IMG/VR virus record: IMGVR_UViG_3300020439_002657
Coordinates: 7,573-71,572 of that record
DNA from: a virus
Length of the DNA stretch: 64,000 nt
Direction: 5' to 3' (one strand)
The notes beneath the pieces were generated by a model that worked only from the letters and a program-made list of their open reading frames with translations, made no database searches and had not been told where the DNA came from. Position 1 is the first letter of the stretch; each line of letters opens with the position of its first letter. Positions 1 through 64,000 of the stretch are shown here, one piece after another. The position numbers and the translations under genes were made by a program.

Positions 1-658
1 CCTCTTTGAGCTCTCGGGGAACCCGATCCGCGTGGTCATAGCCCGTTGTGTAATCGATGAAATGGGCGGCTGCATGCCGTCCGGTACCGAACCGCCATTG
101 AGCAATTGGCATCCCGCTGTATCCGGCATAGGATCCGGTATTAAAGAGAGCGGCCCGCATGGTTCCCCGGCGGTAATTGATTAGAGCATAATCTGTCAGA
201 TTAATCAGCGTTTCTCCGGTGAAAGGACTCTTCACTTCCCAGTTGTGAAGCCTTGCCAGGGGGCGGCGGCGGAGCTTCACAAAGAAGTTCTTATCATGCT
301 GGTTGCCGTCGAACATATAGAAATCGTCCCACTCGGCATAGGGCTCGATCTCCCGATGGTTGCTGTTGCGGACCGGCCTGGATCTCCAGAGTCGTGGGTA
401 GATATCGAACTGGAGTCTTTCCTGGAGAACCCGGACATTATGATCCAGCCAGTTCTTCAGCTGGTAGTTGGTGAGCTGTTCCCCGTTTACAGTTACGAGC
501 AGGCTGTTCCCAACGAAAATAACTCTGCGAAGTTCGTCGGGATGCAGGAGGCAGCCCCAGCGGGCAGGGGGATCCTCTCCCGGTGACAGGCGCATTCCGA
601 GGTCTCGGTACTCATAGTCCTGGGACTGATCGTTGAACTCTCCCTGCCAGTTAGCCAT
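1..658 (-). CDS. Head-tail adaptor/neck protein (3' truncated by window edge; not in ORF track)
   Basis: Hand-translated from ATG 658: MANWQGEFNDQSQDYEY...FFVKLRRRPL...FIDYTTGYDHADRVPRELKE, open to base 1. Y-T-x-G-Y...VP-x-E-L is typical of phage head-tail connectors; preceded by the late-promoter motif. Confidence 0.65.
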   Translation of the reverse strand, partial: MANWQGEFNDQSQDYEYRDLGMRLSPGEDPPARWGCLLHPDELRRVIFVGNSLLVTVNGEQLTNYQLKNWLDHNVRVLQERLQFDIYPRLWRSRPVRNSNHREIEPYAEWDDFYMFDGNQHDKNFFVKLRRRPLARLHNWEVKSPFTGETLINLTDYALINYRRGTMRAALFNTGSYAGYSGMPIAQWRFGTGRHAAAHFIDYTTGYDHADRVPRELKE

Positions 659-694
659 GTATCAGGACTTAATTGACATCTTGCTATCGGCCCA
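659..694 (-). promoter_or_regulatory. Putative phage late promoter (CC-GAT motif)
   Basis: TGGGCC gatagcaagatgtcaat TAAGTC ctgatac ATG; 30 nt from CC to ATG. Confidence 0.6.
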
Positions 695-731
695 TAGGCT
701 TCAGTCCAAATTTTTGGAGGTGAATAGATCA

Positions 732-1142
732 ATGAAACAGATGATTCTGGTTTTAGTTTTCATGTCCCCGATCCTGTCCGTAACAGGGGAGCCTTCATTG
801 ATAACGGCGAAGGAGTTCGAGGTCTTCGCGGCCCAAAGGGCCGGGGAAAAGGTATGTATGAAAGGCCAGTTTTCTAAGGTATTTCAAGCCCATGTAAGAC
901 TCTATGATATTGAGGATAAGATGATAGGCTTTACCATGGACGATTCAAAGGGAGAATACTTCCAATATGCTATGGCCAAGAAATCGAAGCTTGCCAGCGA
1001 GCTGCTATCTCTGAAAGAAGATACACCGATTCGCGCATGCGGCCACATTAAGATGGTTCCTGTCCCGATCGCCGGGAGTACGGATGCAGATCCTTTTTTT
1101 ATGGTCCATGAGGTTGCCGTGCTTTCCGAACCTTCTGAATGA
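732..1142 (+). CDS. Exported hypothetical protein (signal peptide, possible OB-fold), moron-like
   Basis: ATG 732 with GGAGGT SD; hydrophobic N-terminus MKQMILVLVFMSPILSV; TTGACA(673)-16-TAGGCT(695) upstream. Confidence 0.65.
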   Translation: MKQMILVLVFMSPILSVTGEPSLITAKEFEVFAAQRAGEKVCMKGQFSKVFQAHVRLYDIEDKMIGFTMDDSKGEYFQYAMAKKSKLASELLSLKEDTPIRACGHIKMVPVPIAGSTDADPFFMVHEVAVLSEPSE

Positions 1143-1155
1143 CCCATTTCCGGCT

Positions 1156-1437
1156 TCAGCCCAGATAGAATCCAACAATTCTATCTACACCAGTTGTGTC
1201 GGTAAAATGCGCGGCGGTGACCGGGTGGTGAAACTCCCGATTTCCGCTACCGGAACGAGTTCCACTTTTCCCGCTGATGCAGTCATAAGTAAGTGTCCAC
1301 CCGGCCCCCGCTTCGATAGCGGTGACAATGAATACTTTCTTTGAATCCTGAAACAGGGTATCCCCCGGGGGCAGGGAGAAGTGGTTCTCCAATGATTTCC
1401 GCTCAATGTCTGCGATATTGGGTAGGGTCTTGCGCAT
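1156..1437 (-). CDS. Small hypothetical (probably virion) protein
   Basis: Start moved to ATG 1437 (MRKTLPNIADIERKS...), which lies 29 nt after a late-promoter motif. Confidence 0.6.
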   Translation of the reverse strand: MRKTLPNIADIERKSLENHFSLPPGDTLFQDSKKVFIVTAIEAGAGWTLTYDCISGKSGTRSGSGNREFHHPVTAAHFTDTTGVDRIVGFYLG

Positions 1438-1472
1438 GACCGGACCATAGCAGTCCAAGGGCAATCGGTCAG
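1438..1472 (-). promoter_or_regulatory. Putative phage late promoter
   Basis: CTGACC gattgcccttggactgc TATGGT ccggtc ATG. Confidence 0.7.
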
Positions 1473-1473
1473 A

Positions 1474-1522
1474 TTTTTCAGATATTTTTCCCCGGAAAAA
1501 ACCTGGAAAAACCCGGTAAAAA
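1474..1522. repeat. Phased A/T tracts (11-bp period)
   Basis: T5 at 1474 and 1485; A5-6 at 1496, 1507, 1518; units cccggaaaaaa/cctggaaaaa/cccggtaaaaa. Confidence 0.7.
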
Positions 1523-1534
1523 CCCCCCCGTTGC

Positions 1535-1570
1535 TTCTCCGATGCCCTGCATTCTGCTACTGTTCGAGCC
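1535..1570 (+). promoter_or_regulatory. Putative phage late promoter (portal)
   Basis: TTCTCC gatgccctgcattctgc TACTGT tcgagcc ATG. Confidence 0.65.
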
Positions 1571-3202
1571 ATGGCAAACGGAAAGCCCGGTCGACCCAGA
1601 GGCCCGAACTACGAAAAGAACCTCCAGAAGAGACTCCGGGCTGCCCGGAATCGACAGTCGCAGGCACAGCGCGCCCGGGAGGATATCCGGGAATTCAAGG
1701 ACTCCAGGATGTACGCGCTGGCGAAGTCCATGTTCCACGGCGTTCAAGCGAGAGAACAGGAAGAGAAAAAGCCGGTCTTTACATCCGAAGAGCAAAGCCT
1801 GATCAACCAGGGAATCCGGCTCCGCAATCCTGACCGCCCCTCTTTCAATGACCTCCGGAAACTATCCTATTCCAATACTCTGGTCGGTGCCATCCACAAA
1901 GTCAGAATCGATGATCTTGGTCAATTTGGTCGGCCGTTCCGAGAGAAGGAGGGGTTCGATTTCGATCTGGAAGATCCGGACAAATCCCCGGGGGATGGGG
2001 ACAAGGAGCTAATCCGGGATGCCAGGAAATTCTTTGAGTTCATGGGCGACAAGGTGGAGGGCTGGCAGAACCGGGATCGTTTCCATGCAGTATTCCAATT
2101 CATGATCCGGGATACTTTAGCCATCGACAGTGTGGCTTTCTATCTGGTCCGGAATCGGAGGGGTCAGGTTGTCGAAGTCAAGTATCTGGATCCCGCAACT
2201 ATCTACCCCACAATTGAGTCCGGATACAAGAATGACCCACGGATCCGCTGGGTGCAGATCGTGAATAGTACAGTGGTCGAAACCTTTACAGATGAAGAGA
2301 TCATTGTGCGCCACCAGAATGAGTTGAGCGATGTTCGGTACCGAAACTCGGGGCTCTCTCCTGCAGAGGTTTCCGTGATGGAAATCATCGCCACAATGAA
2401 TGCCCTGAAGTTTAATCGGGATCGGTTCTCCAATAATCCGCCTCCAGGGTTTCTCTACCTTCCTGGGAATATGCCTCAGGAAGTCTTGGATGATCTCCAG
2501 GTGCAATGGGAGAACATGTTCTCGGGGAACAATAACAATCACCGGATCCCCTTGATTACGTCCGAGGCCCAGGATCTCAAGTTCACCAACCTCAATACAC
2601 TGAGCGACATGGCATTCGAAAAGCTGATGCAATGGGTCACGACCTTTACCCTGGCCGCCCATGGAATGGACCAAGCGGAGCTCGGCCTGCGTTTGATGGG
2701 TAGCCAGGGACTGTCTGAAGGATCTATGGATGGGCGGATAGATGCCGCAATGACCAGGGCAAAGAAGTCGATGCTATCCTATTTTGCAGACGTATGCAAC
2801 GATATAAAGGAGACTGTGGACAGGTACGAACCACTGGTTTTCGTCTTCAATGGAGTTGAGAAGGAGGATGAAGATAAGCGCCTGGAGAGGGACGAGAAGC
2901 TGGTTAAGTCCATTGAGCTCATGGATGAAGTGCGGAGCCGAAGGGATATGCCGACTGTGGGAGAGGCACTCCGGAAAATCTATGACCTTTCCGATGAAGA
3001 CTTCGAGCAGGTGAAGTACGCCGGGGCCTTCGTATTGGATACAAACTGGAGTCAATCTGGAGCTCAGCTTGTGCAGAATCTTGCCGGTGGTGGCGAGGGG
3101 GATATGGGGATGCCTCCAGAAGCCCCGGAGCAACAGGAATTCGATTTCGAAGACTACGATCCTTCCCAGGAAGACAATCCCCCGGAAGGGGACTGGGGCT
3201 GA
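1571..3202 (+). CDS. Portal protein
   Basis: 543 aa; RDTL..DSVAFYLVRNRRGQVVEVKYLDPATI, GLSPAE, PPGFL, DMAFEKLMQW...AAHGMDQAELG pattern of HK97/SPO1-type portals; acidic C-tail. Confidence 0.9.
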   Translation: MANGKPGRPRGPNYEKNLQKRLRAARNRQSQAQRAREDIREFKDSRMYALAKSMFHGVQAREQEEKKPVFTSEEQSLINQGIRLRNPDRPSFNDLRKLSYSNTLVGAIHKVRIDDLGQFGRPFREKEGFDFDLEDPDKSPGDGDKELIRDARKFFEFMGDKVEGWQNRDRFHAVFQFMIRDTLAIDSVAFYLVRNRRGQVVEVKYLDPATIYPTIESGYKNDPRIRWVQIVNSTVVETFTDEEIIVRHQNELSDVRYRNSGLSPAEVSVMEIIATMNALKFNRDRFSNNPPPGFLYLPGNMPQEVLDDLQVQWENMFSGNNNNHRIPLITSEAQDLKFTNLNTLSDMAFEKLMQWVTTFTLAAHGMDQAELGLRLMGSQGLSEGSMDGRIDAAMTRAKKSMLSYFADVCNDIKETVDRYEPLVFVFNGVEKEDEDKRLERDEKLVKSIELMDEVRSRRDMPTVGEALRKIYDLSDEDFEQVKYAGAFVLDTNWSQSGAQLVQNLAGGGEGDMGMPPEAPEQQEFDFEDYDPSQEDNPPEGDWG

Positions 3203-3208
3203 AGCACC

Positions 3209-3934
3209 TTACCAGGGCCATCCGGATTCCGGGTCGTAGTTCTTCACGCCTTCCGGTCCCAGCGAGTTGACTTCATCTCGCTTTGTCCATTTCACACTGT
3301 ATAGAGTCTGTCCGGCCTGAAAGGTATCGAGGTCGACTGCATCCCGGATTGCCTCGAGGTAGGCTACGCCCGGCACCGGGTGCGGGTTGTTGCTACTATC
3401 CAACCACGCGGAAACCGGGTGGGTGGAGTACAATGAGATGGCCCTTTCAAGGTTTCGAAGGTATTTCTCTCCGGAATCCCAGTCTATCGAGTGGACGGTG
3501 ACCGTGGAGCGGTAAGTGAATTCCTTGAATTGCCGAATAGCTTCAAGCTTCGAGATCAAGTTGGACTTTGCTTCCGCCAGTTTGTTGGAGTCGACGGTCC
3601 ACCTGGATTCTTCTTCGATCCATGGGCCTGTTTCGAATTCCCCGGGGACCACGCTGGTCATTGTAGAATCCGGGCTCTGTCCCAGTTCCAGTTCTATTTT
3701 TGCGCCCGTTGATTGATTGTAATAATCCAGATCTCTGAAATCAGGGACAGCCAGAACGGATCCACTCTGAAGAATTAAGGTTTCGTTTGGGCCGCTTTCC
3801 GGTATTGATAGGCCGGATTCCAGGACGCTATGCGGTGGAAGAAGAAACTCACCCGGATTCTTTTGATCCGGTATTGCCGTTTCATAACGAAGGAACTCTC
3901 CTGTGTCGGGGTCGAAAACCAGTGCTCTATTCAT
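3209..3934 (-). CDS. Tail fibre assembly protein (Tfa/DUF4376-like)
   Basis: FDPDTGEFL...PGEFLLPPHS...VPDFR N-terminus, WLDSSNNPH and GW-ending C-terminus; follows fibre gene. Confidence 0.7.
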   Translation of the reverse strand: MNRALVFDPDTGEFLRYETAIPDQKNPGEFLLPPHSVLESGLSIPESGPNETLILQSGSVLAVPDFRDLDYYNQSTGAKIELELGQSPDSTMTSVVPGEFETGPWIEEESRWTVDSNKLAEAKSNLISKLEAIRQFKEFTYRSTVTVHSIDWDSGEKYLRNLERAISLYSTHPVSAWLDSSNNPHPVPGVAYLEAIRDAVDLDTFQAGQTLYSVKWTKRDEVNSLGPEGVKNYDPESGWPW

Positions 3935-4772
3935 AACGAATCCCCCAGTGGATCGCGACCGTGACTCCACGGTTCTCGTCGGTGGACCGCGGATCGCCTG
4001 AACTGTTGCTCGCAGGCCCGGCAGTGTAGGTCTGTGTTACTGCCTCATTTGGGTGGCCGGTGCCTGAATAATAGATCCAGAAAGTGGAGTTCCCATAGTA
4101 AACGTATCCACTCACATAGTGCCTGTGGTCTTTCAGGCCATCGAGGAGTACGTCGAGCAGATTGCCTCCATCGTAGTAGTTGCCGTTTGCCTTTTGAAAA
4201 GCGGAGGAAGTACCCGCTCCACGGACTCCGATACCTTTCCAGTCGGGCAACTCGAATGTGGTGCTGTCATCGCCGGGTCCGAACTTCTGTTTGTCGGTTC
4301 CCGTATCATCATATAATTCCGGATGATTCTGGACCCAGGCCCATAGGTCTGCATAGGAAGTCCGGGATAGGCTGGCCCGGTTGAAGTAGACCACTCCCTG
4401 TGGCGGCGTCGATGTAATGAATATTCCAATTTCCCCGACACGGCTGTTGGTGGCTGCCGCCGGGAGCTGCGCTGATGGAACGGTCCCGGAGCTGTCCAGG
4501 GAAGCATACCCATTGGCAGTGCCTTTCTCTGAAATGTCCTGCTTGGCAGCCAGGGAAGTGGCCAGCGCATTCTGGGCACGGGCATCCGTGAAATAGCGAT
4601 TGGTGGATCCTTCCGCCAGGGCATCCGTCGTTTTTCCGGAAAGGGAAAGCTGAGAGTCCGGGAGTTTTCCGGACGCATTCAGGGTGGCAACGCCGTTTGC
4701 CTGGCCAAAGGTAGCCCGGAGAGCATTGAACTCATCGCGTATCCGACCTGCTATTCGTTTTAGCTCATTCAT
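3927..4772 (-). CDS. Tail fibre protein with tail-collar domain
   Basis: VGEIGIF...PPQG...SLSRTSYADLW...FGPGDDSTTFELPDWKGIGVRG collar motif; HRH motif. Confidence 0.8.
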   Translation of the reverse strand: MNELKRIAGRIRDEFNALRATFGQANGVATLNASGKLPDSQLSLSGKTTDALAEGSTNRYFTDARAQNALATSLAAKQDISEKGTANGYASLDSSGTVPSAQLPAAATNSRVGEIGIFITSTPPQGVVYFNRASLSRTSYADLWAWVQNHPELYDDTGTDKQKFGPGDDSTTFELPDWKGIGVRGAGTSSAFQKANGNYYDGGNLLDVLLDGLKDHRHYVSGYVYYGNSTFWIYYSGTGHPNEAVTQTYTAGPASNSSGDPRSTDENRGVTVAIHWGIRYE

Positions 4773-4789
4773 CGTATAGCTTCACTTTC

Positions 4790-5392
4790 CTATGCCAGTT
4801 TGATGGCCGTCAGCATCATGTTGCTATTTGCAGAATTGATATAGAGCGCGTTGGTGGCGTCGGATATAGCCTGGACCGTTGTAAATGTGAAGGGCAGGGG
4901 GCCAGAACCAGTGCTATTGCTTTTTGAGAATACGGGAGTCGTGCTATTGTTTATGGACAGTTCGTGCGAGGCCCCTGCCGCAATTTCGGCGAACAGGAAG
5001 ATCAAATATGTTCCCGGCGAGGGAACGGAATACCATGTCTGATCGCTGGCCGGATCCTGGTGTACATGATCTGTTGTCTCCGCCGGGAGCTGGGCGGATG
5101 GCACTTGGCCGGATCCGTCCAGTGACGCATATCCGTTTGGCTGGCCTTTCTCCGAGGTGTCCTGTTTTGCCGATAGCGCTCCGGAAACGGCGTCAGTAGC
5201 CCGGGCGTCGGTGAAGTATAGATTGCTTCCTTCGGCAAGATCATCCGTAGATTTGCCTGCCAGAGAAAGCTGCGCATCCGGGAGATGTCCTGAGCCATCC
5301 AGGGTGGCCAGACCATTGGAACTCCCGAATAGAGCGCGGATCGAGTTGAACTCGGCGCGGAGTCGTGCTGCAATTCTCTGGAATTCCGTCAT
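4790..5392 (-). CDS. Short tail fibre/RBP paralog
   Basis: First ~105 aa paralogous to 3927..4772 (NGxATLxxSGxLPDxQL, EKGxxNGYASLDxSGxVPSAQLP); different C-terminus. Confidence 0.75.
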   Translation of the reverse strand: MTEFQRIAARLRAEFNSIRALFGSSNGLATLDGSGHLPDAQLSLAGKSTDDLAEGSNLYFTDARATDAVSGALSAKQDTSEKGQPNGYASLDGSGQVPSAQLPAETTDHVHQDPASDQTWYSVPSPGTYLIFLFAEIAAGASHELSINNSTTPVFSKSNSTGSGPLPFTFTTVQAISDATNALYINSANSNMMLTAIKLA

Positions 5393-6567
5393 CAGTTCAG
5401 TCCGTTCTCGAATTCAGTTATGAAGTCATTGGCCGTACCATAGTCGATGCGGGGCCGGAACAGGAAGACACCGTTGGAATCAATTTGGCCAAGGATTACA
5501 CTGGTTTCGGTCGCCGGTTCCGTGTCGGATATGGCGCCGGGAGTGCTCCCATCAAGGTAGGCTCGCCCGGTAAAGGAGTAGTCGCCCGGATCTCCCTGGA
5601 GCCAGCCATAGGTCAGTAGAACGAATTGGTCTGGAGTAACGATGGCCGCAACTATTCCGGCCGGAAGTGTCCGCAGGGGATCCGTGCAGTCCGCCAGTAC
5701 AAAGGCCTCCGTGACCGGGTCTTTTGCCAGGATGTCATTTTTCGAAAAGCCGTGGCCGATCATGTCCACCACCAGGAAGATTCCATTCACCCGGTATTTG
5801 TTGAAGTAGAGATTGATCGATCCTTCGGCCAGTTCGTCCGTTGTACGCGCCGCAAACCAGTTGGTTGCGTTAGTATCTGTGAAGAATAGATTGGTCGATC
5901 CTTCGGGGATATCGTCGGAGCTCCGGTTGTTCAGCCAGGTGTCGGCAATGCCGTCAGTGAAATACTTGTTTGTCGACCCTTCCTGGAGATCGTCAGTGGA
6001 CCTGGTAGCAAAGAGTTCTACTCCATCGATTCGAAACTCTTTTCCAGATTCCAGGTCGATGTTTTCCGAGAAAACCCAGGCATCTCTGGACAGCATCCAC
6101 CGGATCCATTTCTTTACGTTGCCGATTAGATCAATGCCACCGCCGTCCGCCTCTGCATCAGAGGTGGCGTTCTTGGCCAGCTCGATGTTCTTATCTTCTA
6201 CCTGGAGAGTGCTGGTATCGATCTGGGTCTGTGTGCCTTCCACAAACAGATTGCCGGGGATCGTTACGTTGCCGTCATCATCGACCGCTATACCGGTTTC
6301 TTCGATGGAAGAGCCCGCCTGGTTCGTCCGAATGAGCTTTGCCCCGGTGGCCGGGTTTACCCTGTTCGCGTATCGATTGTCTGCATAGCCCAGAGGGACC
6401 AGATCCTGGGGTAGTGCAGGGTCGGCCCCACGGAACCGCTCCAGCGCCGAATCGTCATTGGTCCGGGCCTCCAGTCCTTCCGAGGTGGAGCGGATAGCCT
6501 TCCCGCCTTTCCCGAATCGGACCAGGGAAGCAAGCCCGGAAAGTGTGAATCGACTCTCCCGAAGCAT
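5392..6567 (-). CDS. Tail fibre/structural protein with (S/T)TDDLxEGSTNLYF repeats
   Basis: GNLFVEGTQTQIDTSTLQVEDKNIELA and three TDDL.EGS.N.YF repeats typical of fibre shafts. Confidence 0.75.
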   Translation of the reverse strand: MLRESRFTLSGLASLVRFGKGGKAIRSTSEGLEARTNDDSALERFRGADPALPQDLVPLGYADNRYANRVNPATGAKLIRTNQAGSSIEETGIAVDDDGNVTIPGNLFVEGTQTQIDTSTLQVEDKNIELAKNATSDAEADGGGIDLIGNVKKWIRWMLSRDAWVFSENIDLESGKEFRIDGVELFATRSTDDLQEGSTNKYFTDGIADTWLNNRSSDDIPEGSTNLFFTDTNATNWFAARTTDELAEGSINLYFNKYRVNGIFLVVDMIGHGFSKNDILAKDPVTEAFVLADCTDPLRTLPAGIVAAIVTPDQFVLLTYGWLQGDPGDYSFTGRAYLDGSTPGAISDTEPATETSVILGQIDSNGVFLFRPRIDYGTANDFITEFENGLN

Positions 6568-6573
6568 CTACAG

Positions 6574-6960
6574 TTAGCCCATCAGTACTTTGAGTTCAAC
6601 TTTGCCGTTGGTTACAGGGGTGCCGACTTCCAGACTCGTCACATCTCCAGTCAGAACATACAGGCCTTTGCGCGCCCGATCCTGGGTGTCGCCATCCACC
6701 CGGACGTGGAAAGGCGCAAGGTCACCGGCCTGGATTCCAGCTTGCGTATCATCCTGAGTATAGGTGGCTCGGATAATCAGGTAGTTTAGCGTGGAAGGAA
6801 TGATCGGGATGTTTACCAGGTTATCCTGGTCATTGATCCAGTAGGTAAGGTGCTGCGGTTCCTGGGTCTGGGCCTCCAGCTCGATCTTCGGGAGAATAGA
6901 GCGTTCTTTCTGCGATTCGCTGCGGGCCAGAGTCTCCACAATAATGCGGTGTGTTTCCAT
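6574..6960 (-). CDS. Hypothetical virion protein
   Basis: 128 aa ORF heading the fibre operon, with late promoter. Confidence 0.65.
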   Translation of the reverse strand: METHRIIVETLARSESQKERSILPKIELEAQTQEPQHLTYWINDQDNLVNIPIIPSTLNYLIIRATYTQDDTQAGIQAGDLAPFHVRVDGDTQDRARKGLYVLTGDVTSLEVGTPVTNGKVELKVLMG

Positions 6961-6995
6961 GGCTGGAGTATCCCTGGAAGAGGGCTATCGGACAA
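6961..6995 (-). promoter_or_regulatory. Putative phage late promoter
   Basis: TTGTCC gatagccctcttccagg GATACT ccagcc ATG. Confidence 0.7.
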
Positions 6996-6998
6996 GGC

Positions 6999-7032
6999 TG
7001 GACCGAAGTTTGATCCATCAATAGGATCAGGT
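6999..7032 (+). promoter_or_regulatory. Putative phage late promoter (back-to-back with previous)
   Basis: TGGACC gaagtttgatccatcaa TAGGAT caggt ATG. Confidence 0.65.
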
Positions 7033-8763
7033 ATGCCTATCAATGTAAAACTCGACCTGGACGATAGACAGGCCAGGCAGCAGGTCGAGAAGTTCCGAAA
7101 GCAGGCCGGTCAACCCATTAAGACGGCAGTCGACGCTGGCCAGGCAGGTCCTCAATCCTATGCCGCTGTGCAACGCCGCCGCATGGAGGAGAAGCGGCAA
7201 GAGCAAAAAAAGCGGGAAGTCTATCAGAATGCACAGCAGGCCGCCCAGCAGGCACAGTCCGGCGAAGAAGAGTTCCTTAGAGGTGGGTTCTACAATGCTG
7301 CCAAAGACAAGATCGATGCGCTGAAGCGTACCCGGGACATGTTCCGCCGGGACAAAGACAAGGACAACAGGGGAGCGGAATCGGAAGGCGCGGGTGGCGG
7401 CCCCGATGCGCTGCAGAGTGCAGCGAACGCCGGAGGCGGAATGTTCGGTCGCCTGTTCGGGGAGAAAAACGCCAAGAAGAACAAGCCCATCCAACGGCTA
7501 TATGTGCAGAACGCAGTCTTTCGGAATGCCCGGGGGCTTGGCGGAAGCGGATCTGGCAGTGGCTCCGGCAGTGAGTCCGGGGGAGGAGGAAAGCCCGGGG
7601 GGACAATGTCCGGGATGGGAAAAGCGGCTCCATACATTGGCATAGCTTTTGCTGTCGCCGGGGCACTTGTGAAAGCCATATCCGCGATGGGTGAGAAGCG
7701 CTCGAATGCTCGGATGTCCCAGCAGCAGTCTCTGAAGGCCATAGGTCTGACCAATTACCAGGGTGGGCTATTTCATCATGCCGAAGCAGGTATGGCCAAT
7801 CTTGAGTTCCTGAAGCAATCCGGGATGCGGAGGGGCTACAAACTCACTCATTCCTCGTCCAGAGGTGGCGATCCTAATGCACTTAGTTTTGCTGCATCAC
7901 AAGGGCTTGGCGCATCGGAGTTTGCGAGTACTCTTGGAAAGCTTCGCTATGGTGGGATGGACATGAAGACAATGGAGTTCGTAAGGTACATGAAGGCCGC
8001 GAATGTCCAGAACCTGCGCCAGGGAGAGTATCTCCAGGAAATTGCCGGCCATACCAAGGGCATGCGCGATCAGGGATATGGCGCCATGGATAAGACCGAG
8101 ATGAAGAATTTCCTCGGCCTTGCCGCGCAGATGTCCTCCACTCAGTCGAGCAATGGAAGCACAGCAAGCAGAGGGCTGGAAATTGCCAAGGCAGTAGACA
8201 AATCGATTCGTGGCGCTGACAAGGGTGGGCCTCTCGGGTCGCTCGTGCTTTCTCAGCTCATGGCATCCGGAATGGACCCTCTGGAGGCCTATATGCAAGC
8301 TGAACAGGGCATGGGGAATGAGCAGAATCGGAAGATCGCCGAAAAATTCCGGAAAGAAATGTTTGGTGGAAACAAATTTGCTCAGGGCATTGCTTTTCGG
8401 AATTGGGGATTGACGTCCTCGGTCAATGAAGGAGCCAATATTCGATTTGACAAAGCGAGCCCTGCAGGAAGTGCAAAAATTCCCGTCAATTCGATGCGTT
8501 CCATTGAATTGCGCAATAAGACGGAAATGGCTTATGCAACCAGCCCGACCGCTGCCAAAGCGATGGAGATTTCTCATGATGCGCAGATGCAAATGCTCGA
8601 CCTTATGAAGAAAATGGAGCCCAATCTTAGGCCCATCGCGGATGGGATTCACAAAGCTGAATCCGCTCTATTCGAGTTTGTAAATGAAGCGGTCCCCGTG
8701 ATGGGTAAGCTCGTAGAAACCATAAAGGATGTAGGAGATGGTTTGGCAGACTTTCTGGGATAG
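7033..8763 (+). CDS. Putative tape measure protein
   Basis: Start at ATG 7033 (MPINVKLDLDD); Ala/Gly/Met-rich helical protein with hydrophobic segment and amphipathic C-terminus. Confidence 0.6.
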   Translation: MPINVKLDLDDRQARQQVEKFRKQAGQPIKTAVDAGQAGPQSYAAVQRRRMEEKRQEQKKREVYQNAQQAAQQAQSGEEEFLRGGFYNAAKDKIDALKRTRDMFRRDKDKDNRGAESEGAGGGPDALQSAANAGGGMFGRLFGEKNAKKNKPIQRLYVQNAVFRNARGLGGSGSGSGSGSESGGGGKPGGTMSGMGKAAPYIGIAFAVAGALVKAISAMGEKRSNARMSQQQSLKAIGLTNYQGGLFHHAEAGMANLEFLKQSGMRRGYKLTHSSSRGGDPNALSFAASQGLGASEFASTLGKLRYGGMDMKTMEFVRYMKAANVQNLRQGEYLQEIAGHTKGMRDQGYGAMDKTEMKNFLGLAAQMSSTQSSNGSTASRGLEIAKAVDKSIRGADKGGPLGSLVLSQLMASGMDPLEAYMQAEQGMGNEQNRKIAEKFRKEMFGGNKFAQGIAFRNWGLTSSVNEGANIRFDKASPAGSAKIPVNSMRSIELRNKTEMAYATSPTAAKAMEISHDAQMQMLDLMKKMEPNLRPIADGIHKAESALFEFVNEAVPVMGKLVETIKDVGDGLADFLG

Positions 8764-8820
8764 TTACCCGGCGCATGACAAAATGGTTGAAATACAAAGG
8801 ATTCCGCAGAGAATCAACTC

Positions 8821-9501
8821 ATGCGAGTTGTAGCGAATGTTGTTCTGGCACTCTGTATAACGGGATCTTCGATTCTGGCCCAGCCACCTGAAGTGGTGAC
8901 TACAGACCGGATTTGTTCGGTCCTTGTCCCGATCATGGAGGAGAAGCGCGAGCTATCCGGCAAGGGCCTCAAGTTGCGCGCAGCAGAGGTCGCGAAGCAA
9001 GCCAATAAGGCCTTCTCTGATTTACTCAGGCCGGGAATTCGAATCAAGTCAACCAGGGAAAACCCTTTCCATTATTCAGGTAGCGGCGGGTTGGTTTTGA
9101 GGTGCGATGAGGCCTTTGGCTGGTATGTTGAAGCGGAGACAAGCTATAGTACTTTCTTTCCAGATCGTTTCTCCGCATCTGAACGAACAAGTCGGGCCGT
9201 TCAGATGAAATTGGAGGAATGGGCCTCAAGGGATGACGATTCGGTCCTGCGAGCTACTATAGAAGTGTTTGAAGTGGAGCTTGATAAGATAAGAGTCATC
9301 AACACGGAAGATGCGCATAGACTGAAAGCCAAGATTTTGTCCCTTGAAAGTGTACCGTCTGACGAGGCGAGTGATACCGGAGAGAGCAAAGAAAGAAAAG
9401 GGCCTGCGACTGTTACGGATATAATTGTTCGAATCCGCGCAGATAAGTACTCCAGCCAAGAGGAAATCGCGAAGGATCTGGAAAAGATTTCTACTCCCTA
9501 A
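8821..9501 (+). CDS. Exported hypothetical protein, moron-like
   Basis: Signal-peptide-like MRVVANVVLALCITGSSILAQ; TTGAAA-16-GAGAAT immediately upstream. Confidence 0.7.
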   Translation: MRVVANVVLALCITGSSILAQPPEVVTTDRICSVLVPIMEEKRELSGKGLKLRAAEVAKQANKAFSDLLRPGIRIKSTRENPFHYSGSGGLVLRCDEAFGWYVEAETSYSTFFPDRFSASERTSRAVQMKLEEWASRDDDSVLRATIEVFEVELDKIRVINTEDAHRLKAKILSLESVPSDEASDTGESKERKGPATVTDIIVRIRADKYSSQEEIAKDLEKISTP

Positions 9502-9854
9502 TCATCCCCCCTCAGCTGCTTCTGAAGGGCCTCCTTTTGCAGCTGTATCTTATTCAAGCCTTCCTGGACGGGATCAATTCCCGCCCGGGAGATACTGCTG
9601 GCCATGCCCTTCGGCAGGATTTCCAGGGGATTCTTGAGGGACTCTAACATTTGGAGACGCAGGGAAGCCTGGGCTCGATTGGTTATGCTGGACATGTCCC
9701 CCAGCAGGGACTCCGCCGCGATCAGGAACCACTTCTGTTCCGGATACAGGTTGTCCAGTCCCTGGCTGGACGGGAGAGTTTTGTACCGGTTGAGGATGAA
9801 CAGGTCCATCATTACGTCCGGGTTGTACAGGTGTTTCTGTAGATCCTCCCCCAC
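9498..9854 (-). CDS. Tail assembly chaperone, second frame (T-like)
   Basis: Overlaps 9574..10188 in the +1 frame, opening right after an A9 run. Confidence 0.6.
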   Translation of the reverse strand: MGEDLQKHLYNPDVMMDLFILNRYKTLPSSQGLDNLYPEQKWFLIAAESLLGDMSSITNRAQASLRLQMLESLKNPLEILPKGMASSISRAGIDPVQEGLNKIQLQKEALQKQLRGDD

Positions 9855-10188
9855 TATTTTTTTTTAACCCCGCATAGAACTCGGACTGCTTCTTGATGTA
9901 TTGCTCATAGGCCTCTGTCACGAATTCCGGGTCTGGAAAGTCCATCCAGTCGGTTAGATTGGCCAGTGCGTCCGGTTTTTCTCGGATGGCAACGTTTAGG
10001 GTTTCTGCCATCAGGACGTATTGATAAGTCTGGTTCGGGATGCTCTGTAGCGGTTGGCCTTCGAGTCTTCGGGATACATTTAGATCGATGGCCAACTCTT
10101 CTTTGGGCAGCGGAATCAGCCCGAACAGAGTGTAGCCCTGGACGATGATTGTGAAGTCACGCTTTGGGTTCAGAATGTTCTGATGCAT
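9574..10188 (-). CDS. Tail assembly chaperone (G-like)
   Basis: Immediately downstream of tube gene; LKKN at A9 slip site. Confidence 0.65.
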   Translation of the reverse strand: MHQNILNPKRDFTIIVQGYTLFGLIPLPKEELAIDLNVSRRLEGQPLQSIPNQTYQYVLMAETLNVAIREKPDALANLTDWMDFPDPEFVTEAYEQYIKKQSEFYAGLKKNSGGGSTETPVQPGRNDGPVHPQPVQNSPVQPGTGQPVSGTEVVPDRGGVPAGGHVQHNQSSPGFPASPNVRVPQESPGNPAEGHGQQYLPGGN

Positions 10189-10622
10189 TAGTTATAGCCT
10201 TCCTTGTAGTCGATATCTCGGAGGACGAACTGGCAACGTTGGCCAGACAGTTCATTGTTGGAGATGTTGAATCCCCTGGTGTTAATGTGCCCGATTGCAG
10301 TTGCCACGCGCTTTCCAGTGGACTTTTCGTTGAACTCCATGAAGAAGCCTGCCGAAGCGGCTGTTGGGGAGCTGGTGTCGATCGGTATTACGCCCTCCGT
10401 TCCCCTTTTAGTAAGGATGTGAAACTCCATGGACAGGGTGCCATCCCAGCGGGTCGATTTGAACCCCCGTGGCTTCCAGTATCCGATGGCCTCCACTGGT
10501 TGCTGGTTTACGTTCTCTTCGATGTCGACGTTCTTCCCGAATCCGACCGGGGATCCGTTCATCTTGATGGTTACATCACAGCCAGTGAGGACCTCTGGAT
10601 TTTCAAGTTTGGGTGCTGGCAT
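10188..10622 (-). CDS. Tail tube protein
   Basis: 144 aa after sheath; TGCDVTIKMNGSPVGFGKNVDIEE...PVEAIG pattern; GGAGG SD. Confidence 0.8.
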   Translation of the reverse strand: MPAPKLENPEVLTGCDVTIKMNGSPVGFGKNVDIEENVNQQPVEAIGYWKPRGFKSTRWDGTLSMEFHILTKRGTEGVIPIDTSSPTAASAGFFMEFNEKSTGKRVATAIGHINTRGFNISNNELSGQRCQFVLRDIDYKEGYN

Positions 10623-10650
10623 TTATTATTCCTCCAGTGGCTACAGGGCC

Positions 10651-12426
10651 TTATGATTGCGCGCTCCCCCGGACAACGTCCAGATTGAGCAGGCTGAAAA
10701 TGTAATCGAGCGACGTGACGAGCTTCCCGTCCGGGAACTCGAAGTAGATTGCGTTGCCGTCGCGCCTGATAAGGAAGTCGCGTCTCCAGGCAGGCTGGCC
10801 GGTATATACGTTCCGGGTTAGCCAGCCGAAATTCCGGACGTAGTCCTGGTCGAATTTCAGCTCGATGAAAGTGCGAATGTCTGAATCCGTGAGAGTCGTT
10901 CCGAAGGCATCTGGATCGGTTGGCACTTCGCCGAGAAAGGCATCCTGGAGAGATTCTCGCAGGTCTTTGTTCAGTGCGAGCGCCGTGCAGGTAGTTGAAG
11001 CTTTGTTCAGAATCTGATTCGTTGCCTGATAGGTGGTGACATCAGATGTGATCTTAAAAGGACCATTGTTCGGTTTGCGATCCACAACAAGGCCCCCGGA
11101 CCGGATGGCTCTGCGGATGTCCCCGGTTCCAGGGATCTCGGGCGCATCTTCAATGTTCAGATCCTTGTAGAGGGCGGATTCCCGCATGTTTGAGGATGCT
11201 TTGATTGCATTGTGGATTACTGCCAGGAGCCATCCATCATAGGTTTTGGTGGTGATACCGTCTGCCCCTCGAACAGTTACCGGGGAAAGGCCGTAGACCA
11301 TGTATTCACTGTTGATCTGCTTTGCGTTGTCGCAACGGATAGTGAAATCATCGGTACGGTCAGCACCGAATCCTCCGAACCGTTCATCGGCTCCTTCCGG
11401 TCCGTTGGACTTGATGATGAAATCCGTGAGATAAGCCCCGGCACCTTGATTGGTGGAACAGAGGTTGATGAAGAAGCCTCGAACCTTCTCCAGCATATCG
11501 ATTGCATCTGTATAGTCTGTGGGCTGGGCTGCAGTCGATGCGCCACCCGAGAGGTATACGAATCCCACGGTGTCAGCCAGGGGCTTCCTGGCTCCGGTAA
11601 TCTCCAATTCGACGTTTCCGAGATTGAATAATGCCTGCGCCTGGCGATAAAGGAGAGCCTTTACCACGGCCCCTGCCTTGGCATCGACTCCACTTACATG
11701 GTCCAGGTTTCTGGTAAGAATATCCGGTGAGCTGTCGACAACGGCATTGTAACCGGCCATCGAATTGATGCGGACGGCCAGGTCGGCCAGGGTTGGAACG
11801 CTATCGACCGGAATATCAAGGTTTTCGGTCCCATCGGTCTGGCCGGTGAGAGTTGTTGTAAGGTTGGATCCATCAAAGGAAAGCTCTGCTGTGGTAGCAT
11901 CTCCGCTGTATGTGATTGTAATATCCTGGGCATCGAGGCCGGTTGCGGATTGAATACCGTTGGAGTCGCCGACCTCTACTGAGTCGCCTGCAGCCGAGAT
12001 CCTGATTCGAGACTCATTGCCCCGGGGACCGGGAGTAACATACTTAGCGGAGTATTGGGACGCAGCAGTGTTATCCAGACTTGCGGACGCCCTGGTATTG
12101 ACCGCCAGATTCAGTGCTCGAATAAGCAACGGACCACCGGCGAACCTGCTATCCCTGGAAGGAGAGAAGGCAGCTTTGATGGCATCGAGGAGCGGACCGG
12201 AAACCAGAACCTGCTTGGCTTCCTCAAAGGAAGTGAATTCCATCACCCGTTTGAGCATGGGGAGGCTGGTATCCAGAGCATTCCAGCCGTTGTTCGCTTC
12301 GCCGATTAGTATTTGCGTATTGAAGTCCGGAGAGATCCCGCCGGACTGTGGTTTGGCGCGGAATGCGGAGTAAGATCCTGGAACAATGAATCCGCGTCCC
12401 AAAAATTCTACTGTTCTTGTTGGCAT
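10651..12426 (-). CDS. Tail sheath protein
   Basis: 591 aa; F.GRGFIVPGSYS, LIGEANNG, LSGG, DVTTYQ motifs of SPO1/A511-like sheaths. Confidence 0.9.
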   Translation of the reverse strand: MPTRTVEFLGRGFIVPGSYSAFRAKPQSGGISPDFNTQILIGEANNGWNALDTSLPMLKRVMEFTSFEEAKQVLVSGPLLDAIKAAFSPSRDSRFAGGPLLIRALNLAVNTRASASLDNTAASQYSAKYVTPGPRGNESRIRISAAGDSVEVGDSNGIQSATGLDAQDITITYSGDATTAELSFDGSNLTTTLTGQTDGTENLDIPVDSVPTLADLAVRINSMAGYNAVVDSSPDILTRNLDHVSGVDAKAGAVVKALLYRQAQALFNLGNVELEITGARKPLADTVGFVYLSGGASTAAQPTDYTDAIDMLEKVRGFFINLCSTNQGAGAYLTDFIIKSNGPEGADERFGGFGADRTDDFTIRCDNAKQINSEYMVYGLSPVTVRGADGITTKTYDGWLLAVIHNAIKASSNMRESALYKDLNIEDAPEIPGTGDIRRAIRSGGLVVDRKPNNGPFKITSDVTTYQATNQILNKASTTCTALALNKDLRESLQDAFLGEVPTDPDAFGTTLTDSDIRTFIELKFDQDYVRNFGWLTRNVYTGQPAWRRDFLIRRDGNAIYFEFPDGKLVTSLDYIFSLLNLDVVRGSAQS

Positions 12427-12647
12427 TACTTACCTCTCCAGAGTTCGGCCCATACGGCTTCGAAGTCCTTGCGGGATCCGCAACGGGCGCGGAATACTTC
12501 CTTTACTTTGGCCGGGATCGGACCTTTTTTCTTTTCAAGGTCCGTCAGGAATTGCTCCATGGGCGGGTATTTGCGCCGCTTCGCTGTTTGCTTCGCAGGT
12601 TCCCTGGGTTTGTCCTGCGCCTGCTCCGCCTTCTGCTCACTGGCCAT
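12426..12647 (-). CDS. Small hypothetical protein before sheath
   Basis: ATG 12647 with AAGGAG SD (MASEQKAEQAQ...); stop/start overlap with sheath. Confidence 0.6.
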   Translation of the reverse strand: MASEQKAEQAQDKPREPAKQTAKRRKYPPMEQFLTDLEKKKGPIPAKVKEVFRARCGSRKDFEAVWAELWRGK

Positions 12648-13413
12648 TGGATTCTCCTTGAACGACGCTGTGCCCAGCATCGAAGTCGAATAGCCCTCGG
12701 GTCTTGAAAACCGTGCGGCTATCTTCCATGTGTATATCAAAGCCGGTAATATCGGGGAAGAGGTGGGCTGGCTTTTTGCGGAAGACTCTGCGCGGTTGGC
12801 GGAGTTTGACCGGAATCTCGAATCCCCAGACGGGGCTTGCGAATTGGTTCGAGGTAATGTTCACCTCATGGGTTTCATCGATATCAACCTTGACTCCGGG
12901 GAATGCCTCCATGATATCCTGGGCCATCGGAGCCATCAGCGATTCGACCGTTTCATAGAGTATGCGGAGAGTAGGGCGCCCTGCACCTCCGGATGTGAAG
13001 CCAGCAATGATGACTTCAGATTGAACCATGTGCAGCCAGGTTTCGACGATGTCGGCTTCACCGAGTTCCTCTGCCGCAGCCTCCGGAGCTGCACGGGATT
13101 CACGTGGAAGGGAGGAAGTGTAGTTATGAAGGGCGGCCCGAAAACGATCGGTAGGCTTAAAACGGCGGAAATTGTGCCCTATATAGTCTTCTCGAATATC
13201 TCTGGTCCACTCCACCCCAACTCGGGGAAAATTGCGGTCGAATCCGGACTCAGAAATCCCTTCAACAAACAGTGGGTGGCCATTGATTACAGGCGCATCT
13301 ACGTTGCGTGTTCGAAGTCCGGTCAGAGGCAAATTGCCCTGGAGCCAGAGCTTCACCGTATTCTCGGGCGGAGCAATATGAACGGTCAGAATTGTGGGGC
13401 GGGGATCGGCCAC
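12637..13413 (-). CDS. Putative tail completion/terminator protein
   Basis: 258 aa; FPRVGVEW...EDYIG; position upstream of sheath. Confidence 0.6.
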   Translation of the reverse strand: MADPRPTILTVHIAPPENTVKLWLQGNLPLTGLRTRNVDAPVINGHPLFVEGISESGFDRNFPRVGVEWTRDIREDYIGHNFRRFKPTDRFRAALHNYTSSLPRESRAAPEAAAEELGEADIVETWLHMVQSEVIIAGFTSGGAGRPTLRILYETVESLMAPMAQDIMEAFPGVKVDIDETHEVNITSNQFASPVWGFEIPVKLRQPRRVFRKKPAHLFPDITGFDIHMEDSRTVFKTRGLFDFDAGHSVVQGESNGQ

Positions 13414-13448
13414 GCTCTGATTGTGGGCCTTTCCTGATTATCGGTCAC
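13414..13448 (-). promoter_or_regulatory. Putative phage late promoter (tail operon)
   Basis: GTGACC gataatcaggaaaggcc CACAAT cagagc GTG. Confidence 0.7.
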
Positions 13449-13484
13449 GAATGAAGCTCTCCAAGGGCTCTGTAAAAAAGACTG

Positions 13485-13520
13485 TTTACGGAGTGCCCTG
13501 TCATTGTTAGAATTGTCTCG
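13485..13520 (+). promoter_or_regulatory. Sigma70-like promoter, leaderless
   Basis: TTTACG-17-TAGAAT with TG extension, 7 nt before ATG 13521. Confidence 0.55.
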
Positions 13521-13775
13521 ATGGATGATCTGGACAAGATCCTGAAAGAAGTCGATGCTACAGAGCGAAAGCTGGCGTCTCTGCGGACTCGCCTGCAAGA
13601 ATGGATTACCGTTCACCTGGAACCATACTCGACCCGTGAGGCGGCAGATCGTCTGGGTGTATCTCATGCATATATCCAGAACCTTCGTCGCGGGGAAGGC
13701 TCCGCAAAGGGGAAACTTCGAACCTCTACAATGGTCCAAATCGCAGAAAAAATTCGCGCCGTTGATACAGTGTAA
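13521..13775 (+). CDS. HTH (XRE-like) DNA-binding protein
   Basis: STREAADRLGVSHAYIQNLRRG helix-turn-helix. Confidence 0.75.
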   Translation: MDDLDKILKEVDATERKLASLRTRLQEWITVHLEPYSTREAADRLGVSHAYIQNLRRGEGSAKGKLRTSTMVQIAEKIRAVDTV

Positions 13776-13784
13776 AATTTACTG

Positions 13785-13813
13785 TTGACAACCGTTTCCG
13801 GTTCGCCTATCTT
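13785..13813 (+). promoter_or_regulatory. Sigma70-like promoter
   Basis: TTGACA-17-TATCTT, then GGAGG SD and ATG 13833. Confidence 0.65.
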
Positions 13814-13832
13814 ATTCTTGTGGGAGGATCTG

Positions 13833-14162
13833 ATGGCAGAAAGCAGCGACAGTCGAAATTTGGTTCATCTCCGAAACTATAGCGCCAAGCGTGTGTTTTG
13901 GAGCGATGACGATGCACGATGGCTCAAGAGGCATCCAGGGACAAGCCATACCGTCGCTTCCGCGATTTTTGAAGTGTCCGAGATAACCGGTCGGCGAAGG
14001 ATTGATATTCTAAGGAATCCGAGTCGTGAGGAGTTTGCTCTGGTGATGCATATTGCCATGAACCTGCCCATAATGATTAAGTCCCTGAAGTGGGAGGGGA
14101 CTGAGTACGATCTGAGTGAGGTGGAAAAGTATGAAAGCCGAGAGTACAAAGTCGAAAGTTAG
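13833..14162 (+). CDS. Hypothetical protein
   Basis: ATG 13833 with GGAGG SD (MAESSDSRNL...). Confidence 0.65.
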   Translation: MAESSDSRNLVHLRNYSAKRVFWSDDDARWLKRHPGTSHTVASAIFEVSEITGRRRIDILRNPSREEFALVMHIAMNLPIMIKSLKWEGTEYDLSEVEKYESREYKVES

Positions 14163-14565
14163 GGTTTCCGGTAGATATTTCCGAGAGAAAATCGAGAGGC
14201 TCTTTCTGCGAATCCATGAGGCCGGGAAACGGACTATGAAGTTGACCGAATCGGAGCGAGCCGTCCGCTTGATCCAGAACAGTCTGGACAGAGACTTCAA
14301 AGAGGGATTCCGGAAGCGTGAGCATGGCCAGGACGCATACCAGATTGCAGAAGCGCACCAGGCCAAAATTGCTGACCAGATTCAGGCGGAGCAGGATGCC
14401 CAGGAGGCGGAGTATCTGGCCGAAGTGATCGAAGTGCTGAGGGAAACTCTGTCTGCTGCAGAGATGCGCAAAGCGGAGATCGACAGCGGTAGAGGCACAG
14501 TGCTATTTCTGGAACGCAGGCGCCATCTGGCCGAAGCCCAGGCAAGAATCCAGAAAGCAGTGTAG
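14116..14565 (+). CDS. Hypothetical coiled-coil protein (start uncertain)
   Basis: ORF overlapping the previous gene end; E/A/Q-rich helical. Confidence 0.6.
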   Translation: MRWKSMKAESTKSKVRVSGRYFREKIERLFLRIHEAGKRTMKLTESERAVRLIQNSLDRDFKEGFRKREHGQDAYQIAEAHQAKIADQIQAEQDAQEAEYLAEVIEVLRETLSAAEMRKAEIDSGRGTVLFLERRRHLAEAQARIQKAV

Positions 14566-14588
14566 CCGTGGGTCGGGCTTTCTTGATT

Positions 14589-16049
14589 TCAGGCCTCGTT
14601 GAAGGTTTCGATGCGGGATTTGAGGATCTGCACTCCATCTGGTCGAAACCCGAGCGGCCGGGACTTCGCGAAGGCCAGTTCATCGAAAGTGAAATCCTGG
14701 AAAATTCCGTTGGCCATCATGACCTTCAATCCGTCCTCCAGTTTCTGAACCACTTTTCCTATTTGGTTGCGGACTCTGGATTTCGGGTTGGTGATTTGCA
14801 CTATATCGCCAGCTTCGGCGGCATCAATGCTTGCATTAGGTCCTTTTCGTTTTCGCTGCTCCTGGGCGCGCTTTTCAAAATCCTCATGCCGCTGCTGGAC
14901 AACAGCATGATCTTCGGCGGGTTTTGCGGCCATGGGCTTCTTGGATGGTATGCCACCACGCTGGGGGGCCATCGGACGCTTTTCTGAACCTGATCCGGGC
15001 TTTTTGGGGACTTGTCCACTTTGCTCTTTTTTTACCGGGCGAGGGCGAGGGCCAGGGCTTTCGTCCGGACGAACCCAGACCGTCTGCCGGTGGCCTGCCT
15101 GATTGGTGATGACCTTCTTAACCAGACCCTGCCGGTTCCCGGCCTTGAATACCGCGAGCATTCGGCCCAGGTTGGATTTCAGATTCAATCGTTCGGCCAA
15201 CCGCTTGCGAAAACCGAGATTCTTCCGGATTCTCTTCCTCACCTTGCTCATCGGAGTATCTGGATCCCGGTCTATGTTGGTTGGGTAGCGGGTCTTGATG
15301 TTCTCGAAGTCATCGAGACGAGTTTCAAATGCTTCGCGGGTATCTTCTTCACTGTCTTCCAGCAATTTGTCTAAACGTTCATCGATCTGATCATGACGGT
15401 CCCCAACTTTCTCCCAGATCAGGTCGTGCAGGTCCGTTTGCTTGTCGTCGATAGTCTCCTTTTCGATTTCTATCTCATCCTCCGCTGCGGATTCAGCATC
15501 GTCCTCATCCTCGTATTCGGAGCCGACCATCTTCCGATGCTTTTCCATTATTTGATTGTAGCGGTGCCCACCTTCTTCGAGTGAAGCCATGCGCTCATCA
15601 AGCTTCTTCAGTGCGTCAGCATATTTGGCGTTTATTTGGGTTTCGTGATGGTCCTTTAGATACTGGCGGACCTGATCCAAGTAATCCTCGGCACGGCGCC
15701 GGGCACGACTTCCAACTTGTTCGGCCTTTACGCTATGGAATATCAGGCGCTTCTCCGCCTCTTTAAGTTCATGCTTGTAATATTCCGAATCGGGGTGTTC
15801 GCTCAGTTTGCTCTTGATCCCATCGATCCGAGACTTCAGATCTTCCATGGCGAAGCGGTGCTCGCGGGCCTTCTCGTCTGCGGGAGCCATCCGCTTCGTG
15901 AGCTTGTCCAGGTGCTTCCGGACATCTTTTTTGACTTCCTTCCACCCTTGCGGCGTTTTCATATAATCGCCATTCGCCCAATGGTGGATTTCTCCCAGGG
16001 CTGCACCACGCGCTTTTAGTATTTCAATAAGGCTTTCAAGACCAAACAT
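14589..16049 (-). CDS. Putative internal virion protein (two tagged segments: coiled-coil and KOW-like)
   Basis: ILK|A then GEIHHWANGDYMKTPQGW; internal VFK|A then RQGLVKKVITNQAGHRQTVWVRP; AGDIVQITNP...QIGKV KOW-like motif; ends QILKSRI. Confidence 0.75.
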   Translation of the reverse strand: MFGLESLIEILKARGAALGEIHHWANGDYMKTPQGWKEVKKDVRKHLDKLTKRMAPADEKAREHRFAMEDLKSRIDGIKSKLSEHPDSEYYKHELKEAEKRLIFHSVKAEQVGSRARRRAEDYLDQVRQYLKDHHETQINAKYADALKKLDERMASLEEGGHRYNQIMEKHRKMVGSEYEDEDDAESAAEDEIEIEKETIDDKQTDLHDLIWEKVGDRHDQIDERLDKLLEDSEEDTREAFETRLDDFENIKTRYPTNIDRDPDTPMSKVRKRIRKNLGFRKRLAERLNLKSNLGRMLAVFKAGNRQGLVKKVITNQAGHRQTVWVRPDESPGPRPRPVKKEQSGQVPKKPGSGSEKRPMAPQRGGIPSKKPMAAKPAEDHAVVQQRHEDFEKRAQEQRKRKGPNASIDAAEAGDIVQITNPKSRVRNQIGKVVQKLEDGLKVMMANGIFQDFTFDELAFAKSRPLGFRPDGVQILKSRIETFNEA

Positions 16050-16099
16050 ACAGGGTAACCCAATCCATCAATTATGCGGATGAATCCATCGTAGTGGGC

Positions 16100-17518
16100 T
16101 CAGTCATCCACTACCATTTCCACACCTTCGCCTTCGCCCGCCACGTCCTCCATGGCCTCTATCCGTTTCATTTCTTCTTCGGTGAAGCCCCATTCATCGC
16201 GGGCCAGAGCCTGCAGCAGCTCGGCATCGGTACGTTTTTGCTCCTTCTCTTCCATATCTTCTCCTCCCTTCACTATTGCTATGCGTTGTTCACGGGAGAG
16301 CCTGGATTTGATAATCTGAAACAGCCAGGATTTTCCGATCCTGTTTCTGAACTTTGAATAATGCTCGGAGTCATGGATAGTCTCAGATGCATTCGTCTTT
16401 GTATAGACGAGCCGTGAAGGCTCTCCCAGCTTCACATTTGTGTCATAGATGGCTGCAGAATCAACCATCTCTGCGATCTTCTGGAACCCGCTCGGGATAC
16501 CGGCATAAGCACCTTTCAGAACGCCGTCCGGGACGTAGCGGCCGGTTTTTCTCGCTCGCTGTTTGGCGCGATCCAGAGCAACATCCATCGGGGTGTCAGC
16601 CATCATAAGCTTGATTTCGTATCCCTGGTCCCTGAGCTTCTGGATATTCTTTTCGTAGGATGCTGTCTTTGAACCTGTCCCATCGATAACCAGGTTCTTC
16701 CGGGCATTGATGGCTTCTTCTCTGATCTGCTTCACCAGGTAGCTGGACTCTTCGTGCGCCATTTCGGCCGCTTTTTTCAATCGGTTGTTCACCCCAACGC
16801 GATATTCCGGAATCAGGTTCTTTACTGCATCAGCATCGGCGACAACGAAATCTTCCATGCTACCCAGACCAGCGGACTTCACCATCGTCGACTTGCCGGA
16901 TGCCGGGCCACCCATCATCATAATAGCAACCGGTTTCTCCCCGGACGGCACGGTCGGCTTCCCTTCAAGAAAGCGCTGCTTGATTAGGTTGTGCAGGAAC
17001 TCCCGGCTCTCCTTTGGCTCTCCACCTTCATCTGGATGGCCGGTGAAGTGTTCCTCCCAGGTTTCCGAAGGCATCCCTTCTGGAATTCCTTCATTCCACC
17101 GACCAGGTCGAGGGATAGGATCACCAATGTTCGGGTTCGTTACAATATTATAGAATGCCTGGGCCTTGGCCGATTCAACATCAGCGGGAGCCCATATCTG
17201 GTTTACGCCCTGGTCTTTGTACTTGCGTTCTCTGGGTTTCTTGCCGGTGCCCTTCTTTGCCTTTCCGCTTTTGTCGGACCCGTCGTTTCTGGATTGAGAT
17301 TGTTTGCTACGGACAGACTGGTCGGAGCTGGAGGATCCGGCTTCCCTGTCACCGGTACTTTTCTTGGAGTCCGTATCCGACTTTCCCGGGGCTTTTGCTT
17401 TGGATTTCTCCTGCTCCGGGTTTACGTAAACGGTCTGGCGACGGCCTTTCTTATTCGTAATGACTTTGCGGACGAGATGAGCTCGATTGGCCGCCTTAAG
17501 AATATGAATGCCCTTCAT
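16100..17518 (-). CDS. Zeta-toxin-family P-loop kinase with N-terminal basic tag
   Basis: MMMGGPASGKST Walker A, ADADAVK, HEESS, NLVIDGTG, RARKTGRYVP typical of Zeta_toxin family. Confidence 0.85.
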   Translation of the reverse strand: MKGIHILKAANRAHLVRKVITNKKGRRQTVYVNPEQEKSKAKAPGKSDTDSKKSTGDREAGSSSSDQSVRSKQSQSRNDGSDKSGKAKKGTGKKPRERKYKDQGVNQIWAPADVESAKAQAFYNIVTNPNIGDPIPRPGRWNEGIPEGMPSETWEEHFTGHPDEGGEPKESREFLHNLIKQRFLEGKPTVPSGEKPVAIMMMGGPASGKSTMVKSAGLGSMEDFVVADADAVKNLIPEYRVGVNNRLKKAAEMAHEESSYLVKQIREEAINARKNLVIDGTGSKTASYEKNIQKLRDQGYEIKLMMADTPMDVALDRAKQRARKTGRYVPDGVLKGAYAGIPSGFQKIAEMVDSAAIYDTNVKLGEPSRLVYTKTNASETIHDSEHYSKFRNRIGKSWLFQIIKSRLSREQRIAIVKGGEDMEEKEQKRTDAELLQALARDEWGFTEEEMKRIEAMEDVAGEGEGVEMVVDD

Positions 17519-17553
17519 GGACCCGTTATAGCCGGAAAACGGCTATCGGGCAT
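17519..17553 (-). promoter_or_regulatory. Putative phage late promoter
   Basis: ATGCCC gatagccgttttccggc TATAAC gggtcc ATG. Confidence 0.75.
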
Positions 17554-17561
17554 CTGTCGAT

Positions 17562-17783
17562 TCAGTCTCCGGTCTGTAGATCGTCCATCTCAAGGTCGTT
17601 ATCCAGAATCACTGCGTAACGGAGCATTTGTTCCACTGTTACTGGTTTCCCCTCCTGCATGCAAATTGAGGCCAGGGAATCGTAGACCCTGTCCGGACCC
17701 AGACTCGCCAGGTGTGGGAAATCAGCCTGCACTGCTTCAAAGAGCTGCTGCTTGATGTCTGCGTTCATGTGTTCTTCCTTCAC
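17562..17783 (-). CDS. Small acidic hypothetical protein
   Basis: 73 aa ORF overlapping the end of the giant gene; GAAGGAAG upstream of the internal Met (MNADIK). Confidence 0.6.
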   Translation of the reverse strand: MKEEHMNADIKQQLFEAVQADFPHLASLGPDRVYDSLASICMQEGKPVTVEQMLRYAVILDNDLEMDDLQTGD

Positions 17784-20700
17784 GAATCAACCTGTAGATT
17801 CGGCTCTTGTATACCGACTTCCCCAGCGATGAATCAACCAGCTTGGAAACGTGTTCATCTACCATCTGGTCGATGCTCTTGTTGGGACGGCTTTTCTCGT
17901 ACTCTTCTTTTTCTCGTCGGTAGCGCTCAACCAGTTCTGATTCAAGCTCCTCTTTTTTCTTTGATGAATCTGCCTTCATTTGAGCGATTTCTTTTTCAAG
18001 AGCCTCCGCCTGAGAACGGAGCTTTTCCACGGTCAGACCTTTCTGCTCCATCATAGTCTCATGCTCGACCTTGTCGCGTTTCAGACGACTGAGTTTCGAT
18101 TTGATACGGTTCGCATCCTCCGCGTGGAATCGTCCAAGTGTTGAGTTCTTGCCGTACATTTCGGCCCAGCGCTGTGACCGCTTCAGTGACTCTTCGGCAT
18201 CTCGAATGCGTCGGTCCAGATTTTCAGCTCGATTCAGGGTCGATAGGAGAATGTTCCGGTCGGTGGTCTTATCCTTGATGGCGGCCAGGCGCTGCGTCTC
18301 ATCTTCCGATGCAACCAGCCTGGCCTTTTTCTCCGGGTCAGTCACGATCTCGTATTTCAGCTCATCAGGATTGATGTCCGTGGTTTCAATAAACGGGGAT
18401 CCAGTTGCCTTAAAGATATCGTTGATTCGGGAGACTTTTTCGGCATGCTTCTGGTACAGCTTTGTGTCGATGGAGTTCTCCATCACCGGGTAGAACATGT
18501 GGCAACGCTCCTGGGTGTTCCCCTGGCGCCATCCACGCCCTTTTTTCTGCTCATTCGAGGTCGGATTCCATGCCAGGCTGCAGTTATACATGACCCCCGT
18601 ATTTTTCTGAAGGGACACTCCTTCCTGGATCGTATCGGAGCCGATTATGATTTTCGTTTTGCCATTCGGATCATTGAAGTCGAACTTGATTTCTTCGAAT
18701 CGGCTTTGCCCCTTCGCCTTGGCTTCCTTGCTCCTGGCCTTTTTCCCCTTCTCCTTCGGCGTCATGATCTCGATGGCATCCTCCGGGATTCCCTGGGAAA
18801 CCATGTAAGACTTCACTTCGTTGAAATACTCAACGCCTCGGGGTAAAAAGATGATTTGGCCCGGAGCATTCCCCTGGGCTTCTTTCATCCGTTTGTAGTA
18901 CTCGGCAGCGGATTTGGCCACAAACTTCATCTTGGGACTGCGTTCGACGAAATCCTGTCGGTTATCGTTGAATTGATAGTCGTTTACGAGGGCCGGACTG
19001 ATATTCAAGTTTTGCTGCATGGTCATGGACCGAAGTGCAGCGGAGGGATCTCGCTCCTCGGGATCGGGGTGGAAAGCCATATCATAATAGTTCTCCAGGC
19101 TCTGGCGGATCTGATCCATTTCCTTGTTGGAAGGAAGAACGATCTCCTTCTCTACCAGGTCCGGCCGTTTGATATGCGCGTCCTCTCCGGTCTTTCGATC
19201 AAAGAATTCATTGATGAGTGAGGCAAAGGCGTGGGCATTCTTGAAGCGGCGGACCGTCTGCTTCTCTTTGATTTTTCCGTTGGGCTCCAGCACCTTTTCG
19301 GTCTGAGTCTCTACAAAGGCCGCCACGAAGTCCTTTACGTTGTAGATCCCCATCTTCTGGAGGCGTTCTCTGGCCATCGTGGAGAGTAGGGAGTAGACCT
19401 GAAGCGGATTGTTCGTAAACGGAGTGGCTGTGAGCATCATTACGTTGCGGTTGTCGTTGGACTTGAGCACATGCTGGGCCGCCAGCCACATCTTTAACCC
19501 ACGGTCGCTGGTTGCTCCTCCAATGATGCCTGAGAATTCGTTCGCCTGGGTCTTGACCTTCCCAGTTTCCGGATCCTTTTCCTGTTTTACATCGGCAAAG
19601 ATATTGTTAAAGTTATGGGCTTCATCCACTGTCAGAGAGTCAAAGCCCGCTTCATCAAAGAGTATATCATTGTACGTCCCGGTTTTTGCTCTCGAAGCAA
19701 AGGCCTCTGCCTGGTTTTCCTTGGCCGCCTTTGCTCGTTTATTCTTCGGATCGTCTGAATAGGTTGCGTGGGCATCCTGGAGGTCCTTTGTAAGCTCATT
19801 GAAACGCTCTTCGGTGAAGCCCATCCGCTGAAAAGCATCGTAAGACATGACGGTCACGGATCCTTCTTCGATTTCCAGTTGCTTGCCGCCTTGGGTCATT
19901 TGATTCAGCTCGGGAGTTCCGATCGTATTCACCGTGAGATTCGGATAGAGCGATTTAACGGAGGCCTCCCAATTCGGTAATACGGAGGTTGGCACCACGA
20001 ACAGAGGCCTCTTTGACCGCCCCATTTGCATATTGGATACGGTGGCAATAATGCCTGTCATGGTTTTGCCCAACCCTACCTCGTGCGCTGCGCAACCGAT
20101 GCCTTTTGACAGAAAGTTGGCAATGAATCGATGCTGGACATCTCTCAGTTCATAGTCTTTACCCTTGAACTTTTCGTTCAATCCCTCAATCGGAATTGGC
20201 ACCTTCGCCGGATCTACCTGAACATAGGCGTTGAAGCGTTCATTCCAGGCCTGCTGGATCTGGTTCTGCTCGGCCTCACCCAGGGATTCCTTGACAAACC
20301 TGTCTGCCAGCTTCATTGCCAACTCCCGGCGTTCTCGCCGGATTCTCTCATTCAGGCTCTTGTTGTTGCCCCGGACAGGTATGGCATCACAGTAAGCCCG
20401 AACGTCGCTGGCTGAGGCCGCGTAGTCCATAAATGTCTCGTAGTCCAGATCACCGACCCATTCCTTGAACCGGTCGAGAAGGGAACTTCCGTCATCCAGG
20501 GTGACTGTCTTGAAGAAAGGATCGATTGGATCCAGAACTACGTCCTTCAGAGGCGTTTGCTCCGGAATGGCTTCTTCGAGCATCTGGCGCTGCTTCTGGT
20601 ATAGTTGCAGGCCACCTTTCTCGATGATCTCTTCCCTGTCCGATTCCAGTTGCTTCAGCTTTTCATAAATATCGCCCGTGGCATACAGGTAGTCGGGCAT

Positions 20701-23700
20701 TGCACCGCCATTGTGGAATGACATCGACTTCGGATCGAATGGCGTCTGGGGATCAATGTATCCGAGAGCATTGGTGCTTTTCAGCAATTCGACATCCAAC
20801 TCGCTGAAGTTCAGACCGTATTTCTTGTTGAACTCCGCCTGATTCAGGAGCTTCGGGGGAGGACTCTGCTTTTCTCTCGCCGTATTCTTCGTTTTCCTCG
20901 TCGCATTTCGGACGGCTTTCTTCTTAACCGTCTTCCGATTTGAACTGGCTACCTTGTGCTTCCCCTTTGCGTTCTGGTTTCCGATCAATCCCCTGGAGAT
21001 TGCATCCTTGTGGGCTTTTGATATCTCCTTCGGGGCCGCCGGTCTATGATTGAGAAAGGTATCTATATTGCCCTTTGTCCGCAGGTCTGGCTTGCCCCAG
21101 CGATCTGTCGTCTCGTGCTCCTCTCCGTGAAGATGATTCGGGTTCCGCTTGAAGTATTCATCCCCGAAGGCAATCGCATTGTCTTTGTGCTCCGTAGTAT
21201 TCTTTCTAAGGATGATCAGATCCGTGCCGATGTCCGTATGAGCAAAAGTGCCATTCGGCAATCGGTGGGCTTCCAGGAGTTCTGCTTTGTTGAATATCTT
21301 CTCCTTTGCTTTGGTCTTCCCCTTTCGGAGAAAGTTGGAAGGAACGACCATTGCAACTATGCCGCCTTCCTTCACGGTGTCGAGGGAGCGATGGAGGAAG
21401 TATTCCTCATAGCGCTGCCAGCCTCGACCTTCGGATGCCTTGTATTTTCCTCCCATTTCGCCGTAGGGCGGGTTCGTTACCACGGCATCGTACAGAGGGC
21501 CATCGTATTGCTTCTTGGATCGGTTCCGGTTATCCAGGAACAGCTCTTCGAATTGCCCCTTCCGGACGCTTGCATCCGGGTGCAGAATACCGGCAATCTG
21601 ACTTGAAGTGTCGTCTACCTCCAGCATGTCGAAACTGTAGTCCGGTCGTCCCTCTGCGAATCGTCCGGTCCCGGCAGCGGGTTCGAGAATCTTGCTCCCT
21701 TTGGGGATATATCGCTCCAATAGCTCCCAGGACTTGTTTACGACCTTCTCAGGAGTATAAAACTCATAAAGAAGTCCCTTGCCGGAGTAGTCCGTTTTAT
21801 CATTTCGGGTCTGCCCGCCCCAGCCTTCGTACTGACGAAGGAGTTCCTTCTGCTCCTCGGTCATCTTTTCCGGTGGCACAGATTTCAGGATCTGTCGGAC
21901 CTCTTCATTGATTGCATGCTGAGTCTTGACGCCGACCCGTGCTTTACCTGTTTCGACGCTTGCCCTTATGCGGGATTCTCGAATCTGAGACTCCTTTCTT
22001 GTTTCCAGGAGAGAGACCCGAGCTTCGTTGCGTTGATCCAGGTCTTCCTGAACTTCTGGAGGATGCACCCTGGAGTTTGCGTATTCCAGCATGTCGCTGG
22101 AACGATTTCCGTAGGCTTCCCGGGCGGACTCTTCAAGGTCCCGTTCTGCTGCATTATACCTTTCTTCAGCCTTCTCTATTGAACGAGGATCGCTCTGGAT
22201 CGATTCGGACCATTGCTCATGGATGAAGCGAAGCAAATCTTTCCGGAACGGTGCTGGGTTCGGAGTGCTAACGGTTCCTTTCGAGCCCGAGTCCTTTGCA
22301 GAGTTCGCCGGAGTTTCCGATGGCTCCTGGAAGAGGCTCTGTTGCGAAAAAAGGTCTTCGTATTTGTCACGGTGGAGCAAATACTCAACCAGATGATCCA
22401 CAAAAGTTCCGGCATCCAGGTTCGGGAATCGCTCGGACGCCCGCTTCCAGAGGGATCGTGCCTTATCTCCCTTGACTTCCGACTCTATCTCATCCGGTAT
22501 ATTCCTGACATCCGCAGGGCTCAAATCCTGCTCTCGGTTGTCGGCAGGCCCCCTGGCAACTCCCAGCAGCTGCTCCCGGATCTTTTTGTAGTTGGTGACT
22601 AAGTAAGGGTAAGTAGCACCAATGCTACCCTGATCGTTTTCTCCTTCGATGGGTTTCCCCTTCTTGTCGGTTAGAGAATTCAAGGCCATGTACAGGCCGG
22701 ATTCTTTGAACAGATTCCCGAGGACATCGATGAATTTCCCTCTGCGTTTCAGAGTGAACTCCCCGATTTGTTCCGCCTGAGCCTGGTTGGTTTCATCGGG
22801 GTTCACGTAAACTGTCTGTTTGTGACCCTTCTTGTTGGTTATTACCTTGCGCACGAGGTGAGCCCGATTCCTCGCCGATTTGCCTTTGCCTTTGCCTTTG
22901 GCCTTGAGGACTTCCAGAAACCTGGTTTTATCGATTACCCGTGTCTTTCTATGGGCCGACTTTAGAACATGAATGGCGTCCTGGCTGGCTTCAATCACTG
23001 CCATTGAGCGGGCGAATGCGAGACTATGGTTCGATGATTCCTCTTTGATCTTGTTGAAATTCTGCTCCAGAGTACGCTTGACTGTTTCCAGATCATTCAT
23101 CAGTGCCGATAGCTGATCCATTTTTGAGCGAAACCCGGACTCACCTTCCGTGGCCACGAGGCTGTTGGACAGCTCTTTGAGTGTAGATTCGTTTAGGGAG
23201 CCAACAGAGTCTCCGAGAAGGCGCTGAAACGAACTCTGCACGTTATTCAGGAACTTGTCTATTTGCGCTGTGTTTCGTTTTGCCTTTTCTTCCGAACCGA
23301 GACTCTGAACAGCCTGCTTCTCGGCTTCCGTACGGGTTTCATCTACGGACCAAATTTGATCGGAGTTCTGCGACTTGAGCTCCTGCATGTAGCTAATCAC
23401 TTCAGCAGCTCCAAATCCACGATGTCGGTTGGCATTGTAGAATCGGTGGGCCTTGTTCTGGATGGTTGCGTTTTTAGACCCGTCTGGATTCAGGCCATGA
23501 GTTCCGATCGCTTCCGCGATACCTACGGGCAGACTTCGGTCCTTTTTCTCGATCAGCTTTTGAAGGTCACTGTGGAGCCCGGTCAATGCTTTGCGTCGCC
23601 GGACAGTTCCCGGATTCATTCCGGTCTTTTCTGCGATTTCTGAAACACTGTGGCCCATCTCGGTTAGCTCTCCGATGGCCCGGGCCTCATCCAATGGATT

Positions 23701-24525
23701 GACAGTGCGGCGAACATTCTCCGACATTTGCGCCATAAGTCGGTCGCCTTTGCTTCCATACTGCTTTACGATGACGGGAATCTGAAAATTGTCCGGTAGT
23801 TTCCCTTCGCTGATAAGTTCCTTTACCGCTGTGAATCGGTGGTGCCCCGAAACGATATTGTAGGTTCCGTTGTCCGTATCGACCTGAAGAGGGAAGGCCG
23901 GATTGTAACCATTCCGGAGGATGCTGGCCTTGATGCCATCGATTGTCTTTCTGTCGTAGTTGCGCTTGTCTGTGTACTGAGACAGCTCCCGGATCTGGTC
24001 ATGACCAACGAAGGAGAGAGCGGTTGCCGGGGAATCCGATGCTGTCCGGTCTTTTCCCTCAGTGGGCTCCGGCTTCTCTTTGTTGAAGGCTTCTGACTGC
24101 TCGGATTCAACAGGTGCCCCGGATAGAGGATCCTTTCCTGAAGCCCGAGCCTGCTCTTGTGCCGCATGCCACTTCTTCTGGGCCTCCATCCGTTTTCTCT
24201 TTGCAGCCTCTACTGCAGGTGGATGGGGACCCGGAGAATACCGCTTGTCTCCCGCTTGCTTGCCATAGGCCTCTTCCAGCGCTGCACTGAATTCTGCATC
24301 GGCCCTTTGAAACTCCTTTCGAGCCTCCGCGACAGGGGATAGAGCCTGTGATTGTTTTTGTGGGGCAGAAGGTGGACTTCCAGACTTATCTGGTTTAACG
24401 TATACTGTTTGCTTGTGGCCCCGTCGGTTTGTGATGACCTTGCGAATGAGATGCGCTCTGGAACGGGGGCCTGCCATAGCAGCCCCCATCCGTTCTTTCA
24501 ACACTTGCAGGAATTTCCGACGCAT
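17737..24525 (-). CDS. Giant polyvalent protein: ParB-like domain + N6-adenine MTase + SNF2-type helicase (DarB-like)
   Basis: 2262 aa; ParB: IVSGHHRFTA, SENVRR, HTH; MTase: FYTP, ILEPAAGTGRF, VTNPPYG; helicase: AHEVGLGKT, DEAH, TATPFTN. Confidence 0.9.
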   Translation of the reverse strand: MRRKFLQVLKERMGAAMAGPRSRAHLIRKVITNRRGHKQTVYVKPDKSGSPPSAPQKQSQALSPVAEARKEFQRADAEFSAALEEAYGKQAGDKRYSPGPHPPAVEAAKRKRMEAQKKWHAAQEQARASGKDPLSGAPVESEQSEAFNKEKPEPTEGKDRTASDSPATALSFVGHDQIRELSQYTDKRNYDRKTIDGIKASILRNGYNPAFPLQVDTDNGTYNIVSGHHRFTAVKELISEGKLPDNFQIPVIVKQYGSKGDRLMAQMSENVRRTVNPLDEARAIGELTEMGHSVSEIAEKTGMNPGTVRRRKALTGLHSDLQKLIEKKDRSLPVGIAEAIGTHGLNPDGSKNATIQNKAHRFYNANRHRGFGAAEVISYMQELKSQNSDQIWSVDETRTEAEKQAVQSLGSEEKAKRNTAQIDKFLNNVQSSFQRLLGDSVGSLNESTLKELSNSLVATEGESGFRSKMDQLSALMNDLETVKRTLEQNFNKIKEESSNHSLAFARSMAVIEASQDAIHVLKSAHRKTRVIDKTRFLEVLKAKGKGKGKSARNRAHLVRKVITNKKGHKQTVYVNPDETNQAQAEQIGEFTLKRRGKFIDVLGNLFKESGLYMALNSLTDKKGKPIEGENDQGSIGATYPYLVTNYKKIREQLLGVARGPADNREQDLSPADVRNIPDEIESEVKGDKARSLWKRASERFPNLDAGTFVDHLVEYLLHRDKYEDLFSQQSLFQEPSETPANSAKDSGSKGTVSTPNPAPFRKDLLRFIHEQWSESIQSDPRSIEKAEERYNAAERDLEESAREAYGNRSSDMLEYANSRVHPPEVQEDLDQRNEARVSLLETRKESQIRESRIRASVETGKARVGVKTQHAINEEVRQILKSVPPEKMTEEQKELLRQYEGWGGQTRNDKTDYSGKGLLYEFYTPEKVVNKSWELLERYIPKGSKILEPAAGTGRFAEGRPDYSFDMLEVDDTSSQIAGILHPDASVRKGQFEELFLDNRNRSKKQYDGPLYDAVVTNPPYGEMGGKYKASEGRGWQRYEEYFLHRSLDTVKEGGIVAMVVPSNFLRKGKTKAKEKIFNKAELLEAHRLPNGTFAHTDIGTDLIILRKNTTEHKDNAIAFGDEYFKRNPNHLHGEEHETTDRWGKPDLRTKGNIDTFLNHRPAAPKEISKAHKDAISRGLIGNQNAKGKHKVASSNRKTVKKKAVRNATRKTKNTAREKQSPPPKLLNQAEFNKKYGLNFSELDVELLKSTNALGYIDPQTPFDPKSMSFHNGGAMPDYLYATGDIYEKLKQLESDREEIIEKGGLQLYQKQRQMLEEAIPEQTPLKDVVLDPIDPFFKTVTLDDGSSLLDRFKEWVGDLDYETFMDYAASASDVRAYCDAIPVRGNNKSLNERIRRERRELAMKLADRFVKESLGEAEQNQIQQAWNERFNAYVQVDPAKVPIPIEGLNEKFKGKDYELRDVQHRFIANFLSKGIGCAAHEVGLGKTMTGIIATVSNMQMGRSKRPLFVVPTSVLPNWEASVKSLYPNLTVNTIGTPELNQMTQGGKQLEIEEGSVTVMSYDAFQRMGFTEERFNELTKDLQDAHATYSDDPKNKRAKAAKENQAEAFASRAKTGTYNDILFDEAGFDSLTVDEAHNFNNIFADVKQEKDPETGKVKTQANEFSGIIGGATSDRGLKMWLAAQHVLKSNDNRNVMMLTATPFTNNPLQVYSLLSTMARERLQKMGIYNVKDFVAAFVETQTEKVLEPNGKIKEKQTVRRFKNAHAFASLINEFFDRKTGEDAHIKRPDLVEKEIVLPSNKEMDQIRQSLENYYDMAFHPDPEERDPSAALRSMTMQQNLNISPALVNDYQFNDNRQDFVERSPKMKFVAKSAAEYYKRMKEAQGNAPGQIIFLPRGVEYFNEVKSYMVSQGIPEDAIEIMTPKEKGKKARSKEAKAKGQSRFEEIKFDFNDPNGKTKIIIGSDTIQEGVSLQKNTGVMYNCSLAWNPTSNEQKKGRGWRQGNTQERCHMFYPVMENSIDTKLYQKHAEKVSRINDIFKATGSPFIETTDINPDELKYEIVTDPEKKARLVASEDETQRLAAIKDKTTDRNILLSTLNRAENLDRRIRDAEESLKRSQRWAEMYGKNSTLGRFHAEDANRIKSKLSRLKRDKVEHETMMEQKGLTVEKLRSQAEALEKEIAQMKADSSKKKEELESELVERYRREKEEYEKSRPNKSIDQMVDEHVSKLVDSSLGKSVYKSRIYRLIREGRTHERRHQAAAL

Positions 24526-24560
24526 GGCCGGATACTACGTTCAATCGACTTATCGGTCCA
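24526..24560 (-). promoter_or_regulatory. Putative phage late promoter
   Basis: TGGACC gataagtcgattgaacg TAGTAT ccggcc ATG. Confidence 0.75.
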
Positions 24561-25251
24561 CTTCGGCCAGCGCAGTAAGCTCGATTACAGTCTGAATCTC
24601 AAAGACAAGCCGGTCTGCATAGTGTACCGCATCCTTCAGTGAACCTGGATCCGGTTCGCCGTTCTCGTCTTTGTCCACCAGGGGCTCTGGATCGATAACT
24701 CGAGGTTTGTACTCTTTGCGTAGTTCCTTGTTGATTTTTTCGATATCCTTTCTGAGTTGTTTCGGTTGAACCAGAATGGAAAAGAAATCGAAGTGAATAG
24801 GCGGTATCAAGATGATCCAGGCATCCGGGCGAATCGCATGAAGTTCGCGGGCAGATTCCGGAACCGTTTTCATCTTTCGATGGAGAGCATTGTTGCCGCC
24901 AAGATTGCAGACCGTTTCAGCATCGCCAACAAGCCATAGGACGAGTTTCCCGATCCATGTTTCAAAGAAATCGACCCATTGGTCCAACCTCGATCCACCG
25001 ATACCGCCAGAAATGGCAACTACGTCAAAACCGATCATCACTTTCAAGCGGGACATTACCTCACTGTTCGAATCTCCGAACAGGAAGAGGCGTGGACCGC
25101 CTACGAGATAGGACAGCATTAACTGAACGACGAGTCTGGGGGCATAATGAATGATCTTGTCCCCGGCGCCGATCTTTCTGGGAATCAATCCCTTGATGGC
25201 AAACCAGAGACACTGGAAAATGAAATTCAGAGTCTTTTGGAGGGTTTTCAT
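24550..25251 (-). CDS. SGNH/GDSL hydrolase
   Basis: FGDSN, GIGGS, LGGNN, DAVH blocks; start set at ATG 25251 (MKTLQK) by late-promoter spacing; hydrophobic N-terminus. Confidence 0.8.
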   Translation of the reverse strand: MKTLQKTLNFIFQCLWFAIKGLIPRKIGAGDKIIHYAPRLVVQLMLSYLVGGPRLFLFGDSNSEVMSRLKVMIGFDVVAISGGIGGSRLDQWVDFFETWIGKLVLWLVGDAETVCNLGGNNALHRKMKTVPESARELHAIRPDAWIILIPPIHFDFFSILVQPKQLRKDIEKINKELRKEYKPRVIDPEPLVDKDENGEPDPGSLKDAVHYADRLVFEIQTVIELTALAEVDR

Positions 25252-25287
25252 GCACCCGAGTAGGCCATAGAAAAGGCTATCGGGGAA
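25252..25287 (-). promoter_or_regulatory. Putative phage late promoter
   Basis: TTCCCC gatagccttttctatgg CCTACT cgggtgc ATG. Confidence 0.6.
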
Positions 25288-25348
25288 CTGAGACAATCCC
25301 GACAATATTATTGACAAAACATGCCCTGTTTTTGTCCTGTAGGTTGTC

Positions 25349-26530
25349 ATGATTGAGTCCCACCCGTTCATATCCTTCAAGAAGAATTGGAGATTGGGTC
25401 CGAATGAGTGGTTCCAGTTGGGCCAATGCCAGGCTACCATAAAGGCGATCACCAGAACCCCCATTTCCCCGGCTTACAGAAAGAAACTGTATCTTGTGAG
25501 TCTCATTAAGGGCGCTCAAGCAACGACTGCGATCGAGGGCAATACTCTCTCTGAAGACGAAGTAGAACAAATAGCCGAAGGCAAATCGATGCCCGAGAGC
25601 AAGCGCTATATGGAACAGGAGGTAAGTAACGTTCTGGATGCGCTCCAGGCCATCCGCAATGAGATCATTGACGATGATCGCTCAGAAATCATTACAGGTG
25701 AGCTACTTCGAAGGTTTCATCGGCTAATAGGAAAGAATTTAGGGAAGGAGTTTGGAGCCACCCCCGGACGATTTCGAAAACGACATGTAGTCGTTGGGCA
25801 AGTGTATCGGGCACCGGACGCTCAGCATGTCAATGACTTGATCGATGCCTTTTGTCAATGGAGCTTGAAAGAGTTTCACTACCAGAAGGGGCAGGATTTT
25901 TCCACAGCAGTGATCCAGGCCATCGTCTCCCATGTGTATATCGCATGGATTCATCCTTTTGACGATGGCAATGGAAGGACGGCGCGCCTCTTGGAATTTT
26001 ATCTGTTACTTCGAGCAGGTGTCCCGGACCTGGCAGCACATATCTTGTCCAATCATTACAATCAGACCCGCAATGAATACTATCGTCAATTGAAGTCTTT
26101 ACAGAAAAAGAAAGGTGACCTTTCCGACTTTATCTCCTATGCCTTACAAGGCTTCAAAGACGGCCTAAGTGAAGTCTTAAAGACGGTTCAGAAGAGCCAG
26201 ATGGAAGTAGCGTGGAATGCTCACGTTCATCAGACTTTTGTCCAATTCGCAAGCATGCACGGAAGCAGGCCTGTTGAGAGAAGGCGGAAGTCACTCATTC
26301 TGTCTTTCTTACTGGATCAGGAGTATGCGATTGATGAAATTGCGGCGATTAATGAACCCATTCGGGTGCAATATGAAAATCTCTCCAGAAGGACTCTCCA
26401 AAGGGACATAGATGCCCTGCAAGTCATGGGACTCTTGAAGCTTGATTCTCAATCCGGAAAGTATCGGGCCTGGAGCGGAATACTGCAGGGTCAAATGGCC
26501 CACGTCAGGGACTCCCGAATCCTACATTAG
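25349..26530 (+). CDS. Fic family protein with C-terminal HTH
   Basis: HPFDDGNGRTAR Fic motif; ATTAIEGN inhibitory-helix motif; LSRRTLQRDIDAL HTH. Confidence 0.95.
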   Translation: MIESHPFISFKKNWRLGPNEWFQLGQCQATIKAITRTPISPAYRKKLYLVSLIKGAQATTAIEGNTLSEDEVEQIAEGKSMPESKRYMEQEVSNVLDALQAIRNEIIDDDRSEIITGELLRRFHRLIGKNLGKEFGATPGRFRKRHVVVGQVYRAPDAQHVNDLIDAFCQWSLKEFHYQKGQDFSTAVIQAIVSHVYIAWIHPFDDGNGRTARLLEFYLLLRAGVPDLAAHILSNHYNQTRNEYYRQLKSLQKKKGDLSDFISYALQGFKDGLSEVLKTVQKSQMEVAWNAHVHQTFVQFASMHGSRPVERRRKSLILSFLLDQEYAIDEIAAINEPIRVQYENLSRRTLQRDIDALQVMGLLKLDSQSGKYRAWSGILQGQMAHVRDSRILH

Positions 26531-27252
26531 TCGAAATACCTGGTCAGGAATTTTTCGACGTCCCTGGAGATCGCCTCCTGGAGTCGCGGATCCCTCCGGA
26601 CTGTCTTATCCACCTCTTTCTGGATTTCTGGTTCTATGCGCGCCCCCTGGATAGGTTTTTGAATCCACCCGGAGGAATTCTCCGAGACGGTCAGGAACTT
26701 GGCATAACTGTACTGCATCTCTCCGGATTTCACTGGCCCTTGCTCGAATGCATATACATTGCCCCGGCCAGAGCGGTCTTCAACCTTCCCGTATTTGATC
26801 CGCTTCTTTCCTTCTCGATCCATATAGTGGCCGGTCCTTCGGACGACACTATGGATCGTATTATTCTCCTCATTGACTTCGGAGCCGTCTTTGTTTCGGG
26901 TCATGGGGATAATGATATAGCGACCGTTCTTCCCCGTCCTTGCCCGGGGCGATCTAAGGAGGGCTGGTTTCATATCATAGGTTCCGCGCCCCTTTTCTAC
27001 CACTTCGAGGTAGTTGTATTTTCCGGCATTCGCATAGTAAATCTCCAGGCCACCGGGTACCTTGCGAATCAATAGGCCTCCACCGCCACCCGGCCCGGTC
27101 GAAAGTGCCATTCGGCCCCACCAGGAAGGTGTAAAGTTCCTGATGTAGCTCTCATACTTGGCCTTAGCAGCCCTGGTAAGGCTGTGCAGGTATTTTGCGG
27201 TCTGTGGGAATTCGCCGCGATCCAGTAGCCTTTGTAGGTTGATTGGTTGCAT
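26527..27252 (-). CDS. Putative neck/tail-completion protein
   Basis: VEKGRGTYDMKPALLRSPRAR.GKNGRYIIIP motif recalled from neck proteins of SPO1/K-like myoviruses; follows capsid gene. Confidence 0.6.
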   Translation of the reverse strand: MQPINLQRLLDRGEFPQTAKYLHSLTRAAKAKYESYIRNFTPSWWGRMALSTGPGGGGGLLIRKVPGGLEIYYANAGKYNYLEVVEKGRGTYDMKPALLRSPRARTGKNGRYIIIPMTRNKDGSEVNEENNTIHSVVRRTGHYMDREGKKRIKYGKVEDRSGRGNVYAFEQGPVKSGEMQYSYAKFLTVSENSSGWIQKPIQGARIEPEIQKEVDKTVRRDPRLQEAISRDVEKFLTRYFD

Positions 27253-27257
27253 GGCTC

Positions 27258-27285
27258 AAAAAAAGCCCCGGCAAACTGCCGGGGC
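27258..27285 (-). terminator. Rho-independent terminator after major capsid gene
   Basis: GCCCCGGCA-GTT-TGCCGGGGC followed by T7 on minus strand. Confidence 0.9.
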
Positions 27286-27321
27286 CGGGGGTATCTTGTT
27301 GGGAGTGATATGCCGGGAAGA

Positions 27322-28743
27322 TTAGATAACTGGCATGTTCTTGAATACGACGAACTTCTCTTCGGCGAAGAGCTGGATGGTTGTGAAATACTCCACCATG
27401 CCAACGTTCAGTCGCAGGCCGCCAACTCCCGGAGGGAATGTGGTTTTGAGCGGGCTCATAAGCTCACTCAGAACCATGGTTCTGGTTTCGTCGGAAGTGG
27501 ACCGGCTATTGAAGTCGCCCAGGACACCGACGCTGGTTCCGGGGATTGTCTCATTTACGTCCACAAAGGTAGTGTCACCGCTGGTTGCACGCTTTACACG
27601 GGCAATCTTGCGGAAATCTCCGTTGCCAGGAGCTGTCTCACGGAAGATCAGGAATGCCTCTGCGAAGTTGCCTCCTGCAGCCGGAGTGATGGTCAGTTCC
27701 ACGGCTCCATTTGCGGCTACTGTGGCGGATTGTGAGGTTGTGGCCTGAGAAGCACCTTTAGGGCCTACAGCGGCCACACGGTATGCTACGGTGCCAACGT
27801 CTCCAGCCTCCCATTTGGAGCCGGGTACGGACGGAGCCTGAGCAGCGACCGCCAGAGCAGGGGTATCCGGAGGAGCTTCACCTACGGCCTTTTCGACCAC
27901 GGAGTCGGTGGACCGGTCATAGTCCATTGGAACGCCGAAATTGCTTTCATCGATCCAGAGATCCGGTACATACTGAATCTTGTTGTTCAGTGCGAAGGAA
28001 GCCTTCTGGCCCTCCACAACTCGGCTGGCATACAGACCTGCACCGGTATTCTGGCCATCCAGGAAAATATACTGCTTATCACCGAGGTCTGCCTGATCAA
28101 ACAGGTTCTTGGAACCGACGGCCATGTGGAATTCGTTGGCCAGTCCGAAATATCTACTTCGAATCTGAGCTGCAAAATGCTGGATTACATCGGCACCGGG
28201 TAGCTGGCCACGACAATCGTAAACGAAGTCCGAGCCCAGTGAAGAGACCTTCTTAACGATTCCGTCCATTTCAACGGAAAGGGCGTCACGGTCACCATTC
28301 CAGAGGCCCCGGGACAGGGAAGTGAGCATCCGGCGCATGGCGGACGTGGACGATACCATTTCCGGGTCGTTTGTGTTCCTGGTTCGGGCAATTACGCGGT
28401 TGTATGTGAACCCTTCCGAAAGATACGCCATTTCATCGAACTTTCTTTTCAGGTATGCGTCAGCGAAGTGGGGATCCTCTGATTGCCCAACGAAAGAAGT
28501 GCGATACGGAGAGTCTCCGTGGCTTTTCATTTTGTTGTATTCGGCAATGGTCTGGTCCACCGATCGTTTCGGTAGCTTGTTCAGGAAAGCGAAGTCAACA
28601 TCGCTTGCTACGATGGAGGACATGGTTCCATCGATGTATTGCATACTGAGCGCCGGGCCGTCAAAGAGCTCGGCCACATCAGTAATCCCCGGATTGGCCT
28701 CAAAGGCCTTCTTAATCTCCAGTAGTTCGTTAAGTTCTCTCAT
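27322..28743 (-). CDS. Major capsid protein (Herelleviridae-like)
   Basis: 473 aa; IKK|AFEANPG, GPALSMQYIDGTM, GDRDAL..EMDGI, terminal FKN; strong SD; downstream terminator. Confidence 0.9.
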   Translation of the reverse strand: MRELNELLEIKKAFEANPGITDVAELFDGPALSMQYIDGTMSSIVASDVDFAFLNKLPKRSVDQTIAEYNKMKSHGDSPYRTSFVGQSEDPHFADAYLKRKFDEMAYLSEGFTYNRVIARTRNTNDPEMVSSTSAMRRMLTSLSRGLWNGDRDALSVEMDGIVKKVSSLGSDFVYDCRGQLPGADVIQHFAAQIRSRYFGLANEFHMAVGSKNLFDQADLGDKQYIFLDGQNTGAGLYASRVVEGQKASFALNNKIQYVPDLWIDESNFGVPMDYDRSTDSVVEKAVGEAPPDTPALAVAAQAPSVPGSKWEAGDVGTVAYRVAAVGPKGASQATTSQSATVAANGAVELTITPAAGGNFAEAFLIFRETAPGNGDFRKIARVKRATSGDTTFVDVNETIPGTSVGVLGDFNSRSTSDETRTMVLSELMSPLKTTFPPGVGGLRLNVGMVEYFTTIQLFAEEKFVVFKNMPVI

Positions 28744-28775
28744 TTCTATCCTCTCTGTTGTCGCGCTTTCAGGGA

Positions 28776-29462
28776 TCAGGCTCCTGCCTTATTGATGTAT
28801 TGCTTTGCTTTGTCGGTGAGCACTCGACCCACTTCGAAGGCAGTCATGTCTTCAGTGGTAAGCTCACCGGCCTGGACTCCTTTCAGAATCAGGGTCTTTG
28901 TTTCGGAGGTGGATCTGCCGCTCTCCTGGCCAGCACCGGGGGCCACTTGCTCAACCGTACTCTTGCGAACTGGCTTGCCGAGGTATTCATCCACCTGGCT
29001 TTTCAAGACAGCATTCTCCTTGCGGGTTGCCTGCAGCTCGTCCAGGATATGAGTAAGGCCATAACCGAGAACACTCAGGGCCTCTTCGATTCGCTCCATG
29101 GACTTCTGAATGGGGATCTGGTCCGAATTGGCTTCATCCTGGGTCGGATCCTTTGACTTGTTGACGTCTCCTTTGTCCCCGGACCCGTCGCCTTCTCCGG
29201 ATTTTGGATCATCCTCGGAGAAATAGGCATCTATGATATCTTTGGCAAAATCTCCGGCCTCAGATTCGTCGACACCGTTAGATACCAGGAAGTCCTTAAC
29301 GGAATCTGCGTCCGGTTCAATTTCGCCGTTTTCCATTTTGTTAGCGGCCTGCATTGCCAGGTCCTCGATGGATCCGCCGCCTTTATCGCCGGAGGTCGGA
29401 TCGTTCGCTTTGCGAACGCTTAAAGATTGAATCTTTCCAATTAATTCTTCTGCCCATTTCAT
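28776..29462 (-). CDS. Putative scaffolding protein
   Basis: Acidic, coiled-coil, between protease and capsid; many KS/KA sites (VRKA, VNKS, IQKS, VLKS, PVRKS). Confidence 0.75.
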   Translation of the reverse strand: MKWAEELIGKIQSLSVRKANDPTSGDKGGGSIEDLAMQAANKMENGEIEPDADSVKDFLVSNGVDESEAGDFAKDIIDAYFSEDDPKSGEGDGSGDKGDVNKSKDPTQDEANSDQIPIQKSMERIEEALSVLGYGLTHILDELQATRKENAVLKSQVDEYLGKPVRKSTVEQVAPGAGQESGRSTSETKTLILKGVQAGELTTEDMTAFEVGRVLTDKAKQYINKAGA

Positions 29463-29498
29463 AAGTTCAGTGTCTCCTCTTCTCTGGACTCTCAGGAG

Positions 29499-30365
29499 CT
29501 ATGCCGCTCCAAAGTTACCTGTTAGCAGTACGCCGTTGGCGACTTGCTTGGCTAAATCCGTATCAAAGCCAAAGCTATCGGTCAAAAAGCTGACTATGGG
29601 ATCGGGTTGCAGGGGCAGGGTGCCGCATTTGATCGCATCCACCACTTCACGAGCGATAGCTTCCTGCATGGATGGTTGCGAAAGGACCAATCGCGTGAGC
29701 CGACCGACCTGCATCTGTAGATCCTGAATTATCTGGTCACGGATTTCTGTATCGGGCAAGGTGTCGGTTGCGCCCGTCTGCTCTTCGGTGTAGTAGTCCT
29801 CACCGGCCTTGATCAGCTGAATGAGTTTAGACTTGGCCAGTTGAACGCTTGTATCCGGATTGATGACTTCCTGGAGCGGGGCGATTGCGATCTTTTTCAG
29901 GAGCATCTTCTTGAAAGTGTTGCCTTCCAGGTCCCTCGGGCTCGCAAAACCAGAGATCGAAGCACCCCAGCCGGACCAGCCGGATTCAAGACCCTTGCGG
30001 ATTTCCTGGACGTATTCATTGTCTGCGAATAGATACCCCTGTGAATATACGCCATCATCCCCGACGAACAACGACTTGTCGGGATCGGGATATCCAATGA
30101 TGGCTCTTGCTTTGGCCTTCTGCAGCTCCACAAGTTCGGTGCCGGAGACACCTTTCATCTGTTTGTCCAGAATATCTGTTATGTGGTTATAGTCGTAGTA
30201 GCCTTCCCTGGAAAACGACCGTTGCATGTCCGGGTCTGCAAACGCGCTCTTTAGGACACGCTCGCCGTGCCGGTCTTCTCCTTCAGTGGAGGCTCGAATC
30301 AGAACTTTCAGCCGTCCGGAATTCTCTTCGGCTTTGATAATATGGCAGGGATGGGTAAATTCCAT
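29499..30365 (-). CDS. Prohead protease
   Basis: ASTEGEDRHGERV, DYNH, GASISG, IAIAP..VINPDT: HK97-like (U35/S78) protease pattern. Confidence 0.85.
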   Translation of the reverse strand: MEFTHPCHIIKAEENSGRLKVLIRASTEGEDRHGERVLKSAFADPDMQRSFSREGYYDYNHITDILDKQMKGVSGTELVELQKAKARAIIGYPDPDKSLFVGDDGVYSQGYLFADNEYVQEIRKGLESGWSGWGASISGFASPRDLEGNTFKKMLLKKIAIAPLQEVINPDTSVQLAKSKLIQLIKAGEDYYTEEQTGATDTLPDTEIRDQIIQDLQMQVGRLTRLVLSQPSMQEAIAREVVDAIKCGTLPLQPDPIVSFLTDSFGFDTDLAKQVANGVLLTGNFGAA

Positions 30366-30400
30366 GCCTGCATTTGGGCTGGTTTTTTACTATCGGGCAA
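30366..30400 (-). promoter_or_regulatory. Putative phage late promoter (head operon)
   Basis: TTGCCC gatagtaaaaaaccagc CCAAAT gcaggc ATG. Confidence 0.7.
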
Positions 30401-30409
30401 GATCCCGGA

Positions 30410-30790
30410 TTATCCGACGCGTACCACGGCAAAGACGGTAGCCTTACCGATTACTGCACCAGGAGCGTTTATGTAAGCGTTGATTGTTGATGTGCCAAGG
30501 GTAATCCCGTAAACATCGATCATGTAGAGCCCCTCTTGATTCAGGTCGATTGAATCCGCGTCCGCATAGAGGTCTGAATCGCTGTTATTGCCGATTGTCA
30601 TGCTGGCGGGCACGTCCCAGGGCGTTTCTACGCGGACACATAAGGCAACAATAACCGAATCATTAGGCAGGGCGTCTCCAACGGCAACGTTCGTCGCATT
30701 GTATGAGACTTCCCCTCTGGCAAGGGTAAGCTGAGCAAACATTTCTTCTATCTCGTAGTCCTCCGGGATATATGGCCCGATGTATGGCAT
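30410..30790 (-). CDS. Small beta-rich structural protein (possible head decoration)
   Basis: 126 aa; LPNDSVIV..VRVETPW...MTIG..SDSDLY pattern. Confidence 0.6.
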   Translation of the reverse strand: MPYIGPYIPEDYEIEEMFAQLTLARGEVSYNATNVAVGDALPNDSVIVALCVRVETPWDVPASMTIGNNSDSDLYADADSIDLNQEGLYMIDVYGITLGTSTINAYINAPGAVIGKATVFAVVRVG

Positions 30791-30825
30791 CCGTTAGAGT
30801 GCCCTCCAAATCTGGAATCGGTCAA
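30791..30825 (-). promoter_or_regulatory. Putative phage late promoter
   Basis: TTGACC gattccagatttggaggg CACTCT aacgg ATG (29 nt; also contains GGAGG). Confidence 0.55.
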
Positions 30826-32309
30826 GAGGATGCGTCTGACGACGGATTTTCCTTTGCTGGAGAGCTCGGAGATGGAATCCCGGAAAGCCGATCAATCCAT
30901 TTCAGGGATACGCTGCTGGAGGCTTCGGCCTCCTGGATGCTGAATGTGTCCTTGACCTGGGTTACATAGCCATAGGAGCCGTAATCCTTCTTTACGGATT
31001 TCGGAGTTTCTATTTTGTAGGGTTGTCCCACCCGGAAGAAATCGAAAGTACAGCTTGCCGAGACGCTGGCATTGCGGCGCGGCACTTTGTTGTCGCAGAA
31101 GATCGCAAATAGCCTGTCCTGGATCTTCGAGAGTGCGTCTGTGATTTGATCCGGTTCCATATCGCCCGGTTTGATGCCATCCATCTTTATCTGGAGTGGA
31201 CGATGGCCATGGGTAGCCCCCAGAAGCCCGGACCATTTAGGTTTAAAAACGACTGCATTGGCCCCGAGATCAAAGGCCGTAAGCCCCACATGCACCCCGG
31301 TGTATATGTCCGAGTCTTTGTGGCTGTAATTCAACTGGTGGATGTCCGTAATTGTTTCCGGCGGTTCGATCCATTTACCGGACTGGTCAAACATATCGAA
31401 AAAGGGGGTCTTGCGGAAAATAAATAGTCCCTGCGAATTCTTGACCGTGTAATTTGTTTCCTCGTCGAGCACCCCGTTGCCCTGGAGTGGATCGAAAAAC
31501 CACTCATACAGCGGGGCGGTGGCCAGACTTGAGATGATCTGGTAGAAATTGGGGCTATTTCCAATAGATATCTGATTCAGGAAGCTAAAGAAAGAGATGA
31601 ACTGCTCGGTGTAAGAGGGAGTAGAAAATACTTTCAGCGTCGACAAAGCGTCCTGTGATCCAGATGCACTGTAAGGTGCAGGGGCATCCAAATCCAACAC
31701 ATTGCTATATAATGGAACGGCCCCTACGAGGCGCTTCCCTCCGAAAACCACGGTCCGTGTGCCATACTGTTCGGGGTTCATGAGCGTTACTATGATCTCA
31801 TTCCAGAAGTTTTCAATCAGGCGCTTCAGCGACTTCACTCCACCCTTGAAGGACTCTCCGAACTGCATTAAAGCCCTGGGGAATGACCCCTCCGGCAAGC
31901 CCGCAGCCTCCTCCGGAGTGAGCTTCTTTGCTCCGTTGGGTAACGAAATGAAATAGACCTGGTTCTGGAGCTTTCCGTCCAGTGTAACCAGTTCCGGACT
32001 CCAGGATTCTTCACCCTTCGCATGAATGGTTGTCGACGCGGAACTGACATGGCAGAGGTTTAATTGTCTCCATTCATCCCCCGGCTTGCGCTTTACCTGG
32101 AGTTGGACCACGGTCTGATCCGTCAGGAGATCCATGACCTTCCGGATTTCTCCCGGGGCCACGCCACGAGTAAAGGTCAGACTGATTGATCCGGGACCGA
32201 AGCCCCGGTTAGAGCTGATCTTTGTAATCGGATCCAGAGGCACCTCCACTGGCTCCTTATCAAAGGGGCGGTAAGCCATAAGTCGAACTCTGGGTGAGAT
32301 AAAGGCCAT
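30822..32309 (-). CDS. Putative baseplate hub protein
   Basis: 495 aa at end of baseplate operon; PLYEWFFD, IFRKTPF, FRVGQ...GYVTQVKDTF pattern of gp27/gpD-like hubs. Confidence 0.6.
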   Translation of the reverse strand: MAFISPRVRLMAYRPFDKEPVEVPLDPITKISSNRGFGPGSISLTFTRGVAPGEIRKVMDLLTDQTVVQLQVKRKPGDEWRQLNLCHVSSASTTIHAKGEESWSPELVTLDGKLQNQVYFISLPNGAKKLTPEEAAGLPEGSFPRALMQFGESFKGGVKSLKRLIENFWNEIIVTLMNPEQYGTRTVVFGGKRLVGAVPLYSNVLDLDAPAPYSASGSQDALSTLKVFSTPSYTEQFISFFSFLNQISIGNSPNFYQIISSLATAPLYEWFFDPLQGNGVLDEETNYTVKNSQGLFIFRKTPFFDMFDQSGKWIEPPETITDIHQLNYSHKDSDIYTGVHVGLTAFDLGANAVVFKPKWSGLLGATHGHRPLQIKMDGIKPGDMEPDQITDALSKIQDRLFAIFCDNKVPRRNASVSASCTFDFFRVGQPYKIETPKSVKKDYGSYGYVTQVKDTFSIQEAEASSSVSLKWIDRLSGIPSPSSPAKENPSSDASS

Positions 32310-32312
32310 CAG

Positions 32313-32570
32313 CTACTCCCAGAAGCCCGCCGGGCACTTCTCCCATGGAACCGCAGTCTTAGCCCGAACGAAACAAGCACAGAGTCCGCATTGTTCCATC
32401 TTCGAGACTTTGACGTATCGCTTCAATGCCGGACACTTCAGGCAGATTGCAAGACGTTCATTCCGCCTATCCCTGAACCCTTCCTGGATGGGTGCTGTTG
32501 TATTTTTCCGGCAATCTCTGGATTCGGCTGCGACCACCGGTGCCGAGCTGCCGCACTTCCCGCAGGCCAT
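32313..32570 (-). CDS. Small Cys-rich protein (DUF6171-like)
   Basis: ERLAICLKCP...QCGLCACFVRAKT....CPAGFW. Confidence 0.7.
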   Translation of the reverse strand: MACGKCGSSAPVVAAESRDCRKNTTAPIQEGFRDRRNERLAICLKCPALKRYVKVSKMEQCGLCACFVRAKTAVPWEKCPAGFWE

Positions 32571-32572
32571 GA

Positions 32573-32893
32573 CTATTCTCTCGGTTGCGCTTTGGCCGCC
32601 AGGGCTTTCGTCTTCGTTGCAATCGCCTTCACGGTTTTGGCTGCATCTTTCAGGGCCGTTTCTCTGTCCTTACCCTTCATCACATCATTAAAGACCAGTT
32701 GGCTCATATACTGAAATACCTGGCTTTCGCCAAGCTCCTCTGAGTCAAGCTCTGAGGCCAACTTCTTCGATGTGTCGACTATGCCGGAAACGGTTTCCTC
32801 GGCCTGCTCCAGAGCCTTTTCACGGGTCTGGCCCTTAGCCGTCGCATTGAAGACCATCTGGCTCATATATTGAAATATCTGTGATTCGTTCAT
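32573..32893 (-). CDS. Two-repeat helical hypothetical protein
   Basis: ESQ[IV]FQYMSQ[ML]VFN...KGxxRExAL twice; AGGAGAG SD. Confidence 0.75.
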   Translation of the reverse strand: MNESQIFQYMSQMVFNATAKGQTREKALEQAEETVSGIVDTSKKLASELDSEELGESQVFQYMSQLVFNDVMKGKDRETALKDAAKTVKAIATKTKALAAKAQPRE

Positions 32894-32949
32894 TTTTCTC
32901 TCCTTTTCCCGGCATCACCGGCTTCTAAAATCAAGCTATTGAAATACGC

Positions 32950-33456
32950 CTATGAATAAACAAGGCCATCAACCACGGACTGGTAGCGAAAGACCCATCC
33001 GTGCATAGGGTTCGCGGGGTCGAATTCGATCCCGTTCAATTCCTGCCATTCGGCAGGACGATATTCGTATACATTATAGCGAGTTTTCCAATCCGGATTG
33101 TAGCAAAGTTTATAGAAGTTGCTTTCGCACCCAAGGCCACATGCTCTCGATTCAAAATACCATCCTTTGAATGGCTGAAGACCTTCAACATTGCAGTATT
33201 CTACGCCATCCGGAAGGGTTACACTACAACGGAAACACCCCAAAAAAGGATCGCCCCCACCGGGGCAGCAGCCGAGAAGGCACCCTCCGTATCCGAACCC
33301 GGTTTCCTGGCAACGAACAGAGGAGCCCCCGGCATCGAATTGACTCTCCACCGCGAACCATTGATCGCCGACGCTATAGGCTCCCTGCGGAAACACATCG
33401 TATCTGGCTGTGCTGACATTGCCCTCCCAATGCCCGTTGAAGCCCCCGCCCGCCAC
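32950..33456 (-). CDS. Cys/Gly-rich domain, probably a -1 frameshift extension of the upstream gene
   Basis: No SD at GTG 33456; frame is open back across the slippery heptamer at 33480-33486. Confidence 0.6.
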   Translation of the reverse strand: MAGGGFNGHWEGNVSTARYDVFPQGAYSVGDQWFAVESQFDAGGSSVRCQETGFGYGGCLLGCCPGGGDPFLGCFRCSVTLPDGVEYCNVEGLQPFKGWYFESRACGLGCESNFYKLCYNPDWKTRYNVYEYRPAEWQELNGIEFDPANPMHGWVFRYQSVVDGLVYS

Positions 33457-33486
33457 CGGGCCAGACGAGGGCGTTATGCGAAAGGG
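33442..33486 (-). other. Candidate -1 programmed ribosomal frameshift signal
   Basis: C CCU UUC heptamer, 7-nt spacer containing the frame-0 stop, 11-bp stem GCCCUCGUCUG/CGGGCGGGGGC. Confidence 0.7.
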
Positions 33487-34247
33487 CGCCAGGTACTCCC
33501 ATCGTTAGACCAGTAGAGATAATTTCCATCCTGCCGGAAGAATACCTGGTTTCCTGGAGGACCTGGAAGACTCGTTCGGATAAAGTTTTTCAGATCATCC
33601 GCCGACTGCCGTTCTGCTATTTCCGTTGATAGTTCGCTGAAAAGCTGGGAAATATTGTCGGTCACGGTAATCAGATCAAAGTCCGTCTGGATCTGGAGCT
33701 GGACATCGTCAATCGCCTGAAATGCGGCCAGCTTTTGATATCTTAAAAGCTCAAACCGGCCCGGGGTGACAGCCGGGTAGCTGGCCGACGTATTGTATTT
33801 CTCGTAGACTTTGATCCCGAATCTTTTTCGGGTCGGGCTCATGGCAGGATCCGCTTCCTCTGTGGCAGCGTTCCAGAAGTCGCGGGCCTCCTCGTCCACA
33901 ATCTCTTCCACAAATTCGCATTCATAGATGCCATAGTGGGCTTCCGGGGTCGGCGTCAAAGTGGTCGGGGCTATTTGAAAGACTGCCTCTTCCGTGATAA
34001 TGACACCACGCTGAACGGTTATTTCCGTAGAGGTAAATGAAGGTGGCTTGAATCCCAGATAGCAAGTGTCCGTTAGATCCTTGCCAATGATCGCTCTTGC
34101 AACCAGGGTTGCGATTTTAAGCTGAGAACCCTCGAAGTTCACTCCGGTCGCCGTGTTAATGTCATCAGACTCAATCTTTCTGAGCGGTTCCACATAGAGG
34201 ATCTTAACTTCATTATCTTGAGAGGGGATTTCCACCGTTGTCATCAA
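33474..34247 (-). CDS. Baseplate wedge/fibre-attachment protein
   Basis: Follows baseplate J and I-like genes; ends with beta-rich YLYWSNDGSTW. Confidence 0.6.
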   Translation of the reverse strand: MMTTVEIPSQDNEVKILYVEPLRKIESDDINTATGVNFEGSQLKIATLVARAIIGKDLTDTCYLGFKPPSFTSTEITVQRGVIITEEAVFQIAPTTLTPTPEAHYGIYECEFVEEIVDEEARDFWNAATEEADPAMSPTRKRFGIKVYEKYNTSASYPAVTPGRFELLRYQKLAAFQAIDDVQLQIQTDFDLITVTDNISQLFSELSTEIAERQSADDLKNFIRTSLPGPPGNQVFFRQDGNYLYWSNDGSTWRPFA

Positions 34248-34831
34248 TAGACTCCTGCGTAGACCGCGAATCCGGCGGCCAGGGTATCATACAATTTCTT
34301 CTTAATCTCGGAGCCGATATGGTCCGGATCCTTTACGTAGACATAGATTGAGTTGGTACCGAACGTAAGAACTGAGCTCGCCATACGAACTTTCGTCTTT
34401 TTGGGGTCCTGAACACCCACATTGTAGTAACAAACATCCAGGAATGCCCCGACCTGTGCGCAGCCGAAGACCTGATACTTTGGCTCCGGAAAGATGCTCA
34501 CCAGTGCCGGTCGGGCTGAGCTTACGGAGAGGATGCGGCCAATCATGTATCCGATGAAGTCTTCATCGGACATCGATGAAGGTCGCGGTATCCCATAGAT
34601 ATCCGCCCACTTTCGTAGAAATATTCCCCGCGCATTCCGAAGATCCACTTCATGCACGGCCCGCCGTTGGAAGCGGAGGTGCCATTCGATACTGTTTTCA
34701 ATAGCACCCTTGTTAATATCGTTGATTGCCTGGACCGGATCCAGTTCGTTCCTGTTCGGATCGCCGACCAGGTCACGAAACACAGGTCCGGTTTGATTAA
34801 AGAAGGGCAGTAGCTGAAAGATTTCGCTCAC
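34244..34831 (-). CDS. Baseplate wedge subunit (gpI-like)
   Basis: LRNARGIFLRKWADIYGIPR...SDEDF..Y..RIL motif; AAG near C-terminus. Confidence 0.8.
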   Translation of the reverse strand: MSEIFQLLPFFNQTGPVFRDLVGDPNRNELDPVQAINDINKGAIENSIEWHLRFQRRAVHEVDLRNARGIFLRKWADIYGIPRPSSMSDEDFIGYMIGRILSVSSARPALVSIFPEPKYQVFGCAQVGAFLDVCYYNVGVQDPKKTKVRMASSVLTFGTNSIYVYVKDPDHIGSEIKKKLYDTLAAGFAVYAGVY

Positions 34832-35976
34832 TCGGGGACCTCCCGAGGCAGCGCGGTTCCCGAAATAGTTCCCCCGGAGGCCCCTCCGATCCGTGGCAGG
34901 TCTTGATCTTGAATCACGATATCTGATCCTGGAGACAGTAGATTCAATCTCAGGATATCTGGATGAGCCGTTAGCATCCGGGCCTGAAGCGTTTCGAATA
35001 GCACGTCCTGGCCGATAGGAAGGGAGTTGATATATCCGATTGCCGCCTGCTCAATTTTCTCTTCCGCTTCCTGGTCTGTCAGGGAGCTTCCTTCTACAAG
35101 GACGTATTCATAGGATACATTAACGGCCGTCACCTCAACCGAGCCAACGTAGACTCTGGCCCCACCCGCCGCATACCCCAGGTAGTCTGGATGGTTCAGT
35201 TCGCCGACGACTACCTTCTTCACTTCATCAAGCAACGATTGTGGAGGGCTCGAGGTTCCATCCGACACATAGACATTGACCCATCCGGTCTGAGGCAAAA
35301 GAGAAATAGGGTTGATGTTGTCGTTTACTACGGCTCCGGCCACACCGGGGATAGAAATGACCGCATTGTATATACCCCGCAGGGTGCTACGGCCCAGGTT
35401 GTTGATGAAATCCCTGAATCGACCAGCTCGCGATTCCTCCGTCTCAAGCTGGGTGCCTCCCTCAAAAGGGGCCGGATTCCAGACCCGGGTTCCGGGTTCG
35501 ATCTGAGGGGATATCGTTCCACGACCATCCAGGGTATCGATCTCCCCGGCGCGAATATTTCCGGAAACGCCGGGCTCTATGGCCCGGGCTTCTACCAGAA
35601 CCACATTCTGGCCGACGGGAAGCGTAATAGGTTCCACGGTCTCAAACCGCAGACCGAAAAGATCGATCGTAAAGATCGGATAATTGATTGCCTGGGTATG
35701 TCCGGATTTCTCCAGGCGGAGCAGTCCGGTTGCCTTTAGCCCCGGGAGGAGGGGAAAGCCAAACACTTCATAGACGGCATTTACAGCTTCCGCCTCGAAG
35801 CCCTGTAGTGTTTCCCGGTCTCCCCGGGCCAGGACGATGGCGATACCTTCCAGCAATGAGCCAATGCGGGATCCGGGACCGAAGTTGGACAGGCGCGAAG
35901 CTCTGGAGATCAGGTAGTTGACGAGTGCCTGGCGGTACTCTACGTCCGCACGCGGGATATATCTGCTCAGCGCCAT
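34828..35976 (-). CDS. Baseplate J-like protein
   Basis: SNFGPGSRIGSLLE, EPGVSGNIRAGEI, GGTQLETEESRAGRF, IPGVAGA, GWVNVYV. Confidence 0.9.
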   Translation of the reverse strand: MALSRYIPRADVEYRQALVNYLISRASRLSNFGPGSRIGSLLEGIAIVLARGDRETLQGFEAEAVNAVYEVFGFPLLPGLKATGLLRLEKSGHTQAINYPIFTIDLFGLRFETVEPITLPVGQNVVLVEARAIEPGVSGNIRAGEIDTLDGRGTISPQIEPGTRVWNPAPFEGGTQLETEESRAGRFRDFINNLGRSTLRGIYNAVISIPGVAGAVVNDNINPISLLPQTGWVNVYVSDGTSSPPQSLLDEVKKVVVGELNHPDYLGYAAGGARVYVGSVEVTAVNVSYEYVLVEGSSLTDQEAEEKIEQAAIGYINSLPIGQDVLFETLQARMLTAHPDILRLNLLSPGSDIVIQDQDLPRIGGASGGTISGTALPREVPE

Positions 35977-36014
35977 TGCGCCCGATAATAATACGCTATA
36001 TTTTCATCGGGCAA
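35977..36014 (-). promoter_or_regulatory. Putative phage late promoter
   Basis: TTGCCC gatgaaaatatagcgtat TATTAT cgggcgca ATG; contains inverted GCCCGAT/ATCGGGC. Confidence 0.6.
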
Positions 36015-36027
36015 ACGGCTCGCTGCG

Positions 36028-36062
36028 TGGACCGATGGAGCCTGCAACTATAGACTCAATCC
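36028..36062 (+). promoter_or_regulatory. Putative phage late promoter
   Basis: TGGACC gatggagcctgcaacta TAGACT caatcc GTG. Confidence 0.75.
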
Positions 36063-37943
36063 GTGGCCGAGAATCTGTTCTCATTCGAACTCAGATCCCG
36101 AAAGGACAACGGACAGCCTTCCAGCGAAACCCTGGGAGAATATTTCCTGTTGAACGGGCCAGTCCGCTACTCCGAGCAATACAAATTTCGGGTCCGCACA
36201 ATGCCCACCTTCGGTCATCGCGGGTCCTCCACGGTGGATTACGGCCCGGACAATAACATACTTTCCCTGGAAGGCGAGTTTCACATTCACTTTCTGGCTC
36301 GACCGCCCCAGGGCTCCGAAGGTGGATCCTTCCTGGATCGTTTCGATGATGGAGAGGAAGGCCTGGGATTCGGCGATGTTACTGAAGGTGCCAAGTCAAT
36401 CTATGACGATGCAAAGGGGCTCGTAACAGATTACTCGGGAACCGCCAAGAGACTATATGATCGCTCCGTGGGATACATGGAAAGGGTCATTCCGGTACCG
36501 GGGATGGGGGGTCTCCGGTCCGGGGAGATGGAGTTCTTTGATTTCCTGGCAATCATGTCCGGGGTATGGGATGAGAAGATTCTCTATGAACCGGAGGATA
36601 AGCAGGCAGCCGCAATTCTCACAAAATTCAAGGAGAAGAAAGATCCGTTCAGCTATTCCAACTTTGCTTTAATGTTCCACGATTACGCAAGGCGGCGCCA
36701 TGTGGAAGTGGTAGTGCAGCCCGATGGTTTCAAGATTTCTCGAAGCACTCAGGATACGAACACTTACAAGTGGGAAATCGGATTGGTCGTCATACAGGAC
36801 GAAAAGGACACTGCTTTCGAGCTGCCCAACAAGCTCGAAAGGTACTTCAATGCAAATTTTGAAGCTGGAATCGGCGGGGTCATGCAGGACTTGAAGGACA
36901 TCGTCAACTTCCCGACAGAGCTATCAGGCCGGTTCCTCCGAATGTCGGGTGCCTTCAAGAACCTTTCCCGGATCGGAACCGAGCTTCAGAATTCGTGGGA
37001 TACGATGCGGGGAGTCTTTTCAAGCGATGGCCGACTGGCATCAAACAACTTCACCGAAGCGTTTGCCAACGTAGGGCGGAGCTTTCGGGAAGAGCCAGAG
37101 GAGCAAAATGCAATTCAGCAGGCCAATTCTGCGAGAGCCGAGTTCCAGCGCCGTCTCCGGGAAATGGCCCAGGAAATTCAGGCTGCCATGGATGAGCTCG
37201 GACTGATTACCGTTTCTCCCAACCAACCACTGGAATCCTATGCGGCAACCCCGGAATCAAACTTTGAATCGTTGATAGAAATACCGTACTATGAGCAACT
37301 GCTGGAGGCGAAATCAGCGGTGATTGATCTGGAGGCCTATATAAAGAAGGCCGCGACAGACAATCAGTACATCATCCACAAAGCCATAGGTGGAGACACC
37401 TGGGAATCGCTCGCAGAGAAGTACATGCAGGATCCTGATCTGGGTTCCGCACTGGCTGCTTATAATCGGAAGAGAAGGGGGCAGGGCATCGTAAGCGAAT
37501 CGATTAAGATTCCCTACGGGCATAACCTCCAGGTGTGGGCCTCCCAACCGGCCAGTCCGACGAATGCCGATATTGAACGGGGAGTCCTGGGGGAAGACCT
37601 GGCGCTGACGGACCAGAGGGACTTCGCCGTTGCTGCAAACGGAGATCTGGATGTGGTCGAGGGTGAGCCCGCGTTGATGAACAATGTGATCGACCAGATC
37701 GATACGCCGGAGGGTGGGCTTCCCATGTATCCTGATTTTGGCAACCCCGCAAAGATAGGGGAAGTCCAGGAGAATTTCTTCAAAGACCGTTACATAGACC
37801 GGCTCCTGGCAAAGATAGAGGCAGACCCCCGGATTCGGTCTACGCGAATAACCGGGATCCGCCAGGATGGGAACTCTCTCGTCTATCTTGTCGGGGTGAC
37901 CTCCATAAACGGCAATCGAACTTTCTTCCTGGAGGTCTTCTGA
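36063..37943 (+). CDS. Baseplate protein: tube-initiator-like + LysM-like + gp25-like domains
   Basis: GDTWESLAEKYM..PDL..ALAAYN...IKIP (LysM-like); GDLDVVEG...TPEGGLPMYPDFG...ADPRI (gp25-like). Confidence 0.75.
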   Translation: MAENLFSFELRSRKDNGQPSSETLGEYFLLNGPVRYSEQYKFRVRTMPTFGHRGSSTVDYGPDNNILSLEGEFHIHFLARPPQGSEGGSFLDRFDDGEEGLGFGDVTEGAKSIYDDAKGLVTDYSGTAKRLYDRSVGYMERVIPVPGMGGLRSGEMEFFDFLAIMSGVWDEKILYEPEDKQAAAILTKFKEKKDPFSYSNFALMFHDYARRRHVEVVVQPDGFKISRSTQDTNTYKWEIGLVVIQDEKDTAFELPNKLERYFNANFEAGIGGVMQDLKDIVNFPTELSGRFLRMSGAFKNLSRIGTELQNSWDTMRGVFSSDGRLASNNFTEAFANVGRSFREEPEEQNAIQQANSARAEFQRRLREMAQEIQAAMDELGLITVSPNQPLESYAATPESNFESLIEIPYYEQLLEAKSAVIDLEAYIKKAATDNQYIIHKAIGGDTWESLAEKYMQDPDLGSALAAYNRKRRGQGIVSESIKIPYGHNLQVWASQPASPTNADIERGVLGEDLALTDQRDFAVAANGDLDVVEGEPALMNNVIDQIDTPEGGLPMYPDFGNPAKIGEVQENFFKDRYIDRLLAKIEADPRIRSTRITGIRQDGNSLVYLVGVTSINGNRTFFLEVF

Positions 37944-38602
37944 TGGGTATGATCGACGAGCGTCCCATTGGAATAGGCCTCAAGGCGCTGGCCGCTCCAC
38001 TGACCCGTCGGGGCGCACCGGCGCTCTGGGGATACATCGATGAAGTGAAGAGTCGCTTCCGCTGCAATGTTCAGACCCTTTCGGGAGATTATCTGGAAAA
38101 CGTATTGCTCCCGGGTGGCTCGGTTATTGATGCGCAAGCCAAAGGCCGACTGGCCGAGTTCCGGAAGGGCCAGAGAGTCCTCATCGATTTCGTCGGGGGT
38201 TCCCCTGAAAACCCGGTGGTCGTGAACTGGTATCCTACACCTGGGCAGGAGAAGCATTCTAAGGATCTGGAGCAATTCGAGAAATCGCCGGACTCTGGAA
38301 CCTTTGCCGGACCCGGGGACAGCGAAGACTTCAGTGACTTTCATCCTTCTGGATGGAGTGTCCGTTACCAGGATGAAGAGTATATAATCAAAAAGGGAAC
38401 TGAGACAGTCTTTAAGATCGATTTCTCCAACGATGAAATTACAATCAAGACGGATAATGTGCGCATAGAGGGTGACCTGGATGTGACCGGCGAGGTCACC
38501 TGGAAGAAAGGCACTCCGGAAGAAATGCCTGCATCCAAACACGGGCACCTCAAAGCATCGTTCCCTGGCCCAGCTTCGAAGCCTATGCAGGTAGGACCGT
38601 AG
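37943..38602 (+). CDS. Baseplate spike (gpV-like)
   Basis: KGQRVLIDFVGGSPENPVV OB-fold, HPSG, IEGDLDVTGEV beta-helix, C-terminal HGH. Confidence 0.8.
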   Translation: MGMIDERPIGIGLKALAAPLTRRGAPALWGYIDEVKSRFRCNVQTLSGDYLENVLLPGGSVIDAQAKGRLAEFRKGQRVLIDFVGGSPENPVVVNWYPTPGQEKHSKDLEQFEKSPDSGTFAGPGDSEDFSDFHPSGWSVRYQDEEYIIKKGTETVFKIDFSNDEITIKTDNVRIEGDLDVTGEVTWKKGTPEEMPASKHGHLKASFPGPASKPMQVGP

Positions 38603-38617
38603 CAAAAGGAGGATCCA

Positions 38618-38836
38618 ATGGCAGACAAGGCGACCTTTGAATCTGAACTGAATGCCCTAATGAAGAGGGATGATATCGAGACCGTAGAACAATTCAACGC
38701 CGAATATGCAGCCATTGTAGAGCGGTTCATCAAGTCCGGGACGGTTACTGTCACGGTGAATGGCCAGACTGATGCGCATGCTGCTGGAGCTCCGGCAACA
38801 ATTACAGATCAGCCGGGGGAGGGGAGCTGGAGCTAA
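38618..38836 (+). CDS. Small protein after spike (possible spike tip)
   Basis: AAGGAGG SD; position. Confidence 0.6.
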   Translation: MADKATFESELNALMKRDDIETVEQFNAEYAAIVERFIKSGTVTVTVNGQTDAHAAGAPATITDQPGEGSWS

Positions 38837-38845
38837 CAAACAGAG

Positions 38846-39805
38846 TCATCGGTTCCGCTTCTTAGTGGTTTTCTTTTTGGTCGCTTCCTTAGGACGTTGC
38901 GTAGAATCCGTGAACGGCATTCTCTTCCAGAGTCGCGCTGCTATGCCGAGGACAGTCCGATACAAATCTCTCCCCTTCATCTTCACTCGTTCTTGGATAG
39001 CCTGAAGCCACAGGCGGAATTTTCCAAGCGGCAATTGAAAACCAGTGGCCTCTGCAGCCTGCTCTAAGGTGACAGCTTTGGCTTCAAACAAGCGAAGTAT
39101 CACAGCGGCGTTGGAAAAATCTGGGATTCGACTATAACCTGAGGAGATGCTTTGCAGAAAACTGCGGAGCTCAAACTGCGTGATAGTAGAAATCTTTTCG
39201 ACTGGTATAATGGTAGTGTTTGGCCCAGAAGGCCGTGGACTATGGAAGTACTGGACCCCCGCACCTTTGCCAGACTGCCTTCTCCCACTAAATATGACTT
39301 GAATGGCGATACTCGGACTGGGTTCGTCTGGATCGTCACCACCCGTAATAAATGTCCCAATGTAGACCTGGTTGTTTTCCGTTGTAACAATATAGGCTGC
39401 GTTCGGCTCAAGCAACTGCAACGGATCCCGATCCCCGGGCAAATGTTTGATACGAAAAAAGAAACGAATCAGGTCGGCGACGTGGCGTTGCTGCGAAAGA
39501 ACAATACTGATCTGAATGCAATAAGCAAGGCCAATGGCGACGAAGAATGAGCCTATATAGGAAGGGAGGTATGGTCGAGCACCAAATAATTCAGCTACGG
39601 TGTCCTGTGCAATAGAAACCAACTCCGGATATCGACTCTTAAGAACTGTGTATATAAGCCATCGCGAAATTGCGAAAGAAAGAGCTCCTAGCAGTCCGGC
39701 AAGGAGCAAATAGTCCCACCCCGTCTTGGTTCGGTCTCTACGAATGAATCGAAGGACCAAGAGGCATGTCACACCAGGAAGCCCGAGGGCGATTATTTCG
39801 TTCAT
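38846..39805 (-). CDS. Membrane protein, moron-like
   Basis: Three N-terminal hydrophobic segments, then a soluble domain (IVTTENNQVYIG); Lys-rich tail. Confidence 0.7.
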   Translation of the reverse strand: MNEIIALGLPGVTCLLVLRFIRRDRTKTGWDYLLLAGLLGALSFAISRWLIYTVLKSRYPELVSIAQDTVAELFGARPYLPSYIGSFFVAIGLAYCIQISIVLSQQRHVADLIRFFFRIKHLPGDRDPLQLLEPNAAYIVTTENNQVYIGTFITGGDDPDEPSPSIAIQVIFSGRRQSGKGAGVQYFHSPRPSGPNTTIIPVEKISTITQFELRSFLQSISSGYSRIPDFSNAAVILRLFEAKAVTLEQAAEATGFQLPLGKFRLWLQAIQERVKMKGRDLYRTVLGIAARLWKRMPFTDSTQRPKEATKKKTTKKRNR

Positions 39806-40113
39806 CCACTTTTCATTTCAGCCGCGACTTTCTTCCTGGCCTTAGAAGTCGTTGTATCGGAATGGTGCTGAGCTTTTTCGAAAGAATTCGCCATGAGTTC
39901 TGCAAGAGCTTCAGTATCCTTGATTTGGTGTTCGTCCAGATACCGTTGAATGTCCTTTTCAATTTCGGACGCACGGGATTTCGCAATAGCTTCCCTCATA
40001 GAATTAAATGCTAGGTGCTGGGACTCTTGGACGGAATGCGCCAAGCCCCGGACAGCTCGTATTATTTCTTTTAGCTCAATCATCGTACCCTCCGTTTTCC
40101 ACCACCTTACCAA
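39802..40113 (-). CDS. Hypothetical protein coupled to the membrane protein
   Basis: ATGA overlap with 38846..39805; GGAGG SD before internal MIELK. Confidence 0.55.
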   Translation of the reverse strand: MVRWWKTEGTMIELKEIIRAVRGLAHSVQESQHLAFNSMREAIAKSRASEIEKDIQRYLDEHQIKDTEALAELMANSFEKAQHHSDTTTSKARKKVAAEMKSG

Positions 40114-40395
40114 GGTAGCCTACAACTGAGACATTCCGCAAGGACAAAAGCTCTAATGGCCGAAAAGGTGCCGACGGGCCTTTCCGCAAGAAGCCCACAG
40201 GCACCCCTGCTACTGAAGCATTGACTCCCGATAATGCTAATTATGTCTCATTTCTATTGATACGGAGCGTACATCCACCAGAAATCAAAGGGTTTGGCCT
40301 GAATCTCCCAGAAAAAGACCTCACAGTTGGCAAATTCGGAAATTTTCCCGAATTTTTTAATTGCAATTCTCGGAAGAAATCCTCCGGTTGAATTC

Positions 40396-41004
40396 ATGCA
40401 GACCGCTCTTACGCTCAACGAAGCCATGAAGATTATCAAGGAGGATGTCAGCCCAACGCTTTGTCGAGAGCTTTCGACGCGCTTGAGCCAAATCTACCTT
40501 GATCGGCAACAGGCTGCCCACGAGCGGAGAGAGGCTAATCTACCGTACAACGCAATATGGCTGGAACATCATGACCGGGCACAGAGAGCCTTCCAAATTG
40601 CCCTCAAAGCGGGCGGCTACAAAACCGAGCACTCATCAAATGGTAACTTATGGAACTACGTCTATGGAAAGGGATCGGAAACTAGAATTATGCTGCATTT
40701 CTCTTCTCGCCGAAATCAGACTCTACGGTTTTTCGGCGTCCACCGAGCGGAACCCTTATTCAGCCCCGATGACATCTATTTTGAAGGCCTACTGCCTGTA
40801 GTTCTGAATGCTGTTCCCCAGAAAAGCGGATATTTGCGCGTCGAACCGTCCCTTTATGACCTGGAATCTGGACAGTTTTTAGGCATCCACACCAAATCTG
40901 TGGAGTCCCTCCGGCCTCGTTACTTGGAAGCAACATCGAGTACCCTCACACCTGCACCCAAACTGAAGTCCCGTGAAGCAGAGGAGGATGTTAGTGCGAC
41001 CTGA
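40396..41004 (+). CDS. Hypothetical protein (candidate toxin partner of HTH-ImmA)
   Basis: Overlaps the start of the HTH-peptidase gene; start uncertain. Confidence 0.6.
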   Translation: MQTALTLNEAMKIIKEDVSPTLCRELSTRLSQIYLDRQQAAHERREANLPYNAIWLEHHDRAQRAFQIALKAGGYKTEHSSNGNLWNYVYGKGSETRIMLHFSSRRNQTLRFFGVHRAEPLFSPDDIYFEGLLPVVLNAVPQKSGYLRVEPSLYDLESGQFLGIHTKSVESLRPRYLEATSSTLTPAPKLKSREAEEDVSAT

Positions 41005-42142
41005 GTTTTCTCGGGAAAGACTGACTGCAATTCGAGAAGCCAGGGGGTTAACAATGGCCGAAATTGGACGGCGCCTCGGCGTCTCCCCTACGGCTGTACA
41101 GTCATGGGAAACTGGAAAGGCCGCGCCTACTGTATTGAACGTCAACGAACTCGGCCAAATCCTGGGCGTCTCCAGTCGTTACTTTTTTCAAAATGATTCT
41201 CCCCGAGGCCCTGTCCCCGGCAAAGACCTGATCTTTTTCAGAAGTCTGGCAGATCTACCCGCCAAACTGAAAAAGCAAGCAACGAGGCGGGTGCAGTGGC
41301 TCCAGCAAATCTTTAGCCTAATAGAGGAGCATGTAGACTTTCCTGACCACAAGGCCTGGGAAGAGTTCGATGGAACCCGGATAGACTATTCCAAAAGGGA
41401 GATTGAAGTAATGGCCGCACAGGCGCGGCGCATTCTCGGTCTCAACAATGAAAGCCCGATTCTGAACCTTGTCGACTCGATTGAGAAATCAGGGATCGTC
41501 GTTGCCCAGATGGCAATCGCCAACACAGTCGATGCCTTCTCTTACTGGCCGAAGGAAGGTCGTCCATACATTCTCCTCGACTCCATCAAAGACTCTCCAG
41601 GCAGACTCCGTTTCAATGCTGCCCACGAACTCGGTCATATGGTCCTGCATCGGCAAGTTCGCGAAAAAGACCTAAATAGGAAACTTTTTCGTGAAATCGA
41701 ACGCCAGGCGGATATGTTTGCAGCCTCACTGCTGATGCCATCAGAAACTTTCGCGGAACGGGTTCAGTATTTCGGGACCCGATTGGAAGACCTCATGGAC
41801 CTTAAACGAGAATGGCGGGTGTCAATGATGGCCGTGGTCCACCGGATGAAGGACCTGGAACTGATCGGTTCTCTGGAAGCCCAGGGATTGTACAAGAAGA
41901 TGTCCAGAATGGGTTTCCGTCGATCAGAGCCCGGGGACGAGTATGTCCCGTATGAAGAGCCCTCATTCCTTCCTCAAGCCTTTGATCTTCTGGAGAGCAG
42001 CAACAAAGCTTTCAAGGAATTCATTCGCATAAAAATGGGCCTCCCCGATTCGGATTTGGACTCACTCATTGGTGCCAAGGTATTCCAAAAAACGGAGAGG
42101 ATTACTCAAAACCGCGGGCCAAACGTGGTAGACCTCTTCTAA
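40988..42142 (+). CDS. XRE-HTH + ImmA/IrrE (M78) metallopeptidase
   Basis: REARGLTMAEIGRRLGVSPTAVQSWETG HTH; RFNAAHELGH, ERQADMFAASLLMP. Confidence 0.95.
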   Translation: MLVRPEFSRERLTAIREARGLTMAEIGRRLGVSPTAVQSWETGKAAPTVLNVNELGQILGVSSRYFFQNDSPRGPVPGKDLIFFRSLADLPAKLKKQATRRVQWLQQIFSLIEEHVDFPDHKAWEEFDGTRIDYSKREIEVMAAQARRILGLNNESPILNLVDSIEKSGIVVAQMAIANTVDAFSYWPKEGRPYILLDSIKDSPGRLRFNAAHELGHMVLHRQVREKDLNRKLFREIERQADMFAASLLMPSETFAERVQYFGTRLEDLMDLKREWRVSMMAVVHRMKDLELIGSLEAQGLYKKMSRMGFRRSEPGDEYVPYEEPSFLPQAFDLLESSNKAFKEFIRIKMGLPDSDLDSLIGAKVFQKTERITQNRGPNVVDLF

Positions 42143-42406
42143 TGAGAGAAGAGGTCTACCACAATCCCAGCAGGCTCCGGGCGAATTCGAGCACCCCTTT
42201 GCTTTTCTCCGCTTCCCGTCCGTTTTCCGATTCCCTGGCGGTTTCCTCCTCCAATTCTTCCAGTAATGCAATAAGTTGGTCCATTTTCCCTGCGTAGTGG
42301 TCTAAGTCCATGGAGCGCCCTCTCTTTATCTGATCGGCACATCGTAGGATCCGAGAGAGACACTACACAAACGTTTACACACGTTTTCCACAACTTTTCG
42401 AAGACT

Positions 42407-42440
42407 TTGACCGATTGCCTTACGCTGTGAAAGGTAAAGA
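42407..42440 (+). promoter_or_regulatory. Possible late-promoter copy before a 23-codon ORF (42441..42512)
   Basis: TTGACC gattgccttacgctgtg AAAGGT aaaga ATG. Confidence 0.4.
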
Positions 42441-42484
42441 ATGCAAGCTCTCGTCTCAGAGCTTCGAGGGAAAGGGGTAAAAGG

Positions 42485-42754
42485 ATGGAGTCCAAGGACT
42501 TTACTGTCATAAAAATAGATTCCGGGAATGTTCAAACAAAATATAGAATCAAAACTGTACTGCGAGATGCGTCGGTTTTTTTACATTTTTCCCATGATAT
42601 AGATACTCCCGACTGGCATACGGATCATTCTGAAATCATAGAGAGCATCCATTCGCTGGCCAGATTGCTACTGGCTAACAGTGATACCTGCCCTTTATGT
42701 GGTCATGATAGTAACCGCCCTTCGAGACGGCATCACGAAGACCATGGTATATAG
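42485..42754 (+). CDS. Hypothetical protein (CxxC near C-terminus)
   Basis: ORF with purine-rich upstream sequence; CPLCGH. Confidence 0.45.
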   Translation: MESKDFTVIKIDSGNVQTKYRIKTVLRDASVFLHFSHDIDTPDWHTDHSEIIESIHSLARLLLANSDTCPLCGHDSNRPSRRHHEDHGI

Positions 42755-42875
42755 CCGGTGGCACATTGCAGAAAGTGAATGTCTTTCCCTCCTTAAAGGT
42801 TATTTTCATGATTCTGGTGGCTTCATCATATCCGGCAGCCTTTATGGCCTTTGAGTCAAACGATATCATTTCCAT
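42675..42875 (-). CDS. KTSC domain protein
   Basis: SKAIKAAGYD...ITFKEG...NVP..Y..L..A.SKGGYY..IKGRY. Confidence 0.9.
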   Translation of the reverse strand: MEMISFDSKAIKAAGYDEATRIMKITFKEGKTFTFCNVPPAIYHGLRDAVSKGGYYHDHIKGRYHC

Positions 42876-42918
42876 ACCATGATTATCGGCCGGGATGGCC
42901 TAATCTATCCGTCCTCGC

Positions 42919-43329
42919 TCACCCCTCTCCCAGATTGAACAAGTCCCGGGCCATATTGAGCCATCGCTCCTGTTTTTCCGGAGGCAGCCGCGCCACACGC
43001 TTAAGAGCCTCCATGAAATCAGGCTTCATCTGGGCAAGAACCTGGAATTCCGGATCGAATTGGTTCAGCCAGTAGTCCTCCGGCACCCAGAACGGGTGCT
43101 TCTCAGGATCCTCAAACCAGAAAATATTGAACCGGTATCCTGGTCGGCGGAGTCGCTCTACGCAGCGCATCTTGTATTCGGCCAGAATCGCCTTTTTCCC
43201 AGACTTCACATGAGATATATGCGCTCGATTGAAACTCAGTGCATCAGCCAGCTCGGCGTATTTCATCCCTGTTTCTGTCAAAATCCGTTCTTGTAACTCA
43301 GAATCTGTCAAAAAGTTGTCCTCCGACAA
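42919..43329 (-). CDS. Phage repressor (cI-like XRE HTH)
   Basis: MKYAELADALSFNRAHISHVKSGKK HTH; divergent from the early operon. Confidence 0.75.
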   Translation of the reverse strand: MSEDNFLTDSELQERILTETGMKYAELADALSFNRAHISHVKSGKKAILAEYKMRCVERLRRPGYRFNIFWFEDPEKHPFWVPEDYWLNQFDPEFQVLAQMKPDFMEALKRVARLPPEKQERWLNMARDLFNLGEG

Positions 43330-43381
43330 TTTTTAGCTTGAAATTGTGCCCCCTGGCACTATCTGTTGTCTACAGACAACA
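43316..43381. promoter_or_regulatory. Two palindromic operators TTGTC-N4-GACAA
   Basis: TTGTC ctcc GACAA at 43316-43329; TGTTGTC taca GACAACA at 43364-43381, between divergent regulators. Confidence 0.75.
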
Positions 43382-43403
43382 TCGACCGAATCAGGGCAAT
43401 ACC

Positions 43404-43661
43404 ATGAGCAAAAATAAAACACAAGCAGAAATCATTTCGGGAAATGAAGTCAAGGCCCGAATAATCCGGGAACATGGGACCATACGGCCATGGTGCCGCA
43501 AGCACAACCTGCGCAATCCAATCCTGACGAGGCTCTTCTATCGGCGGCCAAAATACGCATTCAAAGGTACCGAAACCTACCGCGCGATCCGAGCCCTCGA
43601 AGCTGACTTCGGCATCACTCCGTCCGACCTCGGAATCCAGGTTCTGGAGGTGGAGCGGTGA
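43404..43661 (+). CDS. Cro/Ner-like regulator
   Basis: First gene of the early operon, basic, VKARIIREHGTIRPWCRKHNL. Confidence 0.55.
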   Translation: MSKNKTQAEIISGNEVKARIIREHGTIRPWCRKHNLRNPILTRLFYRRPKYAFKGTETYRAIRALEADFGITPSDLGIQVLEVER

Positions 43662-43897
43662 GCGAGTCGCGCAAGAGAATCGAGGAGTTCGCTCAGATCT
43701 ATGGACTGAGCCTGGAGCAGGCCGAAAAGCTCATTTTCTGCGGCCAGGTAATTCGAGAAGGCTTCCCCTCTAATCTTCGGGGATCCGGGGATCAAAAATC
43801 GCATTCTCAAGAAGGCGAATGTGATAATCCATCAGGTCCATATAATCCTGAGGGGAATCCTGACACAGATCCGACAGACGGTGGTTCAGAATCGTGA
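43658..43897 (+). CDS. Hypothetical protein
   Basis: GTGA overlap, SD. Confidence 0.5.
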   Translation: MSESRKRIEEFAQIYGLSLEQAEKLIFCGQVIREGFPSNLRGSGDQKSHSQEGECDNPSGPYNPEGNPDTDPTDGGSES

Positions 43898-44150
43898 TGA
43901 ACTTCCAGAACTTTTCCTGCACCTCGCCTGGATTTGGCGGCCCGTCCTCTTTCTTCGGCAAGTCTCCGATCCATTCGTTCCGTAGTTTTTCAACTTCGGC
44001 AGCTATCCTTTCATTCATGCAGCCAATATCGGAGCACAACACAATGGAATTCAAGGAGGTAGAGCGGTGAAACTGGCCGAAGAGTTCTACCTGGCCAACG
44101 CGGTCCTGAGCCGGGATCCAGAAGCGATTCGGGATCACATCGAGCATCAC
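43770..44150 (-). CDS. Hypothetical protein antisense within the early operon (true start probably MNERIA)
   Basis: Helical protein-like C-terminal 80 aa filling the 43898-44066 gap. Confidence 0.4.
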   Translation of the reverse strand: MMLDVIPNRFWIPAQDRVGQVELFGQFHRSTSLNSIVLCSDIGCMNERIAAEVEKLRNEWIGDLPKKEDGPPNPGEVQEKFWKFITILNHRLSDLCQDSPQDYMDLMDYHIRLLENAIFDPRIPED

Positions 44151-44339
44151 TACCCGACCCGGTCATGGATTGAATACATTCCAGAGAAGCCGAGCACCCC
44201 TATCGTCGGCATAGATTCACCTTCAGTCTGGGAAGATGAGCAATTCCAGGAGCTTGTAGACTGCGTTCAGGGCCATGCCCGGGCTAACGGAGTCGATATC
44301 GCAGTCTGCCTTATTCAACCACAGGAGGTAGCGCGATGA
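44067..44339 (+). CDS. Hypothetical protein
   Basis: AAGGAGG SD; coupled to next gene. Confidence 0.6.
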   Translation: MKLAEEFYLANAVLSRDPEAIRDHIEHHYPTRSWIEYIPEKPSTPIVGIDSPSVWEDEQFQELVDCVQGHARANGVDIAVCLIQPQEVAR

Positions 44340-45076
44340 GCAGTCAGAGAACCCTGACTCTGGTGCAGCCAGAGCAGAAACCGCATGTTTTCGATTTCGG
44401 AGGCCATTCTGTCCGGTTGGTAATCCGGGATGGTGAGCCCTGGTGGGTTGCGGCTGATGTCTGTAAAGCACTCGGCCTGTCCCAGGTTAGCAGGGCAATG
44501 GACCGTCTCGATGCGGATGAAAGGGGGTTATTAAAAGTAACCCACCCCCAAAATGCCAGTCTGACGATTCAGGTGAACTGCATAAATGAGCCGGGACTCT
44601 ACCAGTTAATCATATCTTCCAACAAATCGCAGGCGCGCGCTTTCAAGCGCTGGGTGACCCACGAAGTTCTCCCTCAGATCCGCAAGACAGGCGGGTATCA
44701 GGTTCCTCAATCGTTCGCCGATGCCCTGCAGCTCGCAGCGGATTTCCAGCGTAAGATCGAGCAACAGCAACCGAAGGTTGAGTTTTACGATGCCATCATA
44801 GATTCCATAGACACCCTTCTCATCGGCGACGTGGCCAAAAACCTTCAGGTGCCGGGCCTGGGGCCAAACAAGCTCTTCCAGTTCCTGCGGGAACAAAAAG
44901 TCCTGAAGTCCGACAACCTCCCCTACCAGCAGTATATCGAACTCGGATGGTTCCGAGTCGTGGAGCAGCAATACCCGAAGAAGGACGGTGAAACCGGAGT
45001 CACCTATCGAACCAGAGTCTACCAGCGAGGCGTCGACGGAATACGAAAACTCCTAAAACGGGAGGGCCTACTATGA
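44336..45076 (+). CDS. Antirepressor (BRO-N + KilA-C/ANT)
   Basis: DGEPWWVAADVCKALG, INEPGLYQLI..SNK..A..FKRWVTHEVLPQIRKTGGY, PKVEFYD, NLPYQQYI..GWF. Confidence 0.95.
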   Translation: MSSQRTLTLVQPEQKPHVFDFGGHSVRLVIRDGEPWWVAADVCKALGLSQVSRAMDRLDADERGLLKVTHPQNASLTIQVNCINEPGLYQLIISSNKSQARAFKRWVTHEVLPQIRKTGGYQVPQSFADALQLAADFQRKIEQQQPKVEFYDAIIDSIDTLLIGDVAKNLQVPGLGPNKLFQFLREQKVLKSDNLPYQQYIELGWFRVVEQQYPKKDGETGVTYRTRVYQRGVDGIRKLLKREGLL

Positions 45077-45438
45077 GTGCCCGGACCCTGCTTGGACTTG
45101 AAGGAAACCTGGAAGCCGAAGAAGAGAACATGGCTTCGTCGCCACTCTATCTGGAATATCAGGAAGGTCTGCAGCTATCCCCTGCTCTTGCAGAACGCAT
45201 GCGCCCGGAAATCAAGCGATATGGCCAGATCGTAAGGCCGGAGCACACCACACTCTGGCTGGAATACCTGGCCATGATCGGAATTTTCGCACCGGACTAC
45301 ATCCTGCAGGTTCTGGATAACAGCAGGGAACGGCTGGAATCCAAGCACCCGGGCCTATTCTACATCGTGACCGCATCACTGGTTTCGATCCACCACCGTC
45401 GTTACGGCGACGATGAACCGGAGGCCTGCAATGCATAA
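45073..45438 (+). CDS. Hypothetical protein
   Basis: ATGA overlap chain, SD. Confidence 0.6.
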   Translation: MSARTLLGLEGNLEAEEENMASSPLYLEYQEGLQLSPALAERMRPEIKRYGQIVRPEHTTLWLEYLAMIGIFAPDYILQVLDNSRERLESKHPGLFYIVTASLVSIHHRRYGDDEPEACNA

Positions 45439-45775
45439 AGCACTGGCCACCCAGCACGATCGGGCACATGAGAAGGCCCTTGGTGCCCTGGACAAATGGA
45501 CTCGCGCCTATCTTGCCCGAGAGGACTGCAGCCATTGCTACCACTGCCCGCATGTCCGGCTGGAGCATCACATCCACGATGCCTATATCTCGATCCAGTG
45601 TCACCACCCAACGGTCCTCGCACAGGTCCGATTCGGAGTGATCGATTCGGTGCTGGAGCATGACCCGGCAAGCGAATGCCCTATTCTACCGCTACAAGAT
45701 CAGGAGAGCTACAGAAGCAAAACGCTCAATGCCATCGAGTCAAAGGAGGGAAACCATGATCGTAACGAGCACTGA
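45431..45775 (+). CDS. Cys/His-rich hypothetical protein
   Basis: GGAGG SD; CxxCxxC motif. Confidence 0.6.
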   Translation: MHKALATQHDRAHEKALGALDKWTRAYLAREDCSHCYHCPHVRLEHHIHDAYISIQCHHPTVLAQVRFGVIDSVLEHDPASECPILPLQDQESYRSKTLNAIESKEGNHDRNEH

Positions 45776-45986
45776 AAGAATGACCGCACCACCTGCAATC
45801 GCACCGGCCCCTTCGGCGGGCGGAGGAACGGGCTTCCAGGATATGCTGGAGTCCGCCATTGCAGAACCGCATTGCGCCGGGTGCGGGGCGAAGGGAGTAA
45901 AGCTCTACCAGTACGACAAGTGCCGGAAGTGCCTGGAGCCGGATCTTCGAGAATCACAGCAGTTGATCGATACATACAGACCGTAG
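45756..45986 (+). CDS. Small Zn-finger protein
   Basis: AAGGAGG SD; CAGC...CRKC. Confidence 0.55.
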   Translation: MIVTSTERMTAPPAIAPAPSAGGGTGFQDMLESAIAEPHCAGCGAKGVKLYQYDKCRKCLEPDLRESQQLIDTYRP

Positions 45987-46024
45987 CGTTTCCGCTGCGT
46001 GACTTTAGAATTTGGAGGGAGTGT

Positions 46025-46906
46025 ATGTCCGAGAAAGACATAGCAATGCGACAGGACCAGTCGCCCGAGCTTCCGGCGCAGTATTCGCTGCCGGAGCTCG
46101 AAAAGATGGCCCACACAATAGTGAAATCCGGCCTGTTTGGGATGAAAGACCAGTCTCAGGCCATGGCGTTGATGCTTCTTTGCCAGGCATCGGGCATGCA
46201 CCCGATGAAGGCAGTGCAGCGTTATGACATCATCCAGGGGCGACCGGCATTAAAGAGCCAGACAATGCTGGCAGACTTCAAGAAGGCCGGAAACCAGGTG
46301 CGATGGATCCGGAGAGACGATCGCGTATGCGAGGCCGAGTTCGCAGACCGCCAGGGGAATGTCATCACAATCAAATGGACGATGGAGATGGCACAAAAGG
46401 CGGGTCTTACGGACAAGCAGAACTGGAAGATGTATCCGAGGCAAATGCTTTCCGCCCGGGTAATTTCCGAAGGTGTAAAGGCACTCGCACCGGAGGTCGC
46501 CGAAGGCCTCTATGTTCCCGAAGAAGTAATGGATTTCGGCGAAGGATTTGGCTCTGGCCGTACGGAAAAGACCATTAATGAGGCGCCGGAAGCACCTCAA
46601 TCCGAGCCTTCCGAAACGTTCATCAGGGCAAACAATGGTATCGAAGAGGCCATGGGCGAACTTGATCTGGAACGCCTACAACGAATCCGAAGCTACATCG
46701 AGCAGAAACTGGAAGGCATCGTTACGGAAAACGAAAAGGAGAGCCTGCTAAATGCCGCAGACTCGGCCATCCAACAGGTGACCCAGGCCCTGGAGAACGT
46801 GCAACGCCCGGGTGACTCCGAGGAACAGGAAGAGCAGTCCCATGCAGTAGAACCCTCTGAAGAACCTGGTCTGGGGCTATTCGCGCCTGCTGGAGGTGCC
46901 AAATGA
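46025..46906 (+). CDS. ssDNA-annealing recombinase (RecT/Sak-like)
   Basis: IVKSGLF, IIQGRPALKS, WTMEMAQKAGL..KQNWKMYPRQML.AR, GLYVPEE. Confidence 0.85.
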   Translation: MSEKDIAMRQDQSPELPAQYSLPELEKMAHTIVKSGLFGMKDQSQAMALMLLCQASGMHPMKAVQRYDIIQGRPALKSQTMLADFKKAGNQVRWIRRDDRVCEAEFADRQGNVITIKWTMEMAQKAGLTDKQNWKMYPRQMLSARVISEGVKALAPEVAEGLYVPEEVMDFGEGFGSGRTEKTINEAPEAPQSEPSETFIRANNGIEEAMGELDLERLQRIRSYIEQKLEGIVTENEKESLLNAADSAIQQVTQALENVQRPGDSEEQEEQSHAVEPSEEPGLGLFAPAGGAK

Positions 46907-47733
46907 GTCTGATCCAGAGGAAAAGCGATGCCCACTGGTATACGCGGGACGGCGAGCCGATGCATACCGTTCCCTATGCCGACAAAAAGCGGAAGGACCG
47001 AAAGCCAACCACTTTGGCTGACGCTCGAAAACTTGGCCTTCTGCCATCGGTTACCACGGTACTGAAGGTTGTGGCCAAGCCGGGGCTGGAGTCCTGGAAG
47101 CTGGAGCAGGCTATCATGGCTTCCCTTACCCTCCCCCGTAAGAAGGATGAACCGACGGAAGACTTCGCAAAGCGAGTGGTTGAGGATATGGAATCCGAGG
47201 CCAGCAGCGCAGCGGACACCGGAAAGCAGATTCATGCGGCCATTGAACACTTCGCAAAAACCGGAGAGCTCTCACCGGAATTCCGAACCGTGGCTCGCCA
47301 CGTAGTCGCTTTCAGGCGATGGCTCCGGGAGACGGACGCCCGGATACTGGCATCTGAAAAGGTCGTGGTCGCCGAAGGATACGCGGGCACTGCGGACCTT
47401 CTTCTTGAGATTCCGGGCATAGGAACCGTCCTGGCAGATATAAAGAGCCAGTATGTGAAAGACGACAAGAAAGGCCAGCCCAAGCCCAACTTCTACGAAG
47501 AATGGTGCTATCAGATGTCTGCATACGCAGAGGCCATGGAGCATCAGGAAATGATGACCATTGACGCCGTCGCCAGCCTGGTCATGGACAAGAACCAACC
47601 TGGACGCTACTTCAGCAAGATCTGGTCCGACCAGGATCGCTCCAGGGCTCTGGCCGCATTCTCCTCTGCCTTCCGAATCTGGACAATCCAGAAGAATTAC
47701 GACCCCAGCGATTCCGCCGACGCGGCCGCATAG
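46903..47733 (+). CDS. PD-(D/E)XK exonuclease (recombination partner)
   Basis: LPSVTTVL, GKQIHAAIE, GYAGTADL...LADIKS, YQMSAY. Confidence 0.85.
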   Translation: MSLIQRKSDAHWYTRDGEPMHTVPYADKKRKDRKPTTLADARKLGLLPSVTTVLKVVAKPGLESWKLEQAIMASLTLPRKKDEPTEDFAKRVVEDMESEASSAADTGKQIHAAIEHFAKTGELSPEFRTVARHVVAFRRWLRETDARILASEKVVVAEGYAGTADLLLEIPGIGTVLADIKSQYVKDDKKGQPKPNFYEEWCYQMSAYAEAMEHQEMMTIDAVASLVMDKNQPGRYFSKIWSDQDRSRALAAFSSAFRIWTIQKNYDPSDSADAAA

Positions 47734-47774
47734 GCCGCTTTCGGCAATCATCCGTTTGGAGGGAGAACGCAGCA

Positions 47775-48071
47775 ATGGAGTCATTGAATATCAATCGAAC
47801 AGACAATGGGCCCTCTGTAGCACCAAAGCCGCCCGATTATGGTCGAAAGGTCTTCGAAGGACGGATCCAGTACGCGGACTTCCAGCTACTTCTGGACGGT
47901 CATCCAATCGAGGACAGAGAAACGGCCCTTCAGCTACAGAAAGACCTGGCCTTTGCCATAACGCGCCTGCAGCGCTATTCGGGGAAGGTCATAGAGATTC
48001 CGGACTATACAATCCGGATAGAAAACAGAGAGCGGCCTTCAGGTCGCCGCCACGATTACACGGGAGACTAA
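47775..48071 (+). CDS. Hypothetical protein
   Basis: SD; operon position. Confidence 0.55.
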   Translation: MESLNINRTDNGPSVAPKPPDYGRKVFEGRIQYADFQLLLDGHPIEDRETALQLQKDLAFAITRLQRYSGKVIEIPDYTIRIENRERPSGRRHDYTGD

Positions 48072-48072
48072 A

Positions 48073-48234
48073 ATGGAAGCAACGATAAGATCCAGCTTCT
48101 TCGCATCGGATATGCGGTATCTCAGCAGAAGGCGGAGAGCGGACCGACACCGAAACCGTCGGTTCCTGGTCATATCCTATGGAATCAGCATCTTGCTGAT
48201 CTTCTCCGTTTATTACGCAATACATCTCTGGTGA
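48073..48234 (+). CDS. Small membrane protein (53 aa, not in ORF track)
   Basis: MEATIRSS...RRFLVISYGISILLIFSVYYAIHLW; GGAG SD; fills gap. Confidence 0.5.
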   Translation: MEATIRSSFFASDMRYLSRRRRADRHRNRRFLVISYGISILLIFSVYYAIHLW

Positions 48235-48238
48235 GGTA

Positions 48239-49054
48239 ATGATGAGTCACAATCCAAACATTAGCATAATATGGGCAAAGGTTCCTCTTGCTGCGATTGC
48301 CCAAATGACCCGGCAGGAACTGCAGGTATATGCGGCATTGGCCTCTTTTCAGGGAAAAGACAAAGTCTGCTTCCCTGCTCTGGAGGCGATAGCCGAACGA
48401 ATTGAAGATCATGGTCAGTCGCAAATCAAAACCCGCAGAATAAGCCAGGTGATCCAGCAGCTCAAGCAAGCTGGTTGGATTACAGTACAGAGACGCGGAT
48501 ATGGGAGGAGCAACTTGTACCAAGTTCACACTGATTCGCAGAGAAGTGAGAATCTCACCGCCCGTGAGAATCCAGAATCGCGGCTCAGAGCAGCGAGACA
48601 TGATTCGCGGTCCAGAGGTGCGGAACATAAAAGATCACACCAAAACGGCACAGGGAAAACAACACCCAGCCCCAGGCTGGAGGCATTAGGAGCCAACCAT
48701 GCAGGCAACGAAAACCAGGCCTACTCAGAAGTACAACGGCCAGTCAGAAACTCAACGCATCCGAAAAGCGTATGCCATGGAGATTTCCAAAAACAGCGGC
48801 CTGGAATTGGATCAGATCCAGAGAATCGTATCAGCCATTCCAGAGAAAGACAGAACGGGAGTCCTGCGATGGATGGCATGGTTCGGTGGGAAGGATCCGG
48901 AACAGATTATCCGCCTGTACCAGGATACCCCCCGGAAGATCAGCGAACACTTCGAATCCTTCGAAACCTTCACAAATCGGCGAGGGAGATGAGCGACGAA
49001 GAGGCCGGAGAAGTCTGGGATTATCTGGAGGCGAGAGCAGCCGTCGCGGGGTGA
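48239..49054 (+). CDS. Replication initiator-like protein (N-terminal wHTH, HTH_36-like)
   Basis: LQVYAALASF...CFPALEAIAE...ISQVIQQLKQAGWI..RRGYGRSNLY. Confidence 0.7.
   Translation: MMSHNPNISIIWAKVPLAAIAQMTRQELQVYAALASFQGKDKVCFPALEAIAERIEDHGQSQIKTRRISQVIQQLKQAGWITVQRRGYGRSNLYQVHTDSQRSENLTARENPESRLRAARHDSRSRGAEHKRSHQNGTGKTTPSPRLEALGANHAGNENQAYSEVQRPVRNSTHPKSVCHGDFQKQRPGIGSDPENRISHSRERQNGSPAMDGMVRWEGSGTDYPPVPGYPPEDQRTLRILRNLHKSAREMSDEEAGEVWDYLEARAAVAG
48699..48992 (+). CDS. Nested out-of-frame hypothetical protein
   Basis: AGGAG SD 7 nt before ATG; globular helical composition. Confidence 0.5.
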   Translation: MQATKTRPTQKYNGQSETQRIRKAYAMEISKNSGLELDQIQRIVSAIPEKDRTGVLRWMAWFGGKDPEQIIRLYQDTPRKISEHFESFETFTNRRGR

Positions 49055-49058
49055 GTCC

Positions 49059-49271
49059 ATGGACACATCGGCCAGTAACATACTGAACGGCACTGGCAGG
49101 ATCGACCTCGAGGGTCGCCTTGCTCATTGCTACATCCTGGGCTTCGAGTGGGCCATTGTAGTGGGGAAGCAGGTCGAGGCAGCTACGCGACAGCGCCCAG
49201 AGCAAGTTCCTGAAGATGGACAACTGATCCATCTTGCAACCTATCAAGGAGTGCGAAATGAACAGAGATAG
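49059..49271 (+). CDS. Hypothetical protein
   Basis: Operon continuity. Confidence 0.45.
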   Translation: MDTSASNILNGTGRIDLEGRLAHCYILGFEWAIVVGKQVEAATRQRPEQVPEDGQLIHLATYQGVRNEQR

Positions 49272-49755
49272 AATTAGATTCAGAAAGATCAAATACACCG
49301 GGGATCCACTTCGGTTTTCCCTGGTATGGGAGAAATCAAACGGGGATGCCTGGGACGAATACTCCATGAGCAGCCTGGATGAACCACATCCAGATTTTGT
49401 GGAGGCCCTCCAGGGATTGATCCCTTCCGTCATCGAAATCTGCGAGCTGCAACCGGAGGACATGGAAGCGGAGTACTATCGCCACTCCATCCGTGGAGTC
49501 ACCTTCGGCTACGCAGGCGAGGACGAGATCCTGGGAGCCAGCATCACATCGATGCGAGGACTGAACGACTCCAACAGTCCACTGGTCCTGAATACTCCGT
49601 ACCTCCCCGAAGAGGACCTAAACGACATGGATGGTCCGGTTCTCCCCCAGAAGTGCATCCGGGCTCTTGAGGTCCTTATGGATGAAGCAGAGGCCTACCT
49701 GAATCGATCAAAGCGATCACAACCGGAGCTCTTTGCCGTGGAGGCCGCAAAATGA
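49258..49755 (+). CDS. Conserved phage hypothetical protein
   Basis: AAGGAG SD; PHPDF, PLVLNTP, QPELF clamp-binding-like C-terminus. Confidence 0.65.
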   Translation: MNRDRIRFRKIKYTGDPLRFSLVWEKSNGDAWDEYSMSSLDEPHPDFVEALQGLIPSVIEICELQPEDMEAEYYRHSIRGVTFGYAGEDEILGASITSMRGLNDSNSPLVLNTPYLPEEDLNDMDGPVLPQKCIRALEVLMDEAEAYLNRSKRSQPELFAVEAAK

Positions 49756-50480
49756 GCGTCGTAAAGGTCCAGGAAAAGCCAATGATCTTTAGCGGAGACA
49801 TGGTCCGGAGGATTCTGGACGGGTACTACTCGCCCGGCAACGGAAAGACCATTACCCGCCGGATCATCAATCGACTTTCCGGGTGGGGACAAATCAAGAG
49901 CATCCGAGAAAGCGACTTCAAGCACTTTGACTGGCTGATTCAGGATAAACAGGGCCGGTACCACAACCTTACAAACGCGGAGCTATTGGAGCGATGCCCC
50001 TATGGGCAAGTTGGAACGCGCTTGTGGGTTCGTGAGAATTGCCGCGCCAGGGAGTTGGAGTCTGGATTGGACGGTGTCCAATATGAGGCTGATGGTTCCT
50101 TCATCCCTATTGAGAATTCCGAGGAAGCCAGCGAAGCCTGGGGCAGGCTGGCCAGTCACAACGGTGCCATTTTTGGCGGCCAGGTTCCCTCCATTCACAT
50201 GCCGCGATGGGCTTCCAGGATCTTGCTGGAGGTCACAGCCTTAAGAGCCGAACGACTCTGCTCGATTACCGAAGCCGATGCGATTGCCGAAGGCGTTTCC
50301 ACTTGTGGACCGGTTCCCATCACCGGTGAGTACAAGACTTTTTCAGCAGTCGAAAGGTTCCGAATCCTCTGGGATTTTCTTAACAACGGGCGTGGCCCGA
50401 AGGAGCGGCGACGATACGGTTGGGCACAGAATCCTCCGGTATGGGTGCTATCGTTCAAAGTTCTGGAGGTACGAAAATGA
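49752..50480 (+). CDS. ASCH/PUA-like phage protein
   Basis: PMIFSGDMVRRILDG..KTITRR, CPYGQVGTRLWVRE, PSIHMPRWASRILLEV, NPPVWVLSF. Confidence 0.8.
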   Translation: MSVVKVQEKPMIFSGDMVRRILDGYYSPGNGKTITRRIINRLSGWGQIKSIRESDFKHFDWLIQDKQGRYHNLTNAELLERCPYGQVGTRLWVRENCRARELESGLDGVQYEADGSFIPIENSEEASEAWGRLASHNGAIFGGQVPSIHMPRWASRILLEVTALRAERLCSITEADAIAEGVSTCGPVPITGEYKTFSAVERFRILWDFLNNGRGPKERRRYGWAQNPPVWVLSFKVLEVRK

Positions 50481-50788
50481 AGCTCCCCAACAAATCCCAG
50501 TTCCGGAAGGAGCTAAGAAGAATCACCGATGCAATTCGCTTGTCGGCACTATTCAAATTTGTCGATCAGCCACCAGCGATCACGTCAGCAGGCTCCCTTC
50601 ATCTAAAGGGCGACGGTTATACAGTGGTCGACCGCGACTATGTAATCCTTGTGGTAGAAGGAGACCACGTTCTTTCCTTTCGCCGAGATGAACTGGCCCA
50701 GGCGTTGGCCAGGGCGTCGGCCGGCCAGGAAATCGGGCCGCTTTCTATCCATACACAAAAACAGAGAGGCCGGGAGGTGCGCAATTGA
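50477..50788 (+). CDS. Hypothetical protein
   Basis: GGAGG SD, ATGA overlap. Confidence 0.55.
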   Translation: MKLPNKSQFRKELRRITDAIRLSALFKFVDQPPAITSAGSLHLKGDGYTVVDRDYVILVVEGDHVLSFRRDELAQALARASAGQEIGPLSIHTQKQRGREVRN

Positions 50789-51537
50789 AGTGCAATGCGA
50801 GCGAAATCCTCCGGCTCCTCCGCTCCCGCCACAAGGATGATGTCTTTGTCGATGAGGTAAAGACCGGACCCACCGGTAACGGCTTGCTTATCCTGGATGC
50901 TTGGGCCATGAAAAAGTCCCGGAGCAGGCCGAGTACTATCGGCTACGAAATCAAGGTATCCCGCTCTGATTTCACCAGGGACTCAAAGTGGCATGGGTAT
51001 CTGGACTATTGCAATGAATTCTATTTTGTAGCCCCTCCTGGAATCATCCGTCCGGACGAACTGCCTCCGGAAGCCGGGCTGCTTACCGTAGCCAGCACGA
51101 AAACCAAAGTCTTCACGAAAAAGAAGGCGGTCTACCGAAAGGGACCGATCCCGAACAGCCTGTATCGCTATCTCTTGATGTGTCGCTGTGAGATAACCAG
51201 AGACATATCTGGCCGTGACGCACGAAGGGACTACTTCCAGGATCTCAAAGATGGAAAGCGGAGCGACCGAGAACTCGGCCACTTCATCGCCTATAAAACG
51301 GCAGAGAAGATTCTAAACCTTGGAAGAGACAAAGCCCGCCTTGAGCGCCGAAACCAGGAGCTTGAGATGCTCTGGAATCTTCTAAGAGAAGCCGGATTCG
51401 ATCCGGGACAACCAGACCGCATTTATGCGGCCCGGGAATTCATCAAGCTGGCAACCGGCGGCCTGAAGCAGGAGGACATTCAAAAACTGGAGTCCGCCAG
51501 GAAAGCCATAAACGAGGTAATTGTTTCTAAACGCTGA
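50785..51537 (+). CDS. MmcB-like PD-(D/E)XK nuclease
   Basis: LDAWAM...GYEIKVSRSDF..D.KW..YLDYCNEFYFVAP...ELP..AGL. Confidence 0.85.
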   Translation: MKCNASEILRLLRSRHKDDVFVDEVKTGPTGNGLLILDAWAMKKSRSRPSTIGYEIKVSRSDFTRDSKWHGYLDYCNEFYFVAPPGIIRPDELPPEAGLLTVASTKTKVFTKKKAVYRKGPIPNSLYRYLLMCRCEITRDISGRDARRDYFQDLKDGKRSDRELGHFIAYKTAEKILNLGRDKARLERRNQELEMLWNLLREAGFDPGQPDRIYAAREFIKLATGGLKQEDIQKLESARKAINEVIVSKR

Positions 51538-51545
51538 GAGGATCC

Positions 51546-52379
51546 ATGGAAAGACCCGTTCTGAAATACAACGGCTCAAAATGGCTACTAACGGATTGGA
51601 TCCTCGAGCACTTCCCGGCGCACAAGGTGTATGTTGACCTTTTTGGCGGAGGCGGATCCGTGCTGCTGCGAAAGGACCGCGCCCGATTTGAATACTACAA
51701 CGACGTGGACGGAGAGCTCTGCACTTTCTTTCGAGTGCTCCGGGATCGACCCCGGGAGCTGATCCGCTCTATCCGATTCACCGCTTACTCCCGGGACGAA
51801 TTCGAGATAACCCGGACTTCGACGGAATCCGAACTGGAAACAGCCCGTCGATTCTATACCCGCTGCTGGATGAACATGAGCAACAACCGGGCGGGTGGCT
51901 CCTTCCGGTCCTATGGAAATGTCTTCTCCAGCGGTGGTTACCGACCGGCCTCCATGTTTGCAGACCTTCGGCCCTTGTACCGGGCTGCAATGCGATTTCG
52001 GGGAGTTGTAATCGAGAGCAAGGATTATGGCAAGCTCCTCAAGGAGTGTTCCAGCCCCGAGACTCTCTTATTCATCGACCCTCCCTATTTGGGAATCTGC
52101 CGCAAAGCCGGAAGAGCCTACCAGCATGAAATGATGAGCATCTGGGAGCACTTCATTCTATTTCTCAGGCTCCGAAAAAGCCCCTCTATGATCGTCCTCT
52201 GCGGCTATCCATCGAAGCTCTACGAAATCACTTTTGAGCGAGCTGGGTGGAAGCGAGTCGAAAAGCGAACCAGAGACAACAAGCGGAATGAGAGAATCGA
52301 GTGCCTCTGGCTGAACCCGGCCTGCCAGAAGGCCCTCGGCCAGCAGGATCTTTTCCCCGATTTCGTTCACGCGAGATAA
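51546..52379 (+). CDS. DNA adenine methyltransferase (Dam/D12 class)
   Basis: LKYNGSKW, YVDLFGGGGSV, FIDPPY. Confidence 0.95.
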   Translation: MERPVLKYNGSKWLLTDWILEHFPAHKVYVDLFGGGGSVLLRKDRARFEYYNDVDGELCTFFRVLRDRPRELIRSIRFTAYSRDEFEITRTSTESELETARRFYTRCWMNMSNNRAGGSFRSYGNVFSSGGYRPASMFADLRPLYRAAMRFRGVVIESKDYGKLLKECSSPETLLFIDPPYLGICRKAGRAYQHEMMSIWEHFILFLRLRKSPSMIVLCGYPSKLYEITFERAGWKRVEKRTRDNKRNERIECLWLNPACQKALGQQDLFPDFVHAR

Positions 52380-52381
52380 CA

Positions 52382-53209
52382 ATGACGGCATACTACAATG
52401 AAATAGACCCTTTCGCCGCACAATGGCTCCGGAATCTCATAGAGGAAGGACTCATAGCCGATGGCGACGTGGACACCAGGAGCATAGCGGATGTCAGAGC
52501 AGACGACCTTACCGGGTATCGACAGTATCACTTCTTTGCGGGAATCGGAGGCTGGAGCATCGCCCTCCGCCAGGCAGGATGGCCGGATGATCGGCCCGTC
52601 TTTACAGGATCACCACCATGCCAGCCATTCTCTCATGCAGGAAGGCAAGCGGGAATCAGAGACGAAAGACACCTTGCCCCGGAATGGATCCGTTTGGTCA
52701 GAGCCCTCCGGCCTTCTGTCATCTTTGGTGAACAGGTTGCCGCTGCAGTCGACCGGGACTCCTGGCTCGATGATCTACTCGATGCACTGGAAGACGAAGG
52801 TTACTCCACGGGGGCGGAAGTACTACCAGCTTGTAGCGTCGGCGCACCGCACATCCGACAGCGACTCTGGTTCGTTGGGTGGCTGGGGAACACCGGCAGC
52901 ACGGGACTGGAAAGACTCCCCGGGGCAGAGCATTGCCGGAGTCAACCCGGACGGATCCCCCCGAGTCCGCCTCGACCAGCTCCCACGACAGGCTGCGATA
53001 GCGGGTCTGGCCCCTGGGACGGATTTGACCGCATCCCCTTCCCCATTGGTAGGCCGAGGCCAATACAATCCGGGCTTAGCCCGATGGCTCATGGGATACC
53101 CGCAAGAATGGGACGATTGCGCGCCTACGGGAATGCGATAGTCCCTCCCCTCGCTGCCGAAGTAATCAAGACTCTAATGGAGCGCATGGAGGTGCCGGTA
53201 TGCTCCTGA
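52382..53209 (+). CDS. DNA cytosine-C5 methyltransferase, large subunit (lacks motif IX; motif I permuted)
   Basis: [49 protein letters not shown]. Confidence 0.9.
52491..53141 (+). CDS. C5-MTase small subunit in alternative frame (TRD + motif IX)
   Basis: Nested +1 ORF with [11 protein letters not shown] and [16 protein letters not shown]. Confidence 0.7.
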
Positions 53210-53568
53210 CGCACTCCCAGCGCCTTGCCGAGATTTACCCGGACTTCCCGGAGTTCGCAAAGCTCTCCGTGAAGATCGAATGGGCCATGCGGAAACGAAA
53301 GAAGATGAACGGGGGCCGCTGCAGGAAGACCGGAGGGAAGCCCTGTGATTCAGCACATCTACTGCCCCGGAGATTTCCGCATCGGGACTACTGCGCCTAC
53401 GATCCCGAATGGATAACAACGCTCCACCGGTTCTGGCACTCATGGCCAGGAAACCCGCAATGTTATGATAAGCAGATTACGGTTCGAGATAAGTGGCTCT
53501 GGCTTCTCGATCATGGCCTCGATAGAGAGGCGGCCATGCTGGAGCCTTTAGTAATGAAAGGATGGTGA
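53200..53568 (+). CDS. Hypothetical protein, possibly NinG/HNH-like
   Basis: GRCRKTG..CDSAHLLPR...TLHRFWH; GGAGG SD. Confidence 0.55.
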   Translation: MLLTHSQRLAEIYPDFPEFAKLSVKIEWAMRKRKKMNGGRCRKTGGKPCDSAHLLPRRFPHRDYCAYDPEWITTLHRFWHSWPGNPQCYDKQITVRDKWLWLLDHGLDREAAMLEPLVMKGW

Positions 53569-53574
53569 AAAGAA

Positions 53575-53877
53575 ATGAATGAAGAAACGTTAAGTGTAAC
53601 GGATTGGAGAAGAGACCTTTCAAGGATCGTCAGTGAAATGCTCGATGCGCCTTCGCCGGAAGGAATCTACCCGACGACGGAGTGCCTGGATAGGCTGGAA
53701 CAGCAGATAGCCAAAGCGGTCATTTACGGAGTTGGCTGGGGTCACGCGGATGCCTGCGCGGACATAGACAACAAGCGCGATCCCCGGGCGAAAGACCTGG
53801 GCGATATGTTGCGCCGGGCAAAGGTAGACCTCGGACTCTCACCCAGGGAAGACGCGGAGGCAGTCAATGCCAGTTGA
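53575..53877 (+). CDS. Hypothetical protein
   Basis: Operon continuity. Confidence 0.6.
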   Translation: MNEETLSVTDWRRDLSRIVSEMLDAPSPEGIYPTTECLDRLEQQIAKAVIYGVGWGHADACADIDNKRDPRAKDLGDMLRRAKVDLGLSPREDAEAVNAS

Positions 53878-54256
53878 CCAGCTCTTGTTCGCCCTCGGCT
53901 TACTATCCGCATCTGCGCTCTATACCATTGCAGCCTTGTCCGGGAGGGTCCTTCGGTGGAGACAAGAACGACAACGTCTCAATGGTTACGCCAGGCTATA
54001 TGGGGTCCCTCCTTATTTTCCGGAAGAGAACACCGGCATAAGAAAGCGGATCCTGGATGCGGGCAAAGCAGTGATGAATAAAGCATTTAAGTGGGTTCGA
54101 TTATACCTGGGTATCGCCCGAGTTCCCGAGATTTGCGAAGCGTCAACCGGCAAGAGAGACTTCCATGATTACTCGGTCCATAAAGGTGGCACCGGATGGC
54201 CTGCGCACTTCTATACCTACCGGTGCTGGAACTGCGGCAAGGAATTTGAGATTTAG
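53867..54256 (+). CDS. Hypothetical protein (N-terminal TM, C-terminal CxxC)
   Basis: GGAGG SD; YRCWNCGKEF. Confidence 0.55.
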   Translation: MPVDQLLFALGLLSASALYTIAALSGRVLRWRQERQRLNGYARLYGVPPYFPEENTGIRKRILDAGKAVMNKAFKWVRLYLGIARVPEICEASTGKRDFHDYSVHKGGTGWPAHFYTYRCWNCGKEFEI

Positions 54257-54272
54257 GAAGGAGTGAAGAACA

Positions 54273-55205
54273 TTGCCAGTCGAGACATTGCCCGATAAAC
54301 GAAAAAATCAGAAGAATACCGGGTATGGGAGGCAGAACACATTGAAGAGCCACCATACCGAGAAGGTCGTGGATCTGGATATCGCCGATCTCAAAGAGCA
54401 TCCAGACAATTACATATTCAAGGCCAGTTCACAATTCATCAAGAACCTGGCCGCTTCCATTGCCCGGGATGGCCTGGAAGAGCCGATTCTCGTAAACCGT
54501 GAAGGATATATTATCTCCGGACACAAACGGGTCAAGGCCTGCAAACTTCTCGGGTGGACCGCGATCCCGGGAAAGATCCGAGACATCCCGCTGAAAGGCA
54601 GCATAGGAAAACTCATTCGATCCAATACCGGTCGGCAGTCGGTTACTCGCAGGATCCGCAACCGCATCTATGAGAGAATCGCGCCGGAGTTCTGGGACCT
54701 GGAGGCCCGAATAACCCGAAAGAGAGTGAGAGAGATTGCACCGGAAATCGGGATCTCCGAGAACACCGTCCTCAAGGATCTATCTTACATCCGTGGCGAA
54801 ACGAGCGAAAAGGTCACGCAGGAAATGGTCGCCCAGGAATGGCGCTCAAAATACCGCAAGGCAAAGGTGAACCTGATCGACGCCGGAGACGGACTCTACA
54901 TCTGCCAGGTATCCCTGCACAGCCAGCAGATCAATTCCGGTCCGGATAAGATGCAGGCAGTCCTCTCTGACAGCTTAAAGAAAGCGCGCTCACGGTACTG
55001 GGAGCGGGACTCACGTTACAGCGCAACCGGCCTGGAGATCCGAACCATCCGCAAGCAGCTCGGGCTTACCCAGTCCGGTCTTGCCCACGCTCTCGGGATC
55101 TCGCAATCCTACCTGGCGGAGGTGGAAGCCGGAATGTATGAAGCTGCGAACTCAATTCTACAACAGGTTCAGGATTACCGCGAAGAAGTCCGGGAATTAC
55201 GATAA
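54273..55205 (+). CDS. ParB/Srx N-terminal domain + XRE HTH protein
   Basis: LKEHPDN, SIARDGLEEPILV, IISGHKRVKA; C-terminal IRKQLGLTQSGLAHALGISQSYLAEVEAG. Confidence 0.85.
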   Translation: MPVETLPDKRKNQKNTGYGRQNTLKSHHTEKVVDLDIADLKEHPDNYIFKASSQFIKNLAASIARDGLEEPILVNREGYIISGHKRVKACKLLGWTAIPGKIRDIPLKGSIGKLIRSNTGRQSVTRRIRNRIYERIAPEFWDLEARITRKRVREIAPEIGISENTVLKDLSYIRGETSEKVTQEMVAQEWRSKYRKAKVNLIDAGDGLYICQVSLHSQQINSGPDKMQAVLSDSLKKARSRYWERDSRYSATGLEIRTIRKQLGLTQSGLAHALGISQSYLAEVEAGMYEAANSILQQVQDYREEVRELR

Positions 55206-55229
55206 CGCAACGCAGGGAGGATACTTGAA

Positions 55230-55337
55230 ATGATCTGGGAGACAATAGCATACGCGGCCCTGGGAGGGGCCATTGGCGGCGGCATAACGACTCTGGTAAT
55301 TATTGGCATTCGCTGCATTCTGGAAGGATGGGAATGA
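55230..55337 (+). CDS. Tiny TM peptide (35 aa, not in ORF track)
   Basis: GGAGG SD; MIWETIAYAALGGAIGGGITTLVIIGIRCILEGWE. Confidence 0.45.
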   Translation: MIWETIAYAALGGAIGGGITTLVIIGIRCILEGWE

Positions 55338-55576
55338 TGGGTAGCGATGGATATCAACCAAAAGGCTCAGGGAACATGTCAAACCCACCACAAGGAGGCA
55401 GTGGCATGCCTGCCAAGGAGCCTTCTCTGATAGGCAATTATTGTCCACGATGCGGGAAAATGCCGGAGGAAGATGAACGCCCCGACCTTCCCGGTAGCCT
55501 AAAGCAGGGAAAACGCATCGCCCAGCTTGAGAATTTACTCATTGCACATGACATTCCCATTCCGGAGGAACCGTAG
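55328..55576 (+). CDS. Hypothetical protein
   Basis: Operon continuity; YCPRCGK. Confidence 0.5.
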   Translation: MGMMGSDGYQPKGSGNMSNPPQGGSGMPAKEPSLIGNYCPRCGKMPEEDERPDLPGSLKQGKRIAQLENLLIAHDIPIPEEP

Positions 55577-55999
55577 ATGGCCGCGACAATAGATCTGGCT
55601 TTGACAGAAGCAGGCTTTGACCCGGAGCTTCAGCCGAGAGAATCGGAACGATTTCTCATCAAGTCAGTTCCTCGGAACGGCACGCCTTTTATTGTAGAGT
55701 CTGTCATTGGAGGAGAAGAGCTGAATTCCGGAAAGTCTCAAACCTCGTTTAACGTGGCCCGGTTTAATCGTAAAGAGAGTCGCATTGAGAAATTATCGGG
55801 GGACTTCATTTTCGGCCTGCCAGTTGGGTGGTATAAGATTCACGGCTTTATTCCAGGAAATCCCGGCCCATTGGAAACACTGTACGCCCAGCGGTACCCG
55901 GCAGAGCCAACGAGAGATGAGCTGGAGGATTGGGCGACTTCTGCCGCCATCTATATCGAATATCTTGAGCGGAGATGTGAAGCTCTGGAGGCTCGCTGA
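55577..55999 (+). CDS. Hypothetical protein
   Basis: GGAGG SD, abuts previous stop. Confidence 0.6.
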   Translation: MAATIDLALTEAGFDPELQPRESERFLIKSVPRNGTPFIVESVIGGEELNSGKSQTSFNVARFNRKESRIEKLSGDFIFGLPVGWYKIHGFIPGNPGPLETLYAQRYPAEPTRDELEDWATSAAIYIEYLERRCEALEAR

Positions 56000-56371
56000 A
56001 TGGCGAAGCGGAAACGCATATCACTGGACCTTCCCTACCCGCCCACGGTCAATACCTACTGGAGAAAATACCGTGGGAAAATGGTCCTCTCTGCAAGGGG
56101 CCGGAGCTATAAAGAAGCGGTCCGGTATTCCGTCTTATCCAAGACCAGGGGCCACGTCTTCAAGGATCCAGATCCTCTGAGGGTCATTGCCATTCTGTTC
56201 CCACCGGACCGGCGCAAGAGAGACATAGACAATTCCCTGAAGGCGCTACTGGACGCCCTGGGGAATGATGTTCTCTACTCGGATGACTCTCAGATTTCCG
56301 AACTTCATCTTTACCGAGGAAATGCACGCCCACAGAATGGTTGCGTTTCCGTTACAATCGAGCGACTCTGA
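56000..56371 (+). CDS. rusA: RusA-family Holliday junction resolvase
   Basis: LPYPPTVNTYWR, PPDRRKRDIDN.LKALLDAL, DDSQI. Confidence 0.95.
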   Translation: MAKRKRISLDLPYPPTVNTYWRKYRGKMVLSARGRSYKEAVRYSVLSKTRGHVFKDPDPLRVIAILFPPDRRKRDIDNSLKALLDALGNDVLYSDDSQISELHLYRGNARPQNGCVSVTIERL

Positions 56372-56413
56372 CAGTTCATTCCAGGGGACACCTGTTAGGG
56401 GGACGAAAAATCC

Positions 56414-57547
56414 ATGGGAAAAAAAATCACCTATCTTCTGGGCGCCGGTGCCAGCGCGGGGGCCGTGCCAACGGTGAATGGGCTAGCACAATTCTTGAGG
56501 CACCTCGCAGCTCCGAAGGACGCTCCCAGATCCTACTTAGCCAAATACAGTGAAGTTGAAGATGGGCGCGAAGCTCATGGAGAGTTTCCGGCAATCAGGC
56601 AGTTGATCGAAAAATCAGCCTCACGAGACACATTGGAGCAAGTCAGCCAGAAACTTCTACGAGACATTGAGGAGACTGCGCGCCTTTCTATCGAATTTGG
56701 GACCCCGGATACCTATGCAAAATACCTGAGTCTCAGAGGGTTGGAAGCCCCTCTGGTTGATCTAAGTGGAACGCTGGATTTCGCCCTCAGCCTTGCCCAA
56801 GCACATAACCGAGTTGATCTGAGATACTACCAATGGATTTCAGCACTTGCTACCAGAGACTCCAGGACCGGCAAGGTATGGTTCCCTCAGGAAGTCAAGA
56901 TTCTCTCCTGGAATTATGATATTCAACTTGAGATGGCGATTGGCGAGATCCTCGGGCCCGCCGCCGGAAAGAGCCTTTTCTGCTCTCAGGCGGGCATTCC
57001 AAACCCGATCCCACCGGGACCCGGGATTCCTGATTTTCCCGTTTATCATAAGATCAACGGCTCTTCGGGGCACTTACTCTCGCTGCAGCGAGAACCAGCA
57101 GCCTTTCAAATAATATCTGAAGGGGGAGGTCATGTTGATGCGGTTTCAAATCTGATGGAAAGCCTCTTGGCCAACGGGAGATCAGGACAATCGAGAATCC
57201 GTTTCGCATGGAGTCGCCCAGAGGCTCTCGACCTGCAACGATTTGGCGACACCGAGATTCTTGTTGTAATAGGATACTCCTTCCCCTCCTTCAACCGGCA
57301 AATCGATGGAGAAATTCTTACCTCAATGCAAGAACTGGAAAGGGTAGTAATTCAAGATCTCACTCCAGGGCCGAAGGCCTCGATCGTAAGAGAATTGCTG
57401 AGAAACACGCATCCTGACCAAGCAAGAGACATTGCAGTTCAAACGGAACTGGCCAAAGATAGTCCGTTCTTTATCCCGAGCGAACTTTTCGTCCAACCAA
57501 AGGCAAGCCGCACTCACCAAGAAGATCAGGCTCGCTCCCCTCAGTAG
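56414..57547 (+). CDS. SIR2-like domain protein (candidate defence moron)
   Basis: YLLGAGAS, ILSWNYD, HKINGS, LVVIGYSF..FNR.ID. Confidence 0.8.
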   Translation: MGKKITYLLGAGASAGAVPTVNGLAQFLRHLAAPKDAPRSYLAKYSEVEDGREAHGEFPAIRQLIEKSASRDTLEQVSQKLLRDIEETARLSIEFGTPDTYAKYLSLRGLEAPLVDLSGTLDFALSLAQAHNRVDLRYYQWISALATRDSRTGKVWFPQEVKILSWNYDIQLEMAIGEILGPAAGKSLFCSQAGIPNPIPPGPGIPDFPVYHKINGSSGHLLSLQREPAAFQIISEGGGHVDAVSNLMESLLANGRSGQSRIRFAWSRPEALDLQRFGDTEILVVIGYSFPSFNRQIDGEILTSMQELERVVIQDLTPGPKASIVRELLRNTHPDQARDIAVQTELAKDSPFFIPSELFVQPKASRTHQEDQARSPQ

Positions 57548-57596
57548 AAGAGGTAGGCTGCTATCCCTGCCAGGATTGCTTCTCTCTGGTTCCTCA

Positions 57597-57636
57597 CTGT
57601 CCGATAACCGGGATTTGGATAATCCTTGCAGTAGTC
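57597..57636 (+). promoter_or_regulatory. Putative phage late promoter (terminase)
   Basis: CTGTCC gataaccgggatttgga TAATCC; 34 nt to ATG (atypical spacing). Confidence 0.5.
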
Positions 57637-58233
57637 ATGGCCAAGAGAACGGAAGAGAAGTCTGTACGGAATCAGATTAACAGGGACCGCAAGAGTGCCC
57701 CAAATGCCCCACCGGATGCCTCGTCGGCAAAGGAAAGAAAGGGAGCTAAGACAGCCGCCAAGAGTGCAACAAGCAAGCCAAAGCGGGCAACCAAGAAAGA
57801 GCAGAAAACGGCGAAGAAAGCCGAGCCTTTTAGCTTTCCCGGACTAAAGGAAACGGAAGCCAAAGCAGCGGAGCTCGTTGCCTCTGGGATCAATTTCAAG
57901 AAGATCGCCAAGTCCCTGCAGATAGACAGGAAGACCCTCTACCGCTGGAGGAAGAAAACCGCTTTCATCGAAGCTGTGAAGTTCCTTCTGGATGAAGAGG
58001 ATGGGGACCTCCTCGCCGAGGCGAGGATCACTGCACGGATGGCCAGGGCCGCACTCCGGAAATCCTTTGAACGACAGAGCCCCCAGGATAATGCCATTGC
58101 CCTCCGCTACCTGGAGCGCACCGGCCTGCTCTACGTGACGGACGAACAGGCGGACAGAGAAAAAGCCATCCAGGAGGCCGCTGGAATCATGGCCAACATC
58201 CTATCCAAGCATGGCATCGAATCAGTCAATTAG
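57637..58233 (+). CDS. Terminase small subunit
   Basis: AAELVASG....IAKSLQIDRKTLYRWRK HTH; overlaps TerL start. Confidence 0.75.
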   Translation: MAKRTEEKSVRNQINRDRKSAPNAPPDASSAKERKGAKTAAKSATSKPKRATKKEQKTAKKAEPFSFPGLKETEAKAAELVASGINFKKIAKSLQIDRKTLYRWRKKTAFIEAVKFLLDEEDGDLLAEARITARMARAALRKSFERQSPQDNAIALRYLERTGLLYVTDEQADREKAIQEAAGIMANILSKHGIESVN

Positions 58234-59917
58234 ACAGAGGATCCTCTCAGAGCTGGGATCTTCCGGGCTGAATCGCTTCCCCCCGCAGGTTCTGGAGTTG
58301 GCATTCCGGAGAGTGGAACAGGAATATGCGGGACAGGTCGCCGAATCGGCGAACAGGGAGAAATCCCTATGCAGGCGCCGGGCCACGGGAAAGCGGGGGC
58401 AGTTTCACTTCTTTCTCCGCCATTACTTCGGGCACTACTTTGGAAGCCCGTTCGGCCCCCAGCAGAAAGCGTTGATCGAAGACATCCAGGCACTACGGGG
58501 CCGACAACGGGATCCGGTGAAGATGACCCGAGCCCTCTCCCGTGGTTTTGGGAAATCGACGGTTCTGACTCTGTGCGGCACCCTCTGGCTCATTCTCACG
58601 CGGACCTGGAATTTCCCCATCATAATCTCCAGCAGCCTCGAATCTGCAAAAGGATTCCTGCAGGCGATCATCGACGAATGCGAGGACAATGCGGTGCTCC
58701 TAGAGCATTACCCGGAGCTGCGACCGAAGAAGGACCAGAAGGGACAGACCGTTTCCTGGAAGGACGGGGACATCGTATTCCAGGGCGGAGCCCGGATCCT
58801 GGCGAAGGGATTCCTGAACAGTATCCGTGGTAAACGGCGCAAAGAGTCCAGGCCGGATGCATTGCTTATCGATGATCCGGATGAAGAGAAGGACGTGGCC
58901 AGCGAATCGACCATGGTCCGCAAGATGCGGTGGCTGGACCGCGCGGCCCTGCGCCTGGGTGGAGCCTGGGGCCTGGATGTGATCGTGGCTTACACCACCA
59001 TCGCCCCGAATTGCGTCGGTGAGCAGATATTCACGGATAACCAGAAGTACGGGCATTGGGACCGGAAGAAGCTCAAGGCCATCGAGGTGGACGAAGACGG
59101 AAACGAATTCTCTACCTGGCCGCAAACCTGGCCATTGAAGGCACTCCAGGAGGAACGGGCGCAGGATCCGATCGGATTTGCCCAGGAACGGCAGAACGAA
59201 CCACTGGCAGAAGTCGACCAGCGATTCAAAGGGCTAATCCAGAGGTACCGCTTTCCACCTGCCCCGAGCTGGACCGACTGGACGCTTGCGCTGGCCGTGG
59301 ACCTTTCTCTCGGCAAATCCGAGAAATCAGACTACAGCGCCATCATAGGCGTGGGTCTCGGTCCGGATGGGAAGTTTTACGAGGTCTACTCAGACATCCA
59401 GAGGCGGCGACCGGATGCCATTGAACGGGATCTAATGCTGGCACTCCAGACGCTTCCCTGGAATATCTGCGGCATCGAAAGCAACGCCAACCAGGAATAC
59501 TTCCTCCTGAACTTCCGGCGATTGGTATCTGAGTTCAATAAGACCAGTGCCAACAAGATCACTATTCCGATTGTGGAGCTGTCCAACACCTCCGACAAGG
59601 AAGCCAGGATCATGGGCGCACTGCAGCCGTTGGTAGCCTCCGGCCTTCTATTGCTTCGGGATGACTCCGAGATGCTCTTTCAGCAGCTAAACGAATTCCC
59701 CTACCGACACAAGGACGGGCCGGATGCCCTGGAGATGGGAGTCCGGCTCATTCGGGAGATGCCGGGAATCCGCGCATCAAAGCCCAAAGAGCAGCCTAAC
59801 CAGAACACCGCAAGGCAGGTGCAAGAAAGACGAAAGAACACCATTCAGAGCAGGCAGTATGATAGCCTGTTGCGAAAGCTGGGCTACGATGGGCCGAATG
59901 ATCCCAGAATCCGATAG
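58211..59917 (+). CDS. Terminase large subunit
   Basis: SRGFGKST Walker A, IRG..RPDALLIDDP Walker B, FAQERQNEP, AVDLS.GKSEKSDYSA, HKDGPDALE. Confidence 0.95.
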   Translation: MASNQSIRQRILSELGSSGLNRFPPQVLELAFRRVEQEYAGQVAESANREKSLCRRRATGKRGQFHFFLRHYFGHYFGSPFGPQQKALIEDIQALRGRQRDPVKMTRALSRGFGKSTVLTLCGTLWLILTRTWNFPIIISSSLESAKGFLQAIIDECEDNAVLLEHYPELRPKKDQKGQTVSWKDGDIVFQGGARILAKGFLNSIRGKRRKESRPDALLIDDPDEEKDVASESTMVRKMRWLDRAALRLGGAWGLDVIVAYTTIAPNCVGEQIFTDNQKYGHWDRKKLKAIEVDEDGNEFSTWPQTWPLKALQEERAQDPIGFAQERQNEPLAEVDQRFKGLIQRYRFPPAPSWTDWTLALAVDLSLGKSEKSDYSAIIGVGLGPDGKFYEVYSDIQRRRPDAIERDLMLALQTLPWNICGIESNANQEYFLLNFRRLVSEFNKTSANKITIPIVELSNTSDKEARIMGALQPLVASGLLLLRDDSEMLFQQLNEFPYRHKDGPDALEMGVRLIREMPGIRASKPKEQPNQNTARQVQERRKNTIQSRQYDSLLRKLGYDGPNDPRIR

Positions 59918-59984
59918 AGATTCCTGATTCAGCATCAGCGGCCTCAACTACCGGTGTGCCATCCGCATGGGCCTTCGACAAAAG

Positions 59985-60551
59985 CTAGAAAGCACCGTCC
60001 AGCTCTTCCTTGCTTTCTGCCTCCACTCTCTTCTGTTTCTCAATATACCCGGCCGGTGGCTCCGGGTTGTTCTCCTTCATTCTAAGCTGGATAATGGCTT
60101 CCTCATTACTGGCTTTGCATGGATACATCTCAATCGAATACCGCCCCTGATCAGGTTTCCATCGACAAGTACTCCCTGGCCCAGGATCACCATACTTCGC
60201 CTTCAGCTTCTTTGCTAATGCTGCAGGGGGACCCTTCCATTGGAAACGGATCTCTCGAACAGTACCCCATTTGGTAAAGTAAACATGAGGCCCGGTACCG
60301 GAGCTGTAGGTCCAATTCTCTGCTTCATCAAAAAAGATCCCAAGGTGACTGGTTAGGTTTTCTCGGCGAGTATCGTTCAATTCAGAGAAGGACTCTGGCC
60401 AATGGCCCACCATGCCAGGGTATTTGGAGCTGAGACGACTCATCAGTTCATCATAAGATATTCCGATTTCGAATTCAAAGAAGCGAGGAGCTTCTGCCTG
60501 GATCGGAACAGAAAGAAATACTGCCAAATAAATAGGAAGGAAAGCTCGCAT
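59985..60551 (-). CDS. Exported hypothetical protein, moron-like
   Basis: Start MRAFLPIYLAVFLSVPIQA (signal peptide); TTGACA-18-CAGAAT 5 nt before ATG. Confidence 0.7.
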   Translation of the reverse strand: MRAFLPIYLAVFLSVPIQAEAPRFFEFEIGISYDELMSRLSSKYPGMVGHWPESFSELNDTRRENLTSHLGIFFDEAENWTYSSGTGPHVYFTKWGTVREIRFQWKGPPAALAKKLKAKYGDPGPGSTCRWKPDQGRYSIEMYPCKASNEEAIIQLRMKENNPEPPAGYIEKQKRVEAESKEELDGAF

Positions 60552-60761
60552 CAGTAATTCTGAAGGGCAACAGGAAGCGTTGTCAACCGGTTCCTCCGGA
60601 GACCCCTGCCCATCAAAGAGAAAACTCCACAAGGGCCAGGAGAAGCGGTATCCAGGGGCAGAGGCTAACAATGGACCAAATGACCGGAGGCAGCCGAAAC
60701 AAATAAACCGTTGCAATAGAAGGTATCATCGATATCCAAGTGGGAAAGGGAGGGTTTAGTA

Positions 60762-60917
60762 ATGCCAAAAAAGGCCGCCAAAAGAACCACGAAGAAGAAA
60801 GTCGCAGCAAAGAAAAAGACCTCAAAAAAATCAGCCAAAAAGAAGACCAGTAAGAAGAAAGCCACCAAGAAAAGAAGTGACCGCCCTCGATTTGGCGGCG
60901 GTGCAAAGAAGCGTTGA
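60762..60917 (+). CDS. Lys-rich histone-H1-like peptide (51 aa, not in ORF track)
   Basis: MPKKAAKRTTKKKVAAKKKTSKKSAKKKTSKKKATKKRSDRPRFGGGAKKR; GGGAGG SD; TTGA overlap with next gene. Confidence 0.7.
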   Translation: MPKKAAKRTTKKKVAAKKKTSKKSAKKKTSKKKATKKRSDRPRFGGGAKKR

Positions 60918-61381
60918 AGAAAGGTAACTGGGAAGAAGCGAAGAGGTGGAGTGACGAAGCAGTCAAGACCGCCCATGAGAACTACGCTTTCTATACGGGA
61001 AAGGCCAGTGGACTAGTGAGGCAATTAGCGCTGGGAGGAATTGCTGTGGTCTGGCTTTTCTCACTTGAGCCATCGAGCGAGGGGACCAATTACAAGCTTC
61101 CTTCCAGTCTTGCATGGCCCCTGTATTTGATGGTCTTATCCTTGGCAGCCGACTTTTTGCACTACATGATATCCGCTGGCATCTGGGGCTGGCGAAGTCT
61201 CCATGGGGTGGCGAACTTCAGAAAGTTGATATTCTGGCATTACCGCCAGACCCCAGAGGGCAGAAATCGCCGGGACTTCTGGGTGGAGTTTCCCTCTCAT
61301 TTTCTTTTCTGGCTTAAATCTGCTTTCGTACTCATAGGCTACATTTGGCTCTTGATTGCAATGCCTATCCAGTTCGCATAG
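60914..61381 (+). CDS. Three-TM membrane protein
   Basis: YTGKASGLVRQLALGGIAVVWLF...LSLAADFLHY...LFWLK. Confidence 0.7.
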   Translation: MKKGNWEEAKRWSDEAVKTAHENYAFYTGKASGLVRQLALGGIAVVWLFSLEPSSEGTNYKLPSSLAWPLYLMVLSLAADFLHYMISAGIWGWRSLHGVANFRKLIFWHYRQTPEGRNRRDFWVEFPSHFLFWLKSAFVLIGYIWLLIAMPIQFA

Positions 61382-61386
61382 ATGAG

Positions 61387-61421
61387 CTGCCCGATAAAGC
61401 GAAACTCTGTATGCTCCGGCC
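61387..61421 (+). promoter_or_regulatory. Putative phage late promoter
   Basis: CTGCCC gataaagcgaaactctg TATGCT ccggcc ATG. Confidence 0.75.
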
Positions 61422-61733
61422 ATGGAAAACAAAACACAAGCCGAAGACATTCAGCAATCGGAGCCAGGGAATCCGGAACTCCCTGCTGAGGATACCGAAC
61501 AGGAAACCGAAAGCACTGAAGGAGTGCCGCCGGATCCAGAGCCCGAGCCTGAGAAGGAATCCGAGCAAGCGGCCAGCTATGCGAGCGTCCTGGCAGACCA
61601 CATTTCCAGCCTGGACGATTTCATTCAGCAGCGGCTCTGGAGTAAGATCCAGTCCTATGCCACCCAGAAATTGCCGCCCGCCACGGCATTGAATCTGGCT
61701 GTGAGAGCAATCGAGGCCGAACTGCGCAACTGA
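61422..61733 (+). CDS. Acidic hypothetical protein
   Basis: 103 aa after late promoter. Confidence 0.65.
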   Translation: MENKTQAEDIQQSEPGNPELPAEDTEQETESTEGVPPDPEPEPEKESEQAASYASVLADHISSLDDFIQQRLWSKIQSYATQKLPPATALNLAVRAIEAELRN

Positions 61734-61737
61734 GGCG

Positions 61738-62619
61738 TTGGCAGAGAAGCGCGAACAGTTCGAGGGTCCGTTCCTGCCTTTCAGGTTTCTCCGGGAATGG
61801 CAATACGCCTGGCTGGAGTACTACGCCTGGATGCAGGCGACCCTTGTGGGCGGGACCGTATCACGGATACAGATCAACAAATCCATGCTCGGCGATGTCT
61901 GGAAGCGGGCCAACGGCTTCCTGGGGCGCCTCATGGAGCGGAATCCATTCCCTGCCCCATCGATCCAGGTTGGCACAGAGCTGGATGAAGACTCCCTCAA
62001 TGAATACGAATCGGAGGCCTTCGACTGGCTCCGGGTGAACTACAACGAAGTATACCGGGGCGAGAACTACAAGGGCACCGTGCTCGGAATGATCGCCCAG
62101 CACTTCCAGCGCAAGGGATTCGACCTGAACCGACTGAAGGAACTGAGCCTCCAGGATCTGGACTCGGAGATGCAATCCGAAGGATACGAAGGTCTGGGGA
62201 ACCTGGACGACTTCCTGGAAAAGACCGGCGTCCGGAAATCCTCAATCTACGCATCCATCTTCAATGAGTCCGAAGGAGCCCGCTGGCTTGCCATCTACGA
62301 CGAAAACGGCCAGAGGGCAGGCCGCAGCTACGAGGTTACCAGGGACATGGTGCGCGACATCGTGCAGATGGCCATAGACAATGATCTGTCCCTGGATGAG
62401 ATCCGTCAGGAACTGATCTACGCCAGCACAGAAGCACAGTCCGGACGGTATATCAATCCTGACGGATCCATCGATGAGAAGGGATTCCAGGAGCTCATGC
62501 TGAAGCACTTGAACCGTGACATGGTCCGCGTTGCTGTTACCGAGGCGGCAATATCATTCAACAACGGCCTACTACTGCAGCAAGTCCATGAGGGCGGGAA
62601 GTATGTTAGATTCACGTGA
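61738..62619 (+). CDS. MuF/SPP1 gp7-like minor head protein, N-terminal part
   Basis: LNRDMVRVAVTEAAISFNNGLL...KYVRF matches the MuF 'R.ARTE...N.G' region, then stops before the Cys motifs. Confidence 0.7.
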   Translation: MAEKREQFEGPFLPFRFLREWQYAWLEYYAWMQATLVGGTVSRIQINKSMLGDVWKRANGFLGRLMERNPFPAPSIQVGTELDEDSLNEYESEAFDWLRVNYNEVYRGENYKGTVLGMIAQHFQRKGFDLNRLKELSLQDLDSEMQSEGYEGLGNLDDFLEKTGVRKSSIYASIFNESEGARWLAIYDENGQRAGRSYEVTRDMVRDIVQMAIDNDLSLDEIRQELIYASTEAQSGRYINPDGSIDEKGFQELMLKHLNRDMVRVAVTEAAISFNNGLLLQQVHEGGKYVRFT

Positions 62620-64000
62620 ATCGACAGCCGCAAATCCGGGAGTATCGCGGGTTATCTTTGATATCACCAAGTCCGAAGAAAGCGGACCCGGATCGCGGGG
62701 CGGAATTGTGGTCGGTTACTGGCCGTCGGGAAAACCGAAGTACCTTTCGGAGCTCAAAGAGTACAACCCCGAATCAGGCGAAATCCAAACCTCAACTGTG
62801 AATATCCCGAAGAACAAAGAACAAAGGCGAGAATTTGCAAAGAGGCAAATGCAGTCTCTTGTCGGCCTTTCAGTACCAAACATCAGCCTCGGCAGGGATG
62901 TTGTCTTTACCCGGTCGAAAGGCAAGAAGGGAGTATCCGGAATCCGAACCTCCCAGGACATCGCTGTCATCCCATTACTTGGCGCCCTGGTGCATACGGC
63001 CAGACTCGTTGGCTCAGAACCAGACAGCAAAGACCGTCGCCAGATTCTCGCCGTCCATAAACTTGCAAGCCCTGTCACGATCGATGGAGAAGAATGGGAG
63101 ACTGTTTTTACAATCAAGGATACGCTGGAAGGCAAAGAGAAGGTCCTGTACTATTATACGCACCAGGTTGGGAAACAGGATAGGCCCGGACTACAGCCCA
63201 GCGAGAAGGGACCGCCCCCTACCATACATCACTCTGGGAGTCCGGGCAAATCCAATTTGGGCGGACAGGGAGAGGATAACTCTGTTCCAACGAAGCGTCA
63301 ACAGAAATCATCACTACCCCGAGTGATCTATGAAGCCAGTCCAGCGTCAGTAGAAAAGGATAAGCCTGGTTCAGAGAGCGCGGATCTACCACCGACCCCC
63401 GGCACTATCCATCGCAATTCCCCAGGCCCCCATTTGGTCGGTATCGAAAATAATACGGCAGGATTCAGGGAAAGCAAACAGAAAACCTCTCTGCCCTACC
63501 AGATCCAGAAAGCAGGCCTCGTTCCAAAGATGTGCGAGTATTGCCGAGAGTGGGAAGCCTCCCAGCCGATCCTGCGGGTCTTTGCCAGCTACGCGGAGTT
63601 TGCACGGTCGGAATTCTACGCTGGCGGCGACCTGATGCAGAATGACCCATACGCAGAGTATGCGGTCTGGCCGGGCAAGACGAACGCCAACCGGCACTAT
63701 TCAGATTGGTGGATCTGCACGCCGGTCCACCCGAACTGCAATCACAGCTACCAATCCTGGGAGCCTCCGGATGAAGACGATTACGACTTCAGCGAGCACT
63801 TTGCGGACCTGGACAGGCGCATGGCCGAACGCCAGCAGAAGGCCGAAGAAGAATACTACGGGAAATCTCGGATCGCTCCTATGGAGGTGCGCGGTGTCTG
63901 GCATGAGCGGACCTGCGCTTGCGAGGATCCGGCCCATGATGACCGAGGATCCTGGGTGCGGGAGTATATTGCCCGAAGATTTCCGGTCGTTGTAGGGTAA
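62603..64000 (+). CDS. LPD3/BECR-like nuclease domain + MuF C-terminal Cys domain
   Basis: LVGLSVPNISLGRDVVFT...VIPLLGALV..A.LVGSEPD.K.R...VHKLASPVTIDGEEWETVFTIK...YYY (LPD3-like); later MCEYC...PVHPNCNH (MuF). Start at ATG 62603 or 62588 uncertain. Confidence 0.7.
   Translation: MLDSRESTAANPGVSRVIFDITKSEESGPGSRGGIVVGYWPSGKPKYLSELKEYNPESGEIQTSTVNIPKNKEQRREFAKRQMQSLVGLSVPNISLGRDVVFTRSKGKKGVSGIRTSQDIAVIPLLGALVHTARLVGSEPDSKDRRQILAVHKLASPVTIDGEEWETVFTIKDTLEGKEKVLYYYTHQVGKQDRPGLQPSEKGPPPTIHHSGSPGKSNLGGQGEDNSVPTKRQQKSSLPRVIYEASPASVEKDKPGSESADLPPTPGTIHRNSPGPHLVGIENNTAGFRESKQKTSLPYQIQKAGLVPKMCEYCREWEASQPILRVFASYAEFARSEFYAGGDLMQNDPYAEYAVWPGKTNANRHYSDWWICTPVHPNCNHSYQSWEPPDEDDYDFSEHFADLDRRMAERQQKAEEEYYGKSRIAPMEVRGVWHERTCACEDPAHDDRGSWVREYIARRFPVVVG
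63172..63266 (-). ncRNA. Candidate antisense small RNA copy 1 (ends approximate)
   Basis: Minus-strand TTGACG(63301-63296)-17-TATCCT(63278-63273); stem GCCCGGACT/AGTCCGGGC spanning 63184-63247; CCGCCC/GGGCGG pairing; pyrimidine-rich tail. Confidence 0.55.
63352..63443 (-). ncRNA. Candidate antisense small RNA copy 2 (ends approximate)
   Basis: Minus-strand TTGCTT(63477-63472)-16-TATTAT(63455-63450); stem GCCTGG/CCAGGC spanning 63364-63427; ACCGACC/GGTCGGT pairing; U-rich tail. Confidence 0.5.

Follow-up and report, generated by a model that had tools for sequence, protein, structure and literature searches.

To our knowledge, how enzymes are chosen to travel in the phage head has been worked out in just a few model systems (T4, P1 and the phiKZ-like phages), and for P1 we know of no shared tag. 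In T4, the capsid targeting sequence is a short N-terminal signal lying by a prohead protease site on otherwise unrelated head-internal proteins, whose mature forms are basic; it ends in L/I-x-E and is removed by a cut after the Glu. Encapsulin cargo-loading peptides are short and portable and bring unrelated enzymes into an HK97-fold shell, at a binding site that has been shown; they are mostly C-terminal and are not basic hairpins. In the phiKZ-like phages and SPN3US, the prohead protease processes many of the proteins inside the head, and the motif at which it cuts is specific to the lineage.

Polyvalent proteins (Iyer, Burroughs, Anand, de Souza and Aravind 2017; PMC5512222) are large multi-effector polypeptides for which packaging, processing and injection into the host have been predicted. 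The Dar system of P1 has a methylase-helicase of ~2,200 aa and a ParB-like protein in the head, and some of its members are proteolytically processed (PMC5512222); DarA and Hdf bind the inner capsid surface and DNA (PMC12810830).

Comparison of the locus with described systems

The tagged proteins described here resemble the polyvalent proteins of PMC5512222 in their domains (ParB, methylase-helicase, Zeta, InPase, ART, PBECR, RelA/SpoT and LPD), in their location beside head genes and in the occurrence of MuF/portal fusions. The giant protein of our locus carries at least two effector domains in one polypeptide (ParB-like, N6-methylase and SNF2 helicase) and has a phage virion gene context, since its gene lies between those for the capsid and sheath. 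It also agrees with P1 DarB in having an N6-adenine methylase and a superfamily-2 helicase in ~2,200 aa, whereas the ParB-like and DarB-like parts, unlike those of P1 (DarB, DdrB), form one polypeptide here, split by a putative protease site and a tag. The passages on polyvalent proteins in PMC5512222 mention neither a hairpin tag nor a Lys-Ala/Ser grammar; as described there, processing is mainly by an in-built metallopeptidase and anchoring by MuF or portal domains.

As with the T4 signal, a short, basic, N-terminal element lies near a putative protease site on otherwise unrelated proteins. However, the leaders here end hydrophobic-hydrophobic-Lys, and the conserved hairpin follows the putative cut after Lys and would be kept, unlike the cleavable T4 signal cited in the initial annotation; the closer analogue of the T4 signal is the short leader before the putative cut. 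The likeness to encapsulin peptides lies in a short, putatively portable peptide on unrelated enzymes, and the difference in its being a basic hairpin. The protease motif also differs from that of the phiKZ-like phages and SPN3US, and a conserved, retained hairpin is not described in the accounts of those phages that we drew on.

On balance, we lean towards reading the hairpin as a retained handle on protease-released effector modules that keeps them in the head until ejection. The motif, its family and positions, the head-gene context, the portal fusions and the enrichment and conservation of the site are observed; packaging, cleavage and the hairpin's binding partner are what we infer in this reading. 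In polyvalent proteins that are built into the head and delivered with the DNA, the hairpin would mark every effector module on its N-terminal side. In this lineage, the amphipathic leader ending hydrophobic-hydrophobic-Lys-Ala/Ser before each hairpin would be a prohead-protease site of the same kind as that at the N-terminus of the capsid protein. Cutting would free the modules, such as the ParB-like and DarB-like pieces, with the hairpin at the new N-terminus, and the retained hairpin, which could bind shell, portal and/or packaged DNA, would hold each module until ejection.

Tag copies and the three putative cargo genes

Six-frame scans of the window (the whole 64-kb stretch analyzed) and of the whole 71,572-base genome with the core of the 23-aa tag, [KR]K[VI]ITN plus QTV[YW]V, gave exactly four copies, all on the minus strand, bearing out the initial annotation of a motif present four times in three proteins. 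All four are within three adjacent minus-strand genes of this 71.6-kb myophage genome, with the gene for the major capsid protein to one side and that for the tail sheath to the other. Two are in the giant 2262-aa polyvalent protein (17737..24525), at 24391..24459 (copy 1, aa 23-45) and 22798..22866 (copy 2, aa 554-576), one is in the 472-aa Zeta protein (16100..17518) at 17417..17485 (copy 3, aa 12-34) and one is in the 486-aa protein (14589..16049) at 15066..15134 (copy 4, aa 306-328).

Thirteen of the 23 residues are invariant among the copies. Only 28 of the 69 DNA columns are invariant and the same codon is used at only 37% of identical residues, and the conservation is therefore at the peptide level. 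A recent DNA duplication as the origin of the four copies was ruled out by their synonymous divergence. The basic sequence and the low-complexity linkers on its flanks are what would be expected of a chance or low-complexity repeat, or of a functionless recent duplication, but that explanation is refuted with near certainty by the 13 invariant residues in synonymously diverged copies and by the recurrence of the same logo in hundreds of distant relatives.

The giant protein consists of tag 1, a ParB-like region (a PHROG match over aa 172-332), tag 2, an N6-methylase and an SNF2-type helicase, the latter two being DarB-like. Its Pfam matches are N6_Mtase, Eco57I, SNF2-rel_dom, ResIII and Helicase_C, and its PHROG matches include phrog_1685 (3e-222), phrog_11801 (4e-138) and phrog_10089, annotated as DarB-like antirestriction (6.7e-65). 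The Zeta protein has a leader, the tag, a low-complexity linker, a kinase domain of the Zeta-toxin type and an acidic tail. It matches Pfam Zeta_toxin (PF06414, 3.4e-32 over 182-359) with a Walker A sequence GPASGKST, and hence by sequence it classifies as a Zeta toxin/UNAG kinase with a Zeta_toxin P-loop kinase domain; it also matches phrog_16619, a "minor head protein" (2.5e-30). The 486-aa protein has a leader, a W-hairpin, an acidic coiled region, the tag, a Pro/Lys-rich linker and a C-terminal domain; no Pfam family was matched, and phrog_4162 (unknown function) was matched at 1e-4 over 366-464.

The three proteins also share a motif, [ILV][ILVY]KSR[ILV], which was noted in the initial annotation as [IV][ILY]KSR[IL] and occurs three times in the six frames of the genome, solely near their C-ends: ILKSRI in the 486-aa protein (14610..14627), IIKSRL in the Zeta protein (16298..16315) and VYKSRI in the giant protein (17797..17814), all on the minus strand. 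Shuffles gave far lower numbers, with a mean of 0.25 in base-shuffled genomes (2 of 200 reached three) and of 0.006 in residue-shuffled cargo proteins (0 of 5000).

A family of predicted hairpins

The profile search that had been suggested for listing cargo domains was run with the four tag sequences and matched 201 protein-cluster representatives at E<=1e-3, 15 of them at <=1e-10, from which early-effector domains were listed (see below). The profile also matched 13 viral contigs (IMG/VR loci) with up to six tagged genes per locus. In total, 167 tag matches were present in 149 of the 151 family proteins examined. The tag is the core of a mini-domain of ~30 aa with the consensus ..[KA]-[DN]-R-S-[HGK]-L-V-K-K-V-I-T-N-K-x-G-[HKR]-[KR]-Q-T-V-[WY]-V-[RK]-P. 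The AF2 model has strands at 22-27 and 33-38, with a block pLDDT of 92-94, and the tag is accordingly predicted to be a strongly basic, two-stranded beta-hairpin. Its net charge is about +6 to +8, aromatic residues are conserved, and hydrophobic residues are conserved on both faces.

Scans of the window proteins and their relatives against Pfam and PHROG found no family at the tag positions; with the cutoff relaxed to E<=1, a set of 29 tags matched six unrelated families, each through a single member. A profile search of PDB with the tag gave chance matches only, and the precomputed Pfam lists for the members P0001 and P0002 held kinase families only. We conclude that the tag is an undescribed, widespread mini-domain family, with the reservation that the LPD1-40 domains of Iyer et al. 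2017 might already include it. Its carriers are uncultivated apart from Bordetella phage PHB04, whose gp034 is the one cultured carrier, and a literature search for virion proteomics of carriers found none, which counts against the retained handle.

Tags are more alike within a genome than between genomes (0.66 versus 0.56; 0 of 5000 permutations reached this). We count this lineage signal in favour of the retained handle; the likeness could also stem from old duplications, a point that we set against a handle function.

Candidate processing sites and head genes

Hydrophobic-Lys sites before the tags, reported initially as HILK-A, EVLK-A, AVFK-A and QVLK-E, are all present. On the minus strand these are the leader end VLK-E before tag 1 (24493..24504) and putative protease sites VLK-A before tag 2 (22900..22911), at the border of the ParB-like and DarB-like parts, ILK-A before tag 3 (17492..17503) and VFK-A before tag 4 (15141..15152). 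A further putative site, ILK-A, at the N-terminus of the 486-aa protein (16011..16022, minus strand) precedes its W-hairpin. The leaders are alike (e.g. KFLQVLK and RFLEVLK). The pattern hhK[AS], where h is hydrophobic, occurs 13 times in 3220 cargo residues versus 16 times in 19,092 other residues (Poisson 5e-6), and shuffles had 2.9 +/- 1.7 (0 of 2000 reached 13). Six of the seven sites in the giant protein are at domain borders.

The major capsid protein (27322..28743, minus strand; phrog_752, 3e-97) has an N-terminal site, ...LEIKK-AFEAN, that is conserved across its family, with K-[AS] kept in 11 of 11 sequences. Between the capsid and protease genes, an acidic scaffold-like protein (28776..29462, minus strand; phrog_3660) has VLK-S and ILK-G sites. 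The putative prohead protease (29499..30365, minus strand) matches phrog_3698 and, weakly, phrog_1028, "head maturation protease" (6e-6). In an alignment of four sequences, K11 and K178 are invariant and each is followed by A/S, and H61 and S136 are also invariant; the Atlas look-alikes are S78/S77 at 0.93. It had no Pfam or PDB match, which leaves the assignment weak and counts against the preferred reading. The portal protein is encoded on the plus strand (1571..3202; Pfam Phage_portal, 1.9e-11).

Because the site is enriched in cargo and conserved in both the N-terminus of the capsid protein and the putative protease, processing of cargo by the prohead protease at Lys-Ala/Ser sites is plausible. 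Across the family, hhK[ASG] is upstream of 45 of 162 tags versus 2.4% of background windows; the 117 tags without such a site count against a handle on protease-released modules, as does the consequence that a cut at every site in the giant protein would leave methylase and helicase pieces without a tag.

Position of the hairpin and predicted cargo repertoire

The three tagged proteins of the window are very probably head-packaged effectors, because their genes are placed between the capsid and sheath genes, because of their matches to DarB-like, ParB and Zeta "minor head protein" families, and because other members of the family are joined to the end of a portal domain or have their gene immediately after that for the portal. 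Of the 57 long members scanned (from a total of 89 of >=330 aa), 12 have a portal domain of lambda or Mu type directly N-terminal of the tag, and the order portal-tag-cargo was seen in 9 of 9 such fusions inspected. The gene order TerL-portal-tagged gene occurs in loci L004, L005, L010 and L013 and in Bordetella phage PHB04. Tags are limited to one to four ORFs per whole record, most of them in or beside the head module. The same capsid-protein family was present in 9 of the 13 tagged records; three of the other four are fragments <=25% complete and the fourth is 75% complete.

The domains in tagged proteins (DarB-like, ParB, Zeta, RelA/SpoT, InPase, ART, PBECR, topoisomerase IB, lysozyme and SAM lyase) are, as judged by sequence matches, typical of early effectors, and relatives carry RadC, ART, InPase and PBECR3. 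Two members have a SAP DNA-binding motif C-terminal of the tag. No conjugation domains were found among the 57 long members scanned, and a tblastn search with one query found no tag in plasmid records.

N-terminal tags make up 65 of the 167, many of them at the extreme N-terminus, and standalone proteins without a leader start directly at the tag (e.g. MKDKSKL... in L006). In multi-tag proteins every tag sits N-terminal of a module, for example RadC, ART or InPase-PBECR3. A processing or translocation element, acting either as an exosite through which the prohead protease is brought to the adjoining cut or as a leading end that threads the portal and tail, would agree with the tag's constant place N-terminal of a module and beside the putative site, and with its location after the portal and before the cargo, the very point at which a release cassette would have to sit. 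We nevertheless consider it improbable, given that many extreme N-terminal tags have nothing to cut off and that the putative sites of the capsid and scaffold proteins would work without a tag.

The standalone proteins that begin at the tag, the fact that 9 of 13 records hold the tag together with a single family of capsid protein, the lineage-specific tag residues within genomes and the hydrophobic residues on both hairpin faces agree with a true loading address. Such an address would dock on a component of the procapsid (scaffold, portal or the capsid protein at its inner face) and would by itself load any protein fused to it, in the manner of an encapsulin cargo-loading peptide; agreement also comes from the binding of P1 DarA/Hdf to the inner capsid surface (PMC12810830). 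This possibility is doubtful, however, as the tag is kept in fusions to two further portal families, which need no address, several hairpin classes appear interchangeable, and that capsid-protein family is missing from the 75%-complete record. The small share of tags with an hhK[ASG] site and the place of the hairpin C-terminal of the putative cut, where it would be kept, also argue against an address, and LE1-type relatives have homologous ParB-like cargo without the class-1 tag, which tells against a handle as well. Thus, of the initial proposal that tag and protease sites package and release a set of enzymes, head cargo and processing are well supported by context, but the hairpin as loading address is not.

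We view with similar reserve the hairpin as a nucleic-acid-binding handle. In this reading it would tether each module, once released, to the genome in the head; the module would thereby be kept, would exit together with the DNA and would act on that DNA in cis as it enters the cell, and loading would be by leader or fusion. The charge and conserved aromatics would suit such a role, the strong conservation of the core in phages that have three different portal families fits a universal ligand, and fusions keep the hairpin immediately after the portal crown; further hairpins of basic and aromatic type occur at the same place, the leaders resemble each other, and P1 DarA/Hdf contact DNA too (PMC12810830). 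Conversely, conjugative polyvalent proteins would profit equally, yet neither plasmid records nor the long members gave evidence of them, cargo such as lysozyme needs no DNA, two members have the SAP motif, and tags have within-genome signatures.

Other hairpin classes and an upstream motif

Two further hairpin motifs in the initial annotation were confirmed. The W-hairpin of the 486-aa protein (15942..15995, minus strand; GE..W..G...K...GW) is a second tag class; LE1 gp25 has it twice, each time C-terminal of an hhK[ASG] site, and it has the same placement in the members P0014 and P0084. A Gly/Tyr hairpin (62690-62743) is in a plus-strand LPD3-domain protein with a MuF-C-like end (62516..64000; Pfam LPD3, 2.2e-13; phrog_4610 and phrog_24695), which has no class-1 tag. 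Overall, three other classes (W-, Y- and His-type) take the position of the tag in this phage, LE1 and PHB04, which argues against one specific receptor site. The portal fusions and these classes fit a retention or DNA-tether handle equally as well as an address.

In a broader formulation, tailed phages would share the hairpin as a universal, portable handle for cargo. The ~30-aa peptide, alone or with its short Lys-ended leader, would then be enough for any protein fused to it to be loaded, kept and delivered by way of the heads of a large myophage clade whose capsid proteins are of the LE1/PHB04/SPO1 type, and the W-, Y- and His-type hairpins would be sister handles. We regard this as rather unlikely; if true, the effectors that uncultivated phages inject could be listed by a simple profile search. 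A short cargo-flagging module across hundreds of such phages would allow injected anti-defence and host-takeover proteins to be listed from sequence, would account for the division of giant polyvalent proteins into functional units, and would supply a defined peptide with which the loading of foreign proteins into capsids could be tried. Even as a DNA tether rather than an address, the hairpin would represent a domain family that has not been described before and whose positions follow a clear grammar.

The giant and Zeta genes had also been said to carry a late promoter, from which we retain an enriched motif at a fixed 24-nt spacing and not its promoter role or lateness. GMCCGATAR has eight occurrences versus 2.05 expected (0 of 100 shuffles reached eight), and its 3' end is exactly 24 nt before the start codon of four genes, those for the giant protein, the Zeta protein and the putative protease and the gene at 12637-13413. 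The copy before the giant gene is GACCGATAA (24550..24558, minus strand), with equivalents at 17543-17551, 30390-30398 and 13438-13446.

Cargo genes and motif copies in the phage genome

The window is a 64-kb part of a virus record that consists of one contig of 71,572 bases. The phage is a myophage, with genes for the large terminase subunit (58211-59917), portal (1571-3202), major capsid protein (27322-28743), tail sheath (10651-12426) and baseplate. The capsid protein has 40.8% identity to those of Leptospira LE1-like phages, with SPO1-type capsid proteins as more distant relatives. Between the capsid and sheath genes lie three adjoining cargo genes on the minus strand. They encode a giant protein of 2262 aa (17737-24525), with a ParB-like region, an N6-methylase, an SNF2-type helicase and PHROG matches including 'DarB-like antirestriction'; a Zeta protein of 472 aa (16100-17518; Zeta_toxin, 3.4e-32), whose best PHROG match is a 'minor head protein' family; and a 486-aa protein (14589-16049) matching no Pfam family. 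In a profile scan of genome contigs, nearly identical cargo genes were present on spirochaete MAG contigs at 9 of 9 loci, and these contigs, from close kin of this phage, were the only matches; megablast of the region against phages gave none. Directly upstream of the giant gene is a minus-strand ORF of 304 aa (24550-25464), kept in the tagged loci L001 and L009, with a hydrophobic N-terminus, a GDS-type motif and no match in Pfam or PHROG scans. A Fic/DOC-domain gene (PF02661, 5.8e-14; 25349-26530) is located on the opposite, plus strand inside the late head-gene block, between the gene that follows the capsid gene and the one that precedes the giant gene.

The three cargo proteins share a basic 23-aa motif, here called the tag, whose core has exactly four copies across the six frames of both the window and the whole genome, at the positions reported in the initial annotation. 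The sites described upstream of the copies (HILK|A, EVLK|A, AVFK|A and QVLK-E), two further hairpin motifs and three C-terminal KSR motifs were likewise recovered. All four copies agree at 13 of the 23 residues. Recent duplication of DNA was ruled out as their source, given that no more than 28 of 69 DNA columns are invariant and that identical residues use the same codon in only 37% of cases. A chance origin was excluded by the wider family found in profile searches (201 representatives, described below) and by residue and base shuffles of the KSR motif; when cargo-protein residues were shuffled 5000 times, no shuffle reached three KSR motifs. The KSR motif itself was rejected as a family-wide trait, since it is limited to this phage and L001, a close relative.

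A 'late promoter' had also been attributed to the giant and Zeta genes, and this is probably the motif GMCCGATAR (G[AC]CCGATA[AG]), which occurs 8 times in the window versus 2.05 expected. Minus-strand copies at 13438-13446, 17543-17551, 24550-24558 and 30390-30398 end exactly 24 nt upstream of four start codons, those of the giant, the Zeta protein, a putative protease and the gene at 12637-13413. The attribution is partly borne out, the promoter and late role being putative; the motif may be a promoter or other leader element of late genes.

A widespread family of hairpin tags

A profile built from the four copies, as the initial annotation had proposed, identified a family with 201 cluster representatives (50% identity) at E<=1e-3, 15 of them at <=1e-10. 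A local profile then located 167 tags in 149 of 151 proteins examined, and the two proteins without a tag look like repetitive false matches. The logo of 124 instances reads [KA]-[DN]-R-S-[HGK]-L-V-K-K-V-I-T-N-K-x-G-[HKR]-[KR]-Q-T-V-[WY]-V-[RK]-P, and AlphaFold2, supplied with a 29-sequence alignment, predicted a two-stranded hairpin with a block pLDDT of 92-94.

No curated family covers the tag. Pfam and PHROG scans of tagged proteins returned no family at the tag positions, the 29 tags scanned alone at E<=1 gave nothing consistent, and the tag profile produced chance matches only against PDB chains. An Atlas search with the tag found only hairpin look-alikes below threshold, and word-index searches limited to the tag region returned only the window's own clusters. 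The precomputed Pfam list for the giant's cluster (P0003) includes PF28555.1, which is not the tag, since the tagged Zeta protein lacks it. By tblastn, the window tag had no match in plasmids and a single match in phages, Bordetella phage vB_BbrM_PHB04 (E=6), which the later local profile confirmed as a true tag; the PHB04 tag in turn matched only PHB04 itself, so that PHB04 was the only carrier these two queries revealed in 50,697 phage records. The motif strings were absent from the paper texts searched, and the portions of the polyvalent-protein paper covered (PMC5512222, its LPD1-40 supplement aside) make no mention of a hairpin tag.

Of the 167 tags, 65 are N-terminal, 36 are within residues 26-100 and 66 are further in. 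Proteins with several tags have an effector module after each, as in locus L002 (tag-RadC, tag-ART, tag-InPase-PBECR3). The domain scan covered 57 of the 89 tagged proteins of at least 330 aa, taken in order of E-value up to a size limit, and identified nine lambda-type and three Mu-type portal domains among the 57. When portal fusions were checked singly, the order was portal, tag and then further cargo in 9 of 9. The other cargo domains were InPase, LPD1, RadC, ART-PolyVal, DUF6908, topoisomerase IB, SAP, lysozyme, Zeta, PBECR1/3, SAM lyase, 2'-5' RNA ligase-type, RelA/SpoT and DUF5661.

The IMG/VR scan yielded 13 loci in which tagged genes often stand in rows, as in L008 (six) and L006 (five). 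Terminase and portal genes are followed by tagged genes in L004, L005, L010 and L013, and capsid and sheath genes adjoin them in L001, L008, L009 and L011. In five whole records tags were confined to one to four ORFs, and those that could be placed were in or beside the head module. Beyond the placed ORFs, the record of L009 (G009) has tag matches at 20989-21087 and 56790-56870, in two ORFs that are 1308 and 454 aa long. In the cultured carrier PHB04 the tag is in gp034, directly after the portal gene, in the order ...LLFFK|A..., tag, RelA/SpoT domain. A literature search found no virion proteomics of any tag carrier; published LE3/LE4 proteomics concern unrelated phages, and the Mecenats66 paper contains no proteomics.

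Putative processing sites

Sites of two hydrophobic residues, Lys and then Ala or Ser ([ILVFMY][ILVFMY]K[AS], or hhK[AS]) are concentrated in the cargo, with 13 in 3220 residues versus 16 in the remaining ORFs, which total 19,092 residues (Poisson 5e-6). Shuffled cargo proteins had 2.9 +/- 1.7 such sites, and none of 2000 shuffles reached 13. The giant has seven sites, of which six coincide with borders of Pfam or PHROG matches, including the ParB-like/DarB-like border. The capsid proteins of A511 and K are said to be cut at K|S, as the initial annotation had stated, and the evidence used here in its place comes from alignments of capsid N-termini: a Lys-Ala or Lys-Ser pair is conserved at the equivalent position in 11 of 11 sequences (the window, L008, L009, L011, LE1, two Herelleviridae, the L002, L010 and L013 records and PHB04). 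The putative protease gene (29499-30365; 288 aa) has two invariant Lys-Ala/Ser positions, an invariant His and an invariant Ser, and its product has a weak PHROG match (6e-6) and Atlas look-alikes at 0.93; it had no Pfam match, searches of PDB sequences gave chance matches only, and its identification as a protease is weak. In L008 a scaffold-like protein contains DDLLK|A, identical to the site that precedes the L008 tags.

Across the family, an hhK[ASG] site precedes 22 of 101 internal tags and 23 of 61 N-terminal tags at a distance of no more than 16 residues, against a background of 2.4% of windows. Upstream of the remaining tags other motifs are present, for instance ..YxLL-SEADRSHL.. in portal fusions, and therefore the site looks lineage-specific and the hairpin general.

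Other hairpin classes

Different hairpins were identified at the same position. A W-hairpin (GE..W..G...K...GW) is located after an hhK[ASG] site in the 486-aa protein of the window, at two places in LE1 gp25, and in P0014 and P0084. LE1 gp25 (7852-10509 of L023, the LE1 locus) is an HAD and InPase polyvalent protein annotated as 'tail protein'. LE1 gp26 (10582-13161) has the annotation 'MAEBL' / ParB N-terminal; it is homologous to the ParB-like part of the giant and has a leader followed by a Tyr-rich hairpin. Despite this homologue, no tag of the window's class was found in LE1. A fourth class, a His-rich hairpin, occupies this position in PHB04 gp027 (10493-12078 of L026, the PHB04 locus), a DarB-like methylase of ~2,100 aa whose leader ends in ..LLTK|A. 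In the window, an LPD3-domain protein on the plus strand (62516-64000), which reaches the contig's final base, has a MuF-C-like Cys/His end (phrog_4610) and a Gly/Tyr hairpin, without the tag.

Role of the hairpin

From their gene context, the three cargo proteins are very likely head-internal effectors processed by a protease, of the polyvalent or P1-Dar kind. The proposal of a capsid-loading code is supported insofar as it concerns head cargo and processing, but the hairpin is not singled out as the address, as it follows the putative cut and is kept in portal fusions. Being positioned after that cut, it would remain on the mature module, and, since portal fusions keep it, procapsid entry is probably not its sole role. 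We propose that the hairpin would act as a retained handle, keeping each module inside the head.

Such a handle could be a loading address or a DNA tether, which we consider about equally likely. The interchangeability of several hairpin classes, together with a core kept across three portal families, makes a generic ligand such as DNA a serious candidate. Against a purely generic ligand, tags are more alike within genomes than between them (0.66 versus 0.56), a difference of a kind reached in none of 5000 permutations. This likeness hints at a phage partner, as does the finding that tags mostly accompany one capsid-protein family, which favors a loading address. The window's capsid-protein family is present in 9 of the 13 records, the other four being three fragments <=25% complete and one record 75% complete. 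This association is partly an ascertainment effect, since the 13 loci were retrieved with narrow patterns built from this phage.

In comparison with the T4 targeting sequence, the closer analogue here is the short Lys-ended leader rather than the hairpin. In the P1 system, DarA and Hdf bind the capsid as well as DNA, according to the abstract of PMC12810830, and therefore the loading-address and DNA-tether readings need not exclude each other.

Follow-up and report, generated by a model that had tools for sequence, protein, structure and literature searches.

Conserved base pairing in the translated linker repeats of a modular provirus gene, possibly reflecting a cis-antisense RNA

Close to the end of a 64,000-nt stretch of viral DNA (IMG/VR record IMGVR_UViG_3300020439_002657, positions 7,573 to 71,572; hereafter the window), positions 63170-63529 are coding DNA, specifying two tandem linker repeats of ~60 amino acids (U1 and U2) that join an LPD3 cassette to the C-terminal domain of a modular protein. 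The same DNA appears to be under selection to keep base pairing, a conclusion well supported by comparison with related loci, clearest in a ~76-nt hairpin within U1 and extending to both of the short helices described below. From these two layers, the coding linker and the conserved pairing, we infer a third: the DNA may also specify an overlapping RNA element that acts as a cis-antisense RNA, a reading that we prefer but hold tentatively. The support is computational, and its four DNA variants all come from a single narrow clade of proviruses of marine spirochaetes.

The modular protein and its linker repeats

The gene begins with an ATG at 62603, just preceded by GAGGG, and its stop is the last codon of the record. 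Its 465-aa product is identical to P0002, a protein already on record. It sits among packaging and head genes (TerS, 57637-58233; TerL, 58211-59917); the gene immediately upstream matches phrog_3759 and, weakly, a head-morphogenesis family, an SLT transglycosylase gene lies downstream (as seen in the related locus L006), and the 3 kb downstream showed no gene for protein immunity. The protein is a member of a virion-associated, probably injected, family of provirus proteins.

A first-pass annotation of this DNA, made from the sequence itself, had described the N-terminal cassette as an LPD3/BECR-like nuclease. The LPD3 assignment holds (Table 1); the cassette is not BECR and has no known nuclease activity, the PBECR domain (PF18809) being absent from the window protein in Pfam and PBECR1 occurring only in relatives (P0005, E 4.4e-11; P0006, E 1.1e-11). 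The functions of LPDs ‘remain elusive’, and LPD3 is absent from the seven possibly enzymatic LPDs, in the available portion of PMC5512222, the paper in which LPD3 was defined. On near-identical scaffolds the cassette slot varies, holding LPD3 in the window and L001 and PBECR1 in L008, P0005 and P0006, and the same linker stands behind either one. The C-terminal Cys/His domain, which matched nothing in Pfam, PDB or NCBIfam, is also found on its own, as open frames of 171-199 aa, in further genomes of the order. AlphaFold2 gave an unusable model of the whole protein (mean pLDDT 31.6). A 139-aa minus-strand ORF (62716-63135) was rejected as an antisense protein gene, being broken in L001 into pieces of which the largest are 75, 58 and 45 aa.

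The ~180-bp duplication that had been proposed for the linker is real, and is mainly a repeat of peptide: the U1 and U2 peptides (60 aa each) align in BLASTP with 19/56 identical residues (E 1e-5), their DNA is identical in 91/189 aligned columns, and Tandem Repeats Finder, run over 62800-63800, reported only a 7-nt repeat of 2.4 copies and left the duplication undetected. The 46-nt block within U1 that is shared by three loci has flanks that match at 41-56% in L001 and are diverged in L008, and the U2 core (63362-63443) is also found on a second, otherwise unrelated contig, with unrelated flanks.

Relatives are few. A word search returned six proteins, and a query with the linker alone returned the same five; a search of 1.84 billion cluster representatives yielded one cluster, among whose members (19 proteins checked) there was no new linker variant; viral contigs contributed that of L001 only; and 156 genomes of the order added only an orphan copy in G040, located among housekeeping genes with no toxin nearby. 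The record that contains the window has one match, as do G001, G004 and G040, while G002 has a main match plus a second of 43 nt and G003 has none; a dispersed palindromic mobile element was rejected because there is one locus per genome, apart from the second match in G002. Our comparative set comprises six units from four distinct DNA variants (window, L001, L008 and L030), a P0004-type contig of run X17 (58 differences) having been left out of the unit count. Neither strand of 61000-64000 matched Rfam at E up to 1. A covariance model of our own (R1), a check that the annotation had suggested, matched its six training units and nothing further in the window and 16 loci (123,491 bases).

Table 1. 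Features of the modular gene and its linker (window coordinates; paired arms in plus-strand letters)
Feature	Position	Strand	Evidence or remarks
Gene for 465-aa modular protein	62603..64000	+	ORF and translation; LPD3 – two linker repeats – C-terminal Cys/His domain
LPD3 domain (PF18798)	62813..63136	+	Pfam E 2e-13, 51 bits (cutoff 27), aa 71-178
RNA-seq library contig, run X19, 200 nt	63070..63266		No differing letters; shows no strand, ends or level; DNA may be in the library
Linker repeat U1, ends in QQKSSLPRVIYEA	63170..63349	+	BLASTP vs U2 E 1e-5; kept in P0003, P0004, P0005
U1 long hairpin	63178..63253		GGAU/AUCC base; 9-bp GC-rich stem, 63184-92 with 63239-47; inner stems
U1 outer stem GCCCGG/CCGGGC	63184-89 with 63242-47		Spans 64 nt
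U1 core arm CCGCCC, crossing helix	63212..63217		Pairs with 63259-64
U1 leader arm GGGCGG	63259..63264		
Promoter-like site TTGACG-17-TATCCT	63273..63301	-	Scan 9/12
46-nt block, codons for QQKSSLPRVIYEAS	63297..63342	+	Identical in window, L001 and L008 (three-way alignment)
Linker repeat U2, ends in KQKTSLPYQIQKA	63350..63529	+	BLASTP vs U1; conserved in relatives
U2 outer stem GCCTGG/CCAGGC and enclosed 52 nt	63364..63427 (arms 63364-69, 63422-27)		Paired in 4/4 U2 variants
U2 core arm ACCGACC, crossing helix	63391..63397		Pairs with 63436-42
U2 leader arm GGTCGGT	63436..63442		
Weaker promoter-like site TTGCTT-16-TATTAT	63450..63477	-	8/12, below scan threshold
C-terminal domain, CxxC...HPNC...CAC motifs	63521..63982	+	phrog_4610 (function unknown), PHROG E 8.9e-25, aa 307-460

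Base pairing across related linkers

All of the motifs listed in the first-pass annotation (stems, leader and core arms, promoter-like sites) were found, at the coordinates of Table 1. In both units the 64-nt outer stem and the leader/core helix cross, confirming the pseudoknot topology that had been proposed, and the claim of compensatory changes extends to L001, L008 and L030, all previously unseen, in which both helices are kept with such changes; the whole U1 hairpin is kept as well. Across the six units, 76/78 cells are paired on the minus strand and 74/78 on the plus strand, and both sides have changed with pairing kept at three of the 13 pairs, counts that are to be read in the light of the helices having been derived from two of the six units and of there being only four distinct DNA variants. 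When partners are slid by 1-3 columns, pairing falls to 24-54%. When 6-bp helices paired in every one of the six units were sought exhaustively, the minus strand yielded exactly the two flagged helices and the plus strand yielded one (mean in column shuffles, 0.003). The U2 outer stem of L030 reads GCCCGG/CCGGGC, with both sides changed; the U2 crossing helix has, on the minus strand, the pair states U-A (window, L008), U.G (L001) and C-G together with a U.G (L030); and the U1 crossing arms of L001 (TCGACC/GGCCGA) form 6/6 pairs on the minus strand and 5/6 on the plus strand.

The U1 hairpin was compared between the window and L001, whose copies match at ~56-63% of bases. Its consensus folding energy is -33.4 on the minus strand (z -5.85) and -23.8 on the plus strand (z -4.86), values attained by 0/500 shuffles in either case. 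Pairs altered on both sides and still paired number 7/25 on the minus strand (1/500 shuffles reach seven) and 4/24 on the plus strand (50/500). Among 15 sliding windows with identity ≤0.63, that of U1 has a consensus energy of -23.0 (plus) and -33.4 (minus), against -0.2 to -5.8 (plus) and 0 to -13.4 (minus) for the other 14. Over all six units, the consensus z is -3.46 on the minus strand versus -2.41 on the plus strand.

Folding of the window alone does not exceed chance, in contrast to these comparative data. As single sequences, the two U1 variants give z -2.75 (window) and -2.47 on the plus strand, and -1.66 (window) and -1.80 on the minus strand; U2 of the window gives +0.22 (minus) and +1.12 (plus), single-sequence stability being absent from all four U2 variants on both strands (z -0.70 to +1.15), and the whole 306 nt give z 0.03 on the minus strand.

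Competing explanations and the strand of the paired molecule

Pro-Gly, Pro-Pro and Gly-Gly codons (CCN, GGN) can yield inverted repeats as a by-product, such that the DNA might be that of a plain protein linker, with its compensations due to chance in a small sample. The repeat is visible as peptide and poorly as DNA, the outer arms consist of K/R/E-P-G and S-P-G codons and the core and leader arms of P-P-x and L-x-G codons, U2 is thermodynamically ordinary on both strands, and Rfam gives no match; the two covariation measures rated as robust, in a set of four DNA variants, also fall short of significance (three both-side pairs, reached by 21/500 shuffles; six further pair types, reached by 171/500). 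Moreover, resampling codons with amino acids fixed shows that the Pro/Gly-rich peptide by itself gives ~10/13 pairs. The observed number, however, is 12-13 (P = 0.078 and 0.055 for the U1s, 0.007-0.010 for the U2s), i.e. codon choice pairs more than the peptide requires. Within the helices, third positions of codons are either conserved or covarying; the double change from CCT/CCA to CCC/CCG arose twice (window U1, L030 U2); in some cases compensation comes with an altered amino acid on either side (T/V, T/A, A/A, P/G); a second type of linker, type A, has its own 7-bp hairpin, in which GAAUCAG/CUGAUUC and GAGUCAG/CUGACUC differ by a compensatory, synonymous pair; and no other diverged window of the gene pair resembles the U1 hairpin, with its z of about -5 to -6 on either strand. 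A plain linker is accordingly rather unlikely, and selection on nucleic-acid structure likely, as judged from these comparisons. Avoidance of a restriction site was rejected as an explanation for the double change from CCWGG to CCSGG, both forms coexisting in one gene. Structure could also matter as DNA, if inverted repeats at cassette borders promote, or result from, cassette-swapping recombination (e.g. by template switching between arms). We regard this as very unlikely: LPD3 and PBECR1 cassettes have indeed been swapped between near-identical scaffolds, the breakpoints of the mosaic fall at the linker (homology picks up again at 63297), the U2 core recurs between unrelated flanks and pairing is nearly strand-symmetric, but the swaps need no hairpin if plain homologous recombination takes place at the 46-nt identical block, arms of 6-9 bp set 40-58 nt apart would be poor substrates for templated correction, and the stepwise path of U2 (U-A, U.G, C-G) fits the evolution of an RNA helix, not templated copying.

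For an RNA, the assignment to the minus strand made in the annotation is not settled by the cell counts given above, although the comparison mildly favours that strand: there are three G.U cells on the minus strand versus one on the plus strand across the six units, and the ninth pair of the U1 stem in L001 is G.U on the minus strand only. Hairpins acting in the sense mRNA, e.g. in decay protection, as processing marks or by slowing ribosomes at domain boundaries, are somewhat unlikely. This reading needs no transcript beyond that of the late operon, which is known, every strong helix pairs on the plus strand too, and the plus-strand U1 fold stands out both as a consensus and in the single sequences. 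A plus-strand fold of 63070-63290 (z -3.07) is closed by a 7-bp helix (63070-76 with 63264-70) in whose arms both ends of the X19 library contig sit, and a trimmed sense-mRNA fragment would account for this contig equally well. On the other hand, the closing helix is not traceable in L001, in 3/6 units the leader/core helix has G.U on the minus strand at places that are A.C mismatches on the plus strand, only one of the two helices is fully paired on the plus strand in all six units, and the plus-strand consensus z is the weaker (-2.41 versus -3.46; -4.86 versus -5.85). The proposal with which this DNA was first flagged, that pseudoknotted antisense RNAs bind and inhibit the neighbouring nuclease domain, as in type III toxin-antitoxin systems, is the most improbable of all. 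It draws on the two tandem structured units, on a crossing helix whose minus-strand pairing is conserved (6 or 7 of 7 pairs in each unit) and on the predicted RNase PBECR1 in the same slot of relatives. The window domain, however, is LPD3, which is not a known nuclease; Pfam and PADLOC detected no ToxN-, AbiQ-, CptN- or TenpN-like protein; the units are two in number, ~180 nt long, identical at about half of their bases, antisense and inside the gene; the linker follows LPD3 or PBECR1 alike, and is thus not matched to one toxin; and the orphan copy lies apart from any toxin. The leader/core helix would also be hard to reconcile sterically with the full nested hairpin (~25 consensus pairs in U1), because the apical loop contains its 3' arm and its 5' arm stands only 4-5 nt of leader away from the hairpin base.

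The rest of the gene is without X19 cover, an observation that carries no weight. Programmed frameshifting was rejected, as GGGAAAC (63170-76) is out of frame (GGG AAA C) and absent from L001 and U2.

The minus-strand promoters that had been claimed fare unevenly: the sites recur in register in relatives, while a single site is at chance density and the second scores 8/12. The -35 of the site at 63273..63301 is the reverse complement of R-Q-Q codons, and its register is occupied by TTGACT-17-GATCAT in L001 (9/12) and by TTGACT-17-CATACT in the type-A linker of L008 (9/12). At the register of 63450..63477, L001 has TTGATT-16-TATTAT (9/12), L030 scores 8/12 and L008 scores 6/12, which is unusable; in-register scores for the six units are 9, 9, 8, 9, 6 and 8 of 12, with 9 for the type-A linker of L008. 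The promoter scan that called the site at 63273..63301 found two sites versus 1.0 ± 0.9 in shuffles, and 10 versus 10.3 ± 3.1 over 44001-64000, placing a single promoter-like site at chance level. The only terminator-like site lies on the minus strand (63200-63181).

Under the cis-antisense reading, the paired molecule would be a minus-strand RNA with its promoters built into the linker, their -35 elements written as the reverse complement of S/R-Q-Q codons. Each RNA would have a structured 5' end and then run antisense into the upstream cassette, and by pairing with the overlapping effector mRNA it could keep the cassette silent, for example in a lysogen; binding to the protein would not be expected. 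A broader scheme is quite doubtful, namely that every cassette brings along, embedded in its linker, an antisense RNA gene (a promoter in S-Q-Q codons plus a conserved 5' fold), whose product would neutralise that cassette, via mRNA pairing or protein binding, in the cell that produces the phage or is lysogenic for it, forming an RNA-based immunity module for injected effectors that is shuffled together with the cassettes.

Known systems and biological meaning

ToxI, as described in the available part of PMC3401426, is an upstream array of 36-nt repeats on the same strand as the toxin, followed by a terminator. The toxin of such a system cuts the RNA of its repeats, and this RNA inhibits it. 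The type III systems treated there (ToxIN, CptIN, TenpIN) resemble the present locus in having repeated pseudoknot-capable units by a phage-related gene, one whose relatives here carry an RNase domain, but none of the testable type III features in that text was found in this DNA. In the search for a ToxN-like endoribonuclease, Pfam found only LPD3 in the window protein, and PADLOC gave 0 families for this protein, for P0005 and for the gene upstream; Tandem Repeats Finder detected no short, near-identical same-strand array ahead of the toxin (62800-63800); and there is no terminator between repeats and toxin gene, the repeats lying downstream of the domain inside one ORF. The units here are, in addition, on the opposite strand and within coding sequence, with a promoter-like site for each. 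The element is probably not a ToxIN-type RNA antitoxin, and is perhaps an antisense regulator.

Cis-antisense RNAs of phages and type I toxin-antitoxin loci (hok/sok, P22 sar/ant) are short, are transcribed from an opposite-strand promoter in or beside the target gene, and are perfectly complementary to the mRNA, with structure in their 5' part. The element in its proposed form would likewise be a short opposite-strand RNA with a structured 5' part. It would differ in that promoter and fold lie within linker codons that are repeated and are translated as part of a large modular effector, with one unit per linker, and in having a target other than a small membrane peptide. With polyvalent proteins and MuF-linked effectors, as portrayed in the available parts of PMC5512222 and PMC5576092, which make no mention of nucleic-acid structure in linkers, the locus shares a head-module gene that contains LPD3 or PBECR1 cassettes, a downstream SLT transglycosylase and cassette mosaicism. 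The proteins here differ from those effectors in being small and two-cassette, without a peptidase domain and without an immunity gene in the 3 kb surveyed downstream. Rickettsia palindromic elements are hairpin-capable DNA translated as part of a host protein, as is the linker, which differs in having one locus per genome (the extra 43-nt match in G002 aside).

The control of phage polyvalent and MuF-type effectors is attributed to protein immunity or to timing. Should translated linker codons indeed contain a conserved RNA fold and a promoter, the linker would be a case of compact dual coding, and the presence of a silencer at each border would hint at how toxic cassettes are able to change places freely. 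If instead the sense-strand reading is true, the domain borders of a mosaic gene would be marked by selected mRNA structure.

Gene context and exchange of domain cassettes

The provirus record (71,572 bases, rated 51% complete, the window being its final 64 kb) ends in a gene whose protein carries an LPD3 domain (residues 71-178; Pfam E 2e-13), a middle part of ~120 aa without family assignment, and a C-terminal Cys/His domain matching phrog_4610 (E 8.9e-25), which further genomes of the order also encode by itself, in open frames 171-199 aa long. In a relative with longer 3' DNA, the next gene downstream encodes an SLT transglycosylase of internal-virion-protein type. At 59918-61737, the interval that separates the large terminase gene from the phrog_3759 gene and is the expected site of a portal gene, all ORFs are short: one of 243 aa (minus strand) and three of 155, 115 and 103 aa (plus strand). 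Scans of Pfam, PHROG and NCBIfam returned nothing for those of 243, 155 and 115 aa.

Coordinates of the linker repeats, their gene and associated features
Feature	Position	Strand	Remarks
Small terminase gene	57637-58233		upstream of the 465-aa gene
Large terminase gene	58211-59917		upstream of the 465-aa gene
phrog_3759 gene	61738-62619		weak head-morphogenesis match; 17-nt overlap with the start of the 465-aa gene
Linker-bearing gene	62603-64000	+	465 aa; final gene, its stop being the last codon of the record
Linker repeat U1	63170-63349		
46-nt block, coding for QQKSSLPRVIYEAS	63297-63342		identical in the three gene-bearing variants (window, L001, L008); flanks strongly diverged
Linker repeat U2	63350-63529		
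Orphan 115-aa open frame	L048 (G040:C36) 3713-4060	-	leader and linker motifs only

The protein family is tiny: a word search recovered 6 proteins, a linker-only query returned the same 5, and HMMER on 1.84 billion representatives gave 1 cluster. Comparison of window positions 62603-63165 with the related locus L008 (2155-3777) and proteins P0005 and P0006 revealed cassettes exchanged on a near-identical scaffold, with LPD3 in the window, locus L001, and proteins P0003 and P0004, and PBECR1 in L008, P0005 (E 4.4e-11) and P0006 (E 1.1e-11); either domain continues into the same linkers. L001-type proteins have ~86 additional N-terminal residues, missing from the window protein. The first-pass annotation had described a nuclease-like domain before the linkers; since the available text of the LPD3-defining paper (PMC5512222) states that the functions of LPD1-40 ‘remain elusive’, and LPD3 is not among the seven enzymatic-looking LPDs named there, this label is unsupported in the window.

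All conclusions are computational and rest on four distinct linker DNA variants: the window (identical in L002 and L005), L001 (identical in L003, L004, L006 and L007), L008, and the orphan L030. Window and L001 are ~95% identical in the flanking genes and C-terminal domain, but identity drops to 43% over the LPD3 part and 56% over U1. The 46-nt block, which contains a -35-like hexamer, is a likely recombination joint for cassette swapping. A 17,393-nt contig (run X17, record 6) matches the U2 core only (63362-63443), in a stretch that begins 2 nt ahead of the outer stem and stops 1 nt beyond the leader arm; its DNA is unrelated on either side, so that the U2 core acts as a module of its own. 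Another linker peptide that recurs, ALKSRIGILQ(S/G)YP, occurs in P0003, P0004, P0006, P0007 and L030, near the N-terminus in some proteins and directly preceding the C-terminal domain in P0007. In a P0004-type contig (run X17, record 5, on 62651-64000), 7 bases are missing at 62810 and an extra C follows 63214, which places the LPD3 part between them in another frame; a disrupted gene and a misassembly are among the possible causes.

Base pairing in the linkers

Re-reading of the sequence confirmed the earlier observation, all of its motifs and coordinates being correct. The ~180-bp duplication is real, but chiefly as a peptide repeat (U1 versus U2: E 1e-5, 19/56 residues identical); DNA similarity is low (91/189 columns) and Tandem Repeats Finder missed it. 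The window by itself yields little signal: single-sequence folds gave z -1.66 (minus strand) and -2.75 (plus) for U1, +0.22 and +1.12 for U2, and 0.03 for the entire 306 nt on the minus strand, and Rfam returned no match.

The strongest result is the conservation of a ~76-nt hairpin (~25 consensus pairs), folded alike by window U1 and L001 U1. The minus-strand consensus energy is -33.4 (shuffles -15.7 +/- 3.0, z -5.85, reached by 0/500), with both-side changes at 7/25 pairs (1/500 shuffles reach 7); the plus-strand energy is -23.8 (shuffles -9.5 +/- 2.9, z -4.86, 0/500), with 4/24 such pairs (50/500 shuffles reach 4). Some of the double changes, such as U-A to A-U at the stem base, replace the encoded residue in both arms. 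A sliding control over the same gene pair gave 15 windows with identity <=0.63; the 14 besides the U1 window had consensus energies of -0.2 to -5.8 on the plus strand and 0 to -13.4 on the minus strand. The LPD3 part (406 nt aligned) has 1 conserved 6-bp helix with a compensated pair on the minus strand and 0 on the plus strand, against 2 distinct helices, in 6 registers, in the 124 nt of U1. The type A linker (L001 N-terminus and L008 middle, non-identical copies) has a 7-bp hairpin of its own, in which two synonymous changes compensate each other between the two loci.

The minus-strand pseudoknot proposed earlier, an outer stem crossed by a leader/core helix, was derived from two of the six units in which it was tested (window U1 and U2, L001 U1 and U2, L008 U2, L030 U2), across which 76/78 cells are paired, and 74/78 still on the plus strand; sliding the partners by 1-3 columns leaves 24-54%. 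Both helices are kept, with both-side changes at 3/13 pairs, although the two covariation measures rated robust by the software are not significant (reached by 21/500 and 171/500 shuffles). One outer-stem pair is U-A in four units and C-G in window U1 and L030 U2, two units of separate repeat lineages; one crossing pair takes A-U, G.U, C-G and G-C states, another C-G and U-A. The U2 series U-A (window, L008), U.G (L001), C-G (L030) follows the stepwise route by which RNA helices usually change; only on the minus strand is the intermediate a wobble pair. When all 6-bp helices were searched exhaustively, those paired in every one of the six units were exactly the two proposed ones on the minus strand, and a single one on the plus strand (column shuffles, mean 0.003).

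The helix arms are Pro/Gly codons, the outer arms coding for K/R/E-P-G and S-P-G and the crossing arms for P-P-x and L-x-G. With amino acids fixed and synonymous codons resampled from the usage of five neighbouring genes, ~10/13 pairs form; the observed 12-13 have P 0.078 and 0.055 in the U1 units and 0.007-0.010 in the U2 units, and 0 of 20,000 draws reach the total of 76, the units being related rather than independent. The complementarity is thus mostly, not wholly, explained by the peptide, and the alignments make selection on base pairing probable.

In the nested consensus fold, the apical loop contains the 3' arm of the crossing helix, whose 5' arm is 4-5 nt from the hairpin base; from this placement and the ~25 pairs of the U1 hairpin, we infer that one molecule could hold both the crossing helix and the full hairpin only with a sharp bend in the stem. 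They may be alternative states, or the two proposed helices may form alone.

Strand, promoters and possible readings

Of the two antisense promoters proposed in the window, one passes a scan, but site density is at chance level (2 versus 1.0 +/- 0.9 expected locally; 10 versus 10.3 +/- 3.1 over 20 kb). The -35 element is the reverse complement of S/R-Q-Q codons and the -10 hexamers vary in sequence; in-register scores are 9, 9, 8, 9, 6 and 8 of 12. The scan independently called TTGACT-17-GATCAT and TTGATT-16-TATTAT in L001, whose gene has 3 minus-strand promoter-like sites versus 0.9 +/- 1.0 expected, and TTGACT-17-CATACT in the L008 type-A linker; L008 U2 and L030 lack a good site. The third L001 site, TTGACG-16-TAGAAT (2831-2858, minus; 10/12), lies in the N-terminal leader of the L001-type gene and faces the ribosome-binding site and start codon of that gene.

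The minus strand is favoured by 3 G.U cells versus 1 on the plus strand, by a further G.U within the 9-bp stem of L001 U1, by its lower consensus z values and by the in-register promoter-like sites. Pointing to the plus strand are its known transcription, the greater single-sequence stability of U1, and the fold of 63070-63290 (z -3.07). A 200-nt RNA-library contig on 63070-63266 ends, at its upper end, at the predicted antisense RNA start, 7 nt past the -10 element, while both its ends lie within the two arms of the plus-strand closing helix; it carries little weight, because contigs reveal neither ends nor strand and DNA may be present. The orphan unit is U2-like, 13/13 paired with two double changes relative to the window, and its ‘antisense’ direction is that of both adjoining genes; this is as compatible with an RNA gene as with a small protein. 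The orphan lies among housekeeping genes, which encode an AAA ATPase, DUF4416, a bifunctional nuclease, DUF1801, cobalamin adenosyltransferase, thymidylate kinase and MgsA, and no phage genes were found on its 9.8-kb contig.

A type III antitoxin, as first suggested, is very unlikely: the available text of PMC3401426 defines such loci by a ToxN-like toxin preceded by a terminator and tandem array, whereas neither a ToxN-like toxin nor a short tandem array was found here, and the element shares 0 of the testable type III features described there. A full-text literature search combining antisense RNA, prophage, MuF and polymorphic toxin returned, in the portions available, no description of such an element, and the word ‘linker’ is missing from the main text, as available, of the polyvalent-protein paper (PMC5512222). 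An antisense RNA is, tentatively, the best single reading, though it falls somewhat short of an even chance; among known elements, the closest resemblance is to a cis-antisense regulator, with an mRNA structure under selection as the alternative.
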